A DNA stretch of 64,000 bases, taken from the NCBI GenBank assembly GCA_944376195.1, contig CALWBW010000003.1, positions 2,707-66,706 on the forward strand. Direction: 5' to 3'. Positions 1 through 64,000 of this stretch are shown one piece after another. Numbering within the stretch: position 1 is the first letter of the stretch; each line of letters opens with the position of its first letter. The notes beneath the pieces were generated by a model. That model was not told the DNA's origin, searched no databases, and saw only the letters and a list, made by a program, of their open reading frames with translations. Source of the stretch: an uncultured Clostridia bacterium. Its GTDB lineage: Bacteria; Bacillota; Clostridia; Oscillospirales; QAMX01. The translations under genes and the position numbers were made by a program.

Positions 1-764
1 GTCTTCCGCGTGTTGAGGAACTCTTTGAGTCCCGCAAGCCGAAGCGTGTGGCGACGCTCACCGAAATCGGCGGCGTGATTTCCATCGAGGAAATCCGGCG
101 CGGTACGATGCGCAATGTGACCGTCACGAACCCCGAGACGGGCGACACACGTTCGTATCAGATCCCGTTCGGTTCCACGCTCCGCGTACAGCCGGGTTCT
201 GTTGTCCAGGCCGGCGAGGAATTGACAGAAGGCGCGCTGAACCCGCACGATGTGCTGCGCGTACGCGGTGTTGCGGCCGTGCACGCCTACCTGATTCAGG
301 AGGTACAGAAGGTGTACCGCCAGCAGGGCGTGGATATCAACGATAAGCATATCGAGGTTGTCGTGCGTCAGATGATGCGCAAGGTCAAGGTGGAAGACGC
401 GGGCGATACGACGCTTCTGGTTGGCTCCATGGTCGACAAGGGCGAGTTCCGCGAGCAGAACGCCCTCATTGAAAAGCGGATTGCCGAGGGTGAGATCGGG
501 CTCCGTCCGGCGACCTGCTCGCCGGTGATGCTGGGCATCACGCGTTCGTCCCTTGCCACCGACAGCTTCCTCTCCGCTGCGTCCTTCCAGGAGACGACGC
601 GTGTCCTGACTGAGGCGGCGATCAAGAGCAAGGTTGACCCGCTGATCGGCCTGAAGGAGAACGTAATCATCGGTAAACTGATCCCCGCGGGGTCCGGAAT
701 GGACATTTATCACGAGGGATATACCGTTTATGATCAGAATTCCGGCAAAGTTGCTGTTGACTAA
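1..764 (+). CDS. rpoC: DNA-directed RNA polymerase subunit beta' (C-terminal part; 5' end lies upstream of the window)
   Basis: Frame 3 is open from nt 3 ([14 protein letters not shown]...) and runs into listed ORF 48..764. Conserved beta' C-terminal motifs are present ([54 protein letters not shown]). It is followed by L7Ae-rpsL-rpsG-fusA-tuf. Confidence 0.93.
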
Positions 765-787
765 TTGACAGGATTATGATATTATGA

Positions 788-842
788 CAGACGGCGTTTT
801 AATGCGCGATCGCACAAAACGCCGTCTGCATCGCGTTTTTTC
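788..842 (+). terminator. Hairpin(s) plus T-run after rpoC
   Basis: cagacggcgtttt (788-800) pairs with aaaacgccgtctg (816-828). An alternative stem GCGAT(806-810)/ATCGC(830-834) is followed directly by TTTTTT (836-841). Confidence 0.55.
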
Positions 843-866
843 GTGTGCGGGAGGTTCCGATTTCAC

Positions 867-1106
867 TTGGACGTACTTTCAAAAGCAAGAAAAGTGATTG
901 GCGTCAAACAGACGAAAAGGGCTTTGGAAAACGGCGAAGCCGTGCAGGTTTTTTTCGCGCGTGACGCGGAGGCGCGTCTGACTGCGCCGGTACGCGCGCT
1001 GTGCGAGGCGTCCGGCGTACCGCTTTTCGAAGTGGAGTCGATGCGCGCGCTGGGACAGGCGTGCGGAATTGCCGTGGGAGCCGCTGTAGCGGCTATCCTG
1101 CGTTAG
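867..1106 (+). CDS. Ribosomal protein L7Ae/L30e-family protein (YbxF-like)
   Basis: The product ...KVIGVKQTKRALENGEAVQVFFARDAE...ESMRALGQACGIAVGAAVAAIL matches the small L7Ae-like protein found between rpoC and rpsL in Firmicutes. The start is uncertain: TTG 867 lies after GGGAGG 848-853, while the track ORF starts at GTG 843. Confidence 0.75.
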   Translation: MDVLSKARKVIGVKQTKRALENGEAVQVFFARDAEARLTAPVRALCEASGVPLFEVESMRALGQACGIAVGAAVAAILR

Positions 1107-1225
1107 AGCGCGCAAACCCCGGGCATATTTTTCCGGATTGCAGGCAAACTATGTTAGACCTTTGTGCGAAATCCGCGGGTTTTTCCCGCGTTTCGAAATA
1201 AAAAACCTTTCAAGGAGGTGAAACC

Positions 1226-1657
1226 ATGCCAACATTCAACCAGCTTGTCAGAAAGGGCAGAGAGACCGTCACCTATAAGTCCACCGCTCCGGCGCTTCAG
1301 AAGGGCCTGAACTCCAAGAAGATGGAACAGACCGACTTGAGCTCCCCGCAAAAGCGCGGCGTCTGTACTGCCGTCCGTACCGCTACCCCGAAGAAGCCGA
1401 ACTCCGCGCTGCGTAAGATCGCCCGTGTGCGTCTTTCCAACGGTATCGAAGTGACCGCTTATATTCCGGGCGTCGGCCACAACCTGCAGGAGCACAGCGT
1501 CGTGATGATCCGCGGCGGCCGTGTAAAGGACCTGCCTGGTGTGCGTTACCACATCATCCGCGGTACCCTGGATACGCAGGGCGTCGCAGACCGCAAGCAG
1601 TCTCGTTCGCTTTACGGCGCGAAGAAGCCGAAGGCAGCGGGTGCCAAGAAGAAGTAA
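1226..1657 (+). CDS. rpsL: 30S ribosomal protein S12
   Basis: [13 protein letters not shown]...[10 protein letters not shown]...VRYHIIRG; RBS AAGGAGG upstream. Confidence 0.97.
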
Positions 1658-1778
1658 TTTCCCAATTGCTTTGCAAAGCGTTGTTCCTTGGGAACGTCAA
1701 ACGCTTCAGCAGGGCGCAAACGAGAGCGGGCATGCTTTCGAGTACCTATGAAATCATACTGTGAAGGAGGGAAGCAAC

Positions 1779-2249
1779 GTGCCCAGAAGAGGATTTGTTC
1801 CGAAAAGAGATGTCCTTCCCGATCCGCTGTACAATTCCAAGCTGGTGACCAAGCTGGTCAACAACATCATGTACGACGGGAAGAAGAGCACCGCGCAAAA
1901 AATAGTCTATGGAGCATTTGACATTGTCAAGGACAAGACCGGAAAGGAACCCCTTGAGGTCTTTACCACCGCCATGGATAACATCATGCCTGTTTTGGAG
2001 ATCAAGGCCCGCCGTGTCGGCGGCGCCACCTATCAGGTGCCGATCGAAGTCCGTGCTGAGCGCCGTCAGACCTTAGGTCTGCGCTGGCTCACCCAGTACG
2101 CACGTTCGAGAAATGAAAGAACGATGAAAGAGCGCCTTGCGGGCGAGATTCTTGACGCCGTCAACAATCTCGGTAACGCCGTGAAAAAGCGTGAGGATAC
2201 CCACAAGATGGCCGAGGCCAACAAGGCGTTTGCACACTTCAGATGGTAA
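1779..2249 (+). CDS. rpsG: 30S ribosomal protein S7
   Basis: GTG 1779 lies 7 nt after GAAGGAGG (1764-1771). The product [20 protein letters not shown]...[10 protein letters not shown] is 156 aa. The track ORF start at 1761 overlaps the RBS. Confidence 0.95.
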
Positions 2250-2303
2250 GCTGAAGTTTTCAGTATTTTTTGGTTTTACCCAAGTTAAGCGAAGGAGAAC
2301 ATC

Positions 2304-4382
2304 ATGCCGAGACAATACCCCTTAAATAAAACCCGCAATATCGGCATAATGGCGCACATCGATGCCGGAAAGACCACCACAACGGAACGGATTCTGTTTT
2401 ATACGGGAATCAACTACCGGATGGGTGAGACTCATGACGGCAATGCCACAATGGACTGGATGGAACAGGAACAGGAGCGCGGCATTACGATTACGTCTGC
2501 CGCAACCACCTGTTTCTGGAACGGGGTTCGTATCAATATCATTGACACCCCCGGCCACGTTGATTTTACGTCGGAAGTAGAGCGTTCCCTGCGCGTGCTC
2601 GACGGCGGCGTAACCGTCTTCTGCGCGAAGGGCGGCGTTGAGCCCCAGTCTGAGACTGTATGGCGTCAGGCGGATAAGTATCATGTGCCGCGTATCGCAT
2701 ACGTCAATAAAATGGATATCACCGGCGCTGACTTTTACAACGTCGTGGATATGATGCGCGACAGATTAAAATGCCGTCCCGTACCGATCCAGTTGCCGAT
2801 TGGCGCGGAAGACGAGTTCCGCGGGCTTGTCGACCTTCTTGAAATGAAGGCGTACTTCTATAATGACGACGAGGGAAAGGATATTTCCGTAGAAGAGATC
2901 CCGGAAGAGATGCGTGAAAGCGCGGAAGAATACCGTCAGGCCATATTGGATGCGGTGAGCGAGTATGACGACGGGATTTTGGAAAAATATCTCGAGGGCG
3001 AGGAAATTGAAATCAGCGAGATCAAGACGGCGTTACGTAAGGCAACGTTGGCTGTGGAGCTGATCCCCGTTATTTGCGGCACATCTTATAAAAACAAGGG
3101 TGTGCAGAAGCTTTTAGACGCGGTGGTGGATTATCTCCCGTCTCCGCTCGATAAGAAAGCAATCGTTGGCACCAACCCGGAAACCGGCGAAGAGGACCAT
3201 CGTCCTTCCGATGACAGCGCCCCGTTTTCTGCGCTTGCATTCAAGATTATGACCGACCCGTATGTCGGAAAATTATGTTTTACCCGTGTTTACTCCGGTA
3301 CTTTAAACGCAGGTTCTACGGTGTATAACTCCGTAAAGGGCATTCGTGAGCGTGTCAGCCGTATTTTGCAGATGCACGCCAATGACCGTCACGATATTGA
3401 GACCGTGTATGCGGGCGATATTGTTGCGGTGGTAGGCTTGAAAAAGACTGTAACGGGTGATACGCTTTGTGATGAATCCCATCCCATAGTGCTGGAATCG
3501 ATCGAGTTCCCGGAGCCCGTGATTCGTGTTGCCATCGAGTCCAAGACAAAGGCCGGCCAGGAGAAGATGTCTTTGGCGCTTGCAAAGCTCGCCGAAGAGG
3601 ATCCGACTTTCCGTGCCTATACAGACGAAGATACAGGGCAAACCATTATCGCCGGTATGGGCGAACTCCATCTGGAGATTATTGTCGACCGGCTTTTGCG
3701 TGAGTTTAAGGTGGAAGCAAACGTTGGTAAGCCGCAGGTTGCCTATAAAGAGGCGATCCGCCGCCCGGCGGAAGCCGACGAGCGCTATGTGCGTCAGTCC
3801 GGCGGTCACGGCCAGTTTGCCCATGTCAAGATTCGCATTGAGCCGAATGAGCCGGGCAAGGGCTATGAATTCATCGATAAGACTGTGGGCGGCAGTGTGC
3901 CGAAGGAGTTTATTCCGGCGGTAGACGCTGGTATTCAGGGCGCGATGCAGTCCGGTGTGGTCAATGGCTATAACGTGGTCGATGTTATCGCGACGCTTTA
4001 TGACGGTTCTTTCCACGAAGTGGACTCCTCTGAACTTGCCTTTAAGATTGCCGGTTCCATGGCGTTCCGTGAGGCAATGAAGAAGGCGGATCCGACTTTG
4101 ACAGAACCGATCATGCTGGTCAACGTCATCGTGCCGGAAGAGTATATGGGCGATGTCATTGGTGATATCAACTCCCGCCGCGGACAGATTCAGGGCATCA
4201 ACGGCCATAACGGCATTCAGCAGATCACTGCGCATGTGCCGCTTTCCGAGATGTTCGGGTATGCGACGGATCTTCGTTCCCGTTCGCAGGGCCGTGGGCA
4301 GTATACGATGGAGCCGAGCCACTACGCCGAAGTGCCGAAGAGCATTCTCGAGAAAATTACGTCCACAAGCGGTCGCCGCTAA
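2304..4382 (+). CDS. fusA: Translation elongation factor G
   Basis: 692 aa with G-domain motifs [17 protein letters not shown] and NKMD. Located in the str operon. Confidence 0.97.
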
Positions 4383-4425
4383 TGCGGTTTCCGGGAAATA
4401 AACTGCGTTTTTCTGCAAAATAGAC

Positions 4426-4454
4426 TTGCAAAAAGTCCTGTGTTTTTATATAAT
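4426..4454 (+). promoter_or_regulatory. Putative sigma-A promoter for tuf
   Basis: TTGCAA (4426-4431), 17 nt spacer, TATAAT (4449-4454) in the fusA-tuf spacer. Confidence 0.45.
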
Positions 4455-4513
4455 ACCAGTACACGGTATTTTGTGATTATATTAACCGAAAGGATTCACA
4501 AGGAGGATTTAAA

Positions 4514-5716
4514 ATGGCTAAGGCTAAATTCGAAAGAACGAAACCTCACGTTAACATTGGCACCATTGGTCACGTTGACCATGGTAAAACCACTTTGACT
4601 GCTGCTATCACCAAGTACCTGTCCTTCCAGGGCAAGGCTCAGTTCGAAGCTTATGACATGATTGATAAGGCCCCGGAAGAGAAGGCCCGTGGCATCACGA
4701 TCAACACCGCTCACGTTGAGTATCAGACCGACAAGCGTCACTATGCGCATGTCGACTGCCCCGGCCACGCCGACTATGTTAAGAACATGATCACCGGTGC
4801 TGCGCAGATGGACGGCGCAATCCTCGTCGTTTCCGCTGCTGACGGCGTTATGCCCCAGACCAACGAGCACATCCTGCTTGCCCGTCAGGTTGGCGTTCCG
4901 GCTATCGTTGTTTTCATGAACAAGGTTGACCAGGTTGACGATCCTGAGCTCCTCGAGCTGGTTGAGATGGAAGTCCGTGAAGCACTGTCCAAGTATGACT
5001 TCCCGGGTGATGATCTCCCTGTTATCAAGGGCTCCGCGCTTCTCGCGCTGTCCAGCACCTCCACTGATCCGAATGCACCGGAGTATGCCTGCATCAAGGA
5101 ACTGATGGACGCTGTCGACGATTATATCCCGACTCCGGATCGTAAGTCTGACCTCCCCTTCATTATGCCTGTTGAAGACGTCTTCTCCATCACCGGCCGT
5201 GGCACCGTTGCAACTGGTAGAGTTGAGCGTGGCCAGGTGAAGATGGGCGAGACCGTTGAGATCGTTGGTTTGATGGACGAGGCTCGCAGCACGGTTGTTA
5301 CCGGTATCGAAATGTTCCGTAAGATCCTCGACTATGCTGAGGCAGGCGATAACGTCGGTCTTCTGCTTCGTGGTATCAACAAGACGGATATCGAGCGCGG
5401 CCAGGTTATTGCCAAGCCCGGTTCCATTCATCCGCACACCAAGTTCCGCGGCCAGGTTTACGTTCTGACCCAGGCTGAAGGCGGCCGTCATACGCCGTTC
5501 TTCAACAACTATCGTCCGCAGTTCTATTTCCGTACGACGGACGTTACGGGTGTTGTCAGCCTTCCTGAGGGCACCGAAATGTGCATGCCGGGCGACAACG
5601 TTGAGATGGACGTTGAGCTCATCACGCCGATTGCAATCGAGGCTGGTCTTCGTTTCGCTATCCGTGAAGGCGGCCGTACCGTTGGTTCCGGCGTTGTTAT
5701 CGCCATCAACGAGTAA
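4514..5716 (+). CDS. tuf: Translation elongation factor Tu
   Basis: 400 aa with [17 protein letters not shown] and NKVD. RBS AAGGAGG. Confidence 0.98.
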
Positions 5717-5731
5717 TTTTATCTAATAGAA

Positions 5732-5763
5732 GCACCGGATGGTCTTCCATCCGGTGCTTTTTT
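5732..5763 (+). terminator. Rho-independent terminator after tuf
   Basis: gcaccggatgg (5732-5742) / ccatccggtgc (5747-5757) followed by TTTTTT. Confidence 0.85.
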
Positions 5764-5889
5764 GTCTCAAAAAATTGAAGAAATCCCGTATTTTCGGGAC
5801 AGCCTTCGGGACAGATGCCGGAAAGCGGGAGTGCACAAGGAAAAGCCAGACACTTTCAGACGTATATGGAAAAATCGGCAAAAACAGGG

Positions 5890-5918
5890 TTGACTTTCTG
5901 GAAAAATTCAGTCATAAT
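5890..5918 (+). promoter_or_regulatory. Putative promoter of the GH10 gene
   Basis: TTGACT (5890-5895), 17 nt spacer, CATAAT (5913-5918). Confidence 0.4.
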
Positions 5919-5969
5919 GCCGATAGAAACAGCGTCATGGTAAGACGCGGTGAATGTAAGGTGGGATTC

Positions 5970-7199
5970 ATGGACGAAATGATCCGGGAAGCGCGGCAGA
6001 GGATTCGCGAGATGCGCCGCCGTGAGGTGGAAGTGTGCGTGACGCGTGACGGAAAACCTGTCGAGAACGCGCAGGTGCATCTATCTATGCGCCGGCACGA
6101 GTTTTTGTTCGGCTGCAACTGTTTTCCGGCGACGACTTATCCGACGCAGGGGGAAAACGACCGGTATACGCAGCTTTTTGCCAACCTGTTGAACTACGGG
6201 ACGCTGCCGTTTTACTGGGGCCGCTATGAACCGCAGCGGCATCAATATAACGAACCGGAGATTGCAAATCAGGTGAAATGGACCAAGGACCATGGCATAA
6301 AGAGCAAGGGCCATCCGCTGATTTGGCATGAAGTTGTGCCGGAGTGGCTGACGGATCAGGATGACGTCGGTGCGCTGGAAGTCGCGCGCGTGCGGGACAT
6401 TATGTCGAAATATGCGCACCAGGTGGACTTCTGGGACCTCAACAACGAGACAACGGTCAACTATCGTTTCGACAATCCCATCACACACTGGATTGATCAG
6501 ATCGGTCCCATGAATATGATGAAGCTGATCGGCGGCGTCGCGCGTGAGGCAAATCCGGATGTGAAGCTGCTTTATAACGATTTTAATGTGCATGGGGACG
6601 ACTTCTATCAGTTTTTGCAGCGGATGCGCGACGAGGATGTGCAGGTGTATGGCATCGGGATTCAGAGTCACATGCACCAGTTCCGCTGGACCTTTGAGGA
6701 AACCTGGGATATCATGAACCGCGCGGCCGCGTTCGGCTGGCCGCTGCACTTCACGGAGTGTACGGTTATCAGCGGTACCTGCGCAAACGAGGACGGCAAG
6801 GTGCATTTCGACCGCACCCCCAATCACTGGGACGAGCCGGAGGAGATGCTGTATTCCCAGGCGGAGTATGTGCGTGATTTCTACACGCTGGTCTTCAGCC
6901 ACCCGGCAACCGAGGCGTTGACCTGGTGGGACTTCTGCGATCATGCGTGGCTGGGCGCGCCCTGCGGTTTGGTAAACGACCGATTGAATCCCAAGCCGGT
7001 CTACTATGAGCTGGAAAAACTCATCAAAGGCGAGTGGTGGACGAATCTGGACCTTTCGACCGGTGCGCAGGGAAATTGCCGTGCGAAGGTTTTCTGCGGC
7101 AATTATGATATCGAGGTTGTGGCGGATGGACGCCGTGTGGTTGTAAACCGCGATATCCTGCGTGCGCCGGACGGAATGCGCGTGGAACTTTCCCTCTGA
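5970..7199 (+). CDS. Glycoside hydrolase family 10 (endo-1,4-beta-xylanase-like), no signal peptide
   Basis: GH10-type motifs are present: GHPLIWHEVVPEW, FWDLNNET (acid/base Glu context), GIQSHM, HFTECTV (nucleophile Glu context). ATG 5970 follows AAGGTGGG. The longer track ORF (5739) runs through the tuf terminator. Confidence 0.8.
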   Translation: MDEMIREARQRIREMRRREVEVCVTRDGKPVENAQVHLSMRRHEFLFGCNCFPATTYPTQGENDRYTQLFANLLNYGTLPFYWGRYEPQRHQYNEPEIANQVKWTKDHGIKSKGHPLIWHEVVPEWLTDQDDVGALEVARVRDIMSKYAHQVDFWDLNNETTVNYRFDNPITHWIDQIGPMNMMKLIGGVAREANPDVKLLYNDFNVHGDDFYQFLQRMRDEDVQVYGIGIQSHMHQFRWTFEETWDIMNRAAAFGWPLHFTECTVISGTCANEDGKVHFDRTPNHWDEPEEMLYSQAEYVRDFYTLVFSHPATEALTWWDFCDHAWLGAPCGLVNDRLNPKPVYYELEKLIKGEWWTNLDLSTGAQGNCRAKVFCGNYDIEVVADGRRVVVNRDILRAPDGMRVELSL

Positions 7200-7214
7200 G
7201 AAAAGCATAAAAAA

Positions 7215-7248
7215 CCGCCGCGGCGAGATTGCCGCGGCGGATGTTTTT
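7215..7248. terminator. Bidirectional terminator between convergent GH10 and SLH genes
   Basis: ccgccgcggc (7215-7224) / gccgcggcgg (7231-7240), flanked by an A-run (7210-7214) and a T-run (7243-7248). Confidence 0.8.
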
Positions 7249-7264
7249 TGAGAGGAGAAAGAGG

Positions 7265-8596
7265 CTAGTCTTCTAAATCAAGCGTTAAGCGTTCTTCCGG
7301 GAGCGCCATACGGATCAGAATGGCAGCTGCCTCAGCCCGGGTAATGGGCGTGTTCGGATGGAACGTACCGGCGCTGTCGCTGCCGCCCAGAACACCTGCA
7401 CGGTACAGAAGGAAAATTTCTTCCCCATAGGAAGACGCATCGTCCTCCGCAACGTCCGGCAGGGTGTCGAGTTTGTTGATGGCACGGAGCTCCCTTCTCG
7501 GCAATGCGTGCGCGAAGAGACGGGCCATTTGGGCGCGCGTAGCAGGGGCGTCAAAGTCTGAAAACTCTCCTTCGTTCAGGATGCCGTGCGTGTACGCGTA
7601 ATGCACATACGGTTGATACCAGGGATCATCGGAGGGAAAAACGCCGCCCTGCCCCCGGTAAATGCTGTGCAGGCGTGCGGCCATGGTGACGGCCTCCGCA
7701 AGAGTTACCTGCTCTTCCGGACGAAATCCGCCATCGCCGTCTCCCGCCATAAGGCCGAGCGAACAGGCGGTTGCGACATCCTGTGCATACCACTGATCCG
7801 AGACATCGGAAAATTGTCCGGATTCAAAGGGAATCGTGGCCTGAAAGTTATCCATGGAGGCAGCTGCAGGACTGTTGGCTTCGCGGTCAATCCGATTGTC
7901 GGAGATCGGGGAATCGGTCAGAAGGTTCTCGGGAACCTCGCCCGAGAGAAGTTCCGCAAGACCGGGAAAGTTAATTCCTTCATAATCCTCCAGCGTACCG
8001 TTTTCCAGGTACGCCGCAATGGCGGCGCGGTCGAGAACCAGTACATAGGGCGTGCCAAGACGAAAATGAAGAAGGGAATCAACCAAATCCTCGGGAAGGT
8101 CTTCCGTATAGGTATAGGGTAAGGAATCCAGGGAGTAATCAAAAATAATCCACCCCTCATAAAGGCCGGTGGAAGGGAAGGAAAGATCGCCCTGCTCGGG
8201 AGAACTCAGACCGGCGGTTCCGTCATAAAGCGGCGAGAGGCTGGCTCCGTCGGATTCCAGATAGACGCGTGACTGCGCGGAAGTGTAGATCTGGTGTCCG
8301 AGATCGGAAATGGAAACGCGAATCGACGCGTCTACTCCATCCGGAGGGCACAGAACACACACAACGCACTCTTTTTCACAAAATTGTTTTGCGTCGCGGT
8401 CGTAGACCGTGAGCGGAAGCGAAAGCGCGCCGAGAAAATCGGAGACGCGGACTTCGTAGCCTGCCGACATGCCGTCGGCATAGGAGAGAGTGCCGTCTAA
8501 GACGAGGTCCTGGGTATCCAGCGCGAGAGCCGGACCGGAAAGTAGGAAAGATAGAAACAAAATCGAGGAAAAAAACGAAAAAACGCGACGTTTCAT
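7265..8596 (-). CDS. Secreted S-layer-homology (SLH) domain protein, N-terminal domain of unknown function
   Basis: ATG 8596 follows AGGAGGG. Signal peptide MKRRVFSFFSSILFLSFLLSGPALA. Three C-terminal SLH repeats (FSDVSDQWYAQDV..., PWYQPYVHYAYTHGIL..., LPDVAEDDASSYGEEIFLLYRAGVL...). Confidence 0.85.
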   Translation of the reverse strand: MKRRVFSFFSSILFLSFLLSGPALALDTQDLVLDGTLSYADGMSAGYEVRVSDFLGALSLPLTVYDRDAKQFCEKECVVCVLCPPDGVDASIRVSISDLGHQIYTSAQSRVYLESDGASLSPLYDGTAGLSSPEQGDLSFPSTGLYEGWIIFDYSLDSLPYTYTEDLPEDLVDSLLHFRLGTPYVLVLDRAAIAAYLENGTLEDYEGINFPGLAELLSGEVPENLLTDSPISDNRIDREANSPAAASMDNFQATIPFESGQFSDVSDQWYAQDVATACSLGLMAGDGDGGFRPEEQVTLAEAVTMAARLHSIYRGQGGVFPSDDPWYQPYVHYAYTHGILNEGEFSDFDAPATRAQMARLFAHALPRRELRAINKLDTLPDVAEDDASSYGEEIFLLYRAGVLGGSDSAGTFHPNTPITRAEAAAILIRMALPEERLTLDLED

Positions 8597-8645
8597 AGGC
8601 CCTCCTATCAAAAAAAGGAAAAAATCCGTCGATTGAAACGGTTTC

Positions 8646-8674
8646 AGTATACCAGTTCCGGCGTGTAGTGTCAA
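8646..8674 (-). promoter_or_regulatory. Putative promoter of the SLH gene
   Basis: On the minus strand: TTGACA (8674-8669), 17 nt spacer, TATACT (8651-8646). Confidence 0.5.
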
Positions 8675-8687
8675 CCGGTAGAATATC

Positions 8688-8732
8688 GAGAAAAAAGCGC
8701 ACGGCGCGAAGTCCCAGTTCTTCGCGCCGTGC
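8688..8732 (-). terminator. Terminator of feo operon 1
   Basis: The minus strand reads GCACGGCGCGAAG-aactggga-CTTCGCGCCGTGC followed by a T-run (plus-strand A-run 8691-8696). Confidence 0.8.
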
Positions 8733-8771
8733 AAATATTGATGGCTGTGTCTCCGCCGGTACGGAGAAAAG

Positions 8772-8960
8772 TCAGGAGGAGGTTTTTTGATGGAGGGTTT
8801 CCGGCGTCACGCCGCTGCAGTGGCAGTAGGCCGAACATGAACCGCAGGCGCCGCCGCATCCGATGGATTTGCCGCGCTTTTTATCGCGTATAAGCTTTCC
8901 GATAATCGCGGCGACGATAGCTGCAAGCAGAAGACTGATCAGTATGGTGGCTGGCGACAT
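8772..8960 (-). CDS. FeoB-associated Cys-rich membrane protein
   Basis: 62 aa with one TM helix, then CGGACGSCSAYCHC. Sits directly downstream of feoB. A paralogue lies at 50226..50411. Confidence 0.8.
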   Translation of the reverse strand: MSPATILISLLLAAIVAAIIGKLIRDKKRGKSIGCGGACGSCSAYCHCSGVTPETLHQKTSS

Positions 8961-9021
8961 CAGTTTCGCACCTCCTTGTGCGTTTGATAAGGGTTGGTCG
9001 GAAAGACGGGTCGGCTGTGCG

Positions 9022-11190
9022 TTATGCGCGTACGCCGGCCGCCGGTTTTTGCTTGCCGGGAGCAGCACGGTCTGGATCGGTGCCGCGGCGCGCCAGGAGG
9101 TAAATCAGAGCGGCAAGGACTAAGAACCCGGCAATGGTTCCGACGCCAAATCCGCCGCCTGTGAACAGGCTGCCGATCTGGTAAATGGCCAGGGAGACCA
9201 GATAGGCGAACCCTGTCTGATATCCGATGGCGAACCAGGTCCAGCGGGCGTTGTTCATTTCCCGCTTGATGGCGCCGATTGCCGCAAAGCAGGGCGCACA
9301 GAGCAGGTTGAACACCAGGAAGGAGTAGGCGGAAAGCGTCGTGAAGTCTGCGGCAAGCAAATGCCAGAACTCTTCGCCCTCTTCGGAGACCTCGGCAAAG
9401 CCATAGAGAATGCCAAAGGTGGAAACCACATTTTCCTTGGCGATGAGGCCCGTAATGGCTGCGACGGCGGACTGCCAGGTGCCCCAGCCGAGCGGGGCAA
9501 AGAGGAAGGCAATCGCGTTGCCGATATAGGCCAGGATCGAATGGTTCAGATCCTCCACCATGCCGAAGCTGCCGTTTTCAAAACCGAAGGCCTGCAGGAA
9601 CCAGAGAACTATGGCGGAAAGGAGAATGATGGTCCCGGCCTTTTTGATGAAACTCCAGCCGCGTTCCCACATGCTGCGCAGTACGCCTGTCACAGTCGGC
9701 CAGTGATAAGCCGGGAGCTCCATGACAAACGGGGCGGGATCGCCTGCGAAAAGCCTGGTTTTTTTCAAAATGATGCCGGAGACGACAATGGCCGCGACGC
9801 CGACAAAGTAGGCGCTGGGCGCAACCCACCAGGCTCCGCCGAACAGCGCGCCGGCAATGAGTCCGATGATGGGAAGTTTGGCGCCGCAGGGGACGAAGGT
9901 GGTGGTGGTGATGGTCATCTTGCGGTCGCGGTCGTTTTCAATGGTGCGGGAGGCCATGACGCCCGGTACGCCGCAGCCGGTGCCGATGAGCATCGGAATG
10001 AAGGATTTCCCCGAAAGCCCGAATTTGCGGAAAATCCGGTCCATGATAAAGGCAATGCGCGCCATGTATCCGCAGGATTCGAGGAACGCCAGAAAGAGGA
10101 AGAGAACGAGCATCTGCGGGACAAAGCCGAGCACGGCGCCGACGCCGCCGACAATGCCGTCAAGAATCAGGCCCTGCAGCCAGTCGGCACAGTGGACCGA
10201 GACGAGCCAGCCCTCCACGGCGGGCGGTATGATCTCGCCGAAGAGGACGTCGTTCGTCCAGTCGGTCACCCAGGTTCCGACCGTTGTTACCGAGACATAG
10301 TAGACCACAAACATCACTGCGGCAAAAATGGGAAGGGCAGCCCAGCGGTTGGTGACGACCCGGTCAATCCGGTCGGAAAGGGTCAGGGCCAGTTTGTTGC
10401 GTTTGAAATAGCAGCCGGCGATGATGGAGGCAATGTAGGTATACCGTTCGCCGGTGATGATGCTTTCCGCATCATCGGAGAGTTCTTCCTCACAGGAGAC
10501 AATGTCGTGCTCCAGGTGCGAGAGGAGTTCTGCATGGAGGGAGAGCCGCTCGATAACGCGCCGGTCACGTTCAAAAAGCTTGATGGCGTACCAGCGCTCG
10601 CGCCCGGACGGGATTTTTCCCTCCAAAGCTTCCTCGATATGCGCAAGCGCGTGTTCCACGCTCCCGCAGAAGCTGTGGCGCGGCTGTGCGGCCTGCCGGC
10701 TCTCCGCCGCGCGGACGGCGGTTTCTGCGGCCTCTTTCACGCCCGTCCCCTTCAGCGCGGAGATTTCCACCACCGGACATCCCAATTCTTCGGAGAGTTT
10801 CTTCGTGTTCAGCCGGTCGCCGTTTTTTGCAACCACGTCGATCATGTTGATCGCAAGCACCATCGGAATGCCCAGCTCCGTCAATTGCGTCGTCAGGTAC
10901 AGATTGCGCTCGAGATTGGTGCCGTCGATGATATTTAAAATGGCGTCGGGCGCTTCGTCAAGCAAAAAGTTTCGCGCGACCACCTCCTCCAGCGTATAGG
11001 GCGAAAGAGAATAAATGCCTGGCAGATCGACGATGGTGACGTCGCTGCGGCCCTTCAGTTTTCCCTCTTTCTTTTCCACGGTGACGCCGGGCCAGTTGCC
11101 TACGAACTGATTGGCGCCCGTTAAAGCGTTAAACAGTGTGGTTTTTCCGGAGTTGGGATTTCCGGCAAGCGCGATTTTGATGGACATCAT
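9022..11190 (-). CDS. feoB: Ferrous iron transporter FeoB
   Basis: 722 aa. N-terminal G domain (GNPNSGKTTLFN, DLPGIYS, NMID) plus a polytopic membrane domain. Confidence 0.96.
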   Translation of the reverse strand: MMSIKIALAGNPNSGKTTLFNALTGANQFVGNWPGVTVEKKEGKLKGRSDVTIVDLPGIYSLSPYTLEEVVARNFLLDEAPDAILNIIDGTNLERNLYLTTQLTELGIPMVLAINMIDVVAKNGDRLNTKKLSEELGCPVVEISALKGTGVKEAAETAVRAAESRQAAQPRHSFCGSVEHALAHIEEALEGKIPSGRERWYAIKLFERDRRVIERLSLHAELLSHLEHDIVSCEEELSDDAESIITGERYTYIASIIAGCYFKRNKLALTLSDRIDRVVTNRWAALPIFAAVMFVVYYVSVTTVGTWVTDWTNDVLFGEIIPPAVEGWLVSVHCADWLQGLILDGIVGGVGAVLGFVPQMLVLFLFLAFLESCGYMARIAFIMDRIFRKFGLSGKSFIPMLIGTGCGVPGVMASRTIENDRDRKMTITTTTFVPCGAKLPIIGLIAGALFGGAWWVAPSAYFVGVAAIVVSGIILKKTRLFAGDPAPFVMELPAYHWPTVTGVLRSMWERGWSFIKKAGTIILLSAIVLWFLQAFGFENGSFGMVEDLNHSILAYIGNAIAFLFAPLGWGTWQSAVAAITGLIAKENVVSTFGILYGFAEVSEEGEEFWHLLAADFTTLSAYSFLVFNLLCAPCFAAIGAIKREMNNARWTWFAIGYQTGFAYLVSLAIYQIGSLFTGGGFGVGTIAGFLVLAALIYLLARRGTDPDRAAPGKQKPAAGVRA

Positions 11191-11207
11191 CGCTCCTCCT
11201 TATCATG

Positions 11208-11223
11208 GTTAGAATAAGCTAAC
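11208..11223 (-). promoter_or_regulatory. GTTAG-N6-CTAAC inverted repeat just upstream of the feoB RBS
   Basis: gttag aataag ctaac (11208-11223). The same dyad occurs at both feo promoters (11801-11816 and 47712-47727). Confidence 0.5.
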
Positions 11224-11231
11224 TTTATCGC

Positions 11232-11261
11232 TTTTAAAAACGGAGACGTCCGTCTCCGTTT
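11232..11261 (-). terminator. Intercistronic hairpin plus T-run between feoA and feoB
   Basis: The minus strand reads AAACGGAGAC-ggac-GTCTCCGTTT followed by TTAAAAG, giving a 10-bp perfect stem. Confidence 0.55.
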
Positions 11262-11275
11262 GGAAAGCCGGGAAT

Positions 11276-11506
11276 TTAAGAAACCTCAATCATTTCTGCG
11301 TCGTCACGGCGCAGAGAGAGTTCGTAGCCGCGGACGTTTACCTCAATGGGATCGCCCAGCGGAGCCACTTTCCGTACCGTGATTTCCGTGCCGCGGGTGA
11401 TTCCCATATCCATAATCCTGCGGCGTACGGGGCCTTCACCGCTGATTTTCAAAACGGAAACCGTTTGCCCGGGGCGTACGGCTTTTAACGTTTTCATAAG
11501 ACGCAC
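11276..11506 (-). CDS. feoA: FeoA family protein
   Basis: 76 aa, ...RRRIMDMGITRGTEITVRKVAPLGDPIEV.... Close paralogue of 47794..48015. Confidence 0.92.
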   Translation of the reverse strand: MRLMKTLKAVRPGQTVSVLKISGEGPVRRRIMDMGITRGTEITVRKVAPLGDPIEVNVRGYELSLRRDDAEMIEVS

Positions 11507-11511
11507 CTCTT

Positions 11512-11724
11512 TTACACCATGATTTTATTCGCCATCTCCCGAGAAACAGCGATGCGGGAGTCTTTTACGCTGACAATGATATTCCCGCCGATTTCGGCGA
11601 TTACGGTAACCGTGCCGCCGGGAATCAGCCCGAGGTTTTCGATAAATTGCCGTACCTCCGGCTTGCCGCCAATTTTTTTAATAAGCTGTTCTTCGCCGGC
11701 TCTTGCCATAGATAAAGGCATCAT
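11512..11724 (-). CDS. FeoA-domain protein (second FeoA copy)
   Basis: MMPLSMARAGEEQLIKKIGGKPEVRQFIENLGLIPGGTVTVIAEIGGNIIVSVKDSRIAV. I chose start 11724 because the predicted promoter (-10 at 11804-11799) lies inside the longer track ORF. Confidence 0.75.
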   Translation of the reverse strand: MMPLSMARAGEEQLIKKIGGKPEVRQFIENLGLIPGGTVTVIAEIGGNIIVSVKDSRIAVSREMANKIMV

Positions 11725-11798
11725 ATCACTTCCATCCTCTATGTTCGCTTTACAGATACTGACGGCGTGGCTTTGGTAAGCCTCAACTAACTGAGCAT

Positions 11799-11827
11799 AG
11801 GTTAGCACACACTAACTAATATGTCAA
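11799..11827 (-). promoter_or_regulatory. Promoter of feo operon 1 with embedded GTTAG-N6-CTAAC operator
   Basis: The minus strand reads TTGACA (11827-11822)-tatta-GTTAG-tgtgtg-CTAAC-ct. The -10 is TAACCT at 17-nt spacing. The dyad sits at plus-strand 11801-11816. Confidence 0.55.
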
Positions 11828-11923
11828 GCGTTTTTTCATGAAAAAAAAGAGGAAAAAATGGATTCATTCATTTTGCACAAGTCTTTTGAGAAGTGCACGG
11901 GAAGTTCTTGCGCGGTTTTACGA

Positions 11924-11964
11924 AAAAAGCAAACGGCCCCTTTCCAAAAGGCCGTTTGCTTTTT
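11924..11964. terminator. Bidirectional terminator
   Basis: gcaaacggcc (11929-11938) / ggccgtttgc (11950-11959), flanked by an A-run and a T-run. Confidence 0.75.
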
Positions 11965-11972
11965 GTCAGACG

Positions 11973-12734
11973 TTATAATGCGGCGGCGGCGTCAAACGCC
12001 AGCTCCAGGGCCTTCCCAAACGAGGCGATGCCCCATTCCCTTGCATCATGCGCTTCCGGATCGGCCAGAGAATCCGCGGTAAAGAGAATTTGACCGAACA
12101 GCGCGCCGCGGAAACGGGCGCACGCTGCCAAGGCCGCACATTCCATCTCCACCGCAATACAGCCTTCGGCCTTTCGTGCGGCAACCCTGTCGGCGGTTTC
12201 GCGGTAAAACGCGTCGGTTGTCCAAACGCGGCACTCCCGTACGCCGAGTCCGTGGCGCAGGAGCATTTGGCGTATGGTCCCGATTGCCGCCGCATCCAAC
12301 GCGATGGTGCGCGCGGGCGGGAGATAATGATAGGACGTCCCTTCGTCGCGGACGGCTTCCACCGGAAGGAGAAATTCATTTTCTGCAATGTCGGTGAGCG
12401 CTCCACAGGTTCCGACCGCAACAATTTTTCGAACCCCGGACCCAATCAGATGGTCGAGAAGCTGTACGGCGGCCGGAGCGCCGAGCGGCGCCTGACAAAA
12501 GCAGAGTTTTTCGCCCAAGTGGACGGTTTGAAAAATGGGATAGCTTTTCGTGATGGTTTCATAGCGCTCCAACGTTTCACAGCCGTGTTCGGTGGCATAG
12601 CGCTCTACTTCGTCGCGCAGGAAGAGAAACGCCGCTTTTTCCGGATACGCTATTTCGCGGTTGCCGGGCATGATGATGGCGCGTGGGTTGGGGTCATATT
12701 CCAAAATGGGAAACGCGTTTTCCATGCGTGCCAT
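11973..12734 (-). CDS. Nucleoside phosphorylase (PNP/UDP-1 family, uridine-phosphorylase-like)
   Basis: 253 aa with ...GAPAAVQLLDHLIGSGVRKIVAVGTCGAL..., VEMECAALAA and a phosphorylase fold pattern. Confidence 0.75.
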   Translation of the reverse strand: MARMENAFPILEYDPNPRAIIMPGNREIAYPEKAAFLFLRDEVERYATEHGCETLERYETITKSYPIFQTVHLGEKLCFCQAPLGAPAAVQLLDHLIGSGVRKIVAVGTCGALTDIAENEFLLPVEAVRDEGTSYHYLPPARTIALDAAAIGTIRQMLLRHGLGVRECRVWTTDAFYRETADRVAARKAEGCIAVEMECAALAACARFRGALFGQILFTADSLADPEAHDAREWGIASFGKALELAFDAAAAL

Positions 12735-12816
12735 ATGAGGGACTCCTTTCTGTTTTTCAGGTGTTTTGCAAGTGGTCAGGACTCTGTTTTAGGAGGGCAG
12801 AAAACAAAAATAAAAA

Positions 12817-12890
12817 ATTACGTAAATTCGTAAAAACGTATTGACAGGAATGCGAGGGTATGCTATTATGAGATTACGAAATTACGTAAT
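12817..12890 (+). promoter_or_regulatory. Promoter with an array of TTACGTAA-type operators
   Basis: aTTACGTAAat (12817-12827), TCGTAA, ACGTA, then TTGACA (12841-12846), 17 nt spacer, TATTAT (12864-12869), then ATTACGAA (12873-12880) and ATTACGTAAT (12881-12890). Confidence 0.55.
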
Positions 12891-12910
12891 AACAAAAAGG
12901 AGGAACGGTT

Positions 12911-13732
12911 ATGGATCGAGATTATGGCCGGGAATTGGATGAGCTTCGGGAAGAACTGTCCGACATGAGGCATATGCTGGAGGAGTTCCTCCGCGACGGG
13001 CCAGGCGGACGTCGGCCGGCGGGGCCGCCGCATCCGGGTGGGCCGGGGGAAGGGATTCCGCCGCACGAGAGACCGGAGGGCCCACATTGGGGGCCGGAGC
13101 CTCCCGGGCCCGGGCCGCATGGCCGCTTTCCGGGCAGACACGAGCCGCGCTGGGTAGGAAATGTGGCCAAAATGTCGCATATGCATCCAAATCCCCATGT
13201 AATGGCTCTGTTGGACAGCTTGGAAAATAAGGTTGGCCGGAAGGGAATGACGGGTGCAATCACATATATAGGCGTGTATGCATCCGGCGGGCGTCAGAGC
13301 ACTTGGATACGTAAGGAAATCAATATCGATGGACTGCTGCGGCTCATTGAAGATCGTTCCGCAGAACGGGTGCTTGCCTGCATCGGAAATAATGACCGTC
13401 TCAATCTGCTGCTGGCGCTGCTGCGGCGTCCCATGACGGTGGCGCAGCTTGTGACGGAATGCGGATACAATTCGACGGGCCAGGTCTATCACCATTTGCG
13501 CCCGTTGATCGCGGCGAATCTGGTGATGGAAGACGAGCACGACGACGGGAAAGGCCGCTATGTGGTGGTCTCACACCGGGTGCAGGGAATTATCATGCTT
13601 CTGGCGGGGATCAGCGATATGTTGGATCCGCAATATACGCAGGGAGACTGGACGGCGGACGAAGACGCAGACTTTGACGCTGTGCCGGAAAATTCGGACG
13701 ACACGGAGAATCCGGCGCCGGAGGAGACATGA
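12911..13732 (+). CDS. ArsR/SmtB-like winged-helix regulator with long Pro/Gly/His-rich N-terminal region
   Basis: The C-terminal half (...NDRLNLLLALLRRPMTVAQLVTECGYNSTGQVYHHLRPLIAANLV...) is ArsR-type HTH. The N-terminus has a coiled segment followed by GPGGRRPAGPPHPGGPGEGIPPHERPEGPHWGPEPPGPGPHG. The tail is acidic. Confidence 0.7.
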   Translation: MDRDYGRELDELREELSDMRHMLEEFLRDGPGGRRPAGPPHPGGPGEGIPPHERPEGPHWGPEPPGPGPHGRFPGRHEPRWVGNVAKMSHMHPNPHVMALLDSLENKVGRKGMTGAITYIGVYASGGRQSTWIRKEINIDGLLRLIEDRSAERVLACIGNNDRLNLLLALLRRPMTVAQLVTECGYNSTGQVYHHLRPLIAANLVMEDEHDDGKGRYVVVSHRVQGIIMLLAGISDMLDPQYTQGDWTADEDADFDAVPENSDDTENPAPEET

Positions 13733-13754
13733 CGTTTTCGTTTGCACGGTTTTG

Positions 13755-14618
13755 TCAGACAGGGCGGAACAGATGAATCCGAAAGGAAATCGTGACCGGC
13801 AGCCGGTCGAGGGCGGAAAGACGCTCCCGGCCGGCTGCCGGCGTTTTCCAGAAGTAGGGCGTCATGGCAAAAAGGTCTTGAATGACCTCGGCAGAATCCA
13901 ACAAAACCGTTCCCTCTACCGATACAAGATCCAGAGGACGAAATCCCTCGCAGGCAGGAGGTTGTTCGTCGTTGAGATACGGCGTTTCGTAGACCGCCTG
14001 CTTGAGTTCCCAGAGATGCCGCGCGCCGGGGAGTACGCAGAAAAGAACGCCGTCCGGTTTTAAGACGCGCCGGAACTCCCCGAAAGCCAGCGGCGAAAAG
14101 CAGCTGAGCAGCAGATCCGCCGTTTGCGCGGCAAAGGGAAGGTCGTAGGCGGAGGCAACTGCGAATTCAACCCCATGGTCCCGCTTTGCCGCGAAACGCA
14201 GGCAGCTTTTCGAAATATCAATGCCGGCCGCACGCGGCTCCAGTCCGGCACGGCGCAGCGCGCCGGCAATTTCCGCCGTATAATACCCCTCACCGCAGCC
14301 GGAATCCACAAAAACGGGCCTCTGTGGCGCATACTCCGTGAAAAGTGCCGCCAAACTCCCGGCAAGCGGGGCATAGTAACCGCCCGAGAGGAACCGGTTG
14401 CGGGCGGCGGCCATGCCGCGGTCGTCACCCGGCGTGCGGGAGTGCATGCGGTTTGCGGGCAGCAGATGGGTATAGCCGGCTGCCGCACGGTCAAAATTGT
14501 GCCCCTGTGCACAGCGGTAACCGGTATCGTACCGGATCAGCGCGCTGTGACAGACGGGGCAGATGAATAGGCTGTCCGATGCCGGGCAGGGAGACTTCGT
14601 CCCTTCATATTCTTTCAT
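13755..14618 (-). CDS. rlmA: 23S rRNA (guanine-N1)-methyltransferase RlmA-like
   Basis: Zn-ribbon CPVCHSAL...YRCAQGHNFD, then LLPAN...GDD and SAM motif VDSGCGEGYY. The start is ATG 14618. Confidence 0.8.
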   Translation of the reverse strand: MKEYEGTKSPCPASDSLFICPVCHSALIRYDTGYRCAQGHNFDRAAAGYTHLLPANRMHSRTPGDDRGMAAARNRFLSGGYYAPLAGSLAALFTEYAPQRPVFVDSGCGEGYYTAEIAGALRRAGLEPRAAGIDISKSCLRFAAKRDHGVEFAVASAYDLPFAAQTADLLLSCFSPLAFGEFRRVLKPDGVLFCVLPGARHLWELKQAVYETPYLNDEQPPACEGFRPLDLVSVEGTVLLDSAEVIQDLFAMTPYFWKTPAAGRERLSALDRLPVTISFRIHLFRPV

Positions 14619-14846
14619 GCAGGTCCCTTCCAATTTCGTATGAGCTACGTACAGGATAGCGTAAAAATGAATTTTGGTCAAGCAGGCGTACTTCTTTTTG
14701 TACAATTTTTGTAATTTTCCGACAGAAGCGTATAGGAGTCGGCAAAATGCATAGAAAAACTTGCCGTAATCTGCTATATTTCGACAGAAAAATGTTCATA
14801 TTTGCTGGACATGCAGAACTTGATGTGTTAAGATAATACAAATGTT

Positions 14847-14870
14847 AAAATCCCGCTTTGCGGGATTTTT
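14847..14870 (+). terminator. Terminator-like hairpin in the uracil-permease leader (possible attenuator)
   Basis: aaaatcccgc (14847-14856) / gcgggatttt (14860-14869) plus T, about 40 nt upstream of the start codon. No upstream plus-strand gene exists for it to terminate. Confidence 0.4.
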
Positions 14871-14909
14871 GACAGATTCGGTATTACGAAACATGAGGAG
14901 GATGTCAAG

Positions 14910-16280
14910 ATGGCAAAGAAACCTGCTTCGCAGATCGGTTCGGAAGGCATCTATGATGCCCGCGTCCTTGGTGCTCCCAAAATGCTGGTGTTGGGTGTGC
15001 AGCATATGTTCGCCATGTTTGGCGCGACGGTGCTGGTGCCGGCACTTACCGGGTTGGATATCGCGACGACCCTGTTGTTTGCGGGACTCGGCACACTGCT
15101 TTTCCACTTGCTGGCAAAAGGGAAGGTTCCGGCATTTTTGGGAAGTTCTTTTGCGTTTATCGGTGGATACAACGCGGTGCGCCTGGTGGACACCATGGCG
15201 GACGGTACCCCGGTTTATGACAATGCACTGCTTCCGTACGCCTGCTTCGGCGTAGCAATTGCGGGGCTGATGTATGTAATCCTGTCCGCACTCTTTAAGA
15301 TTTTCGGCGTAAGAAAGGTTATGCGCTTCTTCCCGCCGATTGTGACCGGCCCGATTATCATTGCAATCGGCCTGACGCTTTCTTCCTCCGCGATTACCAA
15401 CTGCAATGCCAACTGGCTTGTGGCCGTGGTTGCCATCTTGATTGTAATTTGCTTCAATATGTGGGGCAAGGGCATGTCGAAGATCATTCCGATCCTGTTG
15501 GGCGTGCTGGGCTCCTATCTCTTTGCGCTGATTATTGACCCCGCTGCGCGGGATTCTGTCGTCACGGCGGTCTCGGAGGCACAGTGGTTCGGCCTGCCGG
15601 TGGTGTGGGACCACACGGTGTTTGCCCTGTTTGCCGGAGATGTGGATATGGGTACGCTGTGGTCTGCGGTCTTCACGATTGTTCCGCTTTCCCTGGCTAC
15701 GATGGTGGAGCATATCGGCGATATGTGCGCGATCAGCTCGACGGTTAACAGAAACTACGTGCAGGCCCCCGGTTTGCACCGCACCCTTTTGGGCGACGGC
15801 CTTGCCACGACGCTTGCTTCCCTGTTCGGCGCGCCTGCCAATACGACCTATGGCGAAAACACCGGCGTTTTGGCGCTTTCCAAGGTATATGACCCGCGTG
15901 TGATTCGGATTGCGGCCTATATTGCGATTCTGGTTTCGTTCTGCCCGAAGTTTGCGGCGCTTGTCTCCGCTATGCCGGCCGCGACAATCGGCGGCGTTTC
16001 TCTGGTGCTTTATGGAATGATCTCCGCAGTCGGCGTCCGGAACGTGGTAGAAAATAAGGTGGACTTTACGAATACCCGCAACGTGATTATTGCCGCCCTG
16101 ATCCTGGTGCTGGCTATCGGCGTCACTTACAGCGGCAATATCCAGATCGGCGTGGTCTCCCTCTCCGGCCTTGCGGTGGCTTCGATTGTCGGTATTATTT
16201 TGAATGCCGTCCTGCCGGGCAAAGATTATCAGTTCGGTATGGATCTGCGCGGCGATACCTCCGTCAACTTTAAAGTTTAA
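14910..16280 (+). CDS. uraA: Uracil permease (NCS2 family)
   Basis: 456 aa with LGVQHMFAMFGATVLVPALTG and a polytopic NCS2 pattern. RBS GAGGAGG. Confidence 0.88.
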   Translation: MAKKPASQIGSEGIYDARVLGAPKMLVLGVQHMFAMFGATVLVPALTGLDIATTLLFAGLGTLLFHLLAKGKVPAFLGSSFAFIGGYNAVRLVDTMADGTPVYDNALLPYACFGVAIAGLMYVILSALFKIFGVRKVMRFFPPIVTGPIIIAIGLTLSSSAITNCNANWLVAVVAILIVICFNMWGKGMSKIIPILLGVLGSYLFALIIDPAARDSVVTAVSEAQWFGLPVVWDHTVFALFAGDVDMGTLWSAVFTIVPLSLATMVEHIGDMCAISSTVNRNYVQAPGLHRTLLGDGLATTLASLFGAPANTTYGENTGVLALSKVYDPRVIRIAAYIAILVSFCPKFAALVSAMPAATIGGVSLVLYGMISAVGVRNVVENKVDFTNTRNVIIAALILVLAIGVTYSGNIQIGVVSLSGLAVASIVGIILNAVLPGKDYQFGMDLRGDTSVNFKV

Positions 16281-16382
16281 ACTGGTCTGAATCCTGCTTG
16301 CGTGGGCGGCTGGAATACCGGCTGCAAAAAACGCGGGGGTTTTGGAAACGGCCGTTCGTCTGGCAGACGGGCGGTATATGGA

Positions 16383-16419
16383 AGCGTCCCTCCCTGTCAG
16401 GAGGGCGCTTTCTTTTTTT
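16383..16419 (+). terminator. Terminator after the uracil permease gene
   Basis: agcgtccctcc / ggagggcgct stem followed by TTTCTTTTTTT. Confidence 0.75.
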
Positions 16420-16516
16420 GCGATTCCGCCGCCTGCTTTTCCGCTGGAACGGCAGTGCAAGATATGCTATACTATCCGTAACAAAACCGTCTGGCATAAG
16501 CAGAAGGAGGGATTTT

Positions 16517-17995
16517 ATGCGTACGATTACAGCGGACCTTTATCAGGAACGTGGGCCGCGCGACTGCTTTGGCACGTTTTGCGTCGGCGCGGGCCGCGCC
16601 AACGAAGCGCTGCGCTACGATTTTACGGAGCACTTGAAAACCGCGATTGCAAGCTGCGGTTTCCGTTACCTGCGTTTCCACGGGCTGTTCCACGACGATA
16701 TGGCCGTTTATCGGGAGGACCGTGACGGACATCCCATCTATAACTGGCAGTATATCGACGCGGTGTTTGACAAACTACTTGCGTTGGGTATCCGGCCGTT
16801 TGTTGAACTCTCGTTTACGCCGCGCGCCCTGGCGTCCGGAGAAAAGACGATCTTCTGGTGGCGCGGAAATGTGACGATGCCGAAAGACCTCGCAAAATGG
16901 GGCGCGCTGGTAGAGGCGTTTGTACAGCACTGTCTGGAGCGTTACGGACACGACGAGGTCGCACAGTGGTTTTTTGAAGTCTGGAATGAGCCGGATTACC
17001 CGGCCTTCTTTGCCGGGGATATGCACGATTATTTCCGCCTGTATGACGCGGCTGCGCGTGCGGTGAAGTCCGTCAGCCCCGTATTCCGTGTCGGCGGACC
17101 CGCGACTTCTTCCAACCGCTGGATCCCGGATATGATCGAGCACTGCGTGTCGGACGACGTCCCACTGGATTTTATTTCGACGCATACCTATGGCGTCGAG
17201 GGTGCGCTGGATGAATTTGGACGTGATTTGCACCGCCTGCTGGAGGATCCCGATACGATAGTCCGCGACGTTCGACGGGCGCGCCGTCAGATCCTCGACA
17301 GCGCCATGCCCCACCTGCCGCTTTACTATACCGAGTGGAGCGCCTCGTATTCCAGCCGGGACAATGTCCATGACTCCTATGTCTCCGCGCCCTATATCCT
17401 CTACAATTTAAAACGGATTGAGGGAAGCGTGGACGCCATGTCCTATTGGACGTTTACGGATGTTTTTGAAGAGGGCGGCCCGGCGCCTACGCCGTTCCAC
17501 GGCGGATTTGGTATGCTGAATTTGCAGGGCCTCAAGAAGCCCGCGTTTTATGCGTATGAGTTTTATCATGCGCTGGGCGCGCGCGAACTCACCTGCGAAG
17601 ACCCGGACGCCTGGGTCTGCCATGACGGCGACGACATCCAGGCGCTTTTCTGGAACTACCGGAAGTCCCGGCAGGGCGATGTGCCGAACGAGCACTATTT
17701 TACGCGCGACCTGCCGCCGCAGAGCAGCCAGGAGGTGTCGCTTGCCGTAGAGAGCCTTACCCCCGGAACATATCTCTATACGGAACGGCGCATCGGGTAC
17801 GGAAAGGCGGACGTCTTTGATGCTTACCGGGAGCTGGGCTGCCCGGAGAACCTGACGCGGGAGCAGGTGGCGGCGCTGGCCCTTTGTTCTCGCTGTACGC
17901 CGGTGTGCGAGCTCATCACGGTGGATGGAACGTTTTCCCGGGAATTTTCGCTTGCGGAAAACGAAGTCTGCCTCGTGGAACTGAAGAAACTTTAA
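16517..17995 (+). CDS. Glycoside hydrolase family 39 (beta-xylosidase-like), cytoplasmic
   Basis: ATG 16517 follows GAAGGAGGG. Motifs FRYLRFHGLFHDDM, FFEVWNEPD (acid/base) and YYTEWSASY (nucleophile context). Confidence 0.82.
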   Translation: MRTITADLYQERGPRDCFGTFCVGAGRANEALRYDFTEHLKTAIASCGFRYLRFHGLFHDDMAVYREDRDGHPIYNWQYIDAVFDKLLALGIRPFVELSFTPRALASGEKTIFWWRGNVTMPKDLAKWGALVEAFVQHCLERYGHDEVAQWFFEVWNEPDYPAFFAGDMHDYFRLYDAAARAVKSVSPVFRVGGPATSSNRWIPDMIEHCVSDDVPLDFISTHTYGVEGALDEFGRDLHRLLEDPDTIVRDVRRARRQILDSAMPHLPLYYTEWSASYSSRDNVHDSYVSAPYILYNLKRIEGSVDAMSYWTFTDVFEEGGPAPTPFHGGFGMLNLQGLKKPAFYAYEFYHALGARELTCEDPDAWVCHDGDDIQALFWNYRKSRQGDVPNEHYFTRDLPPQSSQEVSLAVESLTPGTYLYTERRIGYGKADVFDAYRELGCPENLTREQVAALALCSRCTPVCELITVDGTFSREFSLAENEVCLVELKKL

Positions 17996-18016
17996 AAGTG
18001 CGGTTGCGGTAAATCG

Positions 18017-18063
18017 AAAAAACGCCGTCCGATGGAAGGAAACCTTCCGCCGGACGGCGTTTG
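18017..18063. terminator. Bidirectional terminator between convergent GH39 and carA
   Basis: aaacgccgtccg...ggaagg aaa ccttcc...cggacggcgttt. Confidence 0.8.
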
Positions 18064-18081
18064 ATTGGAAATCAGAGAAAA

Positions 18082-19146
18082 TTAGCGGTTTTCCTGCATG
18101 AGGTCCAGGAAACGGTCGAATAAAAATGAGGTATCCTCCGGACCAGGCCGGGCTTCCGGATGGAACTGCACGGAAAATGCCTGCAGCGTGGGATAGTCGA
18201 GTCCTTCGCAGGTGCCGTCGTTGACATTTGTGAAACTGACGCGCCCATCCGCCGGCAATGCGTCTGAAAGTACGGCGTAACCGTGGTTTTGACTGGTGAT
18301 GTAGCATTTTCCCGTCGCGGTATCGCGTACCGGCTGGTTACACCCGCGGTGCCCATACTTGAGTTTACCGGTACGGCCGCCCTGCGCCAGCGCCATGAGC
18401 TGGTGCCCCAGGCAAATTCCGAATACCGGCAGGCGGCCCATCATCTTTTCCAATTCCGCGATTGCCGCGCCGTTATCCGCCGGATCACCGGGGCCGTTTG
18501 ACAGCATGACGCCGTCCGGCGCATCAGCCAGGATGGACTCCGCCGTTGTATGGTAGGGTACGGCTTTCACCGTACAGCCGCGCGAGACAAGGTCTTTGAT
18601 GATGCCGCGCTTGGCGCCATAGTCTACCAGGGTGACGCGGAACCGTTCTTTCCCTTCCGCCGGATACAGGCGGACCTCTTTGGCACTGACCTGCTCCACC
18701 GCGTGTTCGACGCGGTAGGCGCGCAGCGCGCCTAAAGTTTGCGGGACAGAGGTGCAGATCATGGCGTTCATCACGCCGCTTTCCCGGATCACCTTGGTGA
18801 TGTGACGCGTATCAACGCCCATGATCCCAACGACGCCCTGTGATTTCAAGAAGGCGTCTAAATCTTCCTGCGAGCGGAAATTCGACGGCGTATCGCACCA
18901 CGTGCGCATCACGCAGCCACGTACGACACACGCACCCTCGAAGTCTTCCGGAATAATGCCGTAATTTCCGATGGACGGAAACGTGAACAGTACAATTTGT
19001 CCGCAATAACTGGGATCGGTGAGCGTTTCGATGTATCCGCTCATTCCGGTGTTGAACACCAGTTCACCGGTCGCGTCAACCGGCGCGCCCAGCCTCGTCC
19101 CCTCAAAGACATCTCCATTTGCCAAAACAAGATAAGCTTTCTCCAT
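18082..19146 (-). CDS. carA: Carbamoyl-phosphate synthase small (glutaminase) subunit
   Basis: 354 aa with N-terminal CPSase_sm domain and GATase motifs GICLGHQL and FSVQFHPE. No carB is adjacent. Confidence 0.92.
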   Translation of the reverse strand: MEKAYLVLANGDVFEGTRLGAPVDATGELVFNTGMSGYIETLTDPSYCGQIVLFTFPSIGNYGIIPEDFEGACVVRGCVMRTWCDTPSNFRSQEDLDAFLKSQGVVGIMGVDTRHITKVIRESGVMNAMICTSVPQTLGALRAYRVEHAVEQVSAKEVRLYPAEGKERFRVTLVDYGAKRGIIKDLVSRGCTVKAVPYHTTAESILADAPDGVMLSNGPGDPADNGAAIAELEKMMGRLPVFGICLGHQLMALAQGGRTGKLKYGHRGCNQPVRDTATGKCYITSQNHGYAVLSDALPADGRVSFTNVNDGTCEGLDYPTLQAFSVQFHPEARPGPEDTSFLFDRFLDLMQENR

Positions 19147-19182
19147 AGATACCCCTTCGTATAGGAAATCCGTCCGGCGCGC

Positions 19183-20910
19183 TTAGTTCTCCCCCTGGAG
19201 GGCATCGTAGCCCTCTTCGCCGGTTCTGACGCGCACGACGTTTTCTACATTATATACGAAAATCTTGCCGTCGCCAATATTTCCTGTGTAAAGAGCTTTC
19301 TTGGCAGCTTCAATGACCGTACGGACCGGGACCTTGCTGACAACGATTTCCACTTCCACTTTCGGAAGAAGGTTCGTCTCAACCGGAACGCCACGGTACT
19401 TTTCAATATGACCTTTCTGTGCGCCGAAGCCCAAAACCTGCGTGACGGTCATGCCGGTGACGCCGATTTTGTTCATAGCGTTCTTAAGCGCTTCAAACTT
19501 ACCCTGTTTGCAGATAATGTCGACTTTCGTCATCTTGACGCCGCCGGCAATGTCCGGCGTTTCGGCGCCTTTGACCTCGACAGGGACTGCAACCTCCGCC
19601 GGGACGGAGCCTGTGATCTCGGCCGCTTCGGCAACGCCGTCGTAAATATGCTCGACGGTCGGGGTGAAGTCCGCGTAGGCGCTGGAGAGTCCGTGCTCAG
19701 TCACGTCAAGGCCCAGTACTTCTTCTTCTGCGGAAACGCGCAGACCGTTGAATTTCTTAATCAAAGCGTACGTGATAATCATGCACACCGTGGCATAGGC
19801 GCCGACGGACAGAACGCCGAGCAGCTGGACGCCGAGCTGCGTGAAGGAACCGGTGTAAAAAAGTCCGGAGAGTCCGGCCGGGGCGTCGGGGTTGGCAAGC
19901 AGGCCGACCGCGATGGTGCCCCAGATGCCGTTGGCAAGATGCACGCCGACGGCGCCGACAGGGTCGTCGATATGGAGTTTAAGGTCTAAGAACTCAACCA
20001 CTACCACAACGAGAATACCGGAAACGATACCGATGACGCTTGCGCCGAGCGCGTCAACCGCCGAGCAACCCGCCGTTACGCCGACGAGTCCTGCCAGCGA
20101 AGCGTTTAAACACATGGAAACGTCCGGCTTGCCGTTTTTCAGCCAGGTAAAGATCATACAGGTACAGGTCGCGACAGCAGGCGCGATGGTTGTCGTCAGG
20201 AAGATGGATGCAAGAGACGAGGTGTCCCAGGCTGCGGCGCCGTTAAAGCCGTACCAGCCGAACCAGAGGATAAAGCAGCCGAGCGCGCCAAGCGTGATGG
20301 AATGGCCGGGGATTGCGTGAACCTTGATGCTGCCGTCGGGGTTTTTCGTGTATTTGCCAAGACGGGGGCCGACGAAGATCGCGCCGACCAGCGCTGCGAT
20401 ACCGCCTACCATGTGGATTGCGCAGGAACCGGCAAAGTCATGGAAGCCCATCTGTACCAGCCAGCCGTTCGAGTTCCAGATCCATCCGGCCTCAATGGGG
20501 TAAATAACAAGGGAAATAACGCCGGAGTAAATGCAGTAGGCGCTGAACTTGGTGCGTTCCGCCATGGCGCCGGATACGATGGTAGCGGCCGTCGCGCAGA
20601 ACACGAGGTTGAAGACGAAGGTGGAAGCGCCGGTGAATCCTTCGCCGGTGGAAGTAATCATTGCCTTAAACTGGGTAAAAATATCCAGATTCGGAATGCC
20701 GATCAGCCCGAATACATAATCTTCCGCCATCATTAGACTGAAGCCTAAAAGACAGAACACCACGGTGCCGATACAGAAGTCCATCAGGTTCTTCATGATA
20801 ATGTTGCCCGCGTTTTTTGCACGAGTGAAGCCGGTTTCCACCATTGCAAAACCAGCCTGCATAAAGAATACCAATGCTGCGCCGATTAGATACCAAAATT
20901 CAATTGTCAT
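19183..20910 (-). CDS. amtB: Ammonium transporter (Amt) fused in frame to a C-terminal PII (GlnB/GlnK) domain
   Basis: ATG 20910 lies 8 nt after GGAGG. The Amt membrane domain is followed by a ~45-aa linker, then a 116-aa PII domain ([17 protein letters not shown]...[14 protein letters not shown]...GDGKIFV) encoded at 19183..19533. There is no stop between the two parts. Confidence 0.9.
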
Positions 20911-20956
20911 AACGTTTGCCTCCAATAAAAAGTAATTAGAGTAAAAACTTTTTTAT

Positions 20957-20999
20957 ATAAAAAAGACAAAGGTGCCCAGTTCACACAGGCCCCTTTGCC
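20957..20999 (-). terminator. Hairpin plus U-run between gltD and the amt-PII gene
   Basis: The minus strand reads GGCAAAGGGGCC-tgtgtgaact-GGGCACCTTTGTC followed by TTTTTT. Confidence 0.65.
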
Positions 21000-21015
21000 T
21001 TCGTTTCAAAATTAT

Positions 21016-22503
21016 TTAATCCAGATTGGTATATCCCATCAAAAATTCGTCGACCTCGCGTGCTACCGCGCGCCCTTCCGCAATTGCCCATACGACCAAA
21101 GACTGCCCTCTTCGCATGTCTCCCGCCGCAAAGACTTTCTCGGAACCGGTGGCATAGCGGCCTTCTTGGGTTTTGACATTGCTCCTGCCGTCGCGCTCGA
21201 CCTGGAACGCGTCGGCCGCATAGTCTTGGGGCCCCAGGAAACCTGCCGCAATCAGCAGTAATTCCGCAGGAAGGATTTCTTCACTTCCGGGAATTTCCAC
21301 CATATTCAAGCGTCCGGTTTCCGGATTCCGCACGGCGTCAAGCCGCACGGTTTTTACCGCTTTCAGCGCGCCCTGCTCGTCTGCGAGCAGTTCCTTGACG
21401 GTCGTTTGATAGATCCGCGGGTCTTTTCCAAATACGGCGATGGCCTCCTCTTGCCCGTAATCGGTTTTGAGGGTACGCGGCCATTCCGGCCAGGGATTCG
21501 ACGCCGTACGGGTTTCCGGCGGCTTCGGCATCATCTCCAGTTGTACGACGGACGCACAACCGTGACGGATCGCCGTACCGACACAGTCGTTGCCGGTATC
21601 GCCGCCTCCGACGACGACGACGTGCTTTCCCGCAGCAGAGAGGTAACTGCCGTCTTCCAGTCCGGAGTCCAGCAGGCTCTTCGTCGTGGACTTTAAAAAA
21701 TCGACCGCGAAGACAACGCCCGTACTGTCGCGTCCGGGGACATTCAAATCACGCGGCTTCTTCGCGCCGCAACACAGAATGACTGCGTCAAAATCCCGCA
21801 GCAGGTCTTCTGCCGGGATGTCCCGCCCAATATCCGCATTGGTGATAAACCGGACACCTTCGTCCGTCATCAACTGGATGCGGCGCAGGACCACGTCTTT
21901 CTCCAGTTTCATGTTGGGAATCCCATACATGAGGAGCCCGCCCGGCCGGTCGTCCCGTTCGTACACGGTTACTTCATGCCCGCGGTGATTGAGTTGATCT
22001 GCCGCAGCAAGTCCCGCAGGACCGGAGCCGACGACCGCAACCCGTTTACCGGTCCGTACAGCCGGAGGTTCCGGCTGTATCCGTCCTGAGGCATAGGCAT
22101 CGTCGGAAATGGCCAGCTCATTTTCCCGTACAGTGACGGGATCGCCGTTTAACCCGCAGGTACAGGCTGCCTCACACAGCGCCGGGCAGACCCGCCCGGT
22201 GAATTCCGGAAAATTGTTCGTTTTGCGGAGCCTGTCAAATGCGTGTCCGGGATTTCCGAGATAGGTCATGTCGTTCCATTCCGGGATCAGGTTGTGCAGC
22301 GGACAACCCGTGAACGCACCGCCAATCGAAACACCCGATTGGCAAAACGGAACGCCGCAGTCCATACAGCGCGCGCCTTGCGCTCGGCGAAGTTCCTCTG
22401 ACAGGCGTGGATGAAATTCGCGGAAATTCCGAATCCGCTCCAACGGGGAGACGGAAGGGTTTGTTTGTCGGTTATATTCCAGAAAACCGGTTGCTTTTCC
22501 CAT
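21016..22503 (-). CDS. gltD: Glutamate synthase (NADPH) small subunit
   Basis: ATG 22503 follows GGAGGGGG. The product is [12 protein letters not shown].... It has Cys clusters and two GxGxxG nucleotide-binding motifs ([14 protein letters not shown]). Confidence 0.93.
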
Positions 22504-22516
22504 AATTCCCCCTCCT

Positions 22517-25500
22517 TTAGTTCGCGGCGTTTGCGTAAAACGCGTCCATTTCCGCTTGTTCACGGGTTTCGCCCAGTTCTTCAAAATGCGCGATGCCTTG
22601 GAGCATACGCCGGTAATCAGTCGGCATCACCTTTTTGAAAGACGGCAGGTAACTTTGAAAATCTGCAAGGATTCGCTCGGCTACCGCAGAGCCGGTTGCT
22701 TTATAATGTTCTTCAATCAGCTCGCGCAGTTCGTCAATATCGCGGCTTTTTGTCACCAGTTCGATGGAAACCAGGTCTTTATTGACGCGGCGGTAAAAGT
22801 CGTGCGCTTCGTCCAAAACATACGCCACACCGCCGGACATGCCGGCCGCGAAGTTTCGGCCGGTAGGACCCAGTATGACGACGCGGCCGCCCGTCATATA
22901 TTCACAGCCATGATCGCCTACGCCCTCGCAAACGGCGCTGGCGCCGGAATTCCGCACGCAGAAGCGTTCGCCCGCGATACCGCGGATAAAGGCACGGCCG
23001 CTGGTTGCACCATAGAGCGCAACATTTCCGATAATCACGTTTTCCTCAGCGGCAAAGCGGCTGTTTTTCGGCGGGTATACGATCAGGCAACCGCCGGACA
23101 GCCCTTTTCCGAAGTAATCGTTGCTGTCGCCTTCCAGTTCCAGCGTAAGCCCTTTTGGAATAAACGCACCGAAGGATTGCCCGCCGCCGCCGGTACAGCG
23201 AATGGTATAGGTGCCGTCCGGAAGAGAATTCCCATGCAATCTGGTGATTTCCGCGCCGAAGATGGTACCCAGAGTCCGGTCGGTGCTGGAAACCTGAAGT
23301 TCCAGATGCCCCGGTTTGCCCCGCTTGAGCTGCTTTTCCAGAGATTTTAACAACACGCGTTCATCAAGCGTCTGCGCAAGACCAAAGTCGTAGACGTCTT
23401 CCGGGCGGAATCGTTCCGCAACCGTATCGGACCCGGCCAGTACGCGGGAGAGATCCACGCTTGCCGCACGATGCGTCACCATATGTTCGCGCATACGCAG
23501 AAGATCGGTGCGTCCGACCAGTTCGTCGACCGTGCGGATACCAAGAGAGGCCATGATTTCACGGAGCTCCTCCGCGATGAACCGCATAAAATTCTCCACA
23601 TACTCCGGCTTTCCGCGAAACCGTTTCCGCAGCTCCGGATTCTGGGTTGCAATGCCCACCGGGCAGGTGTCTTTGTTGCAGACACGCATCATCACACAGC
23701 CCATGGTAACGAGCGGCGCGGTTGCAAACCCGAATTCCTCCGCGCCCAGCATACAGGCGATGGCTACGTCGCGGCCGGACATCAATTTTCCGTCTGTTTC
23801 AAGCCGTACGCGGGAACGCAGCCCGTTTTGTACCAGCGTCTGATGCGTCTCGGAAAGACCGAGCTCCCACGGAAGACCCGCGTCGTGAATGGAAGTACGC
23901 GGCGCGGCGCCGGTACCGCCGTCATAACCGGAAATCAGGATCACCTGCGCGCCGGCCTTTGCAACGCCTGCCGCAATGGTGCCGACGCCCGCCTCGGAAA
24001 CCAGTTTTACGGAAATCCGCGCGCGGCAATTGGCATTTTTCAAGTCGTAAATGAGTTGGGCCAGATCTTCAATCGAATAAATATCGTGGTGCGGGGGCGG
24101 GGAAATCAGGGAAACGCCCGGCGTCGAGTGACGGGTTTTGGCAATCCACGGATACACCTTTTTCCCCGGCAGATGACCGCCTTCACCCGGTTTTGCCCCC
24201 TGTGCCATTTTAATCTGAATTTCTTCCGCGCTGACAAGATACTCGCTCGTGACGCCAAAGCGTCCCGACGCCACCTGTTTAATGGCGGAACCGCGCTCTG
24301 TGCCAAGACGCTCGGGCATTTCGCCGCCCTCGCCGGAGTTGGAACGCCCACCCAAACGGTTCATTGCAATGGCCATACATTCATGCGCTTCCTGTGAGAT
24401 GGAACCGTAGGACATGGCGCCGGTCTTAAAGCGCTTGACGATTTCGGAAACCGGCTCGACTTCCTCAATTGGGATTCCTCCGTCGGGGCTCTTGACAAAG
24501 TCAAGCAGACCACGCAGGGTATGCGGCTTTGTTTCATCGTCGACCATGGCGGTGTATTGCTTAAAAATTCCGTAATCACCCGATTGCACTGCCCGCTGCA
24601 GGGTGACGATGGTGAGCGGGTTATACATATGGTCTTCTTTGTCGGGACCGCTGCGCAATTGGTGCGCCCCCACGGTATCCAGCGTGGAATCGGTTCCCAG
24701 GCCCAGCGGATCAAATGCACGCGAATGACGCCATTCGACGCCCTCTGCAATTTCCTCGAGGCCGATTCCGCCGACGCGGCTGATGGTGTTGGTAAAATAC
24801 CGGTCAATGACGTCGCCGCGGATGCCAATGGCCTCAAAAATTTGCGCGCTTTGATAGGATTGAATGGTGGAAATCCCCATCTTGGAGGCAATTTTGACGA
24901 TGCCGTGCAAAACGGCGCTGTTATAGTCGTCGATGGCAACGTGCAGGTCTTTGTCAAGCAATCCTTTTTCGGAGAGCTCTGCAATGCACTCCTGCGCAAG
25001 ATAAGGGTTGACAGCCCGTGCGCCGTAACCAAGCAGCGTTGCGAAATGGTGGACGCTGCGGGGCTCCGCGCTTTCCAAAATCACGGAAACCGCCGTGCGT
25101 TTCTTGGTGCGGATGAGATATTGTTCGAGCGCCGAAACCGCCAGGAGGGACGGAATGGCCACGTGGTTTTCGTCCACGCCGCGGTCTGACAGGATAATTA
25201 CGTTTGCACCGTTTCGGTAAGCCCGGTCGCAGTGGACAAAGAGGTGATCGAGCGCCCGATCAAGCGGCGTATTCTTATAATAAAGCAGGGAAACGGTCTC
25301 CACCTGGAACCCCGGCTTTTTCATATCCCGAATTTTCATCAAATCCACACTGGTGAGAATGGGATTATGGATCTCAAGGACATTACAGTTGTCGGGGAGA
25401 TCCTCAAGCAGGTTCCCGTCATCGCCGATATAAACGGTGGTATCCGTGACAATTTCCTCCCGGATGGCGTCGATCGGCGGGTTTGTCACCTGCGCAAACA

Positions 25501-27055
25501 GTTGCTTAAAATAATTGAAAAGTGGTTGATGCTTTTCCGAGAGAACGGCAAGCGGAATATCTGTCCCCATGGATGCGGTCGGTTCGCTGCCTGTCTGCGC
25601 CATCGGCAGAATCACGGACTTCACATCCTCGTATGTATAACCGAAAGCTTTGTAAAGCTGGTCTCTGCGCGTTTGGCTGTGCGTCTCCACACGCCGGTTG
25701 GGAATGGGGAGATCTTTTAACCGGACAAGCTCCTGATCCAGCCACTCTCCGTAGGGCTGGCTGGACGCATATCGCTCTTTCAGTTCGTCGTCATCTACCA
25801 GCGTTTTCCGGACAGTGTCCACAAGCAGCATTTTGCCCGGGCGCAGCCGAGATTTTTTCACGATGTGCGCCGGATCGATGTCCAAAACGCCGACTTCGGA
25901 GGCAAGGATCAACGTGCCGTGGTCGGTAATGGTATAACGCGCCGGACGCAGGCCGTTACGGTCGAGCACCGCGCCGACGATGTCGCCGTCGGAGAATAAT
26001 ACGGCCGCCGGGCCGTCCCACGGTTCCATCATGGTTGCATAATAGTGATACATATCGCGCTTGGCGCGGGACATATCCTCATTATTTGCCCAAGGCTCCG
26101 GAATGGTGAGCATCACGGCTTTTGGCAGATCCATGCCGCTGAACATGAAAAACTCCAACGCATTATCCAGCATAGCGGAGTCGGAACCGGAGGTCTCAAC
26201 AACAGGAAGGATTTTATCCATATCGTTTGCAAGCAACGGGCTGTACATCGTTTCTTCCCGCGCGAGCATGCGGTCGATATTGCCGCGGATGGTATTGATT
26301 TCCCCGTTATGCAGGATCAGACGGTTGGGATGCGCACGCTCCCAACTGGGATTCGTGTTGGTAGAGAACCGGGAGTGGACCAGCGCGATTGCCGATTCGT
26401 AGTCATGATCTTGCAGGTCAGGATAAAAGCGCCGCAGCTGGTGTACCAAAAACATCCCCTTATAGACAATGGTACGGCTGGAAAGCGAGGGAACGTAGGT
26501 GTTGTCGTTCGACTGTTCAAAAACGCGCCGTACGACATAGAGCTTTCGGTCAAAGTCAAGGCCGCGGGGCGTATCATCCGGGCGCTTGATGAAGCATTGC
26601 ATGATTTGCGGCATACAGCTGCGCGCTTTTTGCCCCAAAACATCAGGATCAACCGGTACGTGCCGCCAGCCCAAAAATTCCATGCCCTCTTTTGCCGTGA
26701 TAATCTCCAGCATTTTCATGGCTTGGTTGCGCTTCAATACATCCTGCGGGAAGAAAAACATTCCCACGCCATAGTCGCGCTCTTCTCCAAGCGTTATCCC
26801 GGCTTCGCGCGCCGCTCGAGAAAAGAACCGATGGGAAATCTGCAATAGAATCCCGACGCCGTCGCCGGTTTCGCCTGTGGCGTCCCGGCCCGCCCGGTGT
26901 TCCAGCTTTTCTACGATTTTCAGTGCGTCGTCCACGGTCTGATAGGACTTTCTGCCCTGAATATCGACGACTGCGCCGATTCCGCACGCATCGTGCTCAA
27001 AACGCGGCTCATAGAGCCCGCGTTGCTCTCTATCCTTGCCGTACTCCGCTTTCAC
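22517..27055 (-). CDS. gltB: Glutamate synthase large subunit
   Basis: 1512 aa. Ntn-amidotransferase start ...FEHDACGIGAV, then FMN and GXGXG domains. GTG start with AAGGAGG. Confidence 0.96.
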   Translation of the reverse strand: MKAEYGKDREQRGLYEPRFEHDACGIGAVVDIQGRKSYQTVDDALKIVEKLEHRAGRDATGETGDGVGILLQISHRFFSRAAREAGITLGEERDYGVGMFFFPQDVLKRNQAMKMLEIITAKEGMEFLGWRHVPVDPDVLGQKARSCMPQIMQCFIKRPDDTPRGLDFDRKLYVVRRVFEQSNDNTYVPSLSSRTIVYKGMFLVHQLRRFYPDLQDHDYESAIALVHSRFSTNTNPSWERAHPNRLILHNGEINTIRGNIDRMLAREETMYSPLLANDMDKILPVVETSGSDSAMLDNALEFFMFSGMDLPKAVMLTIPEPWANNEDMSRAKRDMYHYYATMMEPWDGPAAVLFSDGDIVGAVLDRNGLRPARYTITDHGTLILASEVGVLDIDPAHIVKKSRLRPGKMLLVDTVRKTLVDDDELKERYASSQPYGEWLDQELVRLKDLPIPNRRVETHSQTRRDQLYKAFGYTYEDVKSVILPMAQTGSEPTASMGTDIPLAVLSEKHQPLFNYFKQLFAQVTNPPIDAIREEIVTDTTVYIGDDGNLLEDLPDNCNVLEIHNPILTSVDLMKIRDMKKPGFQVETVSLLYYKNTPLDRALDHLFVHCDRAYRNGANVIILSDRGVDENHVAIPSLLAVSALEQYLIRTKKRTAVSVILESAEPRSVHHFATLLGYGARAVNPYLAQECIAELSEKGLLDKDLHVAIDDYNSAVLHGIVKIASKMGISTIQSYQSAQIFEAIGIRGDVIDRYFTNTISRVGGIGLEEIAEGVEWRHSRAFDPLGLGTDSTLDTVGAHQLRSGPDKEDHMYNPLTIVTLQRAVQSGDYGIFKQYTAMVDDETKPHTLRGLLDFVKSPDGGIPIEEVEPVSEIVKRFKTGAMSYGSISQEAHECMAIAMNRLGGRSNSGEGGEMPERLGTERGSAIKQVASGRFGVTSEYLVSAEEIQIKMAQGAKPGEGGHLPGKKVYPWIAKTRHSTPGVSLISPPPHHDIYSIEDLAQLIYDLKNANCRARISVKLVSEAGVGTIAAGVAKAGAQVILISGYDGGTGAAPRTSIHDAGLPWELGLSETHQTLVQNGLRSRVRLETDGKLMSGRDVAIACMLGAEEFGFATAPLVTMGCVMMRVCNKDTCPVGIATQNPELRKRFRGKPEYVENFMRFIAEELREIMASLGIRTVDELVGRTDLLRMREHMVTHRAASVDLSRVLAGSDTVAERFRPEDVYDFGLAQTLDERVLLKSLEKQLKRGKPGHLELQVSSTDRTLGTIFGAEITRLHGNSLPDGTYTIRCTGGGGQSFGAFIPKGLTLELEGDSNDYFGKGLSGGCLIVYPPKNSRFAAEENVIIGNVALYGATSGRAFIRGIAGERFCVRNSGASAVCEGVGDHGCEYMTGGRVVILGPTGRNFAAGMSGGVAYVLDEAHDFYRRVNKDLVSIELVTKSRDIDELRELIEEHYKATGSAVAERILADFQSYLPSFKKVMPTDYRRMLQGIAHFEELGETREQAEMDAFYANAAN

Positions 27056-27083
27056 GGCGGCACCTCCTTACCTTCCTGGGAAC

Positions 27084-27644
27084 TTAAAAAACCGGATCAT
27101 TTGGCGCCCGGTCCAGCGCCGCGATCATCATCTTGGCCGTATCGACCATTTTCATCCCGTTGTCCATGCTCTGACGCTGCAGCATACGGTGCGCCTGTTC
27201 TTCCGTCAGATGCCCGTGTTCCATTAAGAGCTGTTTTGCACGGCGAATGAGAGATTCTTCCTCCGGCGTACGGCGTGGAAGCGCTTTCCGCAGAAGCCGT
27301 TCTTCCATTTGCAAGAGCATCCCCACCGACCCGCACAGCACACCGCCGTTGACAGGCGTCGGCAAAAGAAAAATCTCTTCGTTTTCGCACATGGCAAGCT
27401 GCACGGGTGTTGCGATGAGGAGCATTTGCGCTTCGTCATCCAAATTTTCGGCCAGTTCAAAGGCCGTCATATCCGAGAGTTTGAATCCGCAGACCACCAC
27501 GCCGCCGCCCATGGTTTTGATGGAACGAATCACCTCGCCGCCGCTGCGGCAGGTGTATCCGACGGGGATATTGCCGGCGGCCAGCAGGTTGGTAATTTGC
27601 TGCCGGTTTTTTTCGCTTTCAAATGCGACGATCACCCTGTTCAT
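27084..27644 (-). CDS. ANTAR-domain RNA-binding antiterminator with degenerate (pseudo-)receiver domain
   Basis: The C-terminus is ANTAR-like (EESLIRRAKQLLMEHGHLTEEQAHRMLQRQSMDNGMKMVDTAKMMI). The N-terminal CheY-like fold lacks the acceptor Asp (VVVCGFKLSDM). Confidence 0.8.
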   Translation of the reverse strand: MNRVIVAFESEKNRQQITNLLAAGNIPVGYTCRSGGEVIRSIKTMGGGVVVCGFKLSDMTAFELAENLDDEAQMLLIATPVQLAMCENEEIFLLPTPVNGGVLCGSVGMLLQMEERLLRKALPRRTPEEESLIRRAKQLLMEHGHLTEEQAHRMLQRQSMDNGMKMVDTAKMMIAALDRAPNDPVF

Positions 27645-27687
27645 GGCGGAATCAACCCTTTAAAAATAGACTTTTGTTTCTCCGTAA

Positions 27688-29019
27688 TTAATACGCGATG
27701 ATATATTTCCGGCATTCCCAGTCAGAGACCTGGGTACGGTATTCGTCCCATTCCTTTTGTTTGCCGGCAACATACTGCGTGAAGACATGCTCGCCAAGCG
27801 TCTGCCGCATCAGCGGATCCGCTTTTAAGGCGTCCAGCGCTTCCGCGAGTGTCCCCGGCAGGTTTTCAATGCCGGCGGCCATGCGTTCTGCGTCGTCCAT
27901 GGCAAAGATGTTTGCCGTGATTTCCTCCGGCGGCGTCAGGCCGCGCTCAATGCCGTCGAGACCGGCGGCCAGGCAGACTGCCAGAGCAAGATAGGGATTG
28001 CAGGAGGGATCCGGGCACCGGAGTTCCACTCTGGTGCTTTGTCCGCGCGCTGCGGGGATCCGGATGAGCGCGCTGCGGTTGGACGCGGACCACGCGAGGT
28101 AACAGGGCGCTTCATATCCGGGAACCAGTCGCTTATAGGAGTTGACGAGCGGGTTTGTGATAGCCGCCATGCCTCTGACGTGGGCAAGCAGTCCGGCAAT
28201 AAAGCTGTATGCTTCCCGGGAAAGACCGCGCGCGTCGGACGGATCATAAAAAACGTTCGTACCATTTTTGAAAAGCGACATATTGGTGTGCATACCGGAA
28301 CCGTTTACGCCGTAAATCGGCTTCGGCATAAACGTGGCATGCAGCCCGTTTTTCTGCGCCAGCGTTTTCACCGCCAGCTTGAAGGTCATGATATTATCGG
28401 CGGAGGAAAGCGCCTCGCCGTATTTAAAATCAATTTCGTGCTGTCCGGCCGCCACTTCGTGGTGTGACGCCTCAATTTCAAAGCCCATGGCCTCCAGCGC
28501 CAGACAAATCTCTCGCCGCGTTCCCTCTCCGTGATCGAGCGGACCGAGATCGAAATAGCCGGCCTCGTCGTTGGTTTGCGTGGTGGGTTTTCCGTCGCCG
28601 TCCGTTTGGAAGAGGAAGAACTCACATTCCGGTCCGACATTGAATGCATATCCCAGATCGGCGGCCTTCTTTAACACGCGCTGTAAAACGCCGCGGGGAT
28701 CACCGACAAAAGGCGTGCCGTCCGGATTATGCACGTCGCAGATGAAACGGGCAACTTTTCCGTACTGCGGACGCCAGGGGAGTACCTGGAAGCTGGAGAG
28801 ATCCGGATAAAGGTATTGGTCGGACTCCTGAATGCGAACAAATCCTTCAATGGAACTGCCGTCTATCATAATTTGATTATTGACGGCCTTTTCAATCTGC
28901 GATTTGGTGATCGCTACGTTTTTCAACTGCCCGAATATATCTGTAAACTGCATCCGGATGAATTCAATATCCTGTTCCTTCACCAGTCGGATGATATCTT
29001 CCTTCGTATACTTTGCCAT
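27688..29019 (-). CDS. glnA: Glutamine synthetase type I
   Basis: ATG 29019 follows AAAGGAG. The product is [30 protein letters not shown]..., 443 aa. Confidence 0.95.
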
Positions 29020-29053
29020 ACATTCCGCTCCTTTCGGTCGTTTGCGCCGTGAT

Positions 29054-29109
29054 AAAAGAAAAAAGAGCAAAACACGCCCGGTTTTCCCCGGAGAACGTCT
29101 TTGCTCTTC
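29054..29109 (-). terminator. Intrinsic terminator in the glnA 5' leader (attenuator)
   Basis: The minus-strand RNA reads AAGAGCAAA-gACGuucuCCGGggaaaaCCGGgCGUgu-UUUGCUCUU followed by UUUUCUUUU. It lies between the predicted promoter and the glnA RBS. Confidence 0.7.
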
Positions 29110-29120
29110 GTCATGGCTGT

Positions 29121-29161
29121 ATTATACTATGCAGAAAAATGCGTTGTCAACAGAAAAATGC
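29121..29161 (-). promoter_or_regulatory. glnA promoter flanked by an 11-bp direct repeat
   Basis: On the minus strand: TTGACA (29150-29145), 18 nt spacer, TATAAT (29126-29121). The plus-strand repeat CAGAAAAATGC occurs at 29132-29142 and 29151-29161. Confidence 0.55.
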
Positions 29162-29272
29162 AGGAGATTGAAACTTTTGTTGCACATTACAAAAGCACGC
29201 GGCGTGTATTCTTCTCTTTTATGCAGATTTTTGAAGGATATCCGTCAAAATCTCGCAGGAGTGAAGCGGAGC

Positions 29273-30808
29273 CTAGTTTTGGGAACCGGCAAGCCGGGCG
29301 AGTGTTTTGAAATCGCCGTATAGATCCTGGTAGAGCTTTTTGTGGAGCGCATAATACCCCTCGTAGGCGCGATGTACCGCCGGATCAGGGCAGTGCGTCT
29401 CATTTTTCTGCACAAGCGCCGCACAGGCCTCTTCCACGGAGGCATACTCTCCCGCGGCGACTCCGGCGAGGATGGCGACCCCGAGCGCCGCGCCGCCTTC
29501 CGCGGCCTGTACGGTACTGACCGGGCAGCCGTAAATGTCCGCAAGCATCTGCCGCCACAGCGCGCTTTTCCCGCCGCCGCCGCAGACGCGCATGTCGCGG
29601 GGCGCGCAGCCCAGCTCCTGATAGACATCCAGGCATTCGCGCAGGCAGAAGCTTACGCCCTCCATAACAGCGCGGATCATGTGCGGGCGGCCGTGGATGG
29701 CGGATAATCCGAAAAATACGCCGCGGCAGTCCGCGTCCGTATGCGGCGAGCGTTCGCCCAGGAGGTAGGGCAGGAACAAAAGCCCTTCACTGCCCGGCGC
29801 CACGCCGGCGGCCAAGTCGTCCATAAAGGCAAAGGCGTCACGGCCCAGCGCGCGCGCCTCTTCAATTTCCGTGCCGCACACCACGTCGCGCAGCCACTTG
29901 AGGGAGTACCCCGCTGCCTGTACGCAGCCCATCATCATCCATTTCCCCGGCGCCGCCGCGCACAGACAGTTCACGCGGCCCTCGTAGTCCGGCCGTACCC
30001 GTTCCGTGAGCAGGTACGGCACGCCGGAGGTGCCGATGGTAGTAAAGGCAAGGCCGTCTGTCATGGCGCCCATGCCCACACCTGCGGCAGGATTGTCTCC
30101 GGCGCCGCCGGCCACGATGGTACCGGGCAGAAGGCCCGTCCGTTCCGCAGCCTCCCGGGAAATGACGCCGGTGACCTCCGGCGATTCATGCATCCGGGGG
30201 AGCTTTTCCCGGTCGATGCCGAGCGCTTTCAGCAGTTCGTCCGACCAATCACGGCGGCGGATGTCAAGCAGCTGCAGCCCGGACGCATCCGACACCTCCG
30301 TGGCGTATTCGCCCGTCAGGCGGTAACGTACATAATCCTTCGGCGCCAGGATCTGCGCGGCGCGCTCATAAATGTCCGGCTGGTGGTTTTTCACCCAGAG
30401 GATTTTCGCCGCGCCAAGCCCCGGAATGGCACGGTTGCCCGTCAGTTCCACAACGCGGCGTTCGCCCACCCGGCGGTTCATTTCTTCCACTTCCTCCGTA
30501 GCGCGTAGGTCGCACCAGAGAATGGCGGGACGCAAAACGCGCCCATCGCGGTCGGTTATGACATGGCCGTTCATCTGGCCGGAAAGCCCCACGCCGCGTA
30601 CTTCCCGCGCCGGGACGCCGCTTTCCGACAAGACGGCCCGGATGCCGTCTGCCGTGGCATTCCACCAGTCCTCCGGATTCTGCTCCGCCCACGCGCTGCG
30701 CGGACAGTGCATGGGATAGGAAATGGTGTGCGAGGCCAGTGCCTTCCCGGCCAGGTCGAAAAGCACGGTTTTGGTGGCGGAGGTGCCGATGTCGATACCC
30801 AGCAACAT
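29273..30808 (-). CDS. xylB: Xylulokinase (FGGY family)
   Basis: MLLGIDIGTSATKTVLFD..., with FGGY N- and C-terminal domains. 511 aa. Confidence 0.85.
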   Translation of the reverse strand: MLLGIDIGTSATKTVLFDLAGKALASHTISYPMHCPRSAWAEQNPEDWWNATADGIRAVLSESGVPAREVRGVGLSGQMNGHVITDRDGRVLRPAILWCDLRATEEVEEMNRRVGERRVVELTGNRAIPGLGAAKILWVKNHQPDIYERAAQILAPKDYVRYRLTGEYATEVSDASGLQLLDIRRRDWSDELLKALGIDREKLPRMHESPEVTGVISREAAERTGLLPGTIVAGGAGDNPAAGVGMGAMTDGLAFTTIGTSGVPYLLTERVRPDYEGRVNCLCAAAPGKWMMMGCVQAAGYSLKWLRDVVCGTEIEEARALGRDAFAFMDDLAAGVAPGSEGLLFLPYLLGERSPHTDADCRGVFFGLSAIHGRPHMIRAVMEGVSFCLRECLDVYQELGCAPRDMRVCGGGGKSALWRQMLADIYGCPVSTVQAAEGGAALGVAILAGVAAGEYASVEEACAALVQKNETHCPDPAVHRAYEGYYALHKKLYQDLYGDFKTLARLAGSQN

Positions 30809-30931
30809 GATTCTCAATCCTTTCAAAAAAACAGCTTTACTTTTCTTTATCTATGGTGTATTGTAATCAAAGATATGAAGGTTGCGGCAAGCGGCCGCGA
30901 TTGATTTTATAGGGAAAAGGGAGAGTTTTGT

Positions 30932-31960
30932 ATGTCTGTCATTACGATTGTCGGCTCCGGCGTCATGGGTTCGGCCATGTGCTGGCCTGCCCGCGATAAC
31001 GGGCACGAAGTGCGTCTTGTCGGGACGCATCTGGACCGGGAAATTATTGACGCCGCACAGAAAACCGGAGAACATATCAAATTAAAACGCCGTCTGCCGG
31101 AGGGTGTGCGCTGCTACCAGATCGAAGAGCTGGAGACGGCGCTTTCGGGCGCGGATCTTGTCATCAGCGGCGTGTCAAGTTTTGGCGCGAAGTGGTTTGA
31201 GGAGACTGTCGTGCCGAAGCTGCCGGATGGTATGGCGGTGCTTTCCGTTACAAAGGGTCTGGAAGAACAGGCAGACGGTACGCTGCTGCCGTTCCCGACC
31301 GCTATGGCAAGCCGTCTGCCAAAGGGCCGGCGGATTTCCTTCCATGCCATCGGCGGGCCGTGTCTGTGTTACGAGCTCTGCGACCGGTTTGACACCACCA
31401 TCGCGTTCTGCGGATCGGACCGCGAGCTGCTGGAAAAACTGCGCGAGCTGCTGGAAACCGCGCATTATCACGTCTGCATTACGACGGATGTTGCCGGTGT
31501 GGAGTGCGCCGTCGCAATGAAAAACGGATTTGCGCTGGGCGTTGCGCTGGCCATTGGGCAGAAGCAGGCGGCGGGGATCGAGAACTTAAACCCCGAATCC
31601 GCGCTTTTTGGCGAGGCGACGCGCGAAACGCTGCGTCTGATCCGTCTCATGGGCGGCGAAGAGGAGAGCATCTGCTACTTCGCCGGGGACCTTTACGTCA
31701 CGGTGTATGCCGGACGTTCCCGCCGTTTGGGCGAACTGCTGGGCCGCGGGCTGGATATTGATGAGGCAAAAGCGCGCTTAAACGGCGTGACGCTGGAGTC
31801 CGCCGCGGTGGACGTCACCGTTGCGCACGCGCTGCGCCGCATGGCGGAGGACGGCCGCGCCAATCCCGCAGATTTCCCGCTTTTGATGCATATTGATGAG
31901 TTGCTGTCGCAACATGCCAAATTGAATATTCCATGGCATGCCATGGCCCGGAACGCATAG
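30932..31960 (+). CDS. NAD(P)H-dependent glycerol-3-phosphate dehydrogenase-like oxidoreductase
   Basis: ITIVGSGVMGSAMCWPA Rossmann motif and a GpsA-like length and C-terminal domain. The match is divergent. Confidence 0.6.
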   Translation: MSVITIVGSGVMGSAMCWPARDNGHEVRLVGTHLDREIIDAAQKTGEHIKLKRRLPEGVRCYQIEELETALSGADLVISGVSSFGAKWFEETVVPKLPDGMAVLSVTKGLEEQADGTLLPFPTAMASRLPKGRRISFHAIGGPCLCYELCDRFDTTIAFCGSDRELLEKLRELLETAHYHVCITTDVAGVECAVAMKNGFALGVALAIGQKQAAGIENLNPESALFGEATRETLRLIRLMGGEEESICYFAGDLYVTVYAGRSRRLGELLGRGLDIDEAKARLNGVTLESAAVDVTVAHALRRMAEDGRANPADFPLLMHIDELLSQHAKLNIPWHAMARNA

Positions 31961-32066
31961 ACCGTGTCCTTGTTATTTTATCATAAACTAGAAAAATTCC
32001 ATAGAGGCAAACCGCAATTTTTTCAGCCAACCCGTCTGAATAGATGATATCCAGGAGGATGAGAAC

Positions 32067-33470
32067 TTGAAACTTCGAAAAATCAGATTTCATTCGCCCT
32101 TTGCCTCCTTGTACGCAGAGGCGCGGTTGCTTCCTGATATTCAGAGAAGCCTGCTGTTTTTGCTGTTCAGCAACATTTTTGGTAATATGCATGCAATCAT
32201 CTGCGGCAGCGGTACGACGTCGATGATTCAGCTTTCCAATTTCCTGGGCGCCGGTGATTTTGAATACGGCCTTATTACCGGTATCCCGCTTGCCGCGGCG
32301 TTTTTGCAGATCCCGTTTTCCATCATTGTCAACCGTACGCAGAGACGAAAGAAATATCTGCTTACTTTTGGGCTTTTTTCGCGTGTTTTATGGCTGCTCT
32401 TCGGCCTGGTTCCGTTTTTTATTCCGGCGGATCCGGATTGGCTCCGGCTTTGGACGGTTATTTTCCTTCTGGGCATTTCGTCCTGCTGCGGGTCTTTTAT
32501 CAATGTCTGCTGGATGCCGTGGATGGCGGATTTAATGCCCATTGGAATCCGCGGACGCTGGATCTCCCGGCGTGACTGCATCAACTCCGTATTCGGCGTG
32601 GTGCTGGGGTTGATTGTCGCGCAAATCTTGGATACCGTGGACGGCCCGATCAAGTACACCGTCATCTTCCTGATGGGCGGTACGTTCGGCGTGGTGGATA
32701 TGTTGTGCTATATTTTTATCAAAGAGGTGTATTCCACGCCGCCTGTAAAGATGAATATCATTCAGTCTATGAAACGCGTCGTTCACGACAAACCGTTTGT
32801 GCGGTTTACGGTGTTCTGGGCTGCCTGGTGTTTCACCTCCAACATGAGCGGGATGTATATCTCGCGCTACGCCATGAACGAAATGGGCATGTCCAATATG
32901 AACGTCACGATTTACGGAACGATTACGGCGTCGCTCATTACGATTTTCGTGATTTCGCACTGGGGCAAATTCCTGGACCGTTACGGCTGTAAGCCGATCA
33001 TGCTGGTTTCCGGTCTGGTTGCCGCGCTGACGCAGGGATTTTTCCTGTTTATGCGGTACGGCGACTTGTGGCAGATGTTTGTCCATAACTTTATCGGCGC
33101 GGCCTTCTGGAGCGCGTCGAACCTCGCGGCAACGACGATGCAGCTTTCCTATTCTCCTAACGAGGGCAGGCCGTCCTATCTGGCGTTTTTCTCGTGCATC
33201 ACCTCGTTCTGCGGGTCCTTTGCTGGCGTTTTGGTCGGCGGCGCCGCGCTGGACTGGATGCAGTCGATCGGCATCTCCGGAAATACGGGCTTTGACCGCT
33301 ATAAAATCCTGATTGCGGTTGCCATCACGTTGCGTTTCCTGGTTGTTGTGCTGCTGGTGCCTAAGATGGACAATGACCGCGAGGCGACAACGCGTGATAT
33401 GCTGCGCGATTTCGGACGCTATGTCTCCTTGCTGCCGCGGCGTCTGCGTTATCTCGTCCGGCGGTATTGA
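32067..33470 (+). CDS. MFS-type transporter
   Basis: 467 aa with about 12 predicted TM segments. TTG start lies 8 nt after AGGAGG (32053-32058). Confidence 0.7.
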   Translation: MKLRKIRFHSPFASLYAEARLLPDIQRSLLFLLFSNIFGNMHAIICGSGTTSMIQLSNFLGAGDFEYGLITGIPLAAAFLQIPFSIIVNRTQRRKKYLLTFGLFSRVLWLLFGLVPFFIPADPDWLRLWTVIFLLGISSCCGSFINVCWMPWMADLMPIGIRGRWISRRDCINSVFGVVLGLIVAQILDTVDGPIKYTVIFLMGGTFGVVDMLCYIFIKEVYSTPPVKMNIIQSMKRVVHDKPFVRFTVFWAAWCFTSNMSGMYISRYAMNEMGMSNMNVTIYGTITASLITIFVISHWGKFLDRYGCKPIMLVSGLVAALTQGFFLFMRYGDLWQMFVHNFIGAAFWSASNLAATTMQLSYSPNEGRPSYLAFFSCITSFCGSFAGVLVGGAALDWMQSIGISGNTGFDRYKILIAVAITLRFLVVVLLVPKMDNDREATTRDMLRDFGRYVSLLPRRLRYLVRRY

Positions 33471-33487
33471 GGTTCGTGTGCCTTTTT

Positions 33488-33530
33488 CCAGGCGCCGCAG
33501 GTGTTTCGAACACGGCGGCGCCTGGTTTAT
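33488..33530 (+). terminator. Terminator after the MFS gene
   Basis: ccaggcgccgc (33488-33498) / gcggcgcctgg (33515-33525) followed by TTTAT. Confidence 0.6.
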
Positions 33531-33535
33531 CTTCC

Positions 33536-33592
33536 GTATTTATCGATTTTCGATAAATACATATTGACATTCGAGATGTCTTGTGCTAGAAT
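33536..33592 (+). promoter_or_regulatory. Perfect 11-bp inverted repeat abutting an extended -10 promoter
   Basis: gtatttatcga-ttt-tcgataaatac (33536-33560). Then TTGACA (33564-33569), 17 nt spacer, TGcTAGAAT (33584-33592). Confidence 0.6.
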
Positions 33593-33627
33593 CTTGGTAA
33601 ATCAGAAGGAAAGAGAGGTCCTTTTCC

Positions 33628-34110
33628 GTGAAACAGCCTGCACTTGCTCTGTGCCTGAAAATCTGTACGGTCGCCATTGCGCTTGTCGCGGCGGTCGTCC
33701 TGTACCACATCCTGCCCGCCGGGGTGGATGCCTGCCTGGCGGAGGTGCCTGCCTCCTATGCCTGGCTGCGGACTCCCAGCAAGGTGATAATTCTGCTGTC
33801 TTCCCTGCCCTGTGCCGTGGCGCTGGTTGCTTTTTTCCTGATTTGCCGCGAGATCGGCCGCGACAACTCCTTTTGCCGGAAGAATGTACGGCGTTTGATT
33901 TTGATTGCCGCCTGCGCGATTGCCGGTGTGCTCTTTTGCACGGCGGAGTTTCTGCTGCTGTTTTCCGCGGGTGCGCTGCATCCGGGCATCGCGCTGTTGT
34001 GCATTGCCATTTCGCTCTTTGGCGTAACCATTGCGGCTGCGGCGGCTATCCTCTCCCACCTTGTGGAGAAGGCGTGCGTGCTGCGGGAAGAACAGGATTT
34101 GACGATTTAA
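33628..34110 (+). CDS. DUF2975-type membrane protein
   Basis: 160 aa with 4 TM segments, immediately upstream of a YozG-like HTH gene. This is the known DUF2975/HTH pairing. Confidence 0.65.
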   Translation: MKQPALALCLKICTVAIALVAAVVLYHILPAGVDACLAEVPASYAWLRTPSKVIILLSSLPCAVALVAFFLICREIGRDNSFCRKNVRRLILIAACAIAGVLFCTAEFLLLFSAGALHPGIALLCIAISLFGVTIAAAAAILSHLVEKACVLREEQDLTI

Positions 34111-34120
34111 GGAGGGCGGT

Positions 34121-34345
34121 ATGTCGATACGAATCAATTTGGATGTCATGCTGGCCCGCCGCAAGATGAGCGTGACGGAGCTTTCCGCCCGGGTTGGACT
34201 GACGATGGCAAATCTCTCCGTTTTGAAGAACGGCCGCGCGCGCGCCATCCGCCTGGAAACACTCGACCGGATCTGCCGGGCACTGGATTGTCAACCCGGC
34301 GACATTTTGGAATATACGCCTGATAAAGAAACGCCCGGCGATTGA
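34121..34345 (+). CDS. XRE-family HTH regulator (YozG-like)
   Basis: [65 protein letters not shown]. Confidence 0.85.
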
Positions 34346-34400
34346 TGCCGGGCGCTTTTTTGTGGTATACTGTTCTTATTCCAGGGATGAGGTGCTTTTT

Positions 34401-35057
34401 ATGGAGTATCAGGAAATTCTTGCTCATGTAGACCACACGCTGCTGGCGCCGGACGCCACGCGCGAGGATATCTGTGCGCTCTGCGACGACGCGATCCGGT
34501 ATCGGACCGCAAGCGTCTGCATTCCGCCGGTTTATGTGCGCCTGGCGCACGAATGTTGTGCCGGACGTATGGCGGTTTGTACGGTGATCGGTTTCCCGAA
34601 TGGGTACGCGACTTCTGCGGTAAAAGCGTTTGAAACGCGCGACGCCGTGGAAAACGGCGCGGATGAAATTGATATGGTGATCCCTGTCGGCGCGGTGAAG
34701 GACGGCGACTGGGATGCGGTCGCGGCGGATATTCGCGCGGTTCGCGCCGCGTGTGAAGGAAAGATTTTAAAGGTCATCATCGAGACCTGCCTGCTTACGG
34801 ACGCGGAAAAAATCCGGCTCTGCGGTATTGTTGGCGATTGCGGCGCGGAGTATATCAAAACGTCTACCGGGTTTTCCCGCGGTGGCGCGACTTTCGACGA
34901 TGTGCGGCTGATGGCTGTGCATGTCCCGGCCGGACTTCGCATCAAGGCGGCAGGCGGGATCTCGTCGCTTGCGGAAGCCGAGCAATTCCTCGCACTTGGC
35001 GCGGACCGCCTGGGTACCAGCCGGATCGTGAAAATTTTGAAAGGCCGTGACCTGTAA
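34401..35057 (+). CDS. deoC: Deoxyribose-phosphate aldolase
   Basis: HVDHTLL..., VCIPP, VIGFPNG, and Schiff-base Lys context YIKTSTGF. Confidence 0.93.
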
Positions 35058-35058
35058 A

Positions 35059-36228
35059 ATGGCAATTCATCGTGTTTTTGTTTTGATTCTGGACAGTTTC
35101 GGCATCGGCGCCGCACCGGATGCGGCTGATTTCGGAGACGAAGGCGCCAATACGCTTGCCTCCTGTGCCGCGTCGCCGGCGCTGGACATCCCCAATCTGC
35201 GCCGTTTGGGGCTTGGAAATATCGACGGGGTGACTTGTCTGGACCGGGAGACGCGCCCGGAGGGTGCGTTTGCACGTTTGCAGGAGCTCTCGCGCGGAAA
35301 AGATACCACCGTCGGCCACTGGGAATTGGCTGGCCTGATCTCTCCGCGCCCGCTGCCGACCTATCCGGACGGGTTCCCGCCGGAGGTTATTCGGGAATTT
35401 GAGCGCCGTACGGGCCGCGGGGTGCTCTGCAACCGTCCGTATTCCGGGACGCAGGTCATTCTGGATTATGGCCGGGAACAGATCGAAACCGGGAAACTGA
35501 TTGTCTATACCTCTGCCGACAGTGTGTTTCAAATTGCCGCGCATGAGACGTATATTGGGCTTGCGGAACTGTATCGCTGCTGTCGTATCGCGCGGGAACT
35601 GCTCCAGGGAGAGCACGGTGTTGGCCGCGTAATTGCGCGGCCGTATGTCGGAGAGTATCCGAATTTCACGCGGACGGCGAACCGTCATGATTTCTCCCTT
35701 GTCCCGCCGGGCCCCACGATGCCGCGAGCCCTTGCGGCGGCGGGCTTTGACGTGCTCGGCGTAGGCAAAATTTCAGATATTTTCGCAGGCGATGGGATTA
35801 CCGAAACGTACCCCATTATCTCCAATGACGACGGCATGGAGAGAACCCTTGCGCTTGCGGAAAAAGAGTTTCACGGCCTCTGTTTTGTCAATCTGGTGGA
35901 TTTTGACAGCCGGTATGGACATCGCCGCGATCGGGACGGCTATGCCGCGGCGCTCTCGTCGTTTGACCGCGCGCTGGGCAGGCTGCTGCCCCGCCTCCGG
36001 GCGGATGACCTGCTGCTGATTTCCGCCGACCATGGCTGTGATCCGGGGTTTACCGGTACGGATCATACTCGCGAATACGTCCCTCTCCTTGCGTTCGGCA
36101 ACGCCGTACGCGCGGGCGTGAACTTTGGCACGCGCGCGTTTTCCGATTTGGGCGCTACGGTGCTGGACCTTTTCGGTGTGGAGGGCGGCATCGCGGGCAA
36201 AAGTTTTGCCGCGGAGTTGCTGCGGTGA
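35059..36228 (+). CDS. deoB: Phosphopentomutase
   Basis: ILDSFGIGAAPDA..., NLVDFDSRYGHRRD, SADHGCDP. The ATG lies 1 nt after the deoC stop. Confidence 0.93.
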   Translation: MAIHRVFVLILDSFGIGAAPDAADFGDEGANTLASCAASPALDIPNLRRLGLGNIDGVTCLDRETRPEGAFARLQELSRGKDTTVGHWELAGLISPRPLPTYPDGFPPEVIREFERRTGRGVLCNRPYSGTQVILDYGREQIETGKLIVYTSADSVFQIAAHETYIGLAELYRCCRIARELLQGEHGVGRVIARPYVGEYPNFTRTANRHDFSLVPPGPTMPRALAAAGFDVLGVGKISDIFAGDGITETYPIISNDDGMERTLALAEKEFHGLCFVNLVDFDSRYGHRRDRDGYAAALSSFDRALGRLLPRLRADDLLLISADHGCDPGFTGTDHTREYVPLLAFGNAVRAGVNFGTRAFSDLGATVLDLFGVEGGIAGKSFAAELLR

Positions 36229-36252
36229 CAGAAAGAAAGGAGAAAAAGGAAA

Positions 36253-36663
36253 ATGGATGAAAAACGTCTGTTTTCTCAGGCGCTTGCCGCGCGTGCGCGT
36301 GCCTATACGCCGTATTCGCACTTTGCCGTCGGCGCGGCGCTGCTGTGCGCCGATGGCACGGTGTATACCGGCTGCAACATTGAAAATGCGGCGTTTACAC
36401 CGACGGTCTGCGCCGAACGCGTTGCGTTTTTCAAGGCTGTTTCAGATGGACACCGCGATTTTGCGGCGATTGCCGTGGCCGGTGCGCCGGAAGGTACTGC
36501 GCCGGACAGCCTCTGCGCGCCGTGCGGCGTCTGCCGTCAGGTGATGGCGGAATTCTGCCGTGTGGAGTCATTCCGCGTCCTGTTGGGGACAACGCCGGAG
36601 GATATGCGCGCGTATACGCTCGCGGACTTGCTCCCCCTTGCCTTCTCCGGGGATATGCTGTAA
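36253..36663 (+). CDS. cdd: Cytidine deaminase
   Basis: CAERVA...PCGVCRQ zinc motifs, 136 aa. Confidence 0.93.
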   Translation: MDEKRLFSQALAARARAYTPYSHFAVGAALLCADGTVYTGCNIENAAFTPTVCAERVAFFKAVSDGHRDFAAIAVAGAPEGTAPDSLCAPCGVCRQVMAEFCRVESFRVLLGTTPEDMRAYTLADLLPLAFSGDML

Positions 36664-36715
36664 ACTTGCGGCCTGACGGCGAGCAAACTTCTTGGATAAT
36701 CTTCCTATTATCGCT

Positions 36716-36754
36716 AACGGTATATCGATATCGGCATATCGATATACCGTTTTT
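36716..36754 (+). terminator. Strong terminator after deoC-deoB-cdd
   Basis: A 16-bp perfect stem, aacggtatatcgatat-cggc-atatcgatataccgtt, followed by TTT. Confidence 0.85.
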
Positions 36755-36758
36755 ACAG

Positions 36759-36787
36759 TTTGCAAAGCGTCGTTTTTATGATATGAT
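36759..36787 (+). promoter_or_regulatory. Putative promoter of the hydS operon
   Basis: TTTGCA (36759-36764), 17 nt spacer, TATGAT (36782-36787). Confidence 0.4.
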
Positions 36788-36853
36788 AAGGACGTAGAAA
36801 CGACGGGATTTTCCGTCGGAAATCCGGTGAAAAGTTCTAGGAGGAATAGAATT

Positions 36854-37093
36854 ATGAAACTGACTGTTTGCATTGGTAGTTCTTGCCATTTGAAGGGGTC
36901 CCGCCAGGTTGTGGAGACCTTGCAGCGTCTGATTGCGGAGCACAATCTGGGCGAGAAAGTGGATTTGGGCGGTACGTTCTGTCTGGGCAAGTGCCAGATG
37001 GGCGTTTGCGCGACGCTTGACGGCCGTGAATTCTCCCTCTCTCCCGAGACGACGGAGGAGTTTTTCAATACGGAAATCCTTCCCAAGGTGTAA
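36854..37093 (+). CDS. Thioredoxin-like [2Fe-2S] ferredoxin
   Basis: 79 aa, with CIGSSCH...FCLGKCQMGVC (the 4 Cys of the NuoE/HydC-like fold). RBS TAGGAGG. Confidence 0.75.
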   Translation: MKLTVCIGSSCHLKGSRQVVETLQRLIAEHNLGEKVDLGGTFCLGKCQMGVCATLDGREFSLSPETTEEFFNTEILPKV

Positions 37094-37151
37094 TTTTGCG
37101 CTAGACCGTACCCGGGGCTTTTGAAATTATTACGAAGCGAGGCGGTTGTTG

Positions 37152-38828
37152 ATGGCTGAATTTCTGAGGCTGAAAAAATCAAATTGTAAAAACTGTTATA
37201 AATGTATCCGGAATTGCCCTGTCAAGTCGATCCGGTTCTCCGACGGACAGGCCAATATTGCAAGCGACGAGTGTATTCTCTGCGGCCAGTGTTTTGTCGT
37301 CTGCCCGCAGAACGCAAAGGAAATTGTCAGCGATGTGGACCGCGTGAAAGCCATGTTGGCCGGCCCCGCGCCGGTTGTCGCAAGCGTCGCGCCGTCTTTT
37401 ATCGCAAATTACGCGGGAGTTGGCATCGCCGGTCTTGAGGCGGCGCTGAAAAAATTGGGGTTTGCCGCGGCGGAGGAAACGGCGCGCGGCGCTACCATGG
37501 TGAAGAAGGAATATGAACGCCTGCTTGCCGAAGAGCATCGCGATATCCTGATTTCTTCCTGCTGTCACAGCATCAATCTGCTGATTCAGAAATATTTCCC
37601 GAATGAATTGAAGTATCTGGCGGATGTTCTCTCTCCGATGCAGGCGCATTGTACGGACATCAAGCGCCGTATGCCGAATGCAAAGACGGTGTTCATTGGG
37701 CCGTGTGTGGCGAAAAAGGACGAAGCTGCTTCTTATCCGGGCATTACGGACGCCGTTTTGACCTTTGAGGAACTGACCGGCTGGTTTGCGGAGTCCGGCA
37801 TCGTGCTGGAAGCAAATTGCGATGATACCGCGGAAAGCCGTGCGCGCCTGTTCCCGACAACGGGAGGAATCCTGAAAACCATGAATTGCGACCAGCCCGA
37901 CTATACCTATCTTGCCATTGACGGCGTGGAGAATTGTATTGCGGCGCTGCGCGATATCGAAAACGGCGAACTGCACAACTGTTTCATTGAAATGTCTGCG
38001 TGCGTCGGCAGCTGCGTCGGCGGCCCGGTTATGGAAAAATACCATCGCTCGCCGGTGCGCGACTATAAGTCTGTGGTGTCCTACGCGGGACCGGACGATT
38101 TCCGTGAGGAAATCCTCCCGGGCGGCGGAATGCGGAAGAATATGCCGTTCATCGGACAGCGTCATGATATGCCCAGCGAGATTGAAATTGCCGCGATCCT
38201 GAAAAAGATGGGCAAGACCCGCCCCGAGCAGGAACTCAACTGCGGAACCTGCGGATATAATACCTGCCGTGAAAAGGCGATTGCCGTGTACCAGGGCAAG
38301 GCCGACCTCTCCATGTGCCTGCCGTTTTTGAAGGAGAAGGCGGAGAGCTTCTCCGATAATATCATTAATAATACGCCGAACGCGATTATCGTGCTGAACG
38401 AGGATTTGGAGGTTCAGCAAATCAACCGTGCCGCGCTGGATATCATGCGGATTCGCAGCGCGTCGGACGTTTTGGGCGAGGGCGTCATCCGCATTCTGGA
38501 TCCCAAGGATTTCCTGACTGTCAAAAATACGGGACGCGCTATCCACGACCGCCGTACCTATCTGGCGGAGTATAAGACCTATGTCGACCAGAGCATTATC
38601 TATGACCGCGAATACCACATCCTGATCTGCATCATGCGCGACGTGACCACCGAAGAGAATGCGCGCGAGCGCAGGGAGACGCTCAGCCGTCAGACCATCG
38701 AGACGGCCGACCGCGTTGTCGACAAGCAGATGCGGATTGTACAAGAAATCGCCTCCCTGCTGGGCGAAACCGCCGCGGAGACCAAGATTGCACTGACAAA
38801 GCTGAAGGAGTCGATCGGAGATGAATGA
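37152..38828 (+). CDS. hydS: Putative sensory [FeFe]-hydrogenase (HydS-type, group C) with C-terminal PAS domain
   Basis: Two ferredoxin-type CxxCxxCxxxCP motifs. The H-domain motifs are ISSCCHS, IGPCVAKKDE and EMSACVGSCVGGP. These are followed by Cx2Cx4Cx16C (CGTCGYNTC...C), a PAS-like domain and a coiled tail. Confidence 0.85.
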   Translation: MAEFLRLKKSNCKNCYKCIRNCPVKSIRFSDGQANIASDECILCGQCFVVCPQNAKEIVSDVDRVKAMLAGPAPVVASVAPSFIANYAGVGIAGLEAALKKLGFAAAEETARGATMVKKEYERLLAEEHRDILISSCCHSINLLIQKYFPNELKYLADVLSPMQAHCTDIKRRMPNAKTVFIGPCVAKKDEAASYPGITDAVLTFEELTGWFAESGIVLEANCDDTAESRARLFPTTGGILKTMNCDQPDYTYLAIDGVENCIAALRDIENGELHNCFIEMSACVGSCVGGPVMEKYHRSPVRDYKSVVSYAGPDDFREEILPGGGMRKNMPFIGQRHDMPSEIEIAAILKKMGKTRPEQELNCGTCGYNTCREKAIAVYQGKADLSMCLPFLKEKAESFSDNIINNTPNAIIVLNEDLEVQQINRAALDIMRIRSASDVLGEGVIRILDPKDFLTVKNTGRAIHDRRTYLAEYKTYVDQSIIYDREYHILICIMRDVTTEENARERRETLSRQTIETADRVVDKQMRIVQEIASLLGETAAETKIALTKLKESIGDE

Positions 38829-39993
38829 TCTTTGTACGGATATCGGTTACCGCAGCTTGAATCACGACGGCGAACAGCTTTGCGGCGACCATATTGACAT
38901 TGTGGAGCAGGATGACGATTCCATTGTCGTCGTTCTGGCTGACGGCCTTGGCAGCGGCGTCAAGGCAAGCATCCTTTCAACGCTTACTTCCAAGATCATT
39001 TCCACCATGATGGCAGCCGGCATGAACATTGAGGACTGCGTTTCCACCATTGCGGCAACGCTCCCGGTCTGTTCCGTGCGCGGCGTCGCGTACTCCACCT
39101 TTACGATCCTGCGCTTCGTGCAGAATCGGGAGGCGGAGATCATCCAATACGACAACCCCCACGTGATTCTGCTGCGTGACGGGCAGAATTATGAGTATCC
39201 CCGGACTGTGACCAATATTGACGGGAAGGAAATCTACTCCTCCCGTATTACGCTCCGGGAAAACGATATTTTCATTGCCATGAGCGACGGCTGTATCCAT
39301 GCCGGCGTCGGGATGAAGCTGAACTTCGGCTGGGAACGGAAAGACATCATCCACTTTATGGAATCATTTGCCGGCGTCGGATTCACGGCGAAAACGCTGG
39401 ATACCATCCTGCTGGATGAATGCAACAAGCTCTATGACGGGCACCCCGGCGACGATACGACCGCCTGCGTGGTGCGGATCCGCCGCAGAGAGCCGATGAA
39501 CCTGTTGATTGGTCCGCCGTCCAATCCTGCCGACTGTTCCAAGATGATGTCGCTGTTCTTCTCAAAAGAGGGCAAACATATTGTCTGCGGCGGTACGACG
39601 TCGACCATCGCGGCGGATTTTTTACATAAACCGCTTGTGCCGACGGTGGATTACCCGGACCCGGAAGTCCCGCCGATCGCGCGGATCGAAGGCGTGGATC
39701 TTGTGACGGAGGGTGTTATCACCATCAATAAAGTGCTGAAATATGCTCAGGATTATCTGGCGGATAACGAATCCTATGAGCAGTGGAGCTATAAAAAGGA
39801 CGGCGCCTCGCAGATTGCGCGCCTGCTCTTTGAAGAGGCAACGGATATAAACTTTTATGTCGGCCGTGCTGTCAACCCCGCACATCAAAACCCAAATCTC
39901 CCGATTAATTTTAATATTAAAATGCGGCTTGTGGACGAACTTTCCACCTGCTTGAAACAGATGGGCAAGCGAATCAAGGTCAGTTACTTTTAA
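38821..39993 (+). CDS. PP2C/SpoIIE-family serine phosphatase with uncharacterised C-terminal domain
   Basis: The N-terminal ~220 aa carry GDHIDIV..., VVLADGLGSGVKAS, MSDGCIHAG and GDDTTACVVRI. The remaining ~170 aa have no motif I recognise. The start overlaps the hydS stop (ATGAATGA). Confidence 0.85.
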   Translation: MNDLCTDIGYRSLNHDGEQLCGDHIDIVEQDDDSIVVVLADGLGSGVKASILSTLTSKIISTMMAAGMNIEDCVSTIAATLPVCSVRGVAYSTFTILRFVQNREAEIIQYDNPHVILLRDGQNYEYPRTVTNIDGKEIYSSRITLRENDIFIAMSDGCIHAGVGMKLNFGWERKDIIHFMESFAGVGFTAKTLDTILLDECNKLYDGHPGDDTTACVVRIRRREPMNLLIGPPSNPADCSKMMSLFFSKEGKHIVCGGTTSTIAADFLHKPLVPTVDYPDPEVPPIARIEGVDLVTEGVITINKVLKYAQDYLADNESYEQWSYKKDGASQIARLLFEEATDINFYVGRAVNPAHQNPNLPINFNIKMRLVDELSTCLKQMGKRIKVSYF

Positions 39994-40004
39994 GGAGTGG
40001 AACG

Positions 40005-41429
40005 ATGCGGAAGTTTGATACAAAAGTACAATATTTAAAATATAAAGTCCTGCGGGAGGTCGCGCGGTTCGCCTGGAACGACACTCTGCTCGAGCATGTG
40101 CTGGACATTCCGGAAATTATTGTCCCGGGCAAGGAACCGACGATGCGCTGCTGCGTTTATAAAGAACGCGCGATCCTGGGCGAGCGTGTGAAGCTGGCCA
40201 TGGGCGGCGACAAGACGAACCCGAATGTCATCGAAGTGATTGACATTGCCTGCGACGAGTGCCCGGTCGGCGGTTATGAGGTGACGGATGCCTGCCGCGG
40301 CTGTTTGGCCCACCGCTGTGAGGACGTTTGCAAACGCGGCGCGATCACCTTTGACCGGTATCAGAAGGCGCATATCGACAAGTCCAAGTGCGTGGAGTGC
40401 GGCCAGTGCGCCAAGGTCTGTCCGTACAGCGCCATTGCCAACCATAAGCGCCCCTGTGAAAACGCCTGTAAGGTCAAGGCAATCGCGATGAATAACGATA
40501 AGGCCGCGAAAATCGATAATGACAAGTGTATTTCCTGCGGCGCGTGCGTATATCAGTGCCCCTTCGGTGCGATCAGCGATAAATCGTATATCATCAACGT
40601 GATTGATATTTTAAAGAAGAGCAAAAATAACGAGAACTACAAAGTATACGCCGTGGTTGCGCCGTCGATTTCCAGCCAGTTCACCTATGCGAAACTGGGC
40701 CAGGTGATTACCGGCATCAAACGGCTCGGATTCTTCACAGTTGTCGAAGCTGCGCTGGGCGCGGATATGGTGGCGGATGCAGAGAGTGAGGAACTCGTGG
40801 AAAAGGGGTTTTTGACCAGTTCCTGCTGCCCAGCGTTTGTGGATTATATTAAAAAGCAGTTCCCGACACTGGTGGAGCATATTTCGCACAACCTCTCCCC
40901 GATGGCGGCTATTGCCAAGTATATCAAGGAGAGTTCGCCCGGTGCGAAGGTCATCTTTATCGGCCCGTGTACGGCAAAAAAGATGGAATTCCGGGATGAA
41001 CGTGTGCGCCCGTATATTGACTGCGTGATTACGTTTGAAGAATTGCAGGCGCTCTTTGACAGCCGGGACTTTGACCTGGAGACCTTCGAGGAGGATGTGC
41101 TGGATAACGCCTCCTACTTCGGCCGTATTTTTGCCCGGAGCGGCGGCCTGGCCGACGCGGTGCGGGAGGCCTTGAAAGAACATGGGCGCGAGGACTTCGA
41201 TTACCGTCCCGTTGCCTGCGATGGAATTGAGGCGTGCCGTGCGGCGCTTTTGAAGGCCGGAAAGAATGTCCTGCCCGGCAACTTTATCGAGGGTATGGCC
41301 TGTATGGGCGGCTGTATCGGCGGCGCCGGATGCCTGACGCATGGCGAAAAGAACAAGGCGGAAGTCGATAAATATGGACGTGAGGCAATGGAAAAAACAA
41401 TTGCCGACGCGATTGGAGTTTTGCGCTGA
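40005..41429 (+). CDS. hydA: [FeFe]-hydrogenase, catalytic-type H-domain with multiple N-terminal FeS motifs
   Basis: CVECGQCAKVCP and CISCGACVYQCP. H-cluster signatures TSSCCPAF, IGPCTAKKMEF and EGMACMGGCIGGAG. RBS AAGGAG. Confidence 0.88.
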   Translation: MRKFDTKVQYLKYKVLREVARFAWNDTLLEHVLDIPEIIVPGKEPTMRCCVYKERAILGERVKLAMGGDKTNPNVIEVIDIACDECPVGGYEVTDACRGCLAHRCEDVCKRGAITFDRYQKAHIDKSKCVECGQCAKVCPYSAIANHKRPCENACKVKAIAMNNDKAAKIDNDKCISCGACVYQCPFGAISDKSYIINVIDILKKSKNNENYKVYAVVAPSISSQFTYAKLGQVITGIKRLGFFTVVEAALGADMVADAESEELVEKGFLTSSCCPAFVDYIKKQFPTLVEHISHNLSPMAAIAKYIKESSPGAKVIFIGPCTAKKMEFRDERVRPYIDCVITFEELQALFDSRDFDLETFEEDVLDNASYFGRIFARSGGLADAVREALKEHGREDFDYRPVACDGIEACRAALLKAGKNVLPGNFIEGMACMGGCIGGAGCLTHGEKNKAEVDKYGREAMEKTIADAIGVLR

Positions 41430-41461
41430 CGCGTTTCCTCAAAATAACAAGCCAATGTTTT

Positions 41462-41506
41462 CCGGACGGTGCACCTTTAAGAAAGGCGCGCCGTCCGGCT
41501 TTTTTG
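41462..41506 (+). terminator. Terminator of the hydrogenase operon
   Basis: ccggacgg...ccgtccgg extended imperfect stem followed by CTTTTTTG. Confidence 0.75.
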
Positions 41507-41736
41507 TGGCATCCAGGCCCCCCTCAGTTTGTTTTGCCGGACCCCCCGGCACTATTTTACCGGGGGAAATGCGGTGAGTCTGGATGCAATTGTTTTTTGA
41601 GAAAATATTTGCGCCTTGAAACTTTTTGACGTTTTCTACGTCCATTTAAATGAGGGGATTGTGGATAAAAACCAGATTTTTTTGCCAAAACATTCGGGGT
41701 TTCACAAAACAGTTTGTGCATTATGGCAAATTTCGG

Positions 41737-41765
41737 TAGACAAAACGGGGACATTCTGTTATACT
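41737..41765 (+). promoter_or_regulatory. Putative promoter of the large SLH-protein gene
   Basis: TAGACA (41737-41742), 17 nt spacer, TATACT (41760-41765). It leaves a leader of about 220 nt. Confidence 0.4.
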
Positions 41766-41991
41766 GGAAATGGAAGACCAACTGCGTGTTCCCGGGAATA
41801 TCCGGGAATACGACGGGGGGTTCTCCGGCGTTTTTCCGCCGTCTGTGCAAAGATTGCGTTCCCATGTGAGACGCACGGCTTCCGTAAACGGAAGGCGCCT
41901 GCGGCGGATTCCTTTCCCTCTCCCGCGCGGTTATCGAGGGCCGGCGGGTTGATATACAGTTTAAGTAATGCAGAGTAAAGGAGAGATTACG

Positions 41992-44715
41992 ATGAAAGTA
42001 AGAAAACTTGTTTCGTTTTTCCTGGCAGTATTCATGCTGGCGACTCTGTTGCCTGTGTCGGCGCTGGCTATAGGGCCGGGGGAGGAAGAAGGCGGCGTTT
42101 TGGGGCCGGTGCTGAGAGGTACCCCCATTGAAAGTACGCAGATTACGCTGGATCCGCCGCAGCCGGGCGAGGATTTGCCGAATAGCGCCACGGCGACAGA
42201 TGACGTTATGGTTTCGTCGGAAGTCCTTTGGAAAGTGGGAGATACCGAGGCAACCGGCGCGGCGAAGTATGCTACGGTTTACACGGTCGAGCTGACGCTT
42301 GCCCCCACACAGGCAGACGCTACGTTTGATACAAATTTTGCCGCCACACTTCCGTACGGATTTACAGACGTGAAAAAAGAGGTGGGAACGGATTCTAAGT
42401 CTGCGACGGTGACGGCGACGTATGAGACGTCGAAGGCGCCTACCCCGGTTGTAAATGCCGGGAACATCACTGTCCCCAATACCGGACTTTCGAGTACGTA
42501 TACTTTTATGGTGTCCGGCCTGCTTGATCCGGCGGACTATCCGGGCAGCGACCTGACCTACACGGTGACGGAGAAAGAGGATCCCGACGAGATTCTGACG
42601 CTCACTCCCCAGACCCCGACTTCGCTTAAAGAGTCTAATACGATTTCCTATGTGGTCGAGGCAAATGCGGAGAACGCGCCGCAGAAGTCTGCAACGTTTA
42701 CAATTTCCTTCAGTGCGGTCAATCCCGACGGTCATGCCTACCGCTTGCTGCCTGAACCTGTGCCGGTTACGGTTACACTGAAAGCGGGAGACCCCAATGC
42801 CGCGATTACGATCGGCAGCGTAACCCCGGCGGATGATCCTATTGAAGTCGCGCCTGGGTATGGGCCTTTTGATCTGACTGTGACGGCGTCGGCGGCGGAC
42901 TCGGCTGCGCTTCAGTACGCGTGGACGTCGGATCCGGCAATTGCCGCCGCGTCTTCGAAGAATGTGTTCTCTGTCCCGGCAGGGCTTGCACCCGGGCTCT
43001 ATGAGATTCGCTGCCAGGTGACGTCTGATACGAATCCGACGGGTGCTGCGCATACGTTCCGGATTCAGGTGGCGTCCCCCAACGTTGTCCTTGTTCCCCA
43101 GGTAAAGGACCCGGTTTATAACGGCACTGCGCAGGCGCCGGAGGTCCCTGCGTCGGAGAAGTATACCGTGACGGTTACGCCGCAGACCGATGTAAAGACA
43201 AACGGCGGCTATGAACTTACGCTTTCTCTGAAAGATAAAACGGCGGACGTCTGGCTGCTTGCCGATGGGTCGACAACTACGGACGATCAGGTGCTGCGCT
43301 GGAACATTGCGCCGAAGCCTTTGAAGGTGTATGGAGTCAAAGCCACCGATAAAGTTTACGACGCCAGTACGTCCATTCGCATTACGGCGGGCGAACTTAT
43401 CTTCCAGGAAGACGGCAATGTCGCCTATGCCGCCGTACAGGGCGATCAGATTGCCTTAAATAGCCGTTATCGTTCCGCGCATACGACCAACGCAAATGCC
43501 GGCGCGGGAAAAGCGGTGGTGGTCAGCGGCTTTACTCTGGAGGGCGCGGATGCGGCGAACTATACGCTGCTCCAGCCGGATGATGTTGTGGTGACGGTTT
43601 ATCGCGCGACGCCGGGAATTACGCTGAGCAACTATACGGCGGCGTATACCGGCTTGCCGATCCAGATGGTGCGTCCGGTAGTGACGGGCGTCCCCGGCGG
43701 CACGATGCCGTCCGGCTTCATTTCCTATACGTATTATACCGACATGGCCTGTTCGAAGCTGACTTCGCGGGCGGACGGCGCGATGTATGCCGGCAGTGCG
43801 CCGAGCGCGCCGGGTACTTATTATGTCGTGGCTCATATCTTGGCGGATGGCAACTATACTTCCGCGTATGCCTACGCGGCGGTGATGAAGATCGTCACGG
43901 ACTTCAACGTGAATTTTGATATTGCGGCGACGTCGAATCGCGGCGGCAGCATTTCCCCGTCCGGTACGGTGAAAGTTGCGTCCGGCGGCAGCAAAACCTT
44001 TACGTTCCGCCCGAAGGACGGGTATGAACTGGTCGACGTTCTGGTCGACGGCGAGAGCATCGGTGTGGTCGAGTCCTATACGTTCCGCGATGTGAAGGCG
44101 GATCATACGATCAAGGCGATCTTTACTTCCGAGGAAGAAGAGGAACCGGTTCCGCCGGTCTGGCAGAACCCGTTTGACGATGTGTCGCGCGGCGACTGGT
44201 TCTATGCTTCTGTGGAATATGCGGTATCGAATGGTCTGATGGAGGGCGTGTCCAAAACGGACTTCGGCCCGAACGCGCCGACGACCCGCGCCGAAGTGGT
44301 GTTGATCCTGTGGCGTCTTGCTGGCAAGCCGGCTCCTGAGACTACGGCGCAGTTTGATGATCTGACGAAGGATTGGTACCGCGACGCAATTGCCTGGGCG
44401 ACGGAGGAAGGCATTGCCGAAGGCGTCGGGCAGGGCCGCTTTGCCCCGGAGGAAACCATCACGCGCGAACAGCTGGTCACGATGCTGTACCGTTATGCCC
44501 GGTATCAGGCGTATGACGTCTCCGCGTCGGCAAACCTGAACCGGTTTGCGGATAGTGACGCGGTGTCCGGATTCGCGGCGAACGCGATGCGCTGGGCGGT
44601 ATCTGAGAATATCATTCTGGGTAAGGAAAGCGGGCGTCTTGACCCGCAGGGTGCCGCGACCCGTGCCGAGATTGCCGCGGTCTTTGAGCGGTTTGTGAAA
44701 ACGGTTGTGATTTGA
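41992..44715 (+). CDS. Large secreted cell-surface protein with three C-terminal SLH domains
   Basis: Signal peptide MKVRKLVSFFLAVFMLATLLPVSALA. Adhesin-like Ig/MBG-type repeats (...GADAANYTLLQP...). SLH repeats FDDVSRGDWFYASVEYAV..., FDDLTKDWYRDAIAWA..., FADSDAVSGFAANAMRWA.... Confidence 0.88.
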   Translation: MKVRKLVSFFLAVFMLATLLPVSALAIGPGEEEGGVLGPVLRGTPIESTQITLDPPQPGEDLPNSATATDDVMVSSEVLWKVGDTEATGAAKYATVYTVELTLAPTQADATFDTNFAATLPYGFTDVKKEVGTDSKSATVTATYETSKAPTPVVNAGNITVPNTGLSSTYTFMVSGLLDPADYPGSDLTYTVTEKEDPDEILTLTPQTPTSLKESNTISYVVEANAENAPQKSATFTISFSAVNPDGHAYRLLPEPVPVTVTLKAGDPNAAITIGSVTPADDPIEVAPGYGPFDLTVTASAADSAALQYAWTSDPAIAAASSKNVFSVPAGLAPGLYEIRCQVTSDTNPTGAAHTFRIQVASPNVVLVPQVKDPVYNGTAQAPEVPASEKYTVTVTPQTDVKTNGGYELTLSLKDKTADVWLLADGSTTTDDQVLRWNIAPKPLKVYGVKATDKVYDASTSIRITAGELIFQEDGNVAYAAVQGDQIALNSRYRSAHTTNANAGAGKAVVVSGFTLEGADAANYTLLQPDDVVVTVYRATPGITLSNYTAAYTGLPIQMVRPVVTGVPGGTMPSGFISYTYYTDMACSKLTSRADGAMYAGSAPSAPGTYYVVAHILADGNYTSAYAYAAVMKIVTDFNVNFDIAATSNRGGSISPSGTVKVASGGSKTFTFRPKDGYELVDVLVDGESIGVVESYTFRDVKADHTIKAIFTSEEEEEPVPPVWQNPFDDVSRGDWFYASVEYAVSNGLMEGVSKTDFGPNAPTTRAEVVLILWRLAGKPAPETTAQFDDLTKDWYRDAIAWATEEGIAEGVGQGRFAPEETITREQLVTMLYRYARYQAYDVSASANLNRFADSDAVSGFAANAMRWAVSENIILGKESGRLDPQGAATRAEIAAVFERFVKTVVI

Positions 44716-44718
44716 GAA

Positions 44719-44754
44719 AGGAGGGCGTCCGGTTTTCCGGACGCCCTCCTTTTG
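44719..44754 (+). terminator. Terminator 1 after the SLH gene
   Basis: aggagggcgtccgg-tttt-ccggacgccctcct followed by TTTG. Confidence 0.8.
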
Positions 44755-44767
44755 TGACTACGTGCAG

Positions 44768-44802
44768 CGGGCGGAAGGGAACCCCTTTCGCCCGTTTTTT
44801 TT
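44768..44802 (+). terminator. Terminator 2 (tandem)
   Basis: gcgggcggaaggg-aac-ccctttcgcccg followed by TTTTTTTT. Confidence 0.7.
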
Positions 44803-45010
44803 GCGCTGAGGAAAATGACCTGCCGTCCGCGATTCCAGTTTGGATGTGTATTGCGGTAAATTGCTGTAAGTTTTGAGCAAATTGCACGAATTCCATTGCC
44901 GGAAGACCAGAAAAATGCTATACTATTGAATAAGAAGGAAGATACTTGCCCGATTTTTACCGCTTTGTGTCCGGGCGCGGTGTTTTCCGTGAAAAGGAGG
45001 AAAAGGCGTT

Positions 45011-46510
45011 ATGCGAATTCAAAACCCGATTTTATGGGCGGACTTCCCGGATCCGGATTTGATCCGGGTGGGTGACGCCTATTATATGGTTTCCACGACG
45101 ATGTTCTTCATGCCGGGCGGCCCCATCTTAAAGTCGTATGACCTGGTGCACTGGGAAATTGTCAGCTACATTTTTGAGCAGATCGAAGGTTATGACACCG
45201 TCGGAGGCGGGTATGGACGCGGCCAGTGGGCGACCAGCCTGCGCGAACACAACGGGCGGTTTTATGCCTTTTTTACCTGCCTGGATTTGAAAAAATCCTT
45301 CCTCTTCTGGACGGATGACATTGAAAAAAGTAACTGGAATCGTCTGGATTTTGAGGGAATGTATCATGATGCCTCCCTCCTCTTTGATGAAAAGAGTGCA
45401 TATTTGATTTACGAACGCGGCGGCACGGGAGACGTTCGTATCGTAGAGTGGGAACCGGATCTCTCGGGCTTCCGTCCGGATACGGATCGCGTGTTGTTTG
45501 TCACGCCGTCGGAGGGAATGGCATTGCGCTGCGAAGGCTGCCGTGCGCTCTATAAGGACGGCTGGTACTATCTCTTCTTCATTGACATCCCGCGCGGCGG
45601 GATCCGCCGGGAATGGTGTTACCGTGCACGGGATATCAACGGCCCCTATGAGTCGCGCCTGATTGCAAACAGCCGCTGTGACTACCGCAATATCGGCGTT
45701 GCCCAGGGCATGGTGGTTGATACGCCGTCGGGAGACTGGTATATGATTCTCTTTGGCGATTGCGGCGCGGTGGGACGTATTCCGTTCCTGTTCCCGGTTA
45801 CCTGGGAAGAGGATTGGCCCGTAGTCGGCGCCGGCGAGGGGATGAAGTTGACCTACGATGTCCCGATGGTATCGCGCGGGGAAAACGTGCTCGTGCACAG
45901 CGACAGTTTGAACCATGCCGAGAACCGGATTGCGAATTTCTGGCAATGGAACCATAATCCCGACAAGACAAAGTGGTCGTTTACCGACCGTCCCGGTTGG
46001 CTGCGCCTCACGGCTTCTCCTGCTGAGGGGTTGATGGACGCGAAGAATACGCTTTCCCAACGTACCTGCGGCCCGCAATGTGTGTTCACGGTGGAGCTGG
46101 ACGCTTCGGAACTTGCACCGGGCGGACGCGCGGGCCTTGCAGCGCTGCAATGGGACTGCGCACTGGTGGGCGTGGAAGCGCGGCCGGAGGGCTTTGGCGT
46201 CTTTACGGCAAAGCGCGACGTACCGGACCGCATGAGCCCGCCGTCTCCGCAAAAGGACGTCTTCACCGCGCCGCTTTCCGGCGCACATGTGTGGCTGCGC
46301 GCGGCGTTTGACTTCCGCGATGTACCGGATACGCGCGATACGGTGCAGTTCTTCTACTCAGAGGACGGACAGAACTGGACCCCTGCCGGCGAACGCCAGC
46401 AGATCGCGTTTAACCTGCGCTATTTTATGGGCACGCGCGCGGCGCTATATTGCTACGGTGCGGGCTCGGCCGCATTCCGGAATCTGGATGCGCGCGTGTT
46501 GGAGGACTGA
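45011..46510 (+). CDS. Glycoside hydrolase family 43 (beta-xylosidase/alpha-L-arabinofuranosidase-like) with C-terminal beta-sandwich
   Basis: NPILWADFPDPDLIRVGDAYYMVSTT..., 499 aa, no signal peptide. Confidence 0.85.
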   Translation: MRIQNPILWADFPDPDLIRVGDAYYMVSTTMFFMPGGPILKSYDLVHWEIVSYIFEQIEGYDTVGGGYGRGQWATSLREHNGRFYAFFTCLDLKKSFLFWTDDIEKSNWNRLDFEGMYHDASLLFDEKSAYLIYERGGTGDVRIVEWEPDLSGFRPDTDRVLFVTPSEGMALRCEGCRALYKDGWYYLFFIDIPRGGIRREWCYRARDINGPYESRLIANSRCDYRNIGVAQGMVVDTPSGDWYMILFGDCGAVGRIPFLFPVTWEEDWPVVGAGEGMKLTYDVPMVSRGENVLVHSDSLNHAENRIANFWQWNHNPDKTKWSFTDRPGWLRLTASPAEGLMDAKNTLSQRTCGPQCVFTVELDASELAPGGRAGLAALQWDCALVGVEARPEGFGVFTAKRDVPDRMSPPSPQKDVFTAPLSGAHVWLRAAFDFRDVPDTRDTVQFFYSEDGQNWTPAGERQQIAFNLRYFMGTRAALYCYGAGSAAFRNLDARVLED

Positions 46511-46590
46511 GACAAAAGGGCCCCGTGCGGGAAACCGGTATGGGGAGCTATCCTTTGATTTTTGCTATAAGAGAAAGGAAGGGTCGTTCA

Positions 46591-47556
46591 ATGGATAAGA
46601 GAACTCGTGTATTGCATGCTATGGACAAGGAACCGGTCGACCATGTCCCGGTGGGAATGTGGTTCCATTTTGCAGGAGAAGAAATGGTGGGCGATGCCTG
46701 TGTCGCGGCGCATCTGCGTTATTACCGGGAGACGGACTTGGACTTCCTCAAGGTAATGAGCGACGGCTACTTCAACTATCCGATTGAAACGGAAATTCGG
46801 GAGGCGGACGACTGGTACCGGTTGAAACCGCTCGGCCCTGCGCACCCCTATATCACGGAACAGGTTGCGCGTGCTAAGAAAATTGTAGAGGCCATCGGAA
46901 AAGAGCGCTGCGTGTTTTACAATGTGTTTGCCCCGTTTTCCTCTATCCGGTTCTCCACGTCGGACGAACTTGTCATGCGGCATCTGAAAGAAAACCGTCA
47001 GGCAGTGATGTATGCGCTGGACGTGATTGCACAGGATCATGCGCTGCTGTGTGAGCGTCTGATCCGCGAGGCCGGATGTGACGGTGTGTATTTCTGCGTG
47101 CAGGGCGGAGAACTTGACCGCTTCAGCCCGGAGGAATATTGGGAAACGGTGACCCCCAGCGATCTTTATGTGCTGGAACATGCAAACCGCTATTCGGAGT
47201 ATAACATTCTGCACTGCTGCGGTTGGGCAGGCGCACAGAACCAGCTGGACATCTGGCAGGATTATCCCGCCAAGACGGTCAACTGGGCGGTGCACGTGGA
47301 GGAACTCCCGCTTGAAGAGGGACGTTATTTCTTCGACGACCGGGCGGTACTGGGCGGATTTGAAACCCATTGGGACGAGACGAGCCGTCAGGGGATCATT
47401 TACACGGGTACCAAGGAAGAATTGCAGACTTATACCAAAGAGATGATCCTGCGTTTCGGCAAGCGTGGACTTTTGCTCGGCGGCGACTGCACCATCGATG
47501 CCAAACTGGAATGGGAACGGATTCGTTGGATTCTGGAGGCAGCCAGAAGCCTGTAA
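46591..47556 (+). CDS. Uroporphyrinogen-decarboxylase (URO-D) family protein
   Basis: 321 aa from ATG 46591. The URO-D/MtaA-like pattern is moderately convincing by eye. The specific function is unknown. Confidence 0.6.
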   Translation: MDKRTRVLHAMDKEPVDHVPVGMWFHFAGEEMVGDACVAAHLRYYRETDLDFLKVMSDGYFNYPIETEIREADDWYRLKPLGPAHPYITEQVARAKKIVEAIGKERCVFYNVFAPFSSIRFSTSDELVMRHLKENRQAVMYALDVIAQDHALLCERLIREAGCDGVYFCVQGGELDRFSPEEYWETVTPSDLYVLEHANRYSEYNILHCCGWAGAQNQLDIWQDYPAKTVNWAVHVEELPLEEGRYFFDDRAVLGGFETHWDETSRQGIIYTGTKEELQTYTKEMILRFGKRGLLLGGDCTIDAKLEWERIRWILEAARSL

Positions 47557-47612
47557 TCTGTCGTACCCTGCAAAAAACCAAAACCCCGCGAATGGCGAAC
47601 GCCATACATCGG

Positions 47613-47650
47613 AAAACCGGCGGCCTTTTTTAAAAGGCCGCCGGTTTTTG
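47613..47650 (+). terminator. Terminator
   Basis: aaaaccggcggcctttt-tt-aaaaggccgccggtttt followed by TG. Confidence 0.8.
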
Positions 47651-47700
47651 TGTATCTTTTCGACTCGGGAGAATGCCGAAAAAAGGAGAAAAAGTGCCCC

Positions 47701-47729
47701 TTGACAAATAAGTTAGCCTATGCTAATAT
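47701..47729 (+). promoter_or_regulatory. Promoter of feo operon 2 with embedded GTTAG-N6-CTAAt operator
   Basis: TTGACA (47701-47706)-aataa-GTTAG-cctatg-CTAAT. The -10 TAATAT (47724-47729) sits at 17-nt spacing. The architecture is the same as at 11799-11827. Confidence 0.6.
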
Positions 47730-47793
47730 TTAATGGGGTTTTGCGCACAGAAGAAAAAATGCGCAATCGAGATAAAATAACGGGGGAAATACG

Positions 47794-48015
47794 ATGAAAA
47801 CGCTAAAAGACGTCCGGCATGGCCACACAGTACGTGTGGTTCGGGTACACGGCGAAGGCGCGATACGCCGCCATATCATGGATATGGGGATCACACGGGG
47901 TACGGAAATTACCGTGCGGAAGACCGCGCCTCTGGGCGACCCCATGGAATTGACACTGCGCGGCTATGAACTGTCGCTCCGCAAGGCGGACGCGGAAATG
48001 ATTGAAGTCGAGTAA
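47794..48015 (+). CDS. feoA: FeoA family protein
   Basis: 73 aa, ...RRHIMDMGITRGTEITVRKTAPLGDPMEL.... Confidence 0.92.
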   Translation: MKTLKDVRHGHTVRVVRVHGEGAIRRHIMDMGITRGTEITVRKTAPLGDPMELTLRGYELSLRKADAEMIEVE

Positions 48016-48032
48016 GCCGGGAGGAAAGCAGT

Positions 48033-50216
48033 ATGGCTTATAAAATTGCGTTAGCGGGCAATCCCAACAGCGGAAAGACCACGCTTTTTAATGTATTGAC
48101 CGGCTCCAACCAGTTTGTGGGCAACTGGCCGGGCGTGACGGTGGAGAAGAAAGAAGGGTATTTGAAATCCGACCATGAAGTGGTCGTGGTGGACTTGCCG
48201 GGGATTTATTCGCTCTCGCCCTACACATCGGAAGAAGTGGTGGCACGGCGTTTCCTGGTCGGGGAGCATCCGGACGCCATTCTCAATATTGTGGATGGTA
48301 CCAATTTGGAGCGCAATCTGTATCTGACGACACAGTTGACCGAACTGGGGATTCCGGTGGTAATCGCGGTCAATATGATGGACGTCGTAACGAAAAATGG
48401 GGACGTCATTCATATTCACAGGCTGTCGGACGAGCTGGGGTGCGAAGTGATGGAGATTTCCGCCCTGAAGGGCACGGGTATTGCGGAGGCAGCCCGGACG
48501 GCGGTGGAAAAGGCCAAGGCCCGGATGCATCCGGAACCGAAGCATAATTTCAGCGGCAGTGTGGAACATGCCATTGCGCATATTGAAGAGGCTATGGCCG
48601 GGCGATTGCCCAAGGGGCAGGAGCGCTGGTATGCGATCAAACTGTTTGAGCGCGACATGCGTGTAATTGAAGAACTGCAGCTGCCTGCGGAGCTTATCGC
48701 GCATATTGAAGAGGACATTCGCAGCTGTGAGCGGGAACTGGACGACGATGCGGAGAGCATTATTACAAACGAACGTTATAATTATATTACTGCCCTTATC
48801 CGGGAGTGTTATACGCGCAAAAACGCACCCGGAATGACGATTTCCGACAAGATCGATTATATTGTGACCAACCGCTGGCTGGCGCTTCCCATTTTTGCGG
48901 CGGTGATGTGCCTGACCTACTACATATCTGTGACGACGGTTGGCACTTGGGCAAACGACTGGGCTGCAAACGGCGTGTTTGGCGACGGTTGGACTTTTTT
49001 TGGACACTTTGTTCCGGGAATCCCCAGCGTGGTGGAAAACGCGCTGACGAACTGGGGCTGTGCGGACTGGCTGGTGCGTCTGGTTGTCGACGGAATTATC
49101 GGCGGCGTGGGGTCGGTCCTGGGGTTTATCCCGCAGCTTTTGGTGCTCTTCTTTTTCCTGGCGTTTCTGGAAGCGTGCGGGTACATGTCGCGGATTGCGT
49201 TTATCATGGACCGTATTTTCCGGAAATTCGGGCTTTCCGGTAAGTCGTTTATCCCCATGCTCATCGGCACGGGATGTAGTGTGCCGGGCATTATGGCATC
49301 GCGTACCATTGAAAGTGAACGCGACCGGAAAATGACGGTGATTACGACCAGTTTTATCCCGTGCAGCGCGAAACTGCCGGTAATTTCCCTGTTTGGCAGC
49401 GCCATTTTCGGCGGCGCGTGGTGGGTGGCGCCCAGCGCGTATTTTGCCGGAATTGTCGCGGTGCTCTGCTCCGGGATTTTGCTGAAAAAGTTCCGGATGT
49501 TCCGGGGTGAGGACGCGGCGTTTGTGATGGAGCTGCCTGCGTATCACTGGCCCACGCCGCGCAACCTCCTTCGTTCCATGTGGGAGCGGAGCTGGAGTTT
49601 TATCAAAAAAGCCGGAACGGTGATTTTGCTGTGTTCCATGCTGATTTGGTTCCTCTCGAATTTTGGCGTTGCAAACGGCCGCTTTGGTATGGTGACGGAT
49701 ATGGGCGACAGCCTGCTGGCTGCGTTTGGCAACTTGATCGCCTGGATTTTCCGTCCTCTGGGCTTTGACGAATGGTCCTGCGCCGTCGCGACGCTGACGG
49801 GTTTGGTGGCCAAGGAAAACGTTGTCTCCACATTTGGCGTTTTGTTTGGCGCGGGAGAGCTTTCAGAGAATGGTGCGGAGCTGTGGCAGCGCCTGTCTGA
49901 GATGTTTACGCCGTATTCCGCTTATGCTTTCCTGATATTCAACCTGTTGTGCTGCCCCTGTGTGGCGGCGGTCGGTGCGATCCGTCGGGAAATGCACAGT
50001 GCGAAGTGGACGCTGTTTGCGGTAAGCTACCAGACGGGGCTTGCGTACTGCGTGGCGCTGACGGTAAACCAGCTGGGCGCGCTGTTTGCCGGGCGGGGTT
50101 CCTGGCTTGGTACAGCGGCGGCCTGTTTGGTGATTGCGGGATTCCTGTATCTGCTTTTGCGCCGGAAAAAACCGGCCCCGGTGGCGGAGGAAAAACGGGA
50201 AGGCGCGGCGGTATAG
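48033..50216 (+). CDS. feoB: Ferrous iron transporter FeoB (paralogue 2)
   Basis: 727 aa, colinear and highly similar to 9022..11190 (GNPNSGKTTLFN, DLPGIYS, NMMD). Confidence 0.96.
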   Translation: MAYKIALAGNPNSGKTTLFNVLTGSNQFVGNWPGVTVEKKEGYLKSDHEVVVVDLPGIYSLSPYTSEEVVARRFLVGEHPDAILNIVDGTNLERNLYLTTQLTELGIPVVIAVNMMDVVTKNGDVIHIHRLSDELGCEVMEISALKGTGIAEAARTAVEKAKARMHPEPKHNFSGSVEHAIAHIEEAMAGRLPKGQERWYAIKLFERDMRVIEELQLPAELIAHIEEDIRSCERELDDDAESIITNERYNYITALIRECYTRKNAPGMTISDKIDYIVTNRWLALPIFAAVMCLTYYISVTTVGTWANDWAANGVFGDGWTFFGHFVPGIPSVVENALTNWGCADWLVRLVVDGIIGGVGSVLGFIPQLLVLFFFLAFLEACGYMSRIAFIMDRIFRKFGLSGKSFIPMLIGTGCSVPGIMASRTIESERDRKMTVITTSFIPCSAKLPVISLFGSAIFGGAWWVAPSAYFAGIVAVLCSGILLKKFRMFRGEDAAFVMELPAYHWPTPRNLLRSMWERSWSFIKKAGTVILLCSMLIWFLSNFGVANGRFGMVTDMGDSLLAAFGNLIAWIFRPLGFDEWSCAVATLTGLVAKENVVSTFGVLFGAGELSENGAELWQRLSEMFTPYSAYAFLIFNLLCCPCVAAVGAIRREMHSAKWTLFAVSYQTGLAYCVALTVNQLGALFAGRGSWLGTAAACLVIAGFLYLLLRRKKPAPVAEEKREGAAV

Positions 50217-50225
50217 GAGAAGGAA

Positions 50226-50411
50226 ATGCTTTCTTTTTTGATGGAAAACGCGGCGACGATGGTTGTCGCCGCCCTGGTGCTCGTGATTGCGGCGGCTGCT
50301 TTGGCGGCAGTCCTGCGGGCACGCAGGACCTGCGGGGCATGCGCGTTTTGTGCGCAGCGGAAGCACTGCGGGAAGATAGACGAAAATTGTAGCATGAAGG
50401 GACAGCGCTGA
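50226..50411 (+). CDS. FeoB-associated Cys-rich membrane protein (paralogue 2)
   Basis: 61 aa with a TM helix followed by CGACAFCAQRKHC...C. Confidence 0.75.
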   Translation: MLSFLMENAATMVVAALVLVIAAAALAAVLRARRTCGACAFCAQRKHCGKIDENCSMKGQR

Positions 50412-50551
50412 TTGTAGGATGCGTTTTTGCACAGCTGTTTTTGATCATAATGTGTCGTTTAAGCTGATCGAAGAGAGTGAGAATTATTGCTTGTCTATTA
50501 TGAGAGACATGAGAGCGGTTAAATCAAGTCGAATCAGGAAAGGATGTTTTT

Positions 50552-51025
50552 ATGAAAAGACTCAATAGGAAAAAAGTTCTATTTCTATGCATCCTGTTTG
50601 TGGTGATGGCAGGAGTTCTCGTTTGGTATGATCTCCCGATCAAAAGAACAGCAACCGCAGAATTGTATTGTGATGATCCAAAAGTGAGCGGGCTCAGTGC
50701 GGAATTGGATCTGTGCATATCCAGATCATTGTTTTCTCCGTCTGCGATCCATGGTACGATCCACATCGGAGACAGAGATTATGTGGTATGGGGAAGGCAG
50801 GAATATGATTTTGCCAGCAATATCCAGCGTAAAATAAAGGGCGAAATAGATATACCGGTCTTTATCAATGCGGACAATTTTGGCAAAGGAACGGATTTGC
50901 TGCTCCGTGATCTTCTCTATATACATAGTATTCAATTTGGAGATGACTATAAAATTGAAAATGTAAGCTTGTCGATGACCTCCGATGATTATGGCATGTG
51001 GAACAGCCGCGCAGTGATTTCATAA
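50552..51025 (+). CDS. Hypothetical membrane-anchored protein
   Basis: 157 aa. N-terminal TM/signal anchor KKVLFLCILFVVMAGVLVWY. RBS AGGAAAGGA. AT-rich gene with no recognisable domain. Confidence 0.5.
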   Translation: MKRLNRKKVLFLCILFVVMAGVLVWYDLPIKRTATAELYCDDPKVSGLSAELDLCISRSLFSPSAIHGTIHIGDRDYVVWGRQEYDFASNIQRKIKGEIDIPVFINADNFGKGTDLLLRDLLYIHSIQFGDDYKIENVSLSMTSDDYGMWNSRAVIS

Positions 51026-51444
51026 AACGAGAGGACCGTTGTTTTACGAACAGCAGCGTTCTGTTGCCGGAGCCGTTGGTTTTTATAAATTGATGTATAG
51101 AAAAGCGGAAGCAGAAGATAATCAGGATATTTGATGATTAAACGAGCGGAGGAAGGGACTGCGGCCTCCGGTTCCCTGCCTGTGTTCTTTGGAGCGAAAA
51201 AGGCGTGAATGTATGCCAGACCGTTCCCGATTAAAAGATATGCTCGCGCAGTACAAGCAGGGCGGTGTTTCAAAACAGAGGGGTAAAACAGAAACAGCAG
51301 GAGCGTTTGAAGCGGAAGGTCATATCGTGAAGTGTAAATTGTCCATATTAAAAAAACAGGAATCGCCACTATGTTTTTTATGACAAAGAAGACGGAAAAC
51401 ATCTGATTACAAAACAGTAAAGGATATTGAAGAAAACTTAAACT

Positions 51445-51489
51445 AAAAAAGAGCTAACTGACGAATCAAAATCAGTTAGCTCTCTTTTT
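51445..51489. terminator. Bidirectional terminator
   Basis: aaaaaa-gagctaactga-cgaatcaaaa-tcagttagctc-tcttttt. Confidence 0.75.
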
Positions 51490-51582
51490 ATGAATAATGA
51501 AAAAGTGTTGCCAAATCGTTGCCGCAAAGGGCCTTAACCCCTCAAAAACCCAGTAAAATCAGGCTTTTCCGGGTCTCCCGGA

Positions 51583-52563
51583 TCATTCCCACTCGATGGT
51601 TCCCGTGGGCTTCGGCGTTAAATCATAAAGCACCCGGTTGACGCCTTTCACTTCGCTGGTAATACGCGCGGTGATGTGTTGCAACAGTGCAAAGGGGATA
51701 TCCTCCACGGTGGCGGTCATGGCATCTTTGGTGTTCACGGCACGAATAATTACCGGCCATTCATCCGCGCGCTTATTGTCCCGTACACCCACGGATTTGA
51801 AATCAGGCACAATTGTGAAATACTGCCATACTTTCCCTTCCAGACCGTTTTTCGCAAACTCTTCGCGTAAAATGGCGTCCGACTCCCGTACTGCTTCCAG
51901 ACGGTCACGGGTGATCGCGCCCAGACAACGCACGCCCAAGCCGGGGCCGGGGAAAGGCTGACGGAAAACCATGCCGTCGGGTAAACCAAGCGTCTTGCCG
52001 ACAACGCGTACTTCATCCTTATATAAAAACTTCAACGGTTCTACCAATTCAAACTGGAGATCTTCCGGCAGTCCGCCGACATTGTGGTGCGCCTTAACAG
52101 GGCCGCTTTCCAAAATATCGGGATAAATCGTCCCCTGTGCCAGGAATTCGATTCCCTCCTGCTTCCGCGCTTCTTCCTCAAAAACCCGGATGAATTCCGC
52201 GCCGATAATTTTCCGTTTTTGCTCCGGATCCGCCACACCTGCGAGCTTATTGAGAAAACGATCCACGGCGTCTACGTAAACTAAATTGGCGTCCATTTCG
52301 TCCCGGAAGACTTTGATCACCTGTTCCGGCTCGCCCTTACGCAACAGTCCGTGATTGACGTGAACACAAACAAGCTGTTTCCCAATTGCCTTAATCAAGA
52401 GCGCGGCGACAACAGACGAATCCACACCGCCGGATAGCGCCAGGAGGACCTTCCGGCTCCCGACCTGCGCCTGAATTTCCGCTATCTGTTCTGTGATAAA
52501 AGCTTCCGCCTGTGCGGGAGTCTGAATCCGCGCAAGGCTCTCCGGACGTTTGTTATTTCCCAT
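51583..52563 (-). CDS. guaA: GMP synthase ATP-pyrophosphatase plus dimerisation domains only (no GATase domain)
   Basis: 326 aa with P-loop LSGGVDSSVVA, ...KIIGAEFIRVFEEEA..., HHNVGGLPE, FPGPGLGVR and C-terminal TIEWE. It has its own RBS GGAGGAA. The upstream 180 nt is non-coding. Confidence 0.88.
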   Translation of the reverse strand: MGNNKRPESLARIQTPAQAEAFITEQIAEIQAQVGSRKVLLALSGGVDSSVVAALLIKAIGKQLVCVHVNHGLLRKGEPEQVIKVFRDEMDANLVYVDAVDRFLNKLAGVADPEQKRKIIGAEFIRVFEEEARKQEGIEFLAQGTIYPDILESGPVKAHHNVGGLPEDLQFELVEPLKFLYKDEVRVVGKTLGLPDGMVFRQPFPGPGLGVRCLGAITRDRLEAVRESDAILREEFAKNGLEGKVWQYFTIVPDFKSVGVRDNKRADEWPVIIRAVNTKDAMTATVEDIPFALLQHITARITSEVKGVNRVLYDLTPKPTGTIEWE

Positions 52564-52743
52564 ATTTGTTCCTCCATCGTATCTCAGTTTCCCATATGCA
52601 GCAAGTGTCAGGAGAAAATTTTCTCCAATCTGAAAAGTAATGCAAATTTATTATACGCGAAATTCTATCCCATTGCAATTGGATTTTTGCTTTCCCTTCG
52701 GCCGGAGCCTGTTTCGTCCCTTCCTGAGCTCAAAATTATGATT

Positions 52744-54504
52744 TTACAAGGGTGGTTGGTGCTTTTCTAAAAATCCCACAAGATCCTCTTCCTGAATATC
52801 CACGGAATCTCCCGAGCCATCCTGCGCATAGAGACGGAAATATAGGGGGTCAGACTCCGGACTGTCGGCGCCAACCAATAGAGAAAATGGCCCATTTGTC
52901 TCATAAATCCGAATATACAGGCCGGAACCGGACTCTTCATAGAAATAGTGATCCAACGAGGACCAACGCAAGGCGCTTTTTTCCTGAGAAAGACGGAGGA
53001 TATCCTCTATCGTGAGAACCTGCGCCGGTTCCGTGGAATCGGGTGCGCTTTCCTGCGGAAGCAGAGTAGTTTCATAGAATACCGCACGCAAAACAATTAA
53101 ATACGCAGCTTCCGCCAAAAGGTCGGGATTTTCCTGCAGTGTCCTGGGAGTAAACGATTGCAGGATTCCTTCGCCCATATCAAAGGCCATGACGGCAAGC
53201 AGGCTGGAAGTGTCCGGCGTCACCGGAATCCGCTCTCCTTCCTGATAAGAAGAAAACGACCAACCGATTACCGATGCATTTTCCGGAAACGCAAAATATG
53301 TGAGCAATGAACCGCCGTATTGATCTGTTTCAACCTGAATTTCAACACCCGTAGAGACACCATCCGTAGTACGAAAGTTGACAAAACATTGGATTTCTTT
53401 TGCAAGAGAGGTCAGAGAGATGGGAGCGCTTCTGACACATTCTCCGTAGCTCCACTGTTCAACATAAAGTTCTCCACTGCCTACCCGGGTTCCTAATTCA
53501 ACCTCAAATTGCGCGGAAGGGGATCGGGCGGAATGAGAGACATTTATCAATCGCAGGTTATCATGAGGGGAAAGAGGAATGGTCAAAAAACAAACTGCCA
53601 GAATGAGACCAAGCAGCAGCGAGAGCGCCAGGATCCAACGCTTTGGTTTTTGATAAGAGAGGATTCGCTGAATGCGGGCTTTTACGTCAAGTTCCCCAAA
53701 GGCCAGAGGATAAAACGACGGCGACTTCGGGCGGATACTGCAATGAAACAGTGCCGTCGCATATGCACGGCGCTCGTCTTCGCCCAGTTCTTTCAGCACT
53801 TTTTCATCACAGGAACCCTCAATATCCCGGCAAAATACCAGATATGCAATCCATAAAAGCGGCTGGAACCAGTAAACGGAGAGTAGAAAGAACCCGATTA
53901 TTTTCCAAATGTGATCTTTCCTTCGAATGTGCGCACGCTCGTGGGATAAAACATAGGTAAGATCTTGATCGGGTATTTGATAGGGAAGATAAATTACAGG
54001 GTGAAATAATCCCAGAACAAAGGGCGAAACCGCCCATTCGCTCTGTTTCACCCGCGTTTGCAAAGGGATGGCAGTGGCGACACGGTGCTTTAAAACGAGA
54101 TAACTTCCTATTGCATAGAAGAACATTGCCAATATCCCTGCAACCCAAATATGGGACAAAACAAGCGACCAGACCTGTGCGGGGTTTACACTATCTCCAG
54201 GGTCCGGCGCCATGGAACTGGCTAAAAAGGGATTCACGGCATCGTCTAAAAGCGCTACGCCGGTTTCAATTTGAGGGGAATCTGTTTGCATGCTTTCTTG
54301 TAAAATGGGTTCGGCACTGGGAATTAAACTGAACGTACTTTCCAGGGAAATTGGGCAGATAAGGCGCAGGGCAACGAGCCCCCACAGCGCGCAACAAATC
54401 CATTTTGGCATGGTGCGAAGGAACAGGCGAATTATTAAGATTGCGAGAATCAGCCAGCCGGCAGTCAGGCCCAAATTGACGAGTTTGAAAAAAACAGCCT
54501 CCAT
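52744..54504 (-). CDS. BlaR1/MecR1-family (M56 peptidase) membrane sensor with non-PBP extracellular domain
   Basis: N-terminal TM helices, zinc motif HERAHIRRKDH, and a C-terminal ~280 aa lacking an SxxK penicillin-binding motif. It lies 4 nt downstream of the BlaI-like gene. Confidence 0.82.
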   Translation of the reverse strand: MEAVFFKLVNLGLTAGWLILAILIIRLFLRTMPKWICCALWGLVALRLICPISLESTFSLIPSAEPILQESMQTDSPQIETGVALLDDAVNPFLASSMAPDPGDSVNPAQVWSLVLSHIWVAGILAMFFYAIGSYLVLKHRVATAIPLQTRVKQSEWAVSPFVLGLFHPVIYLPYQIPDQDLTYVLSHERAHIRRKDHIWKIIGFFLLSVYWFQPLLWIAYLVFCRDIEGSCDEKVLKELGEDERRAYATALFHCSIRPKSPSFYPLAFGELDVKARIQRILSYQKPKRWILALSLLLGLILAVCFLTIPLSPHDNLRLINVSHSARSPSAQFEVELGTRVGSGELYVEQWSYGECVRSAPISLTSLAKEIQCFVNFRTTDGVSTGVEIQVETDQYGGSLLTYFAFPENASVIGWSFSSYQEGERIPVTPDTSSLLAVMAFDMGEGILQSFTPRTLQENPDLLAEAAYLIVLRAVFYETTLLPQESAPDSTEPAQVLTIEDILRLSQEKSALRWSSLDHYFYEESGSGLYIRIYETNGPFSLLVGADSPESDPLYFRLYAQDGSGDSVDIQEEDLVGFLEKHQPPL

Positions 54505-54508
54505 GCCT

Positions 54509-54868
54509 TTACTCCCCCTGCTTTTCTAAAATACGCTGAATTTCTGCAATTCCTGTATCAGATAATGCCTGCCTCCGTCCAAAGGCTGCAAGAAAAGCAG
54601 GTAACGATCCCTCAAATGTGTTTGTCATCAGCGCTTCCATTTCTGCGGCTTGCACGTCTTCTTTGCTGACGAGAGACGTGACGATCGTGTTTTCACTTTT
54701 CACGACGCCTCGATCCTTTAACCTTTTGATTACGGTATAAGTGGTAGTTTTACTCTATCCCAGTTCTTCGCGGCAAAGCTTCGCGAGCTTGGTGCTGTTA
54801 ATCGGTTCATGGCGCCAGAGAATGAGACAAAACCGGTATTCACTTTGAAAAATTTTTGGGGTTGACAT
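54509..54868 (-). pseudogene. BlaI/MecI/CopY-family repressor gene interrupted by an in-frame amber codon
   Basis: The reading frame is MSTPKIFQSEYRFCLILWRHEPINSTKLAKLCREELG-TAG-SKTTTYTVIKRLKDRGVVKSENTIV.... The TAG at 54757-54755 sits where the family has a conserved Trp (TGG). Confidence 0.75.
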
Positions 54869-54881
54869 GTTGCCTCCTTGT

Positions 54882-54938
54882 AAAGTCTAATGGATTAGAC
54901 CTTTTTTAAAGTCTAACGTATTAGAACAACTTTGTCAA
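54882..54938 (-). promoter_or_regulatory. Two operator dyads plus promoter of the BlaI/BlaR1-like operon
   Basis: aaaGTCTAATggATTAGAC (54882-54900) and aaaGTCTAAcgtATTAGAac (54908-54927). On the minus strand: TTGACA (54938-54933), 17 nt spacer, TAGACT (54915-54910). Confidence 0.55.
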
Positions 54939-55465
54939 GAATAATACGAAAAAAGATTTTTCCAAACATTCCGTTTTTCAGTAAACTGAACAGGAACTTA
55001 GTAAATGGCGAAAAATATTTACAAAACTGCCGGAATACCGACTTGCTTGAGTCCTATCGCAAAGAGCTGGAGGAAGGAGATATTTCCTCAATGTAGAACG
55101 GATTGTCAATATGGCGCTTTCGTTCTCCATGGGTTTCCTCATACCGGCATTTCTCAAAACAGCAAAACGTGGTCGAAGCAAAAAAATTATATATTTTAAG
55201 CAGACAGCCTGGCGACGGATGCCGCAAATCTATATTTCACGAAGAAAAAAGGGCATTTCACGAAAAAGAAATTTTTTATTCAAAATTTCCGATATAATCA
55301 CTGGGCAAGCAATAGGAGTGTAATGGATGCATAGGCGGACAGAATGGAAATAAATTGAACAGGAGTCCATGTATGGATTTCGTGGATCGTGAGAAATGAT
55401 CCGTGGTCTGGTTAATATCCAAAAAGAATCTGCCCGTACCATAAAGAAAGGAGGATTGGCGTTAA

Positions 55466-55939
55466 ATGGACATAGGAGAGATCATTTATAAGACCCTGAT
55501 AGACGGTGATTCTTATAAAACTTTGCTAAAAGGCCTGGGAATGACTTTACAGATTTCTCTGTTTTCCATTGTGATTGGAACTCTGCTGGGCATGGTTATT
55601 TGCGCCCTGCGAAGAAGCCGGTTACGGATCATTCGGGGCATCGCAGCAGGATACATTGCCGTGGTGAGGGGCAGCCCGGTAGTACTGCTTCTCATGCTGA
55701 TGTATTATGTGGTATTCGCAGGGAGCGGCGTGTCTGCATTGATGGTGGCTGTAGCGGCATTTTCTCTCCATATGAGTGCTTATACGGCAGCCTGTTTCTA
55801 TGGCAACGTACAGGGGTATGAATCGGAAAGAGAAGAACTTCTGATCACCGACGACTATTATACCGACAATGTTTTTTATGTAACCAAGGACTATGATATG
55901 GATAAGATTTTGGAGGCAATGGAGGAAAAACAAGGCTAA
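55466..55939 (+). pseudogene. Truncated/chimeric amino-acid ABC transporter permease (HisM/GlnP family N-terminal part)
   Basis: The first ~115 aa match the 3-TM amino-acid permease family (...IRGIAAGYIAVVRGSPVVLLLMLMYY...SLHMSAYTA...). The EAA-loop region and the C-terminal half are replaced by unrelated acidic sequence. No SBP or ATPase gene is adjacent. Confidence 0.55.
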
Positions 55940-55985
55940 GTTACAATAGAAGAGAATCATTCATAATTGCTTGGAGGATGAAAAT

Positions 55986-56282
55986 ATGAATATCAGCAAA
56001 ATGGTAAGTGGAACTGTACTGAATATTTCTCTGGAGGGTCGGCTGGATACAACAACTGCGCCGCAGCTGGAAGCGGAACTCAAGCAGTCTATGGAAGGAA
56101 TCACACAACTTGAATTGGACTTCGATAAGCTGGAATATTTGTCTTCTGCCGGACTGCGGGTCATCCTGGGCGCACAGAAGACGATGAACAAGCAAGGGAA
56201 AATGGTCGTTCGTCATGTCAACGAAACCATTATGGAAGTGTTTGAAGTGACCGGCTTCATCGATATTCTCACGATCGAATGA
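55986..56282 (+). CDS. STAS-domain anti-sigma-factor-antagonist-like protein (SpoIIAA/RsbV family)
   Basis: 98 aa with ...LDTTTAPQLEAEL...LDFDKLEYLSSAGLRVILGA.... RBS GGAGGA. Confidence 0.88.
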   Translation: MNISKMVSGTVLNISLEGRLDTTTAPQLEAELKQSMEGITQLELDFDKLEYLSSAGLRVILGAQKTMNKQGKMVVRHVNETIMEVFEVTGFIDILTIE

Positions 56283-57682
56283 AAGGGGAGATGAGGCAGG
56301 GTGTGAAAATGAGGCTGCTGGAGCAGGCGGCTCAAGCGGCAAAAAAGGAAGACCTGTTGAAAGATATTGTCGTTTTACATATCAACCACTGCGTGGAGAA
56401 CACGTTTTATTTTAACGACGTACTCAGAGGACTGTTCCGTCATGTAACTCTGCTGACACCGCCCTATAGCAATCAGGATATCCCTGAAAATTACACAGGA
56501 TCGTGCTATCACGGTATGCGGCGAAACGGCGTCTATTATCTGATGAAAAATGGGATCGAGACAGGCCGCCGCAGCACGGAATTTCTCGAGTCCACCATAC
56601 TTCTGCTGGAAGAAGCTTTTCGTGGGGAACTGATTCCCCTGCTGCGTCAGGGGAATCAGTTGCTGATTGTTGAGGATGGAGGATACCATTTTGAGGCGCT
56701 TCCTCGTATAAAGCAGTTGTTTCCGGAGGTGGAAGATCGTATTATTGGCGTAGTGGAACAGACGACTTCCGGAACCAGAAAAAGCATGAGCCGGCAGGGC
56801 TACCGGTATTCTTATCCATGCGCCAGTATTTCTCGATCGGATATTAAAATGCATGTAGAATCCATCTTTATCGGGCAACGAATTGTGGAAGAGCTCGGAC
56901 TGATGCTGTATGCGGCAGATGCTTTTTTCTCTTTCCATTCCGTATTGCTGCTTGGCTACGGAATCATAGGGCGCAGCTGCCGTATGGCTTTAACAGGGCG
57001 TTACTGCCGGCTGGAGGCCTATGATACGAATCCACGCATGTTGAAAGTCGCCGAGGATGACGGCCTGTGGGTTTATTCTCAACCGTCTCCAGAGATGTTT
57101 TCAGAAGACACAATTGTCATAGGCTGTGTGGGCGCGCCTTCTTTTGGCGAGGGCATGTTTTGTGCTTTCCTGGAAGGCCGGGGAACAAATCTTTATCTGG
57201 CCAGCGGCTCTTCAAAAGATGTGGAGTTTTCCTACTTTCTTCGGTATTTAAAGGGGGAAGAAGCAAACATTCCCTGCCTTGTGCTTGAAAAACAGGAGGC
57301 CGCCGAATGGTATGTCCGCTATGATTTTCGTTATGGCGGCATAGAAAAAAACGTGTATTTAATGGCGGAAGGGAAACCGGTGAATTTTTATCGAAAAGGC
57401 GTGATCAGTCTGACTTACCGCGTGATTGATCTGGTGTTTACGGAAATGCTTCAAATGGCGCTGTACTTATGCCGAAACCGGAATATCCCTCCTCAGCTTT
57501 ATATATTAGGAGAAGATAATCCAATCACAAGAGCTGTTTCCGAAAAAGAAATGCTCGATTTGTGGTTTCAGAAAAATCATTTTTGGTATCAGGGGGCGCT
57601 GGAATCTTTTTTACAGCCTCATCCCCTGGCTGGTGAACTGCGAAAGAACACATGGGAGAAGGATCATGGAGAAAATTATTAG
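56279..57682 (+). CDS. Divergent S-adenosyl-L-homocysteine-hydrolase-fold protein (function unknown)
   Basis: By-eye colinear matches to SAHH motifs: LLIVEDGGYH (DDGGD), VVEQTTSGTRK (EETTTG), LLGYGIIGRSCRMAL...RLEAYDTNP (GYGDVGKGCA...EIDP), VIGCVGAPS, LASGSSKDVEF (NIGHFDxEI), YLMAEGKPVNF (LLAEGRLVNL). The ATGA overlaps the STAS stop. Confidence 0.6.
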   Translation: MKGEMRQGVKMRLLEQAAQAAKKEDLLKDIVVLHINHCVENTFYFNDVLRGLFRHVTLLTPPYSNQDIPENYTGSCYHGMRRNGVYYLMKNGIETGRRSTEFLESTILLLEEAFRGELIPLLRQGNQLLIVEDGGYHFEALPRIKQLFPEVEDRIIGVVEQTTSGTRKSMSRQGYRYSYPCASISRSDIKMHVESIFIGQRIVEELGLMLYAADAFFSFHSVLLLGYGIIGRSCRMALTGRYCRLEAYDTNPRMLKVAEDDGLWVYSQPSPEMFSEDTIVIGCVGAPSFGEGMFCAFLEGRGTNLYLASGSSKDVEFSYFLRYLKGEEANIPCLVLEKQEAAEWYVRYDFRYGGIEKNVYLMAEGKPVNFYRKGVISLTYRVIDLVFTEMLQMALYLCRNRNIPPQLYILGEDNPITRAVSEKEMLDLWFQKNHFWYQGALESFLQPHPLAGELRKNTWEKDHGENY

Positions 57683-59435
57683 GCGGACATTTTTCAAATT
57701 TTTCGGCCCTACCCTGATAGCGTCATTGGCGTTGGCCATCGTCTCCATGACCGATTTGATTGTAGCAGGCCAGCTTTTGGGCAGCAGTGCGTTTACCGCT
57801 ATCAGTCTGGCATTGCCGGTGACAATTTTTGTGCAAATCATTGCGATGATTTTCGGCAGCGGCGCCGGAATTGTACTATCTAATTATTTGGGCCAGGGTC
57901 AGAGAGACCGCTGCAATCAGGTGTTTACCACCGCGCTGCTTTCGGCATTGGCCATAGGCGTCGCAGCAGCGGTGGGAGGTCAGCTTTTTTTAGATCAGTT
58001 ACTGCTGCTTTTGGGTGCGCAGCCCGGCGAAAGCATGCATTATGCTCGCCAGTATATTGGTGTTTTGCTGCTTGGTATGCCCTTTTTGATTTTGGCGCCG
58101 GTGCAGTTTACTTTTTTGCGCAATGACAGTCATCCCCGCTACACAATGTTTTGCGTATTGGCAAGCGGTATATGGAACCTGATCGCAAACATTTTGCTTG
58201 TACTTCTGTTTGATCTGGGACTTGCGGGTATTGCAATTGGCACCGTCACTTCCCAAATACTTGCTTGCGTGCTTTCCGGCCTGAAACTTTATCAAAAAAA
58301 CGGCAGTTTTCATCTGATAAAGGCTGGCTGGTCTTTTTCTGCCGTTCAGGAGATGGTAAAACCCGGTTTGCCGGCCGCTATGATTTTCTTTTTTCAGGTA
58401 GTGCTCACACTGGTAATCAATCATACTCTGGCTATGACCGGCGGTGATCGTGCGGTGGCCGTATACGCCGTGGTAAAGTACTTGATAACGTTTTTCTATG
58501 CCTTGTACGATGGTGTGACTGGTTCCATTCAGCCGATGCTGGGTATCTACCAGGGCGAAGGAGAAATTGATAATTTGCGCCGCACGGTTTCTGTATCTTT
58601 TAAAATGACGTTGCTGATTGCGGTGGGACTCACTTTCGTTATGGAAGTGGGAGCGCCGGTAATCAGTTTGATTTTTGGCGTGGAATCCGATATGCTGGAT
58701 ATCACTGTAACGGCTATTCGTATTCAGGCATTATTCTGCATTACAGCCGGAATACTGGCTTTTCTGGGCGCTTTTTATCGATGCACCGGCCATTCGGGAG
58801 TGTCCATGATCATTGCCGTGTGCAATAATTTGATTTTCCCAGTGTCTATCATTCTGCTGCTGGCAAATTTTACGTCTCTTGGCAGCAATAGTGTTTATTG
58901 GGGGCTGGTTCTTACCGATTACGCCACTTTTCTGGTGTTGTTTGGCGTTGTGTGGATACTGCGTAAACCGCAGGAATCCCGATTGCTCCTGCTCCCTGTT
59001 AAGGATACTCAGAGCAATGGACAGACATATCAAGTGCTGATCCAGGATAAATACGAAAATATTCCCCAGATTTCCACAGAAATCGATCGCTTTTGCGAGG
59101 ATCGTGGCGTCAGTTTCAAAAAACGATATTATATTTCTCTTTGTATGGAAGAGCTTGTCGTCAATGTGATTCAAATGGGATTTCATAAAGAGCATGATAA
59201 CTATATTGACATCCGGGTATCAGTATTGGAAAACGGGCAAGTGGCCCTGCGCATTCGGGACGACGCGGTGGAGTTTGATCCGACCCAATCCCAGGAGGTT
59301 TCCCCGGGAGAGCTGTTGGATGGTTCCCATCAGGAGGAGCATAACGAATTGGGCCTGCTCCTGGTGAAGAAAGTAGCCAGTTCTTATTCTTACAAGCGCA
59401 CGGTGGGATTTAATAATTTTATGGTAGTGCTTTAG
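57666..59435 (+). CDS. MATE-family transporter fused to a C-terminal RsbW/SpoIIAB-like GHKL (HATPase_c) domain
   Basis: About 450 aa of 12-TM MatE-like sequence, then the N-box EELVVNVIQMG, ...IRDDAVEFDP... and ELGLLLVKK. ATG 57666 overlaps the previous gene by 17 nt. Confidence 0.75.
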   Translation: MEKIIRRTFFKFFGPTLIASLALAIVSMTDLIVAGQLLGSSAFTAISLALPVTIFVQIIAMIFGSGAGIVLSNYLGQGQRDRCNQVFTTALLSALAIGVAAAVGGQLFLDQLLLLLGAQPGESMHYARQYIGVLLLGMPFLILAPVQFTFLRNDSHPRYTMFCVLASGIWNLIANILLVLLFDLGLAGIAIGTVTSQILACVLSGLKLYQKNGSFHLIKAGWSFSAVQEMVKPGLPAAMIFFFQVVLTLVINHTLAMTGGDRAVAVYAVVKYLITFFYALYDGVTGSIQPMLGIYQGEGEIDNLRRTVSVSFKMTLLIAVGLTFVMEVGAPVISLIFGVESDMLDITVTAIRIQALFCITAGILAFLGAFYRCTGHSGVSMIIAVCNNLIFPVSIILLLANFTSLGSNSVYWGLVLTDYATFLVLFGVVWILRKPQESRLLLLPVKDTQSNGQTYQVLIQDKYENIPQISTEIDRFCEDRGVSFKKRYYISLCMEELVVNVIQMGFHKEHDNYIDIRVSVLENGQVALRIRDDAVEFDPTQSQEVSPGELLDGSHQEEHNELGLLLVKKVASSYSYKRTVGFNNFMVVL

Positions 59436-59452
59436 TATGTCTGCCGGAAAGG

Positions 59453-61834
59453 ATGGAAAATATGAGGGAAATTTTTACTGTTTTCCGTAAGAAGAGCGCA
59501 TGGGGGCATATGGTGTTAAGCGCTGTGGTGTTCTTTGCCATAGCATTGCCCTTTCGCAGCTTGTTCACCCTTTTGCCGGGGGTGACGGAGATCCGTCCTG
59601 CCAATATGGTGCCGCTGGTATTTGGAATTCAGTTTGGCCCAGCCGCCGCCTGGGGTATTTCCATAGGGAATCTGATTTCCGATATTCTGTCAGGTTCTCA
59701 TGTATTTGTTTGCGCCACGGGGTTTGTGGTAAACTTTTTTTATACCTATATTCCATACAAACTGTGGTACACGCTGCGTCTGGGCAAAGAACCCATCCAC
59801 CCAATCCGCCTCAATACGGTACAAGAGATCGTAAAATATATTTTGGTGGTTTTAATTGACTCTTTTGTTACCACCGTGTCTTTGTCCCTGATTTTCGAGG
59901 CTGCGGGATTCCAGTCGTTTTCTTCTTCTTTTCCGCTGTTGTTTTTCAACAATTTCGATTTCGCGATCATTCTGGGCATTCCGGTGCTCTCCTTCTGGAA
60001 TAAGACGCGTCTGCGCTCGGAAATACCGGAATACCGGAAAAATCCAGGGACCCGACGCAGTGTTCGCTGGTTGGATTTGCCGCTTGTTATCATTGCCGTT
60101 ACTGGTGTGGGGTATTTTTTCTATTCCCTGCTTCAAGGAGGAATGATAAACAGCTCCCTTGCACTGGGGGTTCTCTGCATCGCGATCGCAAGTCTGATCG
60201 TTTACGCGTTTCGTCCTTCCGACAAAGTGGAGCCTCTGCCCCCCAGCCGGGAAGGCGTCAAGATTTCTATTAAGGCGAAGGTAACCATCGGTTTTCTGCT
60301 GCTGACCTTGGTATTCCTGATTTTGTTGGCAGTCGTGTCTTATAATGCGCTTCAAGTGGGCGGAGAACTTGAGCGGCTGGAGGTTTGGAACTATATTTAT
60401 CTGGTGCTGGGAATTACCATCAACCTGCTTTACGGTATTGCCATTCTGTTTTTGTGGTATGTAGAGCGGAATATTACCACCCCTGTGGAGCGTCTTTCTT
60501 ACCTGACGGAGCTATATGCCAGACAAGAACATGAACATGACGCAAGTCTTGCATCGCGTTTGCAGAAACTTGCTGACGCGATTCCAAAAGGAGATGAAAT
60601 TGGCGCTTTGGCGCTTTCCTTCCGGAACATGATGGATGAGCTGGACGACTATATGGCAAACTTGGCGGTGGTCACCGCAGATAAGGAACGCATTGCCACA
60701 GAACTCAATGTCGCCACGCAAATTCAGGCCTCTATGTTGCCCTGTATTTTCCCGGCATTCCCCGGCCGCAAGGAGTTTGACGTCTATGCGACTATGACCC
60801 CGGCCAAGGAAGTGGGCGGAGATTTTTATGATTTCTTCCTGATAGACGACGATCACCTGGCGCTGGTGATTGCAGATGTTTCAGGGAAAGGGGTACCGGC
60901 GGCATTATTCATGGTGATTGCCAAAACTTTGCTGAAAAATGCTGCGCAAACGGGTCTTTCACCGAAAGCGATACTGGAGAAGGTGAATAATCAGCTCTGT
61001 GAAAATAACGAAGCGGAAATGTTTGTCACCGTGTGGCTGGGGATTTTTGAAATTTCCACTGGGAAACTGATTGCGGCCAATGCCGGCCACGAGTACCCGG
61101 CAGTCAGACATCAAGGCGGGAAATTTGAGCTTTACAAGGATAAGCACGATTTTGTGTTGGCTGGCATGGAAGGCGCTCGCTATCGGGAATATGAGATGAT
61201 TTTAAAACCCGGCGATACCCTGTTTGTCTACACAGACGGTGTGGCGGAAGCCACTGACGCCACCAACACGCTGTATGGAACGGATAGGATGCTAACTGCA
61301 CTCAACCGGAACGAGAAGGCTGACCCCGAGAAACTTCTCCAAAGCGTGAAGGAGGATATTGATATGTTTGTGGGCGAAGCGCCGCAGTTTGACGATATCA
61401 CCATGCTGGCATTTAAAATCAAGGATTTTCAACTGGAAGGTATGAAAAAAATAAGCGTTTCTCCGCAGCTTGCCAGTATTGATACCGTCACGGACTTTTT
61501 TGAAACCTGCCTGACGGAGCAGAATGCGCCTGTAAAAGTAGTGTCCCAAATCAATATTGCAGTGGACGAGATTTTTTCCAATATTGTGCGGTATAGTGGC
61601 GCGACATCTGTTTCAATAGGATGCCGGGCAGAAAAGGACCACGTTGTGCTCCGCTTTGCGGATAACGGGAGACCTTATGACCCGACGGAAAAGGATGACC
61701 CGGATATCACGCTTTCGGCTGAGGAACGGGACATTGGCGGGCTTGGCATCTTTATGGTTAAAAAAACAATGGATGACATTTCATATGTGTATGCTGATGG
61801 CTTTAACATTCTGACTATCCAAAAACGATGGTAA
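59453..61834 (+). CDS. Membrane QueT/ECF-S-like domain, HAMP-like linker, PP2C phosphatase and RsbW-like GHKL domain in one protein
   Basis: N-terminus: ...TEIRPANMVPLVFGIQFGPAAAWGISIGNLISD...YIPYKLWY. PP2C: VGGDFYDF, IADVSGKGVPAALFM, VYTDGVAEA, DDITMLAF. GHKL: DEIFSNIVRY, ADNGRPYDP, GGLGIFMVKK. An alternative start is ATG 59462. Confidence 0.8.
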   Translation: MENMREIFTVFRKKSAWGHMVLSAVVFFAIALPFRSLFTLLPGVTEIRPANMVPLVFGIQFGPAAAWGISIGNLISDILSGSHVFVCATGFVVNFFYTYIPYKLWYTLRLGKEPIHPIRLNTVQEIVKYILVVLIDSFVTTVSLSLIFEAAGFQSFSSSFPLLFFNNFDFAIILGIPVLSFWNKTRLRSEIPEYRKNPGTRRSVRWLDLPLVIIAVTGVGYFFYSLLQGGMINSSLALGVLCIAIASLIVYAFRPSDKVEPLPPSREGVKISIKAKVTIGFLLLTLVFLILLAVVSYNALQVGGELERLEVWNYIYLVLGITINLLYGIAILFLWYVERNITTPVERLSYLTELYARQEHEHDASLASRLQKLADAIPKGDEIGALALSFRNMMDELDDYMANLAVVTADKERIATELNVATQIQASMLPCIFPAFPGRKEFDVYATMTPAKEVGGDFYDFFLIDDDHLALVIADVSGKGVPAALFMVIAKTLLKNAAQTGLSPKAILEKVNNQLCENNEAEMFVTVWLGIFEISTGKLIAANAGHEYPAVRHQGGKFELYKDKHDFVLAGMEGARYREYEMILKPGDTLFVYTDGVAEATDATNTLYGTDRMLTALNRNEKADPEKLLQSVKEDIDMFVGEAPQFDDITMLAFKIKDFQLEGMKKISVSPQLASIDTVTDFFETCLTEQNAPVKVVSQINIAVDEIFSNIVRYSGATSVSIGCRAEKDHVVLRFADNGRPYDPTEKDDPDITLSAEERDIGGLGIFMVKKTMDDISYVYADGFNILTIQKRW

Positions 61835-61854
61835 TACGGAAAAAGAAGGAACGT

Positions 61855-63531
61855 ATGGATATGCGAAGCAGAAAATTTTACCGATTCGGCGCATGCTTTC
61901 TTGTATTGCTTCTTTTGTTGTCCGGCCTGGCGGGCTGCAGGACAGAACAACAAGGGGAAAATGTTGTAATTCTTTATACAAACGATGTCCACTGTGCGGT
62001 AGATAGCTATATCGGGTATGCCGGACTTGCAGCATATAAGGCGTGGATGCAGGAGAGCACTCCCTATGTGACGCTGGTAGACTGCGGGGATGCTCTGCAG
62101 GGGGATATTATTGGCACCATATCCCAGGGCGAGTATTTGATAGATATTATGAACCAGATCGGATATGACTTTGCTGTGCTGGGAAATCATGAGTTTGATT
62201 ACGGCATGAAGCAACTTCAAACCCTGCTGGAAGAGGCGGAGACACAATATTTGGGCTGTAATATCCGGTATACAGGTACTGGTTTGAATGCTGTTTCGTC
62301 CCTCAAGCCTTATGAGCTTGTCTCATATGGGGAGATAATGGTGGCTTTTGTAGGAGTCTCTACCCCGGAAAGCATTGCCCAGTCTACGCCTGCATATTTT
62401 ATGGACGAGTCCGGTGACCTGGTCTATGATTTTTACGGAGACAGCGGAGAGACGCTGTATATGCAGGTTCAGGAAACGGTGGACGCGTGCCGTGAGGAAG
62501 GCGCAGACTATGTCGTTGTGTTGGCGCATTTGGGAGACGACGAGAATTTTGCTCCTTTTCGTTCTATCGATTTAATTGCCGCTACTACCGGCATTGACGT
62601 AGTGTTGGATGGCCATTCTCACAGTGTGATACCTTGTGATATTGTAAACAATAAAAACGGAGAAAAGGTGCTGCTGTCTTCAACCGGCACGGGACTTATG
62701 AATATTGGACAGCTGGTGATTACGGCCGATGGAAATCTTACCGCCGGGCTCATCAGTGATTTTCCGGATGTTGATGAGGAAACCGATATCTTTGTAAAGG
62801 AGATACAGAGCCAATACGAGACGGAAATGAATCGAACGATAGCCTATACCGATGTGCAGCTTACTACCAAGTCGGAGTCTGCCATCCGTTTAGTCCGAAA
62901 CCGCGAGACCAATTTGGGTGATTTGTGCGCCGACGCGTATCGGGCGGTTTCCGGGGCGGATATTGCCTTTGTCAACGGCGGCGGCATTCGTGCCGATATA
63001 GAAGCGGGGGATATTTCCTATGGAGAGATCATCGCCGTCCAGCCATACGGCAACACGCTTTGCGTTGTCGAGGCAACAGGCCAGGAAATTTTGGACGCAC
63101 TGGAAATAGCCAGCCGGTCAACGATGGCAGAAATGAGCGACGGTGAAAATGCTGTTGGCGAAAACGGCGGTTTTTTACAGGTGTCGGGGCTTAAATACAC
63201 AATTGACACTTCCATTCCTTCCACAGTTGAAATGGATAATGCAGGAATGTTTGTATCTTTGGGAGAAAACCGGCGAGTCAAAGACGTACAGGTGTTGCAG
63301 GCGGATGAAAGTTATGTACCAATCGATCCGGCGAAGACTTATACGCTGGCTTCCCACAATTATCTGTTGAAACAGGGCGGCGACGGTTTGAATTTATTTA
63401 CGGACAACGTATTGACTATAAATGAGGGTATGCTGGATTACCAGGTGCTTATCACCTACATTACCGACTATCTCGGCGGTACGATAGGTAGTGATTATGC
63501 CCAGCCTCAGGGCCGGATCACAGTTGAATAG
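61855..63531 (+). CDS. Bifunctional metallophosphatase/5'-nucleotidase lipoprotein (UshA-like)
   Basis: Lipobox LLLLSGLAGC. Metallophosphoesterase motifs NDVHC, DCGDALQG, GNHEFD, and a 5'-nucleotidase C-terminal domain. Confidence 0.85.
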   Translation: MDMRSRKFYRFGACFLVLLLLLSGLAGCRTEQQGENVVILYTNDVHCAVDSYIGYAGLAAYKAWMQESTPYVTLVDCGDALQGDIIGTISQGEYLIDIMNQIGYDFAVLGNHEFDYGMKQLQTLLEEAETQYLGCNIRYTGTGLNAVSSLKPYELVSYGEIMVAFVGVSTPESIAQSTPAYFMDESGDLVYDFYGDSGETLYMQVQETVDACREEGADYVVVLAHLGDDENFAPFRSIDLIAATTGIDVVLDGHSHSVIPCDIVNNKNGEKVLLSSTGTGLMNIGQLVITADGNLTAGLISDFPDVDEETDIFVKEIQSQYETEMNRTIAYTDVQLTTKSESAIRLVRNRETNLGDLCADAYRAVSGADIAFVNGGGIRADIEAGDISYGEIIAVQPYGNTLCVVEATGQEILDALEIASRSTMAEMSDGENAVGENGGFLQVSGLKYTIDTSIPSTVEMDNAGMFVSLGENRRVKDVQVLQADESYVPIDPAKTYTLASHNYLLKQGGDGLNLFTDNVLTINEGMLDYQVLITYITDYLGGTIGSDYAQPQGRITVE

Positions 63532-63966
63532 GCAGGGTCTGGCCTGCTAAAAATTAACAGCGGAATACAATCCCTCAGATTGTGGTTTCCGGGCTGATAT
63601 GCTATAATATGTCGTATCTGAAATGGGCCCGTATTTGACTGTTTTGTTCTGGCGGTAATATTTTCGAGTTTGATATTTTCTTTTCGCGGCGCCCATAGCG
63701 CATCTATGTATCGGAACATCAGGGAGACTGGTGAGCGAAAGGGTTAAGTTTCCGTCGGCAGCCGGCCTGCGGAAAGAGGTTTTTTGATTTATTGAATCCG
63801 AATAAAACAATGATTTAAATGAAGGGTGGCAACGGGTCGTTTTTTGACGGACAGGCGGCGACATCGGAGGCCAGGAAGACACTGCGCGTTGTGCTTATGG
63901 CGATCAAAGCAACCACGAAGGTATTCGCGTTATGGCTGGGAAATAGGGAGGGTGAGGTGAAACGGT

Positions 63967-64000
63967 ATGCTGCGTATTGGAATATGCGACGATAATCAGG
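63967..64000 (+). CDS. Possible response-regulator gene start (runs off the window)
   Basis: ATG after GGGAGGGTGAGG. MLRIGICDDNQ resembles the N-terminus of LytTR/OmpR-type receivers. Only 11 codons are visible. Confidence 0.3.
   Translation, partial: MLRIGICDDNQ

Follow-up and report, generated by a model that had tools for sequence, protein, structure and literature searches.

Four adjacent genes in the window (the whole 64-kb stretch of DNA that was analyzed) are predicted to form a conserved phosphorylation switch of gut Clostridia that lacks a σ factor. With slightly better than even confidence, we read this cassette as a self-contained, σ factor–independent partner switch that acts on proteins, not on transcription. 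In the literature we found no description of such a σ-less switch acting on an efflux pump and an S-adenosylhomocysteine hydrolase (SAHH)–like protein.

Gene Organization of the Cassette

The ORF list of the window and direct reading of the junctions confirmed that the four genes are co-directional and closely packed. The features of the locus are as follows:

55466 to 55939, + strand: truncated amino-acid ABC permease (157 aa, N-terminal 3-TM part only)
55940 to 55967, + strand: weak candidate σ70-like promoter GTTACA-16-CATAAT, just 5′ of the STAS gene
55986 to 56282, + strand: STAS gene (98 aa), ATG start with a GGAGGA ribosome-binding site
56279 to 57682, + strand: SAHH-fold gene, SAHHL (467 aa), Rossmann/NAD-type protein
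57666 to 59435, + strand: MATE-GHKL gene (589 aa), MATE transporter with C-terminal GHKLa
57675 to 58958, + strand: MATE domain, residues ~4 to 431 (MatE E = 9.5e-34)
59049 to 59402, + strand: GHKLa, RsbW/SpoIIAB-like, residues 462 to 579 (HATPase_c_2 E = 7e-14)
59453 to 61834, + strand: membrane phosphatase gene (793 aa), QueT-like, HAMP-like, PP2C, and GHKLb
59519 to 59998, + strand: QueT-like domain, ECF S-component-like and polytopic (QueT 35.4 bits with the N-terminal 300 aa scanned alone; gathering threshold 33.7)
60467 to 60646, + strand: HAMP-like region (weak, E = 0.0019)
60845 to 61420, + strand: PP2C/SpoIIE domain (E = 4.9e-50)
61460 to 61825, + strand: GHKLb, intact RsbW-like (HATPase_c_2 E = 3.9e-18)
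61828 to 63531, + strand: 5′-nucleotidase/metallophosphoesterase (Pfam 5_nucleotid_C, E = 2.3e-40, and Metallophos)

Both overlaps of the original prediction proved real on direct reading: an ATGA overlap joins the STAS and SAHH-like genes (56279 to 56282), and a 17-nt overlap with a good GGGAGAAGGA ribosome-binding site joins the SAHH-like and MATE-GHKL genes (57666 to 57682). The start of the SAHH-like gene is ambiguous, with 56279, 56291, and 56309 all possible. The predicted 17-nt gap before the phosphatase gene (59436 to 59452) is real for the listed start at 59453, but the ATG at 59462 appears the more likely start, because it has a properly spaced AAGGA and homologs align from this position; the gap would then be 26 nt. 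The promoter site agrees at 9 of 12 positions and is only a candidate, since such sites show no excess over shuffled sequence in this region.

The truncated permease (TIGR01726 E = 2.6e-20, residues 18 to 111 only) is 34 to 37% identical to the permease part of the SBP-permease fusions next to the cassette at four other loci (L015, L017, L037, and L006), a family-level similarity that does not establish orthology. It may be what is left of the ABC importer found with the cassette elsewhere. The co-directional 5′-nucleotidase gene likely starts at 61856 and probably encodes a lipoprotein, with a signal peptide ending LAGC; it is kept 3′ of the cassette only in the close clade of the window, with orthologs after the fused PP2C-GHKL gene in L008, L009, L022, and L023. 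GC content is 0.44 to 0.485 from ~50 kb onward versus 0.52 to 0.60 before. This drop, the decayed flanking genes (truncated BlaI and truncated permease), and the differing flanks in relatives make the predicted acquisition of the region plausible, but no mobility gene was found.

STAS Protein, GHKL Domains, and Membrane Phosphatase

The predicted SpoIIAA-like antagonist was recovered by Pfam STAS (E = 2e-13) and TIGR00377 (70 bits, above the cutoff of 53), with a weak MlaB match. Its Ser54 (codon 56145 to 56147) falls opposite Ser58 of SpoIIAA, the residue phosphorylated there, in an alignment for which the SpoIIAA and RsbV sequences are guides only. The surrounding YLSSAGLRV motif is unchanged across 23 cassette STAS proteins. 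Identity between loci is 64 to 87% for STAS where it is 37 to 80% for the SAHH-like protein; such far stronger conservation than that of its neighbors is as expected of a protein with several partners.

Pfam and TIGR00797 (151.8 bits, above the cutoff of 147.4) recovered both parts of the predicted MATE-GHKL fusion, in which the TM1 Asp is near-invariant. The GHKLa model (pLDDT 89.8) has its best fold matches in SpoIIAB, RsbW, UsfX, and the RsbW domain of Rv1364c (PDB 3KE6), and in the best-matching SpoIIAB/RsbW entries the protein is bound to its STAS partner. GHKLa keeps its N box, but G1 reads DDAVEF and G2 reads NELGL in the window, so that the glycines are lost. In at least 55 of 58 MATE-GHKL clusters A, C, or L stands in place of the G1 glycine, and E in place of the first G2 glycine; a DxG is kept in a few lineages (L012, L045, L047, and L048). 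These substitutions suggest a loss of ATP binding; the probable role of GHKLa is therefore to dock STAS without catalysis rather than to act as a kinase.

All domains predicted for the phosphatase were likewise recovered by profile searches. The translation contains the PP2C motifs GGDFYD, DVSGKG, TDG, and DDIT, ~9 to 10 hydrophobic segments precede the HAMP-like region, and QueT is also matched by 21 of 29 homologs. GHKLb carries an N box (DEIFSNI), G1 (ADNGRPYDP), and G2 (GGLGIF), which are retained in all 30-odd copies. It is fused to the phosphatase in the window and is encoded by a separate 135-aa gene elsewhere. Because these ATP-binding motifs are kept, GHKLb is likely the STAS kinase, although a role as an RsbT-like activator of the PP2C domain is an alternative. 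Antagonist, kinase-type, and phosphatase families are all present as predicted, but GHKLa, being degenerate, cannot be equated with GHKLb.

The SAHH-Like Protein

The 467-aa protein has no match in Pfam, and with NCBIfam ahcY it scores 28 bits, where the cutoff is 497.6. Sequence matches to SAHH in the PDB reach E = 7e-6, or E = 7e-16 with a profile, and the AlphaFold2 model (pLDDT 92.8) bears out the predicted divergent SAHH fold: the best 50 PDB fold matches are all SAHH, with query-normalized TM-scores of 0.55 to 0.68. Both domains share the fold of AhcY and of AHCYL1/IRBIT, its non-catalytic paralogs (target-normalized TM-scores 0.61 to 0.73), whereas identity is only 15 to 21%, far under family cutoffs. 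The protein is a member of an undescribed family in which EDGG, EQTTSG, K190, E194, GYGxxG, SSSK, and PxNF are invariant. Like AhcY, it keeps the GxGxxG motif and acidic residue for NAD, as well as equivalents of the catalytic Asp, Lys, and His (D131, K186, and H55 of human SAHH). It differs from SAHH by fixed changes (E156 to Q, D190 to E, N191 to S, H301 to S, T57 to N, and E59 to C); residues that contact adenine are thus not kept, and SAH is an improbable substrate.

The retained catalytic and NAD-binding residues are also compatible with a biosynthesis-and-export or conflict module, in which the SAHH-like protein synthesizes or breaks down a modified nucleoside that serves as a toxin, signal, or antiviral compound, the MATE protein exports it, and the switch only gates the process. 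Close SAHH-like homologs are fused to Hanks kinases and adjoin genes for viperin-like radical-SAM proteins and STAND/PNP-FGE-sulfatase giants, and SAVED, PRTase-CE, and a cytidine deaminase are fusion partners of distant SAHH-like domains. In addition, contractile-injection-system genes precede the cassette in L001, L013, L019, and L021, and the enzyme slot varies, a GH3 enzyme replacing the SAHH-like protein in L063. Against this, PADLOC matched none of the four window proteins, no defense genes surround the cassette in the window, the cassette was not found on a phage or plasmid, and we know of no chemistry for the family. We consider this alternative rather unlikely; it overlaps with the σ-independent switch and does not exclude it. 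If it were true, the cassette would belong with defense or competition systems.

Conservation and Candidate Outputs in Other Genomes

Among 43 species-level genomes, QueT-PP2C is adjacent to the SAHH-like gene in 38 and MATE in 36, and STAS is near in 30; as the loci were gathered with the SAHH-like protein as query, the apparent universality of that gene is partly ascertainment. Synteny holds even where the SAHH-like protein is only ~37% identical, in Blautia schinkii and Qiania dongpingensis. No STAS gene lies within ±10 kb at 13 of the 43 loci, and STAS may therefore act in trans, or in some lineages the module may function without it. The decayed flanking genes could point to a chance juxtaposition or an assembly artifact, but the same gene order and overlaps repeat in dozens of independent assemblies, including isolate genomes; given synteny across dozens of species, we rejected this explanation, whose probability is negligible.

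ABC ATPases likewise carry fused degenerate GHKL domains (L015, L017, L037, L006, and L063), SDF symporters have one at the N terminus (hhalign probability 97.7%, E = 2e-12), and even the SAHH-like protein can bear one (P0208 in L065, HATPase_c_2 E = 5e-16; partial in L047). L065 is a minimal STAS/SAHHL-GHKL/QueT-PP2C system without a transporter. Each of these fusion loci with enough flank also encodes a single STAS protein (L006 has two), a single PP2C, and a single intact GHKL, save that no separate intact GHKL was identified in L047. The MATE-GHKL P0175 (L062) has no cassette partner within 8 kb upstream, and its contig stops ~270 nt downstream of the gene. The fusions of RsbW-like domains to MATE, ABC ATPase, SDF, and SAHH-like proteins lend comparative support to the predicted outputs, namely the transporter and the SAHH-fold protein. 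The SAHH-like protein of the window has no GHKL tag, and its link to the switch is suggested by adjacency and the two fusion cases.

An ordinary anti-σ switch, in which GHKLb or GHKLa sequesters a σ factor encoded elsewhere and the MATE and SAHH-like genes are merely cotranscribed, is in our judgment unlikely. In its favor, GHKLb is RsbW-like and intact; the window ends 2.2 kb downstream of the cassette, with the rest of the genome outside it; and a σ gene lies directly 3′ of the kinase gene in L001, L002, L003, and L018. However, these loci represent one lineage of ~40, and their σ factor is ECF-type, whereas RsbW/SpoIIAB-type kinases are known to bind σ factors of the SigB/SigF group. Covalent fusions of the RsbW fold to four different non-σ proteins would also be left unexplained.

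The switch might instead drive a neighboring signaling enzyme or regulator, as in SiaABCD and HsbR/HsbA/HsbD, or a LytTR/peptide quorum-sensing circuit, with the MATE and SAHH-like proteins as accessories. GGDEF genes flank the cassette in L004, L042, L044, and L032 to L034, LytTR regulator and HATPase_c_5 kinase pairs adjoin it in ~15 loci and NHLP/Nif11 RiPP export genes in ~9, and the best NCBIfam match of the phosphatase is SiaA (E = 1.2e-19). That match scores 70 bits against a cutoff of 700, and such neighbors are neither in the window nor constant, whereas MATE-GHKL and the SAHH-like gene are constant. This alternative, too, we hold to be distinctly unlikely, although LytTR regulators, GGDEF cyclases, or the ECF σ factor could be true outputs in the many relatives that have them beside the cassette. 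The prediction that no σ factor or DNA-binding output is encoded in or beside the cassette is true of the window, but given these neighbors and the window's 3′ limit, it is not generalizable. Overall, the STAS, GHKL, and PP2C assignments hold, the four genes are syntenic in ~40 other genomes, and an adjacent σ factor occurs in one lineage only; none of the three findings that would have refuted the prediction turned up.

Relationship to Known Systems

The cassette shares with the Bacillus RsbU-RsbV-RsbW and SpoIIE-SpoIIAA-SpoIIAB modules a single-domain STAS protein with a conserved serine, an HATPase_c_2 serine kinase, and a SpoIIE-type PP2C, and SpoIIAB and RsbW are the nearest structural matches of its GHKL fold. 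Unlike them, it lacks a σ factor, bears an extra degenerate RsbW-fold domain covalently on a MATE transporter and a QueT-like polytopic sensor on the phosphatase, and has an SAHH-fold gene between the STAS and transporter genes. SypE (Vibrio fischeri) and Rv1364c (Mycobacterium tuberculosis) resemble the cassette phosphatase in carrying on one polypeptide an RsbW-like kinase and a PP2C, which act on a STAS protein or domain. SypE, a cytoplasmic protein, differs in its receiver domain and its kinase-REC-PP2C order, and Rv1364c in carrying PAS and STAS domains too; both lack a membrane QueT/HAMP sensor and a transporter-borne pseudo-kinase.

STAS domains control transport in SulP/SLC26 proteins, through their C-terminal STAS, and in MlaB with the MlaFE ABC transporter. 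These are precedents for the control proposed here, but there STAS itself contacts the transporter, either in cis or as a permanent subunit, without a kinase/phosphatase cycle or RsbW-fold adaptor. SiaABCD, HsbR/HsbA/HsbD (diguanylate cyclases), and HenR/All4160 (Anabaena) are described as phospho-switches that regulate enzymes directly rather than σ factors. SiaA is a HAMP-PP2C membrane protein like the cassette phosphatase, but these systems have other target classes, no transporter-fused GHKL tag, and no SAHH-fold component. The output of SypA is likewise described as not a σ factor (PMC10120452).

Proposed Mechanism

In the σ-independent switch that we favor, GHKLb would phosphorylate STAS at Ser54 and thereby turn it off. 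The QueT-like/HAMP module would sense a small molecule or membrane signal and set the activity of PP2C, which would regenerate unphosphorylated STAS. The latter would bind the non-catalytic GHKLa “receiver” on the MATE pump and alter its transport activity. The SAHH-like protein would be a second client, most likely a regulated NAD-dependent nucleoside-type enzyme and less likely a metabolite sensor, and the MATE cargo may be its product or substrate. The MATE protein appears to be a drug or metabolite efflux pump under post-translational switch control, and this STAS would, in relatives, also have GHKL-tagged ABC importers and SDF symporters among its targets.

Four Tightly Packed Genes Encode STAS, SAHH-Like, MATE-GHKL, and PP2C-GHKL Proteins

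Four ORFs were read from the sequence as a single co-directional cassette, laid out as follows:

55986-61834, + strand, whole cassette of four co-directional ORFs
55986-56282, + strand, STAS protein
56279-57682, + strand, 467-aa S-adenosylhomocysteine hydrolase (SAHH)-like protein
57666-59435, + strand, MATE protein with an RsbW-like domain, GHKLa
59453-61834, + strand, QueT-HAMP-PP2C protein (the phosphatase protein) with a second RsbW-like domain, GHKLb

The packing was largely as originally predicted. The TGA stop codon of the STAS gene (56280-56282) overlaps the ATG at 56279, and the SAHH-like ORF ends at 57682, giving a 17-nt overlap with the MATE gene, whose ATG at 57666 has a strong GGGAGAAGGA ribosome-binding site. 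The predicted 17-nt gap separates the MATE end at 59435 from an ATG at 59453, but 59462 is the more probable start of the phosphatase gene, since an AAGGA is well spaced there and all homologues begin at that point. The SAHH-like protein may start at 56279, 56291, or 56309: its homologues align from 56279 or 56291, and the Met at 56309 is common to all. Directly after the cassette lies a fifth co-directional gene, whose product is a 5'-nucleotidase bearing a lipoprotein-type signal peptide (LAGC). No riboswitch or other RNA leader was found upstream of the cassette in a scan of 50-64 kb of the window at E ≤ 1, nor in seven related loci at the gathering score. The LytTR regulator or histidine kinase located past the 5'-nucleotidase in two related loci (L009 and L023) have no match in 63531-64000.

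The family assignments of the STAS, phosphatase, and transporter proteins held in profile searches. The STAS protein matched Pfam STAS (E = 2e-13) and TIGR00377 (70 bits versus a cutoff of 53.45), and its Ser54, within YLSSAGLRV, aligned with SpoIIAA Ser58 when Bacillus reference sequences were used solely as alignment guides. This motif is invariant in 23 of 23 aligned cassette STAS proteins. The phosphatase protein matched the full Pfam SpoIIE model (E = 4.9e-50), and the PP2C metal-binding aspartate motifs GGDFYD, DVSGKG, TDG, and DD are present in its translation. The MATE protein matched Pfam MatE in two stretches (E = 9.5e-34) and TIGR00797 at residues 15-409 (151.8 bits versus a cutoff of 147.4). 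Its hydrophobic segments span residues 8-432, as expected for two MatE repeats and ~12 transmembrane (TM) helices, and the TM1 Asp is near-invariant among homologues.

Upstream of a weak HAMP match, the phosphatase protein carries the predicted QueT-like domain, which scored 35.4 bits (gathering threshold, 33.7) when the N-terminal 300 aa were scanned alone and 32.4, slightly below threshold, on the full-length protein. QueT was matched in 21 of 29 phosphatase homologues. The domain does not stand alone, as an S component would, but forms part of a HAMP-PP2C protein, and the cassette contains no genes for ECF T or A components; we therefore take it to be a sensor domain rather than a transporter. 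Sequence profiles linked it to no solved ECF S-component structure.

The Two GHKL Domains Differ in Their ATP-Binding Boxes

The original prediction placed two RsbW/SpoIIAB-like GHKL domains in the cassette. By fold and profile both are such domains, but GHKLa has lost the glycines of its ATP boxes. GHKLb (residues 670-791 of the 793-aa phosphatase protein) matched HATPase_c_2 with E = 3.9e-18 and retains the N box (E..N), G1 (DNG; DxGxPY), and G2 (GGLG) in every aligned copy. GHKLa matched HATPase_c_2 at residues 462-579 of the MATE protein, and when modeled alone (pLDDT 89.8) it adopted the RsbW-kinase fold, its nearest folds being SpoIIAB, RsbW, UsfX, and the RsbW domain of Rv1364c, a known PP2C-RsbW fusion. 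Its N box is kept, but the G1 and G2 boxes are not intact: the G1 glycine is replaced by A, C, or L and the first G2 glycine by E in at least 55 of 58 clusters. In the Bergerat fold, loss of the G1 and G2 glycines predicts lost or strongly weakened ATP binding. Since these glycines are lost in GHKLa and GHKLb is intact, we infer that GHKLb is the STAS kinase and GHKLa a noncatalytic docking domain.

The SAHH-Like Protein Belongs to a Distinct SAHH-Fold Family

Structure prediction bore out the divergent SAHH fold proposed for the 467-aa protein. The AlphaFold2 model (pLDDT 92.8, pTM 0.91) contains both domains of the SAHH fold, including the NAD Rossmann domain, with GYGxxG and D249 conserved, and its best 50 PDB fold matches were all SAHH, with a probability of 1.00. 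By profile, the protein matched no Pfam family, AdoHcyase included, and reached 28 bits against the 497.6-bit cutoff of the ahcY equivalog model TIGR00936. Residues were mapped through HMM alignments to Thermotoga maritima and archaeal SAHH structures. H34, D133, and K190 are the kept equivalents of human H55, D131, and K186, and six changes are fixed (human to SAHH-like: T57 to N36, E59 to C38, E156 to Q161, D190 to E194, N191 to S195, and H301 to S312), so that the full set of catalytic and adenine-binding residues was not found. The protein therefore represents a paralogous family of its own, in which the pocket is conserved, but it is probably not an SAH hydrolase. Homologues of the protein formed about 120 clusters; the family comprises ~50 clusters at 50% identity (the close group) and ~219 at E ≤ 1e-30.

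Proteins of 433-455 aa in four related loci were considered as hidden SAHH-like paralogues, and comparison rejected them. They form two families that recur next to cassette genes, neither with a Pfam or NCBIfam match. One, of ~452 aa, lies directly after an extra MATE-GHKL copy (L009, 7542-8900; L012, 3404-4771). The other, of ~435 aa (L037, 6525-7835; L048, 8658-9959), has an HxxxDG-like motif reminiscent of condensation/acyltransferase domains; the L048 copy directly follows an extra MATE-GHKL gene and the L037 copy does not.

The Gene Order Is Conserved in Gut and Rumen Clostridia

The same gene order recurs at 76% and at 37% SAHH-like identity. Qiania dongpingensis and Blautia schinkii, both represented by isolate genomes, share this order, with the last GHKL as a separate gene of 135-137 aa. 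STAS is far more conserved than its neighbors; between the window and Qiania, for example, the STAS proteins are 75% identical and the SAHH-like proteins 37% identical. A scan with one genome per species gave 51 loci, of which the 43 with a close-family SAHH-like gene were analyzed by six-frame HMM scans.

Cassette genes within ±10 kb of the SAHH-like gene
QueT-PP2C: 38 of 43 loci
MATE: 36 of 43 loci
STAS: 30 of 43 loci

Where one of these genes was absent, the locus mostly lay at a contig end. Kinase and phosphatase form one protein in the window and in 11 further loci, whereas the kinase has its own gene in ~20 loci. The loci come from Lachnospiraceae, Oscillospiraceae, and other Clostridia of gut and rumen, as well as from Sedimentibacter and Thermacetogenium. 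Two carriers, B. schinkii DSM 10518 and Q. dongpingensis, are cultured, which makes experiments feasible. B. schinkii DSM 10518 has two paralogous copies of the whole cassette (L040 and L044, on contigs 4 and 46), one with PNP_UDP_1, a STAS-APH fusion, and an 1135-aa SBP-permease-ATPase-GHKL fusion, and the other with a GGDEF gene and NHLP-type exporters.

As originally predicted, no sigma factor is encoded in 52-64 kb of the window. A sigma factor encoded in trans may nevertheless be the partner of the switch; against this, a sigma gene adjoins the cassette in only one lineage of ~40, and it is of the ECF type. The ECF sigma gene is found with a serpin gene after the cassette in L001 (also L002, L003, and L018), and L013 has the serpin only. 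The cassette often lies next to GGDEF cyclases, LytTR two-component pairs, or NHLP/Nif11 export genes; these neighbors vary among loci and may be lineage-specific inputs or outputs.

Degenerate GHKL Domains Are Attached to Other Transporters

Degenerate GHKL-like domains were not confined to MATE proteins. In cassette loci they also occur at the C terminus of amino-acid ABC ATPases in L015, L017, L037, L006/L040, and L063, and at the N terminus of SDF symporters in L006, L007, L022, and L063 (hhalign probability 97.7%, E = 2e-12). A further copy lies at the C terminus of an SAHH-like protein, P0208 in L065 (HATPase_c_2 E = 5e-16), with a partial instance in L047. The three genes of L065, STAS / SAHHL-GHKL / QueT-PP2C(-HD), make up a minimal system that lacks a transporter. 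In L063, a GH3-family enzyme occupies the SAHH-like slot inside a Nif11-leader RiPP cluster, and MATE, ABC, and SDF proteins are all tagged. The simplest common denominator of these arrangements is a single set of STAS protein, kinase, and phosphatase that addresses multiple proteins bearing an RsbW-fold receiver.

The L063 cluster (1-17818; also L064) begins with STAS, an HlyD-like protein, two C39/ABC exporters, and Nif11-leader precursors with GG cleavage sites. It continues with a radical SAM/SPASM maturase, a MATE protein with degenerate GHKL, the GH3 enzyme, HAMP-PP2C, and an intact GHKL, and it ends with two GHKL-tagged transporters, one an amino-acid ABC importer and the other an SDF symporter.

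Acquisition of the Cassette Is Plausible

The first 50 kb of the window hold ordinary anaerobe chromosomal genes (FeFe hydrogenase, SLH protein, GH43, and FeoB). At ~50 kb the GC content steps from 0.52-0.60 (about 0.55) to 0.44-0.485 (about 0.47) and stays low through the window end. The cassette is immediately preceded by a BlaR1 gene and by truncated genes for BlaI and an amino-acid ABC permease:

52744-54703, - strand, BlaR1-type M56 peptidase, then a BlaI (Penicillinase_R) ORF of 64 aa
55466-55939, amino-acid ABC permease fragment of 157 aa, first three TM helices only, then an unrelated acidic tail

The BlaI ORF matches the C-terminal half of the repressor only, and the regulator gene therefore appears truncated. 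No convincing ORF was found in 54700-55460. The permease fragment, whose best match is a cystine permease (a polar-amino-acid ABC permease), may be what is left of a GHKL-tagged ABC importer like the one adjoining the cassette in L015, L017, L037, and L006.

Apart from the 5'-nucleotidase, the window has no flanking gene in common with the closest homologues of its cassette (75-86% identity), which come from MAGs assigned to several families. These differing flanks and hosts make acquisition plausible. Thus, of the original description of the cassette as lying in a lower-GC, probably acquired region, the GC step stood, but acquisition is only plausible, and no mobility genes were found around the cassette. 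The 5.8-kb cassette DNA had no phage match, and the search for plasmid carriage gave only distant Streptomyces/Kitasatospora plasmid matches to the SAHH-like protein (26-30% identity). Cassettes 64-75% identical to that of the window (L013-L017) are in MAGs labeled Sphaerochaetaceae, Anaerovoracaceae, and unclassified Clostridia and Bacillota, a spread that indicates either horizontal transfer or mis-binning.

SAHH-Like Relatives Suggest a Possible Conflict or Defense Role

Several neighborhoods suggested a conflict or defense role. Kinase-fused SAHH-like proteins adjoin viperin-like radical-SAM genes; distant SAVED-, PRTase-CE-, and deaminase-SAHH-like fusions exist; and contractile injection systems adjoin the cassette in four loci. 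Against this role, none of the four window proteins matches PADLOC, and a known defense system was rejected on that basis.

In L005 (9683-13392), L058/L059 (4166-11443), and L060/L061, Hanks-type kinase fusions of 750-770 aa carry a close SAHH-like domain as their C-terminal half. The conserved gene set there comprises a giant STAND- or PNP-FGE-sulfatase protein, a small cupin, the kinase-SAHHL fusion, and the viperin-like radical-SAM gene (PADLOC pVip E = 4e-22), and it looks like an uncharacterized conflict or defense system. In P0302, P0292, and P0286, the fusion partners of more distant SAHH-like domains (E about 1e-35) are SAVED, PRTase-CE, and a cytidine-deaminase domain (Pfam), which suggests that SAHH-fold domains act as effectors in nucleotide-signaling immune systems. 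In four species (L001, L013, L019, and L021; about 1-9500), the genes directly before the cassette are those of a contractile injection system, coding for Pvc16_N, an AAA ATPase, and unknown proteins of 616 aa and 236 aa.

Discussion

Partner switches, in which an RsbW-type kinase and a PP2C phosphatase act on a STAS antagonist, are textbook regulators of sigma factors. To our knowledge, only a handful act on nonsigma proteins. Switches with such outputs are SypE/SypA, SiaABCD, HsbA and, recently, All4160.

In a bolder and less probable reading, the degenerate RsbW fold may be a general "STAS receiver" tag, through which one switch might control, post-translationally, a MATE transporter, an amino-acid ABC importer, and an SDF symporter, together with a new NAD-dependent SAHH-like nucleoside enzyme from a family common to viperin-, kinase-, and SAVED-linked conflict systems. 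For the cassette itself, the data show its parts, an intact GHKLb and PP2C, a degenerate GHKLa, the synteny, and the fusions, and from these we infer the favored mechanism. In it, GHKLb would phosphorylate STAS Ser54, and the QueT-like/HAMP module would adjust PP2C to a small ligand. Unphosphorylated STAS would then bind GHKLa, changing MATE activity. The SAHH-like protein would be a co-regulated client, probably an NAD-dependent nucleoside-type enzyme. Nucleoside-related neighbors hint at nucleoside chemistry but are not constant: the window clade has the 5'-nucleotidase, whereas Qiania and B. schinkii have a PNP_UDP_1 protein resembling MTA/SAH nucleosidase.

The original prediction did not recognize the cassette as a described system, and our searches agreed. 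Neither full-text literature searches nor curated model libraries yielded the combination of transporters tagged with an RsbW-fold pseudo-kinase, a phosphatase with a QueT-like sensor, and the SAHH-like family. Full-text searches also found no description of MATE-GHKL, SAHH-like proteins with STAS, or SAVED-SAHH, and only unrelated papers for PRTase-CE/HD-CE.

The undescribed SAHH-fold family shows recurrent coupling to protein kinases and, among its more distant members, to antiviral signaling domains. The cassette is conserved in many abundant gut and rumen Clostridia. It offers a testable hypothesis of how a cell could switch both efflux and uptake in a matter of seconds without involving transcription, and it would be, as far as we could find, the first partner switch hard-wired to transporters via a pseudo-kinase adaptor domain. 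In the general receiver-tag reading, the window would hold the core of an unrecognized transporter-level regulatory network in gut Clostridia.

Follow-up and report, generated by a model that had tools for sequence, protein, structure and literature searches.

The window analysed here is the whole stretch of 64,000 nucleotides from contig CALWBW010000003.1 of an uncultured Clostridia bacterium, and towards its right-hand end it carries a run of forward-strand genes, one of which encodes a protein related to S-adenosylhomocysteine hydrolase (SAHH). The first gene of the run (55986..56282) codes for a 98-aa STAS protein of the anti-sigma-factor-antagonist type (Pfam STAS, 2.4e-13; NCBIfam ant_ant_sig, 4.7e-20, above cut-off). 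Its reading frame is open from a TTG at 55971, a GGAGG ribosome-binding site (RBS) lies 8 nt ahead of the ATG at 55986, and the public gene call also has 98 aa. The protein contains the phosphorylatable-Ser motif YLSSAGLR, which is conserved as Y[LIV]SSAGLR in 30/30 homologues. Just upstream of the gene there is a promoter-like sequence, GTTACA-16-CATAAT (55940..55967, + strand, 9/12 match), which is considered weak because such sites are no commoner than expected from shuffled sequence. The second gene (56279..57682, + strand) encodes the SAHH-like protein, termed SAHL below, a product of 467 aa in which a substrate-type domain is combined with a Rossmann domain for NAD. The same 467-aa protein is present in public gene calls on identical contigs; further in-frame starts are found at 56291 and 56309, and M11 is nearly invariant in the family. 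A chance ORF was considered and rejected, and the ORF is real. The STAS stop codon and the SAHL start codon share a 4-nt ATGA (56279-56282), an overlap that recurs in at least nine related loci and upholds the translational coupling proposed in the initial annotation. A perfect 14-bp hairpin inside the SAHL ORF (56628-56661) was flagged as terminator-like and is treated as a chance occurrence because it is not conserved in the closest loci.

The third gene (57666..59435, + strand) overlaps the SAHL gene by 17 nt and encodes a MATE exporter with a C-terminal GHKL domain of the RsbW/SpoIIAB type, i.e., MatE::GHKL1 (MatE, 1e-33; HATPase_c_2, 7e-14; NCBIfam matE above cut-off; RBS and ATG at 57666; public call of 589 aa). 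The GHKL1 domain spans about 59049-59402, and in motif comparison its N-box is kept while G1 (DxG to D-D-A) and G2 are degenerate. The fourth gene (59453..61834, + strand; likely start ATG 59462, public call of 790 aa) encodes a predicted sensor phosphatase/kinase composed of a QueT-like transmembrane (TM) domain of the ECF S-component type (about 59519-59998), a HAMP domain (about 60467-60646), a PP2C/SpoIIE phosphatase domain (about 60845-61420), and a second GHKL domain, GHKL2 (about 61460-61825), whose N, G1, and G2 boxes are intact by the same motif comparison. The Pfam matches are SpoIIE (4.9e-50, covering profile positions 1-191 of 192), HATPase_c_2 (3.9e-18), HAMP, and QueT; searched on its own, the QueT domain reaches 35.4 bits, exceeding the GA of 33.7, and 14/20 homologues match it. 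The best NCBIfam match of the phosphatase is SiaA (1.2e-19). Downstream are a predicted lipoprotein 5'-nucleotidase (61828..63531, + strand; Metallophos and 5_nucleotid_C, lipobox LAGC), listed with a 7-nt overlap with the preceding gene and probably starting at ATG 61855 or 61861, and the beginning of a LytTR-type response regulator (63967..64000, + strand, MLRIGICDDNQ...) that is cut by the window end. Nucleotide homology to the closest related loci begins at about 55965 and extends over 55965-63600. The 5'-nucleotidase belongs to this conserved block in the 4-5 closest loci only, and an Agr-like pair of LytTR regulator and GHKL histidine kinase follows the cassette in about ten related loci.

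SAHH is among the most conserved enzymes known. When an AlphaFold2 (AF2) model of SAHL (pLDDT 91.2, pTM 0.89) was compared with the PDB in Foldseek, the top 50 matches were SAHH only, with a best E of 3.5e-17 and TM of 0.62-0.75 over the full length. The modelled protein has the two-domain SAHH architecture (substrate domain plus Rossmann cofactor domain) of the human enzyme (1LI4) and the T. maritima enzyme (3X2E/5TOV), which bears out the fold first recognised by eye, and identity to the SAHH structures is 15-22%. Sequence searches reach the same family at greater distance: phmmer of SAHL against the PDB gave 7e-6, the SAHL family profile gave 7.7e-15, and hhalign against human AHCY returned a probability of 97.5% (E 6e-12, 328 columns). 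Against the three NCBIfam SAHH equivalogs SAHL scores 28.1, 27.7, and 19.5 bits, where the cut-offs are 497.6, 275, and 485 (the ahcY match has an E-value of 8e-7, with 28 bits where 498 are required), and a Pfam search of the 467-aa protein, AdoHcyase and AdoHcyase_NAD included, gave no match at E<=1. On these comparisons the homology of SAHL to SAHH is real but remote, and SAHL is not an SAHH orthologue. In the model only residues 1-7 are disordered and the first strand of the SAHH-type domain begins at residue 30; relative to SAHH there is an insert of about 25 residues forming a beta-meander at 75-99.

Residue roles, including the position rule for the HxTxQ/E fingerprint, were taken from a review of SAHH (PMC13406329, sec. 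5.3), and invariance was counted over 134 SAHL family members; human AHCY positions are given first below. The blocks listed in the initial annotation (EDGGY 132-136, EQTTSG 160-165, GYGIIG 226-231, and D249 in RLEAYD) are all present in the SAHH order. The NAD site is complete: the Rossmann motif GYGIIGR (226-232) and D249 (56954..57025, + strand) supply the GxGxxG loop, G226-Y-G-I-I-G231, and, at the end of beta-2, the acidic NAD-ribose binder equivalent to E243, and N369, the N346 ligand, lies in G365-K-P367-V-N369. EDGGY (E132-Y136, 56672..56686, + strand) is the SAHH DDGGD block, and its D133 is the catalytic D131. EQTTSG (E160-G165, 56756..56773, + strand) is the SAHH EETTTG block, with T157 kept as T162 and E156 replaced by Q161 in 134/134 members. 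In S187-D-I-K190-M-H-V-E194-S195 (56837..56863, + strand), which aligns with SAHH S-V-T-K186-S-K-F-D190-N191, the lysine is kept, the aspartate is conservatively replaced by glutamate, and the asparagine has become serine (107/134); the earlier pairing of KFDN with KMHV was two residues out of register, since K186 corresponds to K190 and D190-N191 to E194-S195.

Positions around the base and the 5' end of the substrate have diverged. The His301-Phe302 "molecular gate" of SAHH (PMC13406329) lies in N-I-G-H301-F302-D-V-E-I, for which SAHL has S309-G-S311-S312-K313-D-V-E316-F317 (57203..57229, + strand). H301 is S312 in every one of the 134 members and the gate is a Ser-Lys pair. GHFDxEI, which the initial annotation paired with GSSKDVEF, aligns with S311-S312-K313-D314-V315-E316-F317, so the replacement of H301 by S312 is correct. 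The G-H353-P motif (adenine contact and hinge) is represented by S377-L378-T379, which lies with the N369 segment in 57371..57415 (+ strand), with leucine for the histidine in 127/134. In place of the K426/Y430 tail of SAHH, which did not align, there is a family-specific C-terminal motif, H448-P449-x4-L454-R455 (57620..57643, + strand). The loop after strand 1, N36-H37-C-V-E-N41 (56384..56401, + strand), probably corresponds to the HxTxQ/E motif of SAHH (H55..E59), with H37 as the likely equivalent of H55. N36 and H37 are invariant, and position 41 is Asn in 110/134 and Asp in 24/134 members. The initial annotation had equated LHMTxET with NHCVENT here; the loop position makes that plausible, but HMMER and hhalign both leave this N-terminal stretch unaligned, and H37-C-V-E-N41 departs from the HxTxQ(E)/HxExK fingerprint.

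Taken together, K190, E194, D133, E160, T162, H37, N369, and GxGxxG are invariant in 134/134 members, as are the substitutions Q161 and S312. The catalytic and ribose set of H55, D131, E156, T157, K186, and D190 is thus broken at E156, and all six substrate-ribose binders of SAHH are kept or conservatively replaced, most of them invariantly. About half of the catalytic and ligand positions are changed and about half are strictly retained. The claim that catalytic positions look substituted holds for E156, H301, H353, and N191 and probably for the HxTxQ/E motif; K186, D131, and T157 are kept, and the change of D190 to Glu is conservative. As judged from its residues, SAHL is a deeply diverged SAHH relative that has lost hydrolase-specific residues and kept a NAD site and a sugar-binding pocket; calling this predicted pocket "dead" would be too simple. 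SAH and adenosine are improbable ligands, because the residues contacting the base and the 5' substituent are replaced; a negatively charged 5' group would be compatible with the Ser-x-Ser-Ser-Lys loop that stands where SAHH has its His gate.

An ordinary housekeeping SAHH paralogue would share the fold, and some automated annotations do name SAHL relatives "S-adenosylhomocysteine hydrolase". Against this identity stand the 28 bits obtained where equivalog cut-offs are 275-498, the lack of a Pfam match, the low identity, the replacement of E156, H301, and the GHP histidine, an unrecognisable K426/Y430 tail and HxTxQ/E motif (the latter by the presumed equivalence), and a signalling operon in place of a methionine-cycle context. 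We rejected it on scores, residues, and gene context, and regard it as hardly credible. The residue pattern of SAHL and its place in the cassette make it more likely that SAHL senses a small molecule or catalyses a new nucleoside reaction than that it is a housekeeping hydrolase. The suggestion of a sensor or adaptor instead of a hydrolase is upheld as far as the housekeeping reaction goes, but since the ribose and NAD residues are kept, an enzyme with altered NAD-dependent chemistry has to be taken seriously beside a purely sensing or adaptor role.

The gene order is widely conserved. Some 40 loci of Clostridia share a cassette of STAS, SAHL, MatE::GHKL, and TM-HAMP-PP2C::GHKL genes, even at SAHL identities as low as 33%, in agreement with the placement of SAHL between a STAS protein and a transporter-kinase fusion (MatE plus HATPase_c_2) in the initial annotation. 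The TM-HAMP-PP2C gene follows SAHL in about 38/44 Firmicutes loci, MatE::GHKL follows it in about 31, and a STAS gene is adjacent in at least 24, a pattern maintained at SAHL identities down to 33-40%. Four loci (L008, L025, L032, and L035) have SAHL, PP2C, GHKL2, and STAS without MatE::GHKL, and two loci (L037 and L040) have a MatE-SAHL pair without the switch genes; in these pairs SAHL is therefore independent of the partner switch. In Blautia schinkii the cassette is duplicated within one genome (L034 and L038). Actinobacterial and archaeal loci (L045-L050) were set aside as an outgroup, as they encode distant SAHH-like proteins in other contexts (a UbiA neighbour and others). Neither a sigma factor or other obvious output gene nor a further conserved biosynthetic gene was found among the cassette genes and their conserved neighbours. 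PADLOC gave no match for the four cassette proteins, so nothing points to the window cassette being a known defence system. In tblastn searches nothing was found in phages, and plasmids returned only distant relatives (24-30% identity) from Actinobacteria and Proteobacteria with unrelated neighbours, hence no evidence for a phage- or plasmid-borne cassette. The cassette is a hitherto undescribed, predicted phosphorylation switch of gut Clostridia with a drug-type export pump at its centre, and SAHL is a fixed part of it.

In its remaining components the cassette resembles partner-switching systems such as SpoIIAA/AB/E, RsbV/W/U, and multidomain proteins of the Rv1364c type: a STAS protein with the conserved Ser, two HATPase_c_2 GHKL domains (one intact), and a membrane HAMP-PP2C phosphatase. 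It differs from them in that one GHKL domain, with a degenerate ATP lid, sits on a MATE exporter and the other on the phosphatase, and in the presence of a QueT-like sensor TM domain and an extra SAHH-fold component. SiaABCD of P. aeruginosa is alike in having no sigma factor and in encoding an enzyme-fold protein in the operon, and it provides the precedent for a partner switch with a non-sigma output (PMC7647112, PMC8457831). By position and fusion, either SAHL or the MATE pump is a candidate partner competing with STAS for GHKL.

Our preferred reading, to which we assign a probability of roughly 0.42, is that SAHL may be a NAD-containing, nucleoside- or nucleotide-sensing cytoplasmic partner of a STAS/GHKL/PP2C switch that controls the MATE exporter. 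In such a mechanism the QueT-like TM-HAMP sensor would set the balance between the PP2C phosphatase and the motif-intact GHKL2 kinase, and this balance would fix the phosphorylation state of the conserved Ser in the STAS protein, which when unphosphorylated might dock onto the degenerate GHKL1 at the C-terminus of the pump. SAHL would fill the slot held by the sigma factor in RsbW/SpoIIAB systems and bind either STAS or a GHKL domain according to whether a ribose-containing ligand (nucleoside or nucleotide) has closed its two domains around the bound NAD, so that intracellular metabolite status could be passed through SAHL to the switch and on to export activity. Observations that speak for a sensing partner are the fold and homology, residue invariance, cassette conservation, overlapping frames, the STAS Ser motif, the fusions, the degenerate GHKL1 versus the intact GHKL2, and conserved neighbours without a sigma factor. 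On the other side, the invariance of the Lys/acid pair, D133, and the NAD site over deep divergence suits a working enzyme equally, MatE-SAHL pairs occur without the switch, GHKL1 degeneracy is read from motifs only, and distant relatives lie near or are fused to nucleotide enzymes.

The main rival reading, less likely than not, is that SAHL is an active NAD-dependent nucleoside or nucleotide enzyme that would use SAHH-type transient 3'-oxidation on another substrate or leaving group, as output or co-worker of the switch, with its product or substrate as the MATE cargo. Such an enzyme would account for the invariance of K190, E194, D133, T162, H37, and the NAD motifs in the 134 members and, largely, in 96 distant relatives, for the MatE-SAHL pairs that lack signalling genes, and for the enzyme genes around distant relatives described below; the output of the SiaABCD switch is itself an enzyme. 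A chemical precedent is angustmycin C dehydratase, AgmF, which is homologous to SAHH but has no SAH-hydrolysing activity and carries out other NAD-dependent chemistry on a different nucleoside with tightly bound NAD+ (PMC8599513). AgmF, however, keeps His56, His299, and the Asp residues and belongs to a biosynthetic cluster, and its His299 is essential (PMC8599513), whereas SAHL lies in a signalling cassette and has no equivalent of His299/His301; E156 to Gln and H301 to Ser are invariant and H353 to Leu nearly so. Also unfavourable to catalysis are the absence of any other conserved biosynthetic gene in the cassette, the natural fusion to a GHKL kinase domain (P0131), which is more typical of a regulatory domain, and the duplication in Blautia schinkii, which is typical of sensor or efflux modules.

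Two further alternatives dispense with a nucleoside ligand. SAHL might be a NAD+/NADH redox sensor of the transporter and switch resembling KTN/RCK (TrkA_N) proteins in that its Rossmann NAD-binding module is encoded beside a membrane transporter, which it would plausibly regulate. The Rossmann motif and acidic D249 are intact, the transporter gene adjoins SAHL, and several family members have weak TrkA_N profile matches; at curated thresholds SAHL is not a TrkA_N member. We consider this improbable, as SAHL carries, beside the Rossmann domain, a substrate domain of the SAHH type whose ribose pocket is invariant, and the invariant N36, H37, Y63, D133, Q161, K190, and E194 lie largely in the substrate domain and at ribose positions and would be superfluous for NAD(H) sensing. 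A ligand-independent pseudoenzyme scaffold bridging the STAS protein and the MatE::GHKL pump would fit the translational coupling of the SAHL gene on both sides, and a precedent exists in IRBIT, an SAHH-like protein which serves as a scaffold in transporter regulation and phosphatase recruitment (PMC8750324). The complete invariance of pocket residues over 134 sequences would be unexpected in a scaffold, and SAHL has no IRBIT-like N-terminal extension, which makes this quite improbable. More generally, AHCYL1/IRBIT and AHCYL2 are non-hydrolase SAHH-fold proteins that regulate membrane transporters together with kinases and phosphatases (PMC8750324), and the SAHL gene stands beside a transporter and a kinase/phosphatase pair. 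The analogy made in the initial annotation is a functional one and goes no further: IRBIT is a recent, close AHCY paralogue whose activity resides in a phosphorylated N-terminal PEST extension, whereas SAHL is an ancient independent branch in which that PEST/coiled-coil extension is absent, and genuine SAHHs match SAHL at least as well as the AHCYL1/2 chains (3MTG, 3GVP) do.

The SAHL clade is a large, uncharacterised set of SAHH-fold proteins. In a search of the whole library its profile matched 1,953 clusters (50% identity) at E<1e-10, and 215 at the stricter limit of E<1e-30. Ninety-six distant relatives, all drawn from the 150 best matches, were checked; they carry the signature E-Q-T / K-x3-E / S-x-S-S and also largely keep the catalytic Lys/acid pair, D133, and the NAD site. 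Natural fusions occur: P0131 is SAHL::HATPase_c_2 (5e-16) with G1 and G2 intact, and L041 holds another Rosetta-stone fusion. In P0102, P0105, and P0110 a kinase-fold domain is fused to SAHL; the HRD aspartate is absent from these domains, so that they are probably pseudokinases, of little value as evidence on kinase regulation. Among distant relatives, deaminase, PRTase (PRTase-CE), methyltransferase, HAD, and radical-SAM genes occur as fusion partners or neighbours, a proximity to nucleotide-metabolising enzymes that favours catalysis for the wider clade, and the kinase-fold::SAHL fusion adjoins a viperin-like radical-SAM gene, which again would suit an active enzyme. A broader proposal, rather doubtful as a whole, is that SAHL represents a large unrecognised SAHH-fold family bearing this signature, whose members would be receptors for a ribose-containing signal coupled to protein-phosphorylation switches, in one case a MATE-gating partner-switching module (a bacterial functional counterpart of IRBIT) and in another a fusion to a pseudokinase, encoded at a locus with viperin-like radical-SAM and STAND-NTPase genes that resembles an undescribed anti-phage system.

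To our knowledge, IRBIT/AHCYL of eukaryotes and AgmF of a single antibiotic pathway are essentially the only non-catalytic or re-purposed SAHH members documented so far. We found no family model or paper describing SAHL, nothing relevant in the literature on SAHH/adenosylhomocysteinase with partner switching, STAS, MATE, viperin, STAND, or radical SAM, and, in the literature searched, no description of the cassette's domain combinations (MATE-GHKL, QueT-like sensor, SAHH-fold component). SAHL represents a deep clade of bacterial SAHH-fold proteins whose active site has an invariant signature of its own and which is tied into protein-phosphorylation signalling. In gut Clostridia it belongs to a compact cassette that is widely conserved and sometimes duplicated, where it stands with a STAS/GHKL/PP2C switch, a MATE pump bearing an anti-sigma-type domain, and a QueT-like sensor, elements not previously described together. 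If its ligand and output were resolved, they could reveal a nucleoside, nucleotide, or antimetabolite input for post-translational efflux control in abundant gut commensals, and a function for the roughly two thousand (1,953) 50%-identity clusters now called "hypothetical" or mis-annotated as "adenosylhomocysteinase/NAD-binding". A connection with nucleotide-based immunity is suggested by the kinase-fold::SAHL gene, whose neighbour encodes a viperin-like enzyme.

The SAHH-like protein (SAHL; residue numbers are those of SAHL, and SAHH positions those of human AHCY) is a product of 467 aa encoded on the + strand at 56279..57682, and on metagenome contigs that encode an identical protein the public gene calls have the same boundaries. 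The motifs named in the initial annotation are present and in SAHH order, i.e., EDGGY (132-136), EQTTSG (160-165), GYGIIG (226-231) and the acidic residue D249 of RLEAYD, which ends the strand following GYGIIG. When SAHL was searched against Pfam no match was detected, and the NCBIfam ahcY model gave an E-value of 8e-7 and 28 bits, the cut-off being 498. A phmmer search of the PDB returned SAHH chains only (best 7e-6), a profile made from 30 SAHL family members found SAHH at 7.7e-15, and hhalign comparison of the 30-member profile with human AHCY (a reference identical to PDB 1LI4_A) gave a probability of 97.5% and an E-value of 6e-12 over 328 columns, while canonical SAHH gets only ~55 bits with the family profile. 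By these sequence comparisons the likeness to SAHH is genuine, yet far under family level. An AlphaFold2 model built with the family alignment as input (pLDDT 91.2, pTM 0.89) had full-length SAHH structures as all 50 of its 50 best PDB fold matches (best E 3.5e-17, TM 0.62-0.75), and because these matches are all SAHH, the fold prediction called for in the initial annotation agrees with the fold claimed there.

The residue map was drawn from hhalign and HMMER alignments to human SAHH and counted over 134 full-length family members. D133 (SAHH D131), E160 (E155), T162 (T157), K190 (K186) and N369 (N346) are kept in all 134; E194 replaces D190 conservatively, also in 134/134, D249 (D or E in the family) replaces E243 conservatively, and GYGDVGK is kept as GYGIIGR. 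The changed positions are E156 to Q161 (Q in 134/134), N191 to S195, H301-F302 to S312-K313 (S312 in 134/134), M351 to G374 and G-H353-P to S377-L378-T379. SAHL is thus without the His-Phe gate that covers the homocysteine channel in SAHH and without the GHP adenine/hinge contact, and the base-specificity fingerprint has probably been lost; the K426/Y430 tail of SAHH is also absent, with a family-specific HPx4LR motif instead. None of the alignment tools used aligned a SAHL counterpart to the N-terminal HxTxQ/E fingerprint of SAHH. In the SAHL model, strand 1 (30-35) is followed by the loop N36-H37-C-V and a helix from E40, and because this loop holds N36 and H37, both invariant in the family, the fingerprint's position as given in PMC13406329 (sec. 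5.3) makes H37 the likely counterpart of H55, in which case the SAHL fingerprint would read H-C-V-E-N. The substrate ribose in SAHH is held by E156, D190, T157, K186, D131 and the fingerprint His (PMC13406329, sec. 5.3), and all six positions appear to be retained or conservatively replaced in SAHL, the His by way of this predicted equivalence. The initial proposal of substituted catalytic positions was therefore half right: the change at GHFDxEI is borne out by the alignment, which places SSKDVEF there, whereas the pairing of KFDN with KMHV was two residues out of register, since both the acidic residue and the catalytic Lys remain in SAHL.

To judge from these residues, the pocket looks re-tuned toward another ribose-containing ligand rather than dead, and one may speculate that the Ser-x-Ser-Ser-Lys loop at the 5'-substituent site would suit an anionic group. 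SAHL has its fold in common with SAHH, but a housekeeping SAHH can in practice be ruled out, as the curated scores, E156, the His gate and the GHP motif all fail. A pure NAD(H) redox sensor and a ligand-free scaffold are both less likely because the substrate-domain pocket is invariant. The main alternative to a regulatory role would make SAHL a working NAD-dependent nucleoside/nucleotide enzyme, with its product or substrate carried by the MATE pump of the following gene. The invariant Lys/acid/Asp/His set and the enzyme-rich contexts of distant relatives speak for such an enzyme. AgmF is a precedent: this SAHH homologue has no SAH hydrolase activity but uses bound NAD+ to dehydrate a different nucleoside (PMC8599513). 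In SiaABCD the output of a partner switch is itself an enzyme (PMC7647112, PMC8457831). On balance we hold this alternative to be somewhat less likely than the regulatory reading given below.

A word-indexed search found 124 SAHL relatives (33-100% identity), nearly all unnamed proteins from Lachnospiraceae and other Clostridia, including Blautia and Qiania. An exhaustive profile search over 1.84 billion representatives returned 3,119 proteins at E<=1e-3. Of these, 1,953 reached E<=1e-10 and 215 reached E<=1e-30, with ~55 full-length "core" clusters, and the wider clade, counted as the 1,953 representative clusters, is large and uncharacterised. The signature was checked in 96 distant relatives among the best 150 profile matches: E160, T162, K190 and E194 are present in 96/96, Q161 in 77/96 and S312 in 95/96, the human SAHH residues at these six positions being E, T, K, D, E and H. 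Since it is kept in these distant relatives, the E-Q-T / K-x3-E / S-S signature, by residue identity, sets a large SAHH-like clade apart from SAHH. The more distant signature-bearing members P0201, P0211, P0248 and P0131 are fused to dCMP/cytidine deaminase, PRTase-CE, four S1 RNA-binding domains or GHKL, and on a Streptomyces plasmid (L056) a SAHL relative adjoins methyltransferase, phosphoribosyltransferase, HAD and radical-SAM genes.

The genes of the cassette all lie on the + strand, head to tail. The first (55986..56282) encodes a STAS protein (Pfam STAS 2.4e-13; above the cut-off of the NCBIfam anti-sigma-factor antagonist model), and its stop codon overlaps the SAHL start (ATGA). The third (57666..59435, with its own RBS) encodes a MATE exporter with a C-terminal HATPase_c_2 domain by Pfam (GHKL1) and overlaps the SAHL gene by 17 nt, so that SAHL does sit, as initially noted, between a STAS gene and a transporter-GHKL fusion gene, overlapping both. 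The fourth (59462..61834) encodes a 790-aa membrane protein with a QueT TM domain, HAMP, a SpoIIE/PP2C phosphatase and a second HATPase_c_2 domain (GHKL2), whose best NCBIfam match is SiaA. When the TM domain (59453-60352) was compared alone with QueT it scored 35.4 bits (GA 33.7), and 14/20 homologues match QueT. The QueT family is the ECF-type S component for queuosine precursors; a vitamin-/nucleobase-binding transporter fold has apparently been re-used here as the signalling input of a PP2C protein. The next ORF (61828-63531, +), directly after the cassette, encodes a predicted lipoprotein 5'-nucleotidase (61855..63531; Metallophos and 5_nucleotid_C, lipobox LAGC), overlaps or abuts the phosphatase gene, and is shared as part of the conserved block by just the four or five closest loci. 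The nucleotidase, QueT-like and SAHH-like parts share a nucleoside/nucleobase theme. A gene for a LytTR-type response regulator begins at the window end and is cut off after 11 codons (63967-64000, +).

All 30 of 30 cassette STAS proteins carry the motif Y[LIV]SSAGLR, which contains the Ser phosphorylated in SpoIIAA/RsbV-type proteins. The GHKL boxes were compared by motifs only, with a SpoIIAB sequence as guide: in GHKL2, on or after the phosphatase, the N, G1 (DxG) and G2 (GGLG) boxes are all intact, while GHKL1 keeps the N box but reads D-D-A where DxG is expected and has its G2 reduced, and on these motifs is likely a binding module, not a kinase.

A scan with one genome per species yielded 51 loci, in which ORFs were called and searched with the window domains. 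Among the ~44 Firmicutes loci the TM-HAMP-PP2C gene follows SAHL in ~38, MatE::GHKL follows it in ~31 and STAS precedes it in at least 24; the second GHKL is part of the phosphatase protein or is encoded by the gene after it, and the arrangement persists down to 33-40% SAHL identity. Four loci (L008, L025, L032, L035) have no MATE fusion, yet keep SAHL, PP2C, GHKL2 and STAS, and L041 and protein P0131 are SAHL::GHKL fusions, the GHKL domain of P0131 having intact G1 and G2 boxes; both arrangements support a direct functional link of SAHL to the switch. In two others (L037, L040) SAHL is accompanied only by a plain MatE gene directly before it, and such pairs speak for a direct link of SAHL to the pump. 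The cultured strain Blautia schinkii DSM 10518 has the whole STAS-SAHL-MatE::GHKL-PP2C-GHKL cassette twice, on different contigs (L034, L038), and these copies make it practical for experiments. The cassette is followed in ~10 loci by an Agr-like pair, a LytTR regulator and a HATPase_c_5 GHKL membrane histidine kinase (L001 13604-15627; L016 15170-15985; L017 15495-16793), other loci (e.g. L025 3087-7974) have a C39-peptidase ABC exporter pair and an HlyD-like protein before SAHL, and in L039 an NRPS module lies downstream.

The cassette contains each of the three parts that define a partner-switching system; no sigma factor or other transcription factor was found inside it. Its GHKL domain on a MATE pump and its QueT-like sensor are unusual attachments, and an SAHH-fold protein comes in addition. 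The most economical reading, to which we give a probability of about 0.42, is that SAHL serves as a ligand-dependent partner in a STAS/GHKL/PP2C switch acting on the MATE pump. By the mechanism we infer, the QueT-like/HAMP sensor would set the balance of PP2C against GHKL2 and hence the phosphorylation state of STAS, which in its unphosphorylated form would dock on the degenerate GHKL1 of the pump. SAHL, which would be made in fixed proportion through the overlapping reading frames, might compete or cooperate at a GHKL domain, in the slot taken by the sigma factor in RsbW/SpoIIAB, and the switching itself would come from its two SAHH-type domains opening and closing on NAD and a ribose-containing ligand.

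The parallel with IRBIT/AHCYL drawn in the initial annotation holds as a functional analogy only: IRBIT is an SAHH-like protein working with a kinase, a phosphatase and a transporter (PMC8750324), but it has an N-terminal regulatory extension, which SAHL lacks, and SAHL bears no specific relationship to AHCYL. In full-text literature searches, a bacterial SAHH-like partner-switching component, MatE::GHKL fusions and the cluster described next were all undescribed.

SAHL relatives of 725-784 aa begin with a domain of protein-kinase fold (Pfam Pkinase 1e-7 to 4e-11) in which, when the sequences were read directly, the HRD Asp was found replaced by Gly (H-H/I/T-G); the domain is therefore probably a pseudokinase. 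Fusions of 751-768 aa lie in a conserved four-gene cluster (L052 3030-10392; L053 3454-10308; L054 413-7267) together with a NACHT/AAA STAND NTPase that has an FGE-sulfatase domain at its C-terminus, a small cupin, and a radical-SAM protein matching PADLOC prokaryotic-viperin models at 4e-22. This cluster looks like an undescribed defence-type locus; PADLOC gave no match on the window cassette.

At the nucleotide level the window resembles its closest relatives over 55965-63600 only (STAS to nucleotidase), and the flanks are unrelated. The G+C content is 0.52-0.60 over the first 50 kb and 0.44-0.49 over the last 14 kb, which hold the cassette, with the change near 50000; the close cassette relatives (60-80% aa identity) come from MAGs with the labels Mediterraneibacter, Roseburia, Dorea, Oscillospiraceae, Anaerovoracaceae and even Sphaerochaetaceae, and similarity to them ends at the cassette borders. 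The G+C drop, mixed labels and border-limited similarity therefore suggest horizontal transfer or mis-binning. A terminator-like hairpin within the SAHL coding region (56628-56661; perfect 14-bp stem, 6-nt loop) was set aside as probably a chance occurrence, its stem being unconserved in the closest loci. Just upstream of the cassette, a 157-aa ORF (55466-55939) with weak N-terminal similarity to an ABC permease (BPD_transp_1, 0.015) is probably a gene remnant, and 84 nt of it (55718-55801) are 86% identical in L017. On the - strand (52744-54868) lies a BlaR1-type M56 peptidase sensor of 586 aa with an upstream BlaI/Penicillinase_R-type repressor, which is split into ORFs of 64 and 37 aa and is probably frameshifted; the same split recurs on independent metagenome contigs.

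Follow-up and report, generated by a model that had tools for sequence, protein, structure and literature searches.

A predicted membrane sensor with a QueT-like S-component module in a conserved phospho-switch cassette of gut and rumen Clostridia

An open reading frame of an uncultured Clostridia bacterium (59453-61834, forward strand) encodes a 793-aa protein that is probably a membrane sensor setting the phosphorylation of a STAS protein in a partner-switching cassette without a sigma factor. Its receptor would be derived from an ECF S-component, the STAS protein would act as the partner switch, and the tail of a MATE exporter is the best candidate partner. The gene lies in a 64,000-nucleotide stretch of DNA (hereafter, the window; assembly GCA_944376195.1, contig CALWBW010000003.1) and belongs to a conserved, hitherto undescribed five-part cassette. 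The chain has four parts, namely a QueT-like S-component fold with four further TM helices, a HAMP-like and helical linker, a PP2C phosphatase and an RsbW-type kinase (Table 1). The initial annotation had placed a membrane domain, a PP2C phosphatase and an RsbW-like kinase in one chain, and all four domain assignments held in Pfam, phmmer, hhalign, the AF2 fold and alignments, with the HAMP match weak. The full-length AF2 model had a pTM of 0.47, and domain packing was not read from it.

Table 1 Features of the sensor gene and its operon neighbours, with positions in the window
Feature	Position	Strand	Details	Evidence
STAS anti-sigma-antagonist-type protein	55971..56282	+	103 aa from TTG 55971; alternative ATG start 55986	Pfam STAS, TIGR00377
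SAHH (AhcY)-like NAD-Rossmann protein	56279..57682	+	467 aa; start overlaps STAS stop (ATGA)	
MATE exporter with C-terminal RsbW-like HATPase_c_2 tail	57666..59435	+	12 TM; alternative GTG start 57633	Pfam
Six-helix ECF S-component (QueT-like) core	59471..60034	+	aa 7-194 of the 793-aa protein	Pfam, phmmer, AF2, VIA-align, hhalign
TM helices 7-8	60044..60211	+	aa 198-253; common to free-standing long QueT-like proteins	Hydropathy, AF2 helices 209-227 and 234-251, alignment
TM hairpin 9-10	60269..60460	+	aa 273-336; outer loop only ~6-12 residues; fused sensors only	Hydropathy, AF2
HAMP-like segment and long helical linker into PP2C	60461..60772	+	aa 337-440	Weak Pfam HAMP, AF2
PP2C/SpoIIE-type Ser phosphatase domain	60773..61420	+	aa 441-656	Pfam, invariant motifs
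Fusion junction	61421..61444	+	ATG 61442-61444 (Met664), retained start codon of the once-separate kinase gene	
RsbW/SpoIIAB-type Ser kinase domain and stop codon	61445..61834	+	aa 665-793	Pfam, alignment to RsbW 6m36
Lipoprotein-type 5'-nucleotidase	61828..63531	+	Start overlaps sensor-gene stop	Pfam 5_nucleotid_C 2e-40, Metallophos

The first eight TM helices of the membrane module descend, judging from profile and fold comparisons, from a QueT-like ECF S-component. The Pfam QueT model (PF06177) matched aa 23-182 just under its threshold (E 1.3e-7, 32.4 bits versus a cut-off of 33.7) and reached 37.4 bits in a six-frame search of the genome. A phmmer search with aa 1-200 retrieved free-standing "QueT transporter family / ECF S-component" proteins (E 1e-29 to 1e-20, 34-41% identity), and hhalign against canonical QueT gave a probability of 80% (E 1.3e-5, 158 columns); with these matches, the S-component assignment is much stronger than the Pfam score alone implies. 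When the AF2 model of aa 1-345 (pLDDT 85) was compared with solved structures by VIA-align, the best 11 rows were all ECF S-components (Z 10.1-14.0, covering aa 7-194), including 4hzu_S (Z 14.0, rmsd 2.9, 161/164 residues), and the top meaningful Foldseek rows were RibU and ThiT. The resemblance to QueT and S-components that had been noticed in the N-terminal region was thus found by both profile and fold, and the further TM helices noticed behind it were also borne out, with four such helices assigned from hydropathy and AF2; for the HAMP-like linker, the AF2 helices fit a HAMP segment while the profile match was weak. The genome carries a separate canonical QueT, to which the module showed no similarity by BLASTP, the two being linked via profiles and fold only.

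Free-standing QueT-family proteins of 250-285 aa align with the module over all eight TM helices, and one of them is encoded directly after EcfAA' (two ABC_tran genes) and EcfT (CbiQ). Polar residues of pocket type, including the L1-loop motif TE[IV]RPAN, N73, D77 and N166/N167, are invariant among the sensors, and polar intramembrane residues do not vary among sensors of 46-88% identity. The fold of six helices (Z 10-14) is common to the module, QueT and other S-components (RibU, ThiT, FolT, BioY), as are a homologous Arg in the L1 loop and conserved positions of helices 2-3, whereas the residues at conserved positions differ (E46/Q, N51/E, N73/C, D77/N). As the module is fused to signalling domains, its substrate may be something other than a queuosine precursor; our guess, a weak one, is a nucleobase or nucleoside. 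No riboswitch was detected by Rfam near the canonical QueT or the sensor gene.

The membrane module leads into the phosphatase through a predicted signalling linker. The Pfam HAMP model (PF00672) matched aa 339-398 weakly (18.9 bits versus a cut-off of 25), HAMP is precomputed in several homologues, and linker residues T408-Q425 are invariant in the homologue alignment. In the AF2 model, a helix at 308-356 is continuous with TM10 and is followed by helices 364-375 and 382-427, an arrangement that, together with HAMP, suggests transmembrane signalling. The PP2C assignment was confirmed by a nearly full-length match to SpoIIE/PP2C (PF07228; aa 465-656, E 4.9e-50, model positions 1-191 of 192), with the motifs GGDFYD, ADVSGKG, YTDG and QFDD invariant in 24 homologues, as are the metal-binding D457, D475, D595 and D647/D648. 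The best NCBIfam match was SiaA, a HAMP-PP2C protein, at 70 bits and far under the cut-off. Among the 150 best clusters (50% identity) in a profile search of a 1.84-billion-protein library, ~25 were full QueT-PP2C proteins, a search whose profile kept the PP2C columns, so that the match list consists mostly of PP2C proteins.

Behind the phosphatase, HATPase_c_2 (PF13581) matched aa 670-791 (E 3.9e-18), and alignment to RsbW 6m36 showed an intact N-box (E..N), G1 (DxG) and G2 (GGLG), all of them conserved in eight of eight cassette kinases; the suspected RsbW-like kinase domain therefore does not lack its N-box or ATP-lid. The fusion of opposing phosphatase and kinase activities in one chain, as first proposed, agrees with the intact motifs of both domains, with the amendment that it arose by lineage-specific joining of two neighbouring genes. 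Comparison across genomes showed the kinase fused in some lineages and encoded by a separate overlapping ORF in sister loci; at locus L105 the stop codon of PP2C shares bases with the ATG of the kinase gene (tcATGA). HATPase_c_2 directly follows PP2C, in the same chain or an adjoining ORF, in 57 of 80 related loci, and single proteins with both domains were found among the homologues. This fusion is both recent and recurrent.

The sensor gene is part of a tight operon whose genes overlap or lie at most 17 nt apart. The STAS protein had been thought to be adjacent to the sensor, and here the initial annotation stood only in part: the gene (55971-56282) is the first of the same operon, 3.2 kb upstream, while its proposed role in the switch is supported by an acceptor serine and by the PP2C and kinase motifs. 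The protein matched Pfam STAS (E 2.4e-13) and TIGR00377 (E 4.7e-20), and Ser59, counted from the TTG start, aligns to SpoIIAA Ser58 and RsbV Ser56 (1auz, 6m36_B); it is the presumed acceptor on the substrate of the kinase and phosphatase. The locus thus holds the gene set of partner switching, i.e., PP2C, kinase and STAS with its acceptor Ser. The family profile of the SAHH-like protein matched SAHHs in the PDB (E 6e-13); the motifs EDGGY, EQTTSG, K..E and GYGxxGR are retained, and the histidine of GHF is replaced. The MATE exporter (Pfam MatE 1e-33) ends in an RsbW-like tail (HATPase_c_2 7e-14), in which the N-box E..N is kept and G1 reads DDA/DNL without the glycine in seven of seven cassette orthologues, versus DxG in eight of eight kinases; with its N-box Asn kept, the tail may still bind ATP. 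The 5'-nucleotidase downstream has the same position in locus L101 and adjoins other PP2C genes in three further loci; it is not conserved in distant cassettes and may be an accessory part of the operon. A scan of the locus for promoters and terminators returned background level only.

The gene order STAS, SAHH-like, MATE-HATPase_c_2, QueT-PP2C and kinase was the same in nine related loci (including L101 and L105), and the SAHH-like gene kept its place in the cassette even where its identity fell to 37%; it was absent from 80 PP2C loci with other N-termini. The cassette is carried by common Clostridia of the gut and rumen, among them Blautia, Qiania, Allofournierella and Oscillospiraceae. QueT-PP2C-kinase was also found with STAS and a STAS-APH fusion in one locus (L184) and with STAS only in another (L015), and the link to MATE and SAHH-like genes is therefore not obligatory. 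A LytTR response regulator downstream was not counted as a member, being syntenic in close relatives only, and a 454-aa gene upstream of STAS in L101, considered as a second SAHH-like copy, was ruled out on checking. The cassette sits in a low-GC segment, two of its genes were searched for and not found in three congeneric genomes, and it looks horizontally acquired. A literature search for the combinations QueT with SpoIIE, S-component with PP2C, and MatE with HATPase_c_2 found nothing relevant.

The input to the phosphatase could also come from the cytoplasm, with the membrane module being only an anchor or dimerisation scaffold. The SAHH-like protein would then sense a nucleoside or NAD(H), or the MATE tail would act like RsbT, a HATPase_c_2 protein that activates the PP2C protein RsbU by binding to its linker (PMC12143880). 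The cassette does contain two HATPase_c_2 modules, relatives of the SAHH-like protein are joined to Hanks kinases in the manner of sensor domains, and PP2C-kinase cores 65-72% identical to that of the window carry quite different N-termini. However, the polar intramembrane residues and TE[IV]RPAN are strongly conserved across the sensors and free-standing S-components, which is unexpected for a mere anchor, and the HAMP-like segment with its continuous TM10 helix suggests signalling across the membrane, and we thus regard a scaffold role as unlikely.

It is improbable that the protein serves as an ordinary RsbU-RsbW-type input, acting on an alternative sigma factor from elsewhere in the genome. 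Its kinase domain is indeed a full homologue of RsbW/SpoIIAB and the genome has 12 sigma-70-family matches, but none of the 12 is on the contig of the window, of which 79.7 kb are assembled. Likewise, tblastn and Pfam, in searches that were not sigma-specific, brought up no sigma factor in related loci among the conserved genes of the cassette and those flanking ORFs that were examined. The only sigma gene next to a STAS and a kinase gene is in a spoIIA-type operon on another contig with a STAS and kinase of its own, and the apparent horizontal acquisition of the cassette also argues against this link.

The distinction between receptor and transporter rests on helix 1, where an AxxxA signature has been used to tell S-component transporters from receptors of the same fold (PMC11109136). 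This small-xxx-small motif was present in none of the 21 fused sensors, which are kin, so that the contrast reflects few evolutionary events, and in 23 of 28 free-standing relatives; the sensors hold V and F instead (V25 and F28 in the window protein). The other five free-standing proteins also lack the motif. With AxxxA lost in all 21 sensors, the module is most likely a receptor and not a transporter, and this loss of the EcfT-docking motif, along with the invariant pocket-type residues, is consistent with the small-molecule input proposed initially. A true transceptor, in which the S-component module would have kept its docking on the shared ECF module and its import of a substrate of QueT type while the phosphatase reports transport, is very improbable: the genome has an EcfT, the module has genuine ECF-linked S-components as relatives and one ECF module is known to serve several S-components (PMC7755397), yet bulky residues replace AxxxA in every sensor, the four extra TM helices and the dimeric HAMP/linker should hinder the toppling motion needed for transport (PMC4820897), and a canonical QueT is already present.

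In the membrane-sensor reading that we favour, the module would bind but not transport a small molecule at the outer face, and occupancy would be passed via the TM9-10 hairpin to HAMP, the long helical linker and PP2C. A similar route has been described for other sensor PPM phosphatases, including HAMP-PPM architectures, in which a coiled-coil linker controls the phosphatase dimer and its switch helices (PMC12143880). The RsbW-type domain would phosphorylate the STAS serine, and the balance between this activity and that of the phosphatase would determine how much STAS is unphosphorylated, in the way that SypE controls SypA. Unphosphorylated STAS would then bind a partner, and the best candidate, in the least certain step, is the MATE exporter's tail without the G1 glycine. 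The SAHH-like protein might be a cytoplasmic co-sensor of nucleoside or NAD type, or a second client.

The nearest parallels are found in SypE/SypA, in Rv1364c and in the 5TMR receptors. In Vibrio fischeri, the kinase and phosphatase of SypE set the state of SypA, a STAS protein that is itself the downstream effector without a sigma factor (PMC10120452). In both systems, one polypeptide unites an RsbW-like Ser kinase with a PP2C Ser phosphatase, and the target is a single-domain STAS protein, in the present system as predicted from its genes; SypE is soluble, ordered kinase-REC-phosphatase and fed by a phosphorelay, whereas the window protein is ordered sensor-HAMP-phosphatase-kinase with a membrane S-component-like input. 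An anti-sigma-type kinase domain also follows PP2C within one chain in Rv1364c of Mycobacterium tuberculosis and in the many PP2C-HATPase_c_2 fusions (PMC12143880), but Rv1364c is soluble, with a PAS sensor and a STAS domain in the same chain. The RsbU-RsbV-RsbW-SigB, SpoIIE-SpoIIAA-SpoIIAB-SigF and SiaABCD systems share the PP2C, STAS and HATPase_c_2 kinase families; in place of a sigma factor or diguanylate cyclase, the conserved cassette contains an SAHH-like protein and a MATE exporter whose tail is RsbW-like.

The 5TMR receptors (LytS-YhcK type, e.g., BtsS/YpdA) also use the S-component fold as a receptor domain with bulky residues in place of AxxxA, and fusions to PPM/SpoIIE, found mainly in archaea, have been noted in a study that makes no mention of QueT (Partipilo & Slotboom 2024, PMC11109136). 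The window module differs from them in several respects. No match to Pfam 5TMR_LYT (PF07694) was found on the 793-aa protein at E <= 0.1, and the first TM helix aligned by VIA-align to S-component H1 (model residues from 7 to chain residues from 1), with no extra N-terminal helix H0. The module is of a sequence-detectable QueT lineage with ECF-linked free-standing relatives, and it continues at its C-terminal end with four additional TM helices and a HAMP-like segment.

Receptors with the S-component fold came to light no earlier than 2024, solely through structure prediction of 5TMR kinases (PMC11109136). The sensor family described here is still homologous in sequence to S-components that work with an ECF module, from which the lost docking motif sets it apart, and the two therefore form a clean natural pair for studying how a subunit of a transporter turns into a receptor. 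For partner switching in which no sigma factor takes part, the cassette provides a case that can be tested, with the efflux pump as a candidate direct target and the SAHH-like protein as another candidate sensor. A further possibility, put forward tentatively, is a self-contained, transcription-independent circuit, in which the S-component-derived receptor would sense an extracellular metabolite of nucleobase or nucleoside type, STAS phosphorylation would directly switch the MATE exporter via its RsbW-like, maybe non-catalytic tail, and the SAHH-like protein would add a cytoplasmic nucleoside or NAD input. If true, partner switching would have been repurposed to gate a transporter, and an ECF S-component would have been recruited as a receptor a second, independent time.

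The sensor ORF is open and encodes 793 aa with four Pfam domains, so the membrane domain, PP2C phosphatase and RsbW-like kinase do form one polypeptide, as the initial annotation proposed. Hydropathy and two AF2 models place ten TM helices in it, with both termini intracellular: six in the S-component core, two further at aa 209-253, and a hairpin at aa 273-336 with an outside loop of only ~6-12 residues. The additional TM helices expected behind the S-component domain thus number four. The same analyses show no extracytoplasmic domain, so any outside signal must be read inside the membrane module. In the full-length model, TM10 runs unbroken into a helix ending at aa 356, and helices 364-375 and 382-427 then lead to the PP2C fold. 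These modelled helices are consistent with the proposed HAMP-like linker, whose Pfam assignment to HAMP is weak.

Genes of the tight window cluster (nucleotide positions) and domains of the sensor (residues)
Feature	Position	Remark
STAS protein	55971-56282	first of five tight genes
SAHH-like protein	56279-57682	
MATE exporter with HATPase_c_2 tail	57666-59435	
Sensor	59453-61834	forward (+) strand
Lipoprotein 5'-nucleotidase	61828-63531	
Sensor, QueT	aa 23-182	Pfam E 1.3e-7, 32.4 bits vs cut-off 33.7
Sensor, HAMP (weak)	aa 339-398	Pfam
Sensor, SpoIIE/PP2C	aa 465-656	Pfam E 4.9e-50
Sensor, HATPase_c_2	aa 670-791	Pfam E 3.9e-18

The N-terminus of the sensor is a real S-component by homology and fold, and the similarity first noticed there was borne out by phmmer, profile alignment to QueT and an AF2 structural search. 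With aa 1-200 as the phmmer query against shorter proteins, ~195 free-standing proteins (relatives without signalling domains, mostly 250-285 aa) were matched at E 1e-29 to 1e-20 and 34-41% identity, named at source 'QueT transporter family' or 'ECF substrate-specific component'. They align to the whole of aa 1-255, indicating that eight helices were already present in the ancestral unit. Against canonical QueT proteins of related genomes, the long-family profile gave probability 80% and E 1.3e-5 over 158 columns; the conserved positions coincide, with residues that often differ (E46/Q, N51/E, N73/C, D77/N). For the AF2 model of aa 1-345 (pLDDT 85), solved S-components filled the top 11 rows of an all-against-all structural search, led by 4hzu_S (Z 14.0, rmsd 2.9, 161/164 residues) and followed by ThiT (Z 12.3), FolT (12.2), BioY (12.1), RibU (11.7), then PanT and NikM/CbiM. 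Foldseek E-values were weak (0.3), its meaningful rows being the same S-component proteins, and the module adjoins QueT clusters in the protein atlas. The genome's own canonical QueT lies on another contig (157 bits), and BLASTP detects no resemblance between that protein and the sensor. This makes the sensor module a deep paralogue, whose ligand is not necessarily a queuosine precursor.

Both catalytic assignments made from the sequence hold. The PP2C motifs GGDFYD, ADVSGKG, YTDG and QFDD do not vary across 24 homologues, and alignment of the C-terminal domain to RsbW (6m36) finds the ATP-site motifs in place (N-box E..N, G1 DxG, G2 GGLG), as in 8/8 cassette kinases compared. A general sensor-linker-PPM mechanism, with HAMP-PPM examples, has been proposed in which a coiled-coil linker controls the phosphatase dimer via switch helices (PMC12143880); the full-length model has the same layout of TM10, helices and PP2C.

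The fusion of these opposing activities is recent and recurrent. A separate kinase ORF of 135-152 aa is found in five related loci, where its start overlaps the QueT-PP2C stop (L104, L105, L117; tcATGA at the L105 junction) or follows after 29 nt (L111) or 75 nt (L112). In the window and L101 both frames are joined, and the former kinase ATG is kept as Met664 (61442-61444). The same fused form occurs in independent assemblies at 77-99% identity, which rules out an assembly artefact. Mapping fusion on a maximum-likelihood tree of 24 QueT-PP2C proteins takes four changes of state, of which at least three are imposed by well-supported branches. An RsbW-like kinase is fused instead to STAS in L124 (5107-5850), and SypE (PMC10120452) and Rv1364c (PMC12143880) are characterised kinase-phosphatase fusions. 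Separate kinases in sister loci and repeated fusion make the single polypeptide an evolutionary convenience, not a new logic.

The five window genes overlap or are separated by at most 17 nt. In a search of metagenome contigs starting from the SAHH-like protein, the order STAS / SAHH-like / MATE-HATPase_c_2 / QueT-PP2C / kinase recurs in nine loci (L101, L104, L105, L111, L112, L114, L117-119) and is kept down to 37% identity; shorter contigs are consistent with it. By contrast, of the 80 loci that surround PP2C relatives with other N-termini, 0/80 have the SAHH-like gene, ~10 the MATE-HATPase_c_2 fusion and 50 a STAS gene. Directly upstream of the cassette, its close relatives L101 (2125-6618) and L102 (3508-8004) carry a class-III aminotransferase, a second MATE-HATPase_c_2 fusion and an unassigned 454-aa protein, a trio replaced in the window by a truncated ABC permease remnant (55466-55939). 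In one distant cassette a GGDEF diguanylate cyclase (L111:4039-5262) directly precedes the STAS gene, recalling SiaABCD.

We consider it fairly likely that the sensor is a receptor-controlled PP2C opposed by its fused kinase on the STAS serine, with unphosphorylated STAS as effector. The S-component-derived receptor would control PP2C through the TM hairpin, HAMP segment and linker, and the kinase would counter PP2C at the serine, which in the window protein aligns to SpoIIAA Ser58 and RsbV Ser56. The effector role is proposed by analogy with SypE/SypA, where unphosphorylated STAS is the effector. Its client is the least certain part, the MATE tail being our first choice and the SAHH-like protein the second. 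In cassette orthologues the tail retains its N-box, and DDA or DNL replaces DxG in 7/7; more distant tails also lose the N-box Asn. The tail is thus, judging from these motifs, probably a binding module and not a kinase. The SAHH-like family matches solved SAHHs (E 6e-13); its NAD and ribose-site motifs are conserved, and the GHF histidine is missing. Three homologues (P0348, P0356, P0362) place this domain at the C-terminus of 750-785 aa Hanks-type Ser/Thr kinases, which suggests that it is a sensor domain. A somewhat unlikely alternative is that input enters via the SAHH-like protein or through a MATE tail that acts as RsbT does, the membrane module being a scaffold. A distal sigma factor as output is improbable: of the 12 sigma-70-family matches in the genome, not one falls within the 79.7 kb assembled for the window's contig, and the sole sigma gene found beside STAS and HATPase_c_2 kinase genes belongs to a spoIIA-type operon on another contig.

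The receptor reading also bears on transport. In L183 a free-standing relative lies directly 3' of a fused EcfA-A' ATPase and EcfT, so working ECF S-components exist in the lineage. AxxxA mediates EcfT docking, and mutation of either Ala abolishes ThiT transport (Partipilo and Slotboom, PMC11109136). The double small-xxx-small motif of helix 1 (A[AG]xxAA) is present in 23/28 and 22/28 free-standing proteins, five of which lack it, and in 0/21 fused sensors; there position 25 is Val in 18/21, and all 21 have a bulky residue (Phe or other) at position 28. Since the fused sensors are kin, few evolutionary events lie behind this contrast. S-component-fold receptors likewise carry bulky hydrophobic or aromatic residues in place of AxxxA (PMC11109136), and the fused sensors show this signature in a different S-component lineage. 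A true transceptor, its module still docking on an ECF module, is accordingly very improbable. The L1-loop TE[IV]RPAN and intramembrane polar residues are invariant among sensors of just 46-88% overall identity, most being shared with free-standing proteins, which fits a retained binding pocket.

The ligand clues all point, weakly, to nucleobases or nucleosides: QueT ancestry, the SAHH-like partner, the 5'-nucleotidase (translationally coupled to the sensor gene; found in the window and L101) and a PNP_UDP_1 fusion. The last, an 807-aa protein (L185:6125-8548, reverse strand), joins an N-terminus resembling the QueT-like module (E 1.7e-10) to a C-terminal nucleoside phosphorylase, in a same-strand run with two dCache-PP2C proteins, one also with fused HATPase_c_2. 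L185 also encodes a 916-aa fusion similar to a 1141-aa chain of three SBP_bac_3 repeats, ABC permease and ABC ATPase in this genome (L090:4275-7700). Other QueT-PP2C-kinase proteins are accompanied by STAS only (L015) or by STAS and a STAS-APH-type phosphotransferase fusion (L184:3920-5263, adjoining a 726-aa sensor).

A second STAS cluster lies ~7-10 kb past the window's 3' end (L090:9572-13064, contig C3), in the order STAS, Ldh/Mdh-like dehydrogenase, glyoxalase-like protein, soluble 256-aa SpoIIE PP2C, then CstA; it has no kinase, and an NAD-Rossmann enzyme directly follows STAS, as in the cassette. The region 37146-41429 encodes a protein resembling [FeFe]-hydrogenase that has Fe-S and PAS parts, followed by a soluble SpoIIE PP2C (38821-39993) and a second Fe-only hydrogenase. 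The set suggests a sensory-hydrogenase/phosphatase arrangement with no connection to the sensor.

Receptors with an S-component fold, fusions to PPM, fusions of kinase with phosphatase and partner switching without a sigma factor have all been published as general ideas; our literature searches turned up nothing on this cassette or on receptors of the QueT lineage. A search of 60 genomes from this genus, family and order did not find the sensor module; in a 399-genome sample of the class it has matches in ten genomes other than this one, just two of them long fused forms. Nor was the SAHH-like gene detected in the three congeneric genomes (completeness 80-93%). Among named organisms, homologues occur for instance in Blautia schinkii, Qiania dongpingensis, Allofournierella and Oscillospiraceae. 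Over its final 12 kb the window's GC content drops from 54-58% to 46-48%. Besides the cassette, the low-GC part (~48000-64000) contains a BlaR1-type M56 protease and remnants of genes, and so has the look of an accessory segment. The sparse distribution and the GC drop together indicate that the cassette is an accessory, probably transferred, element.
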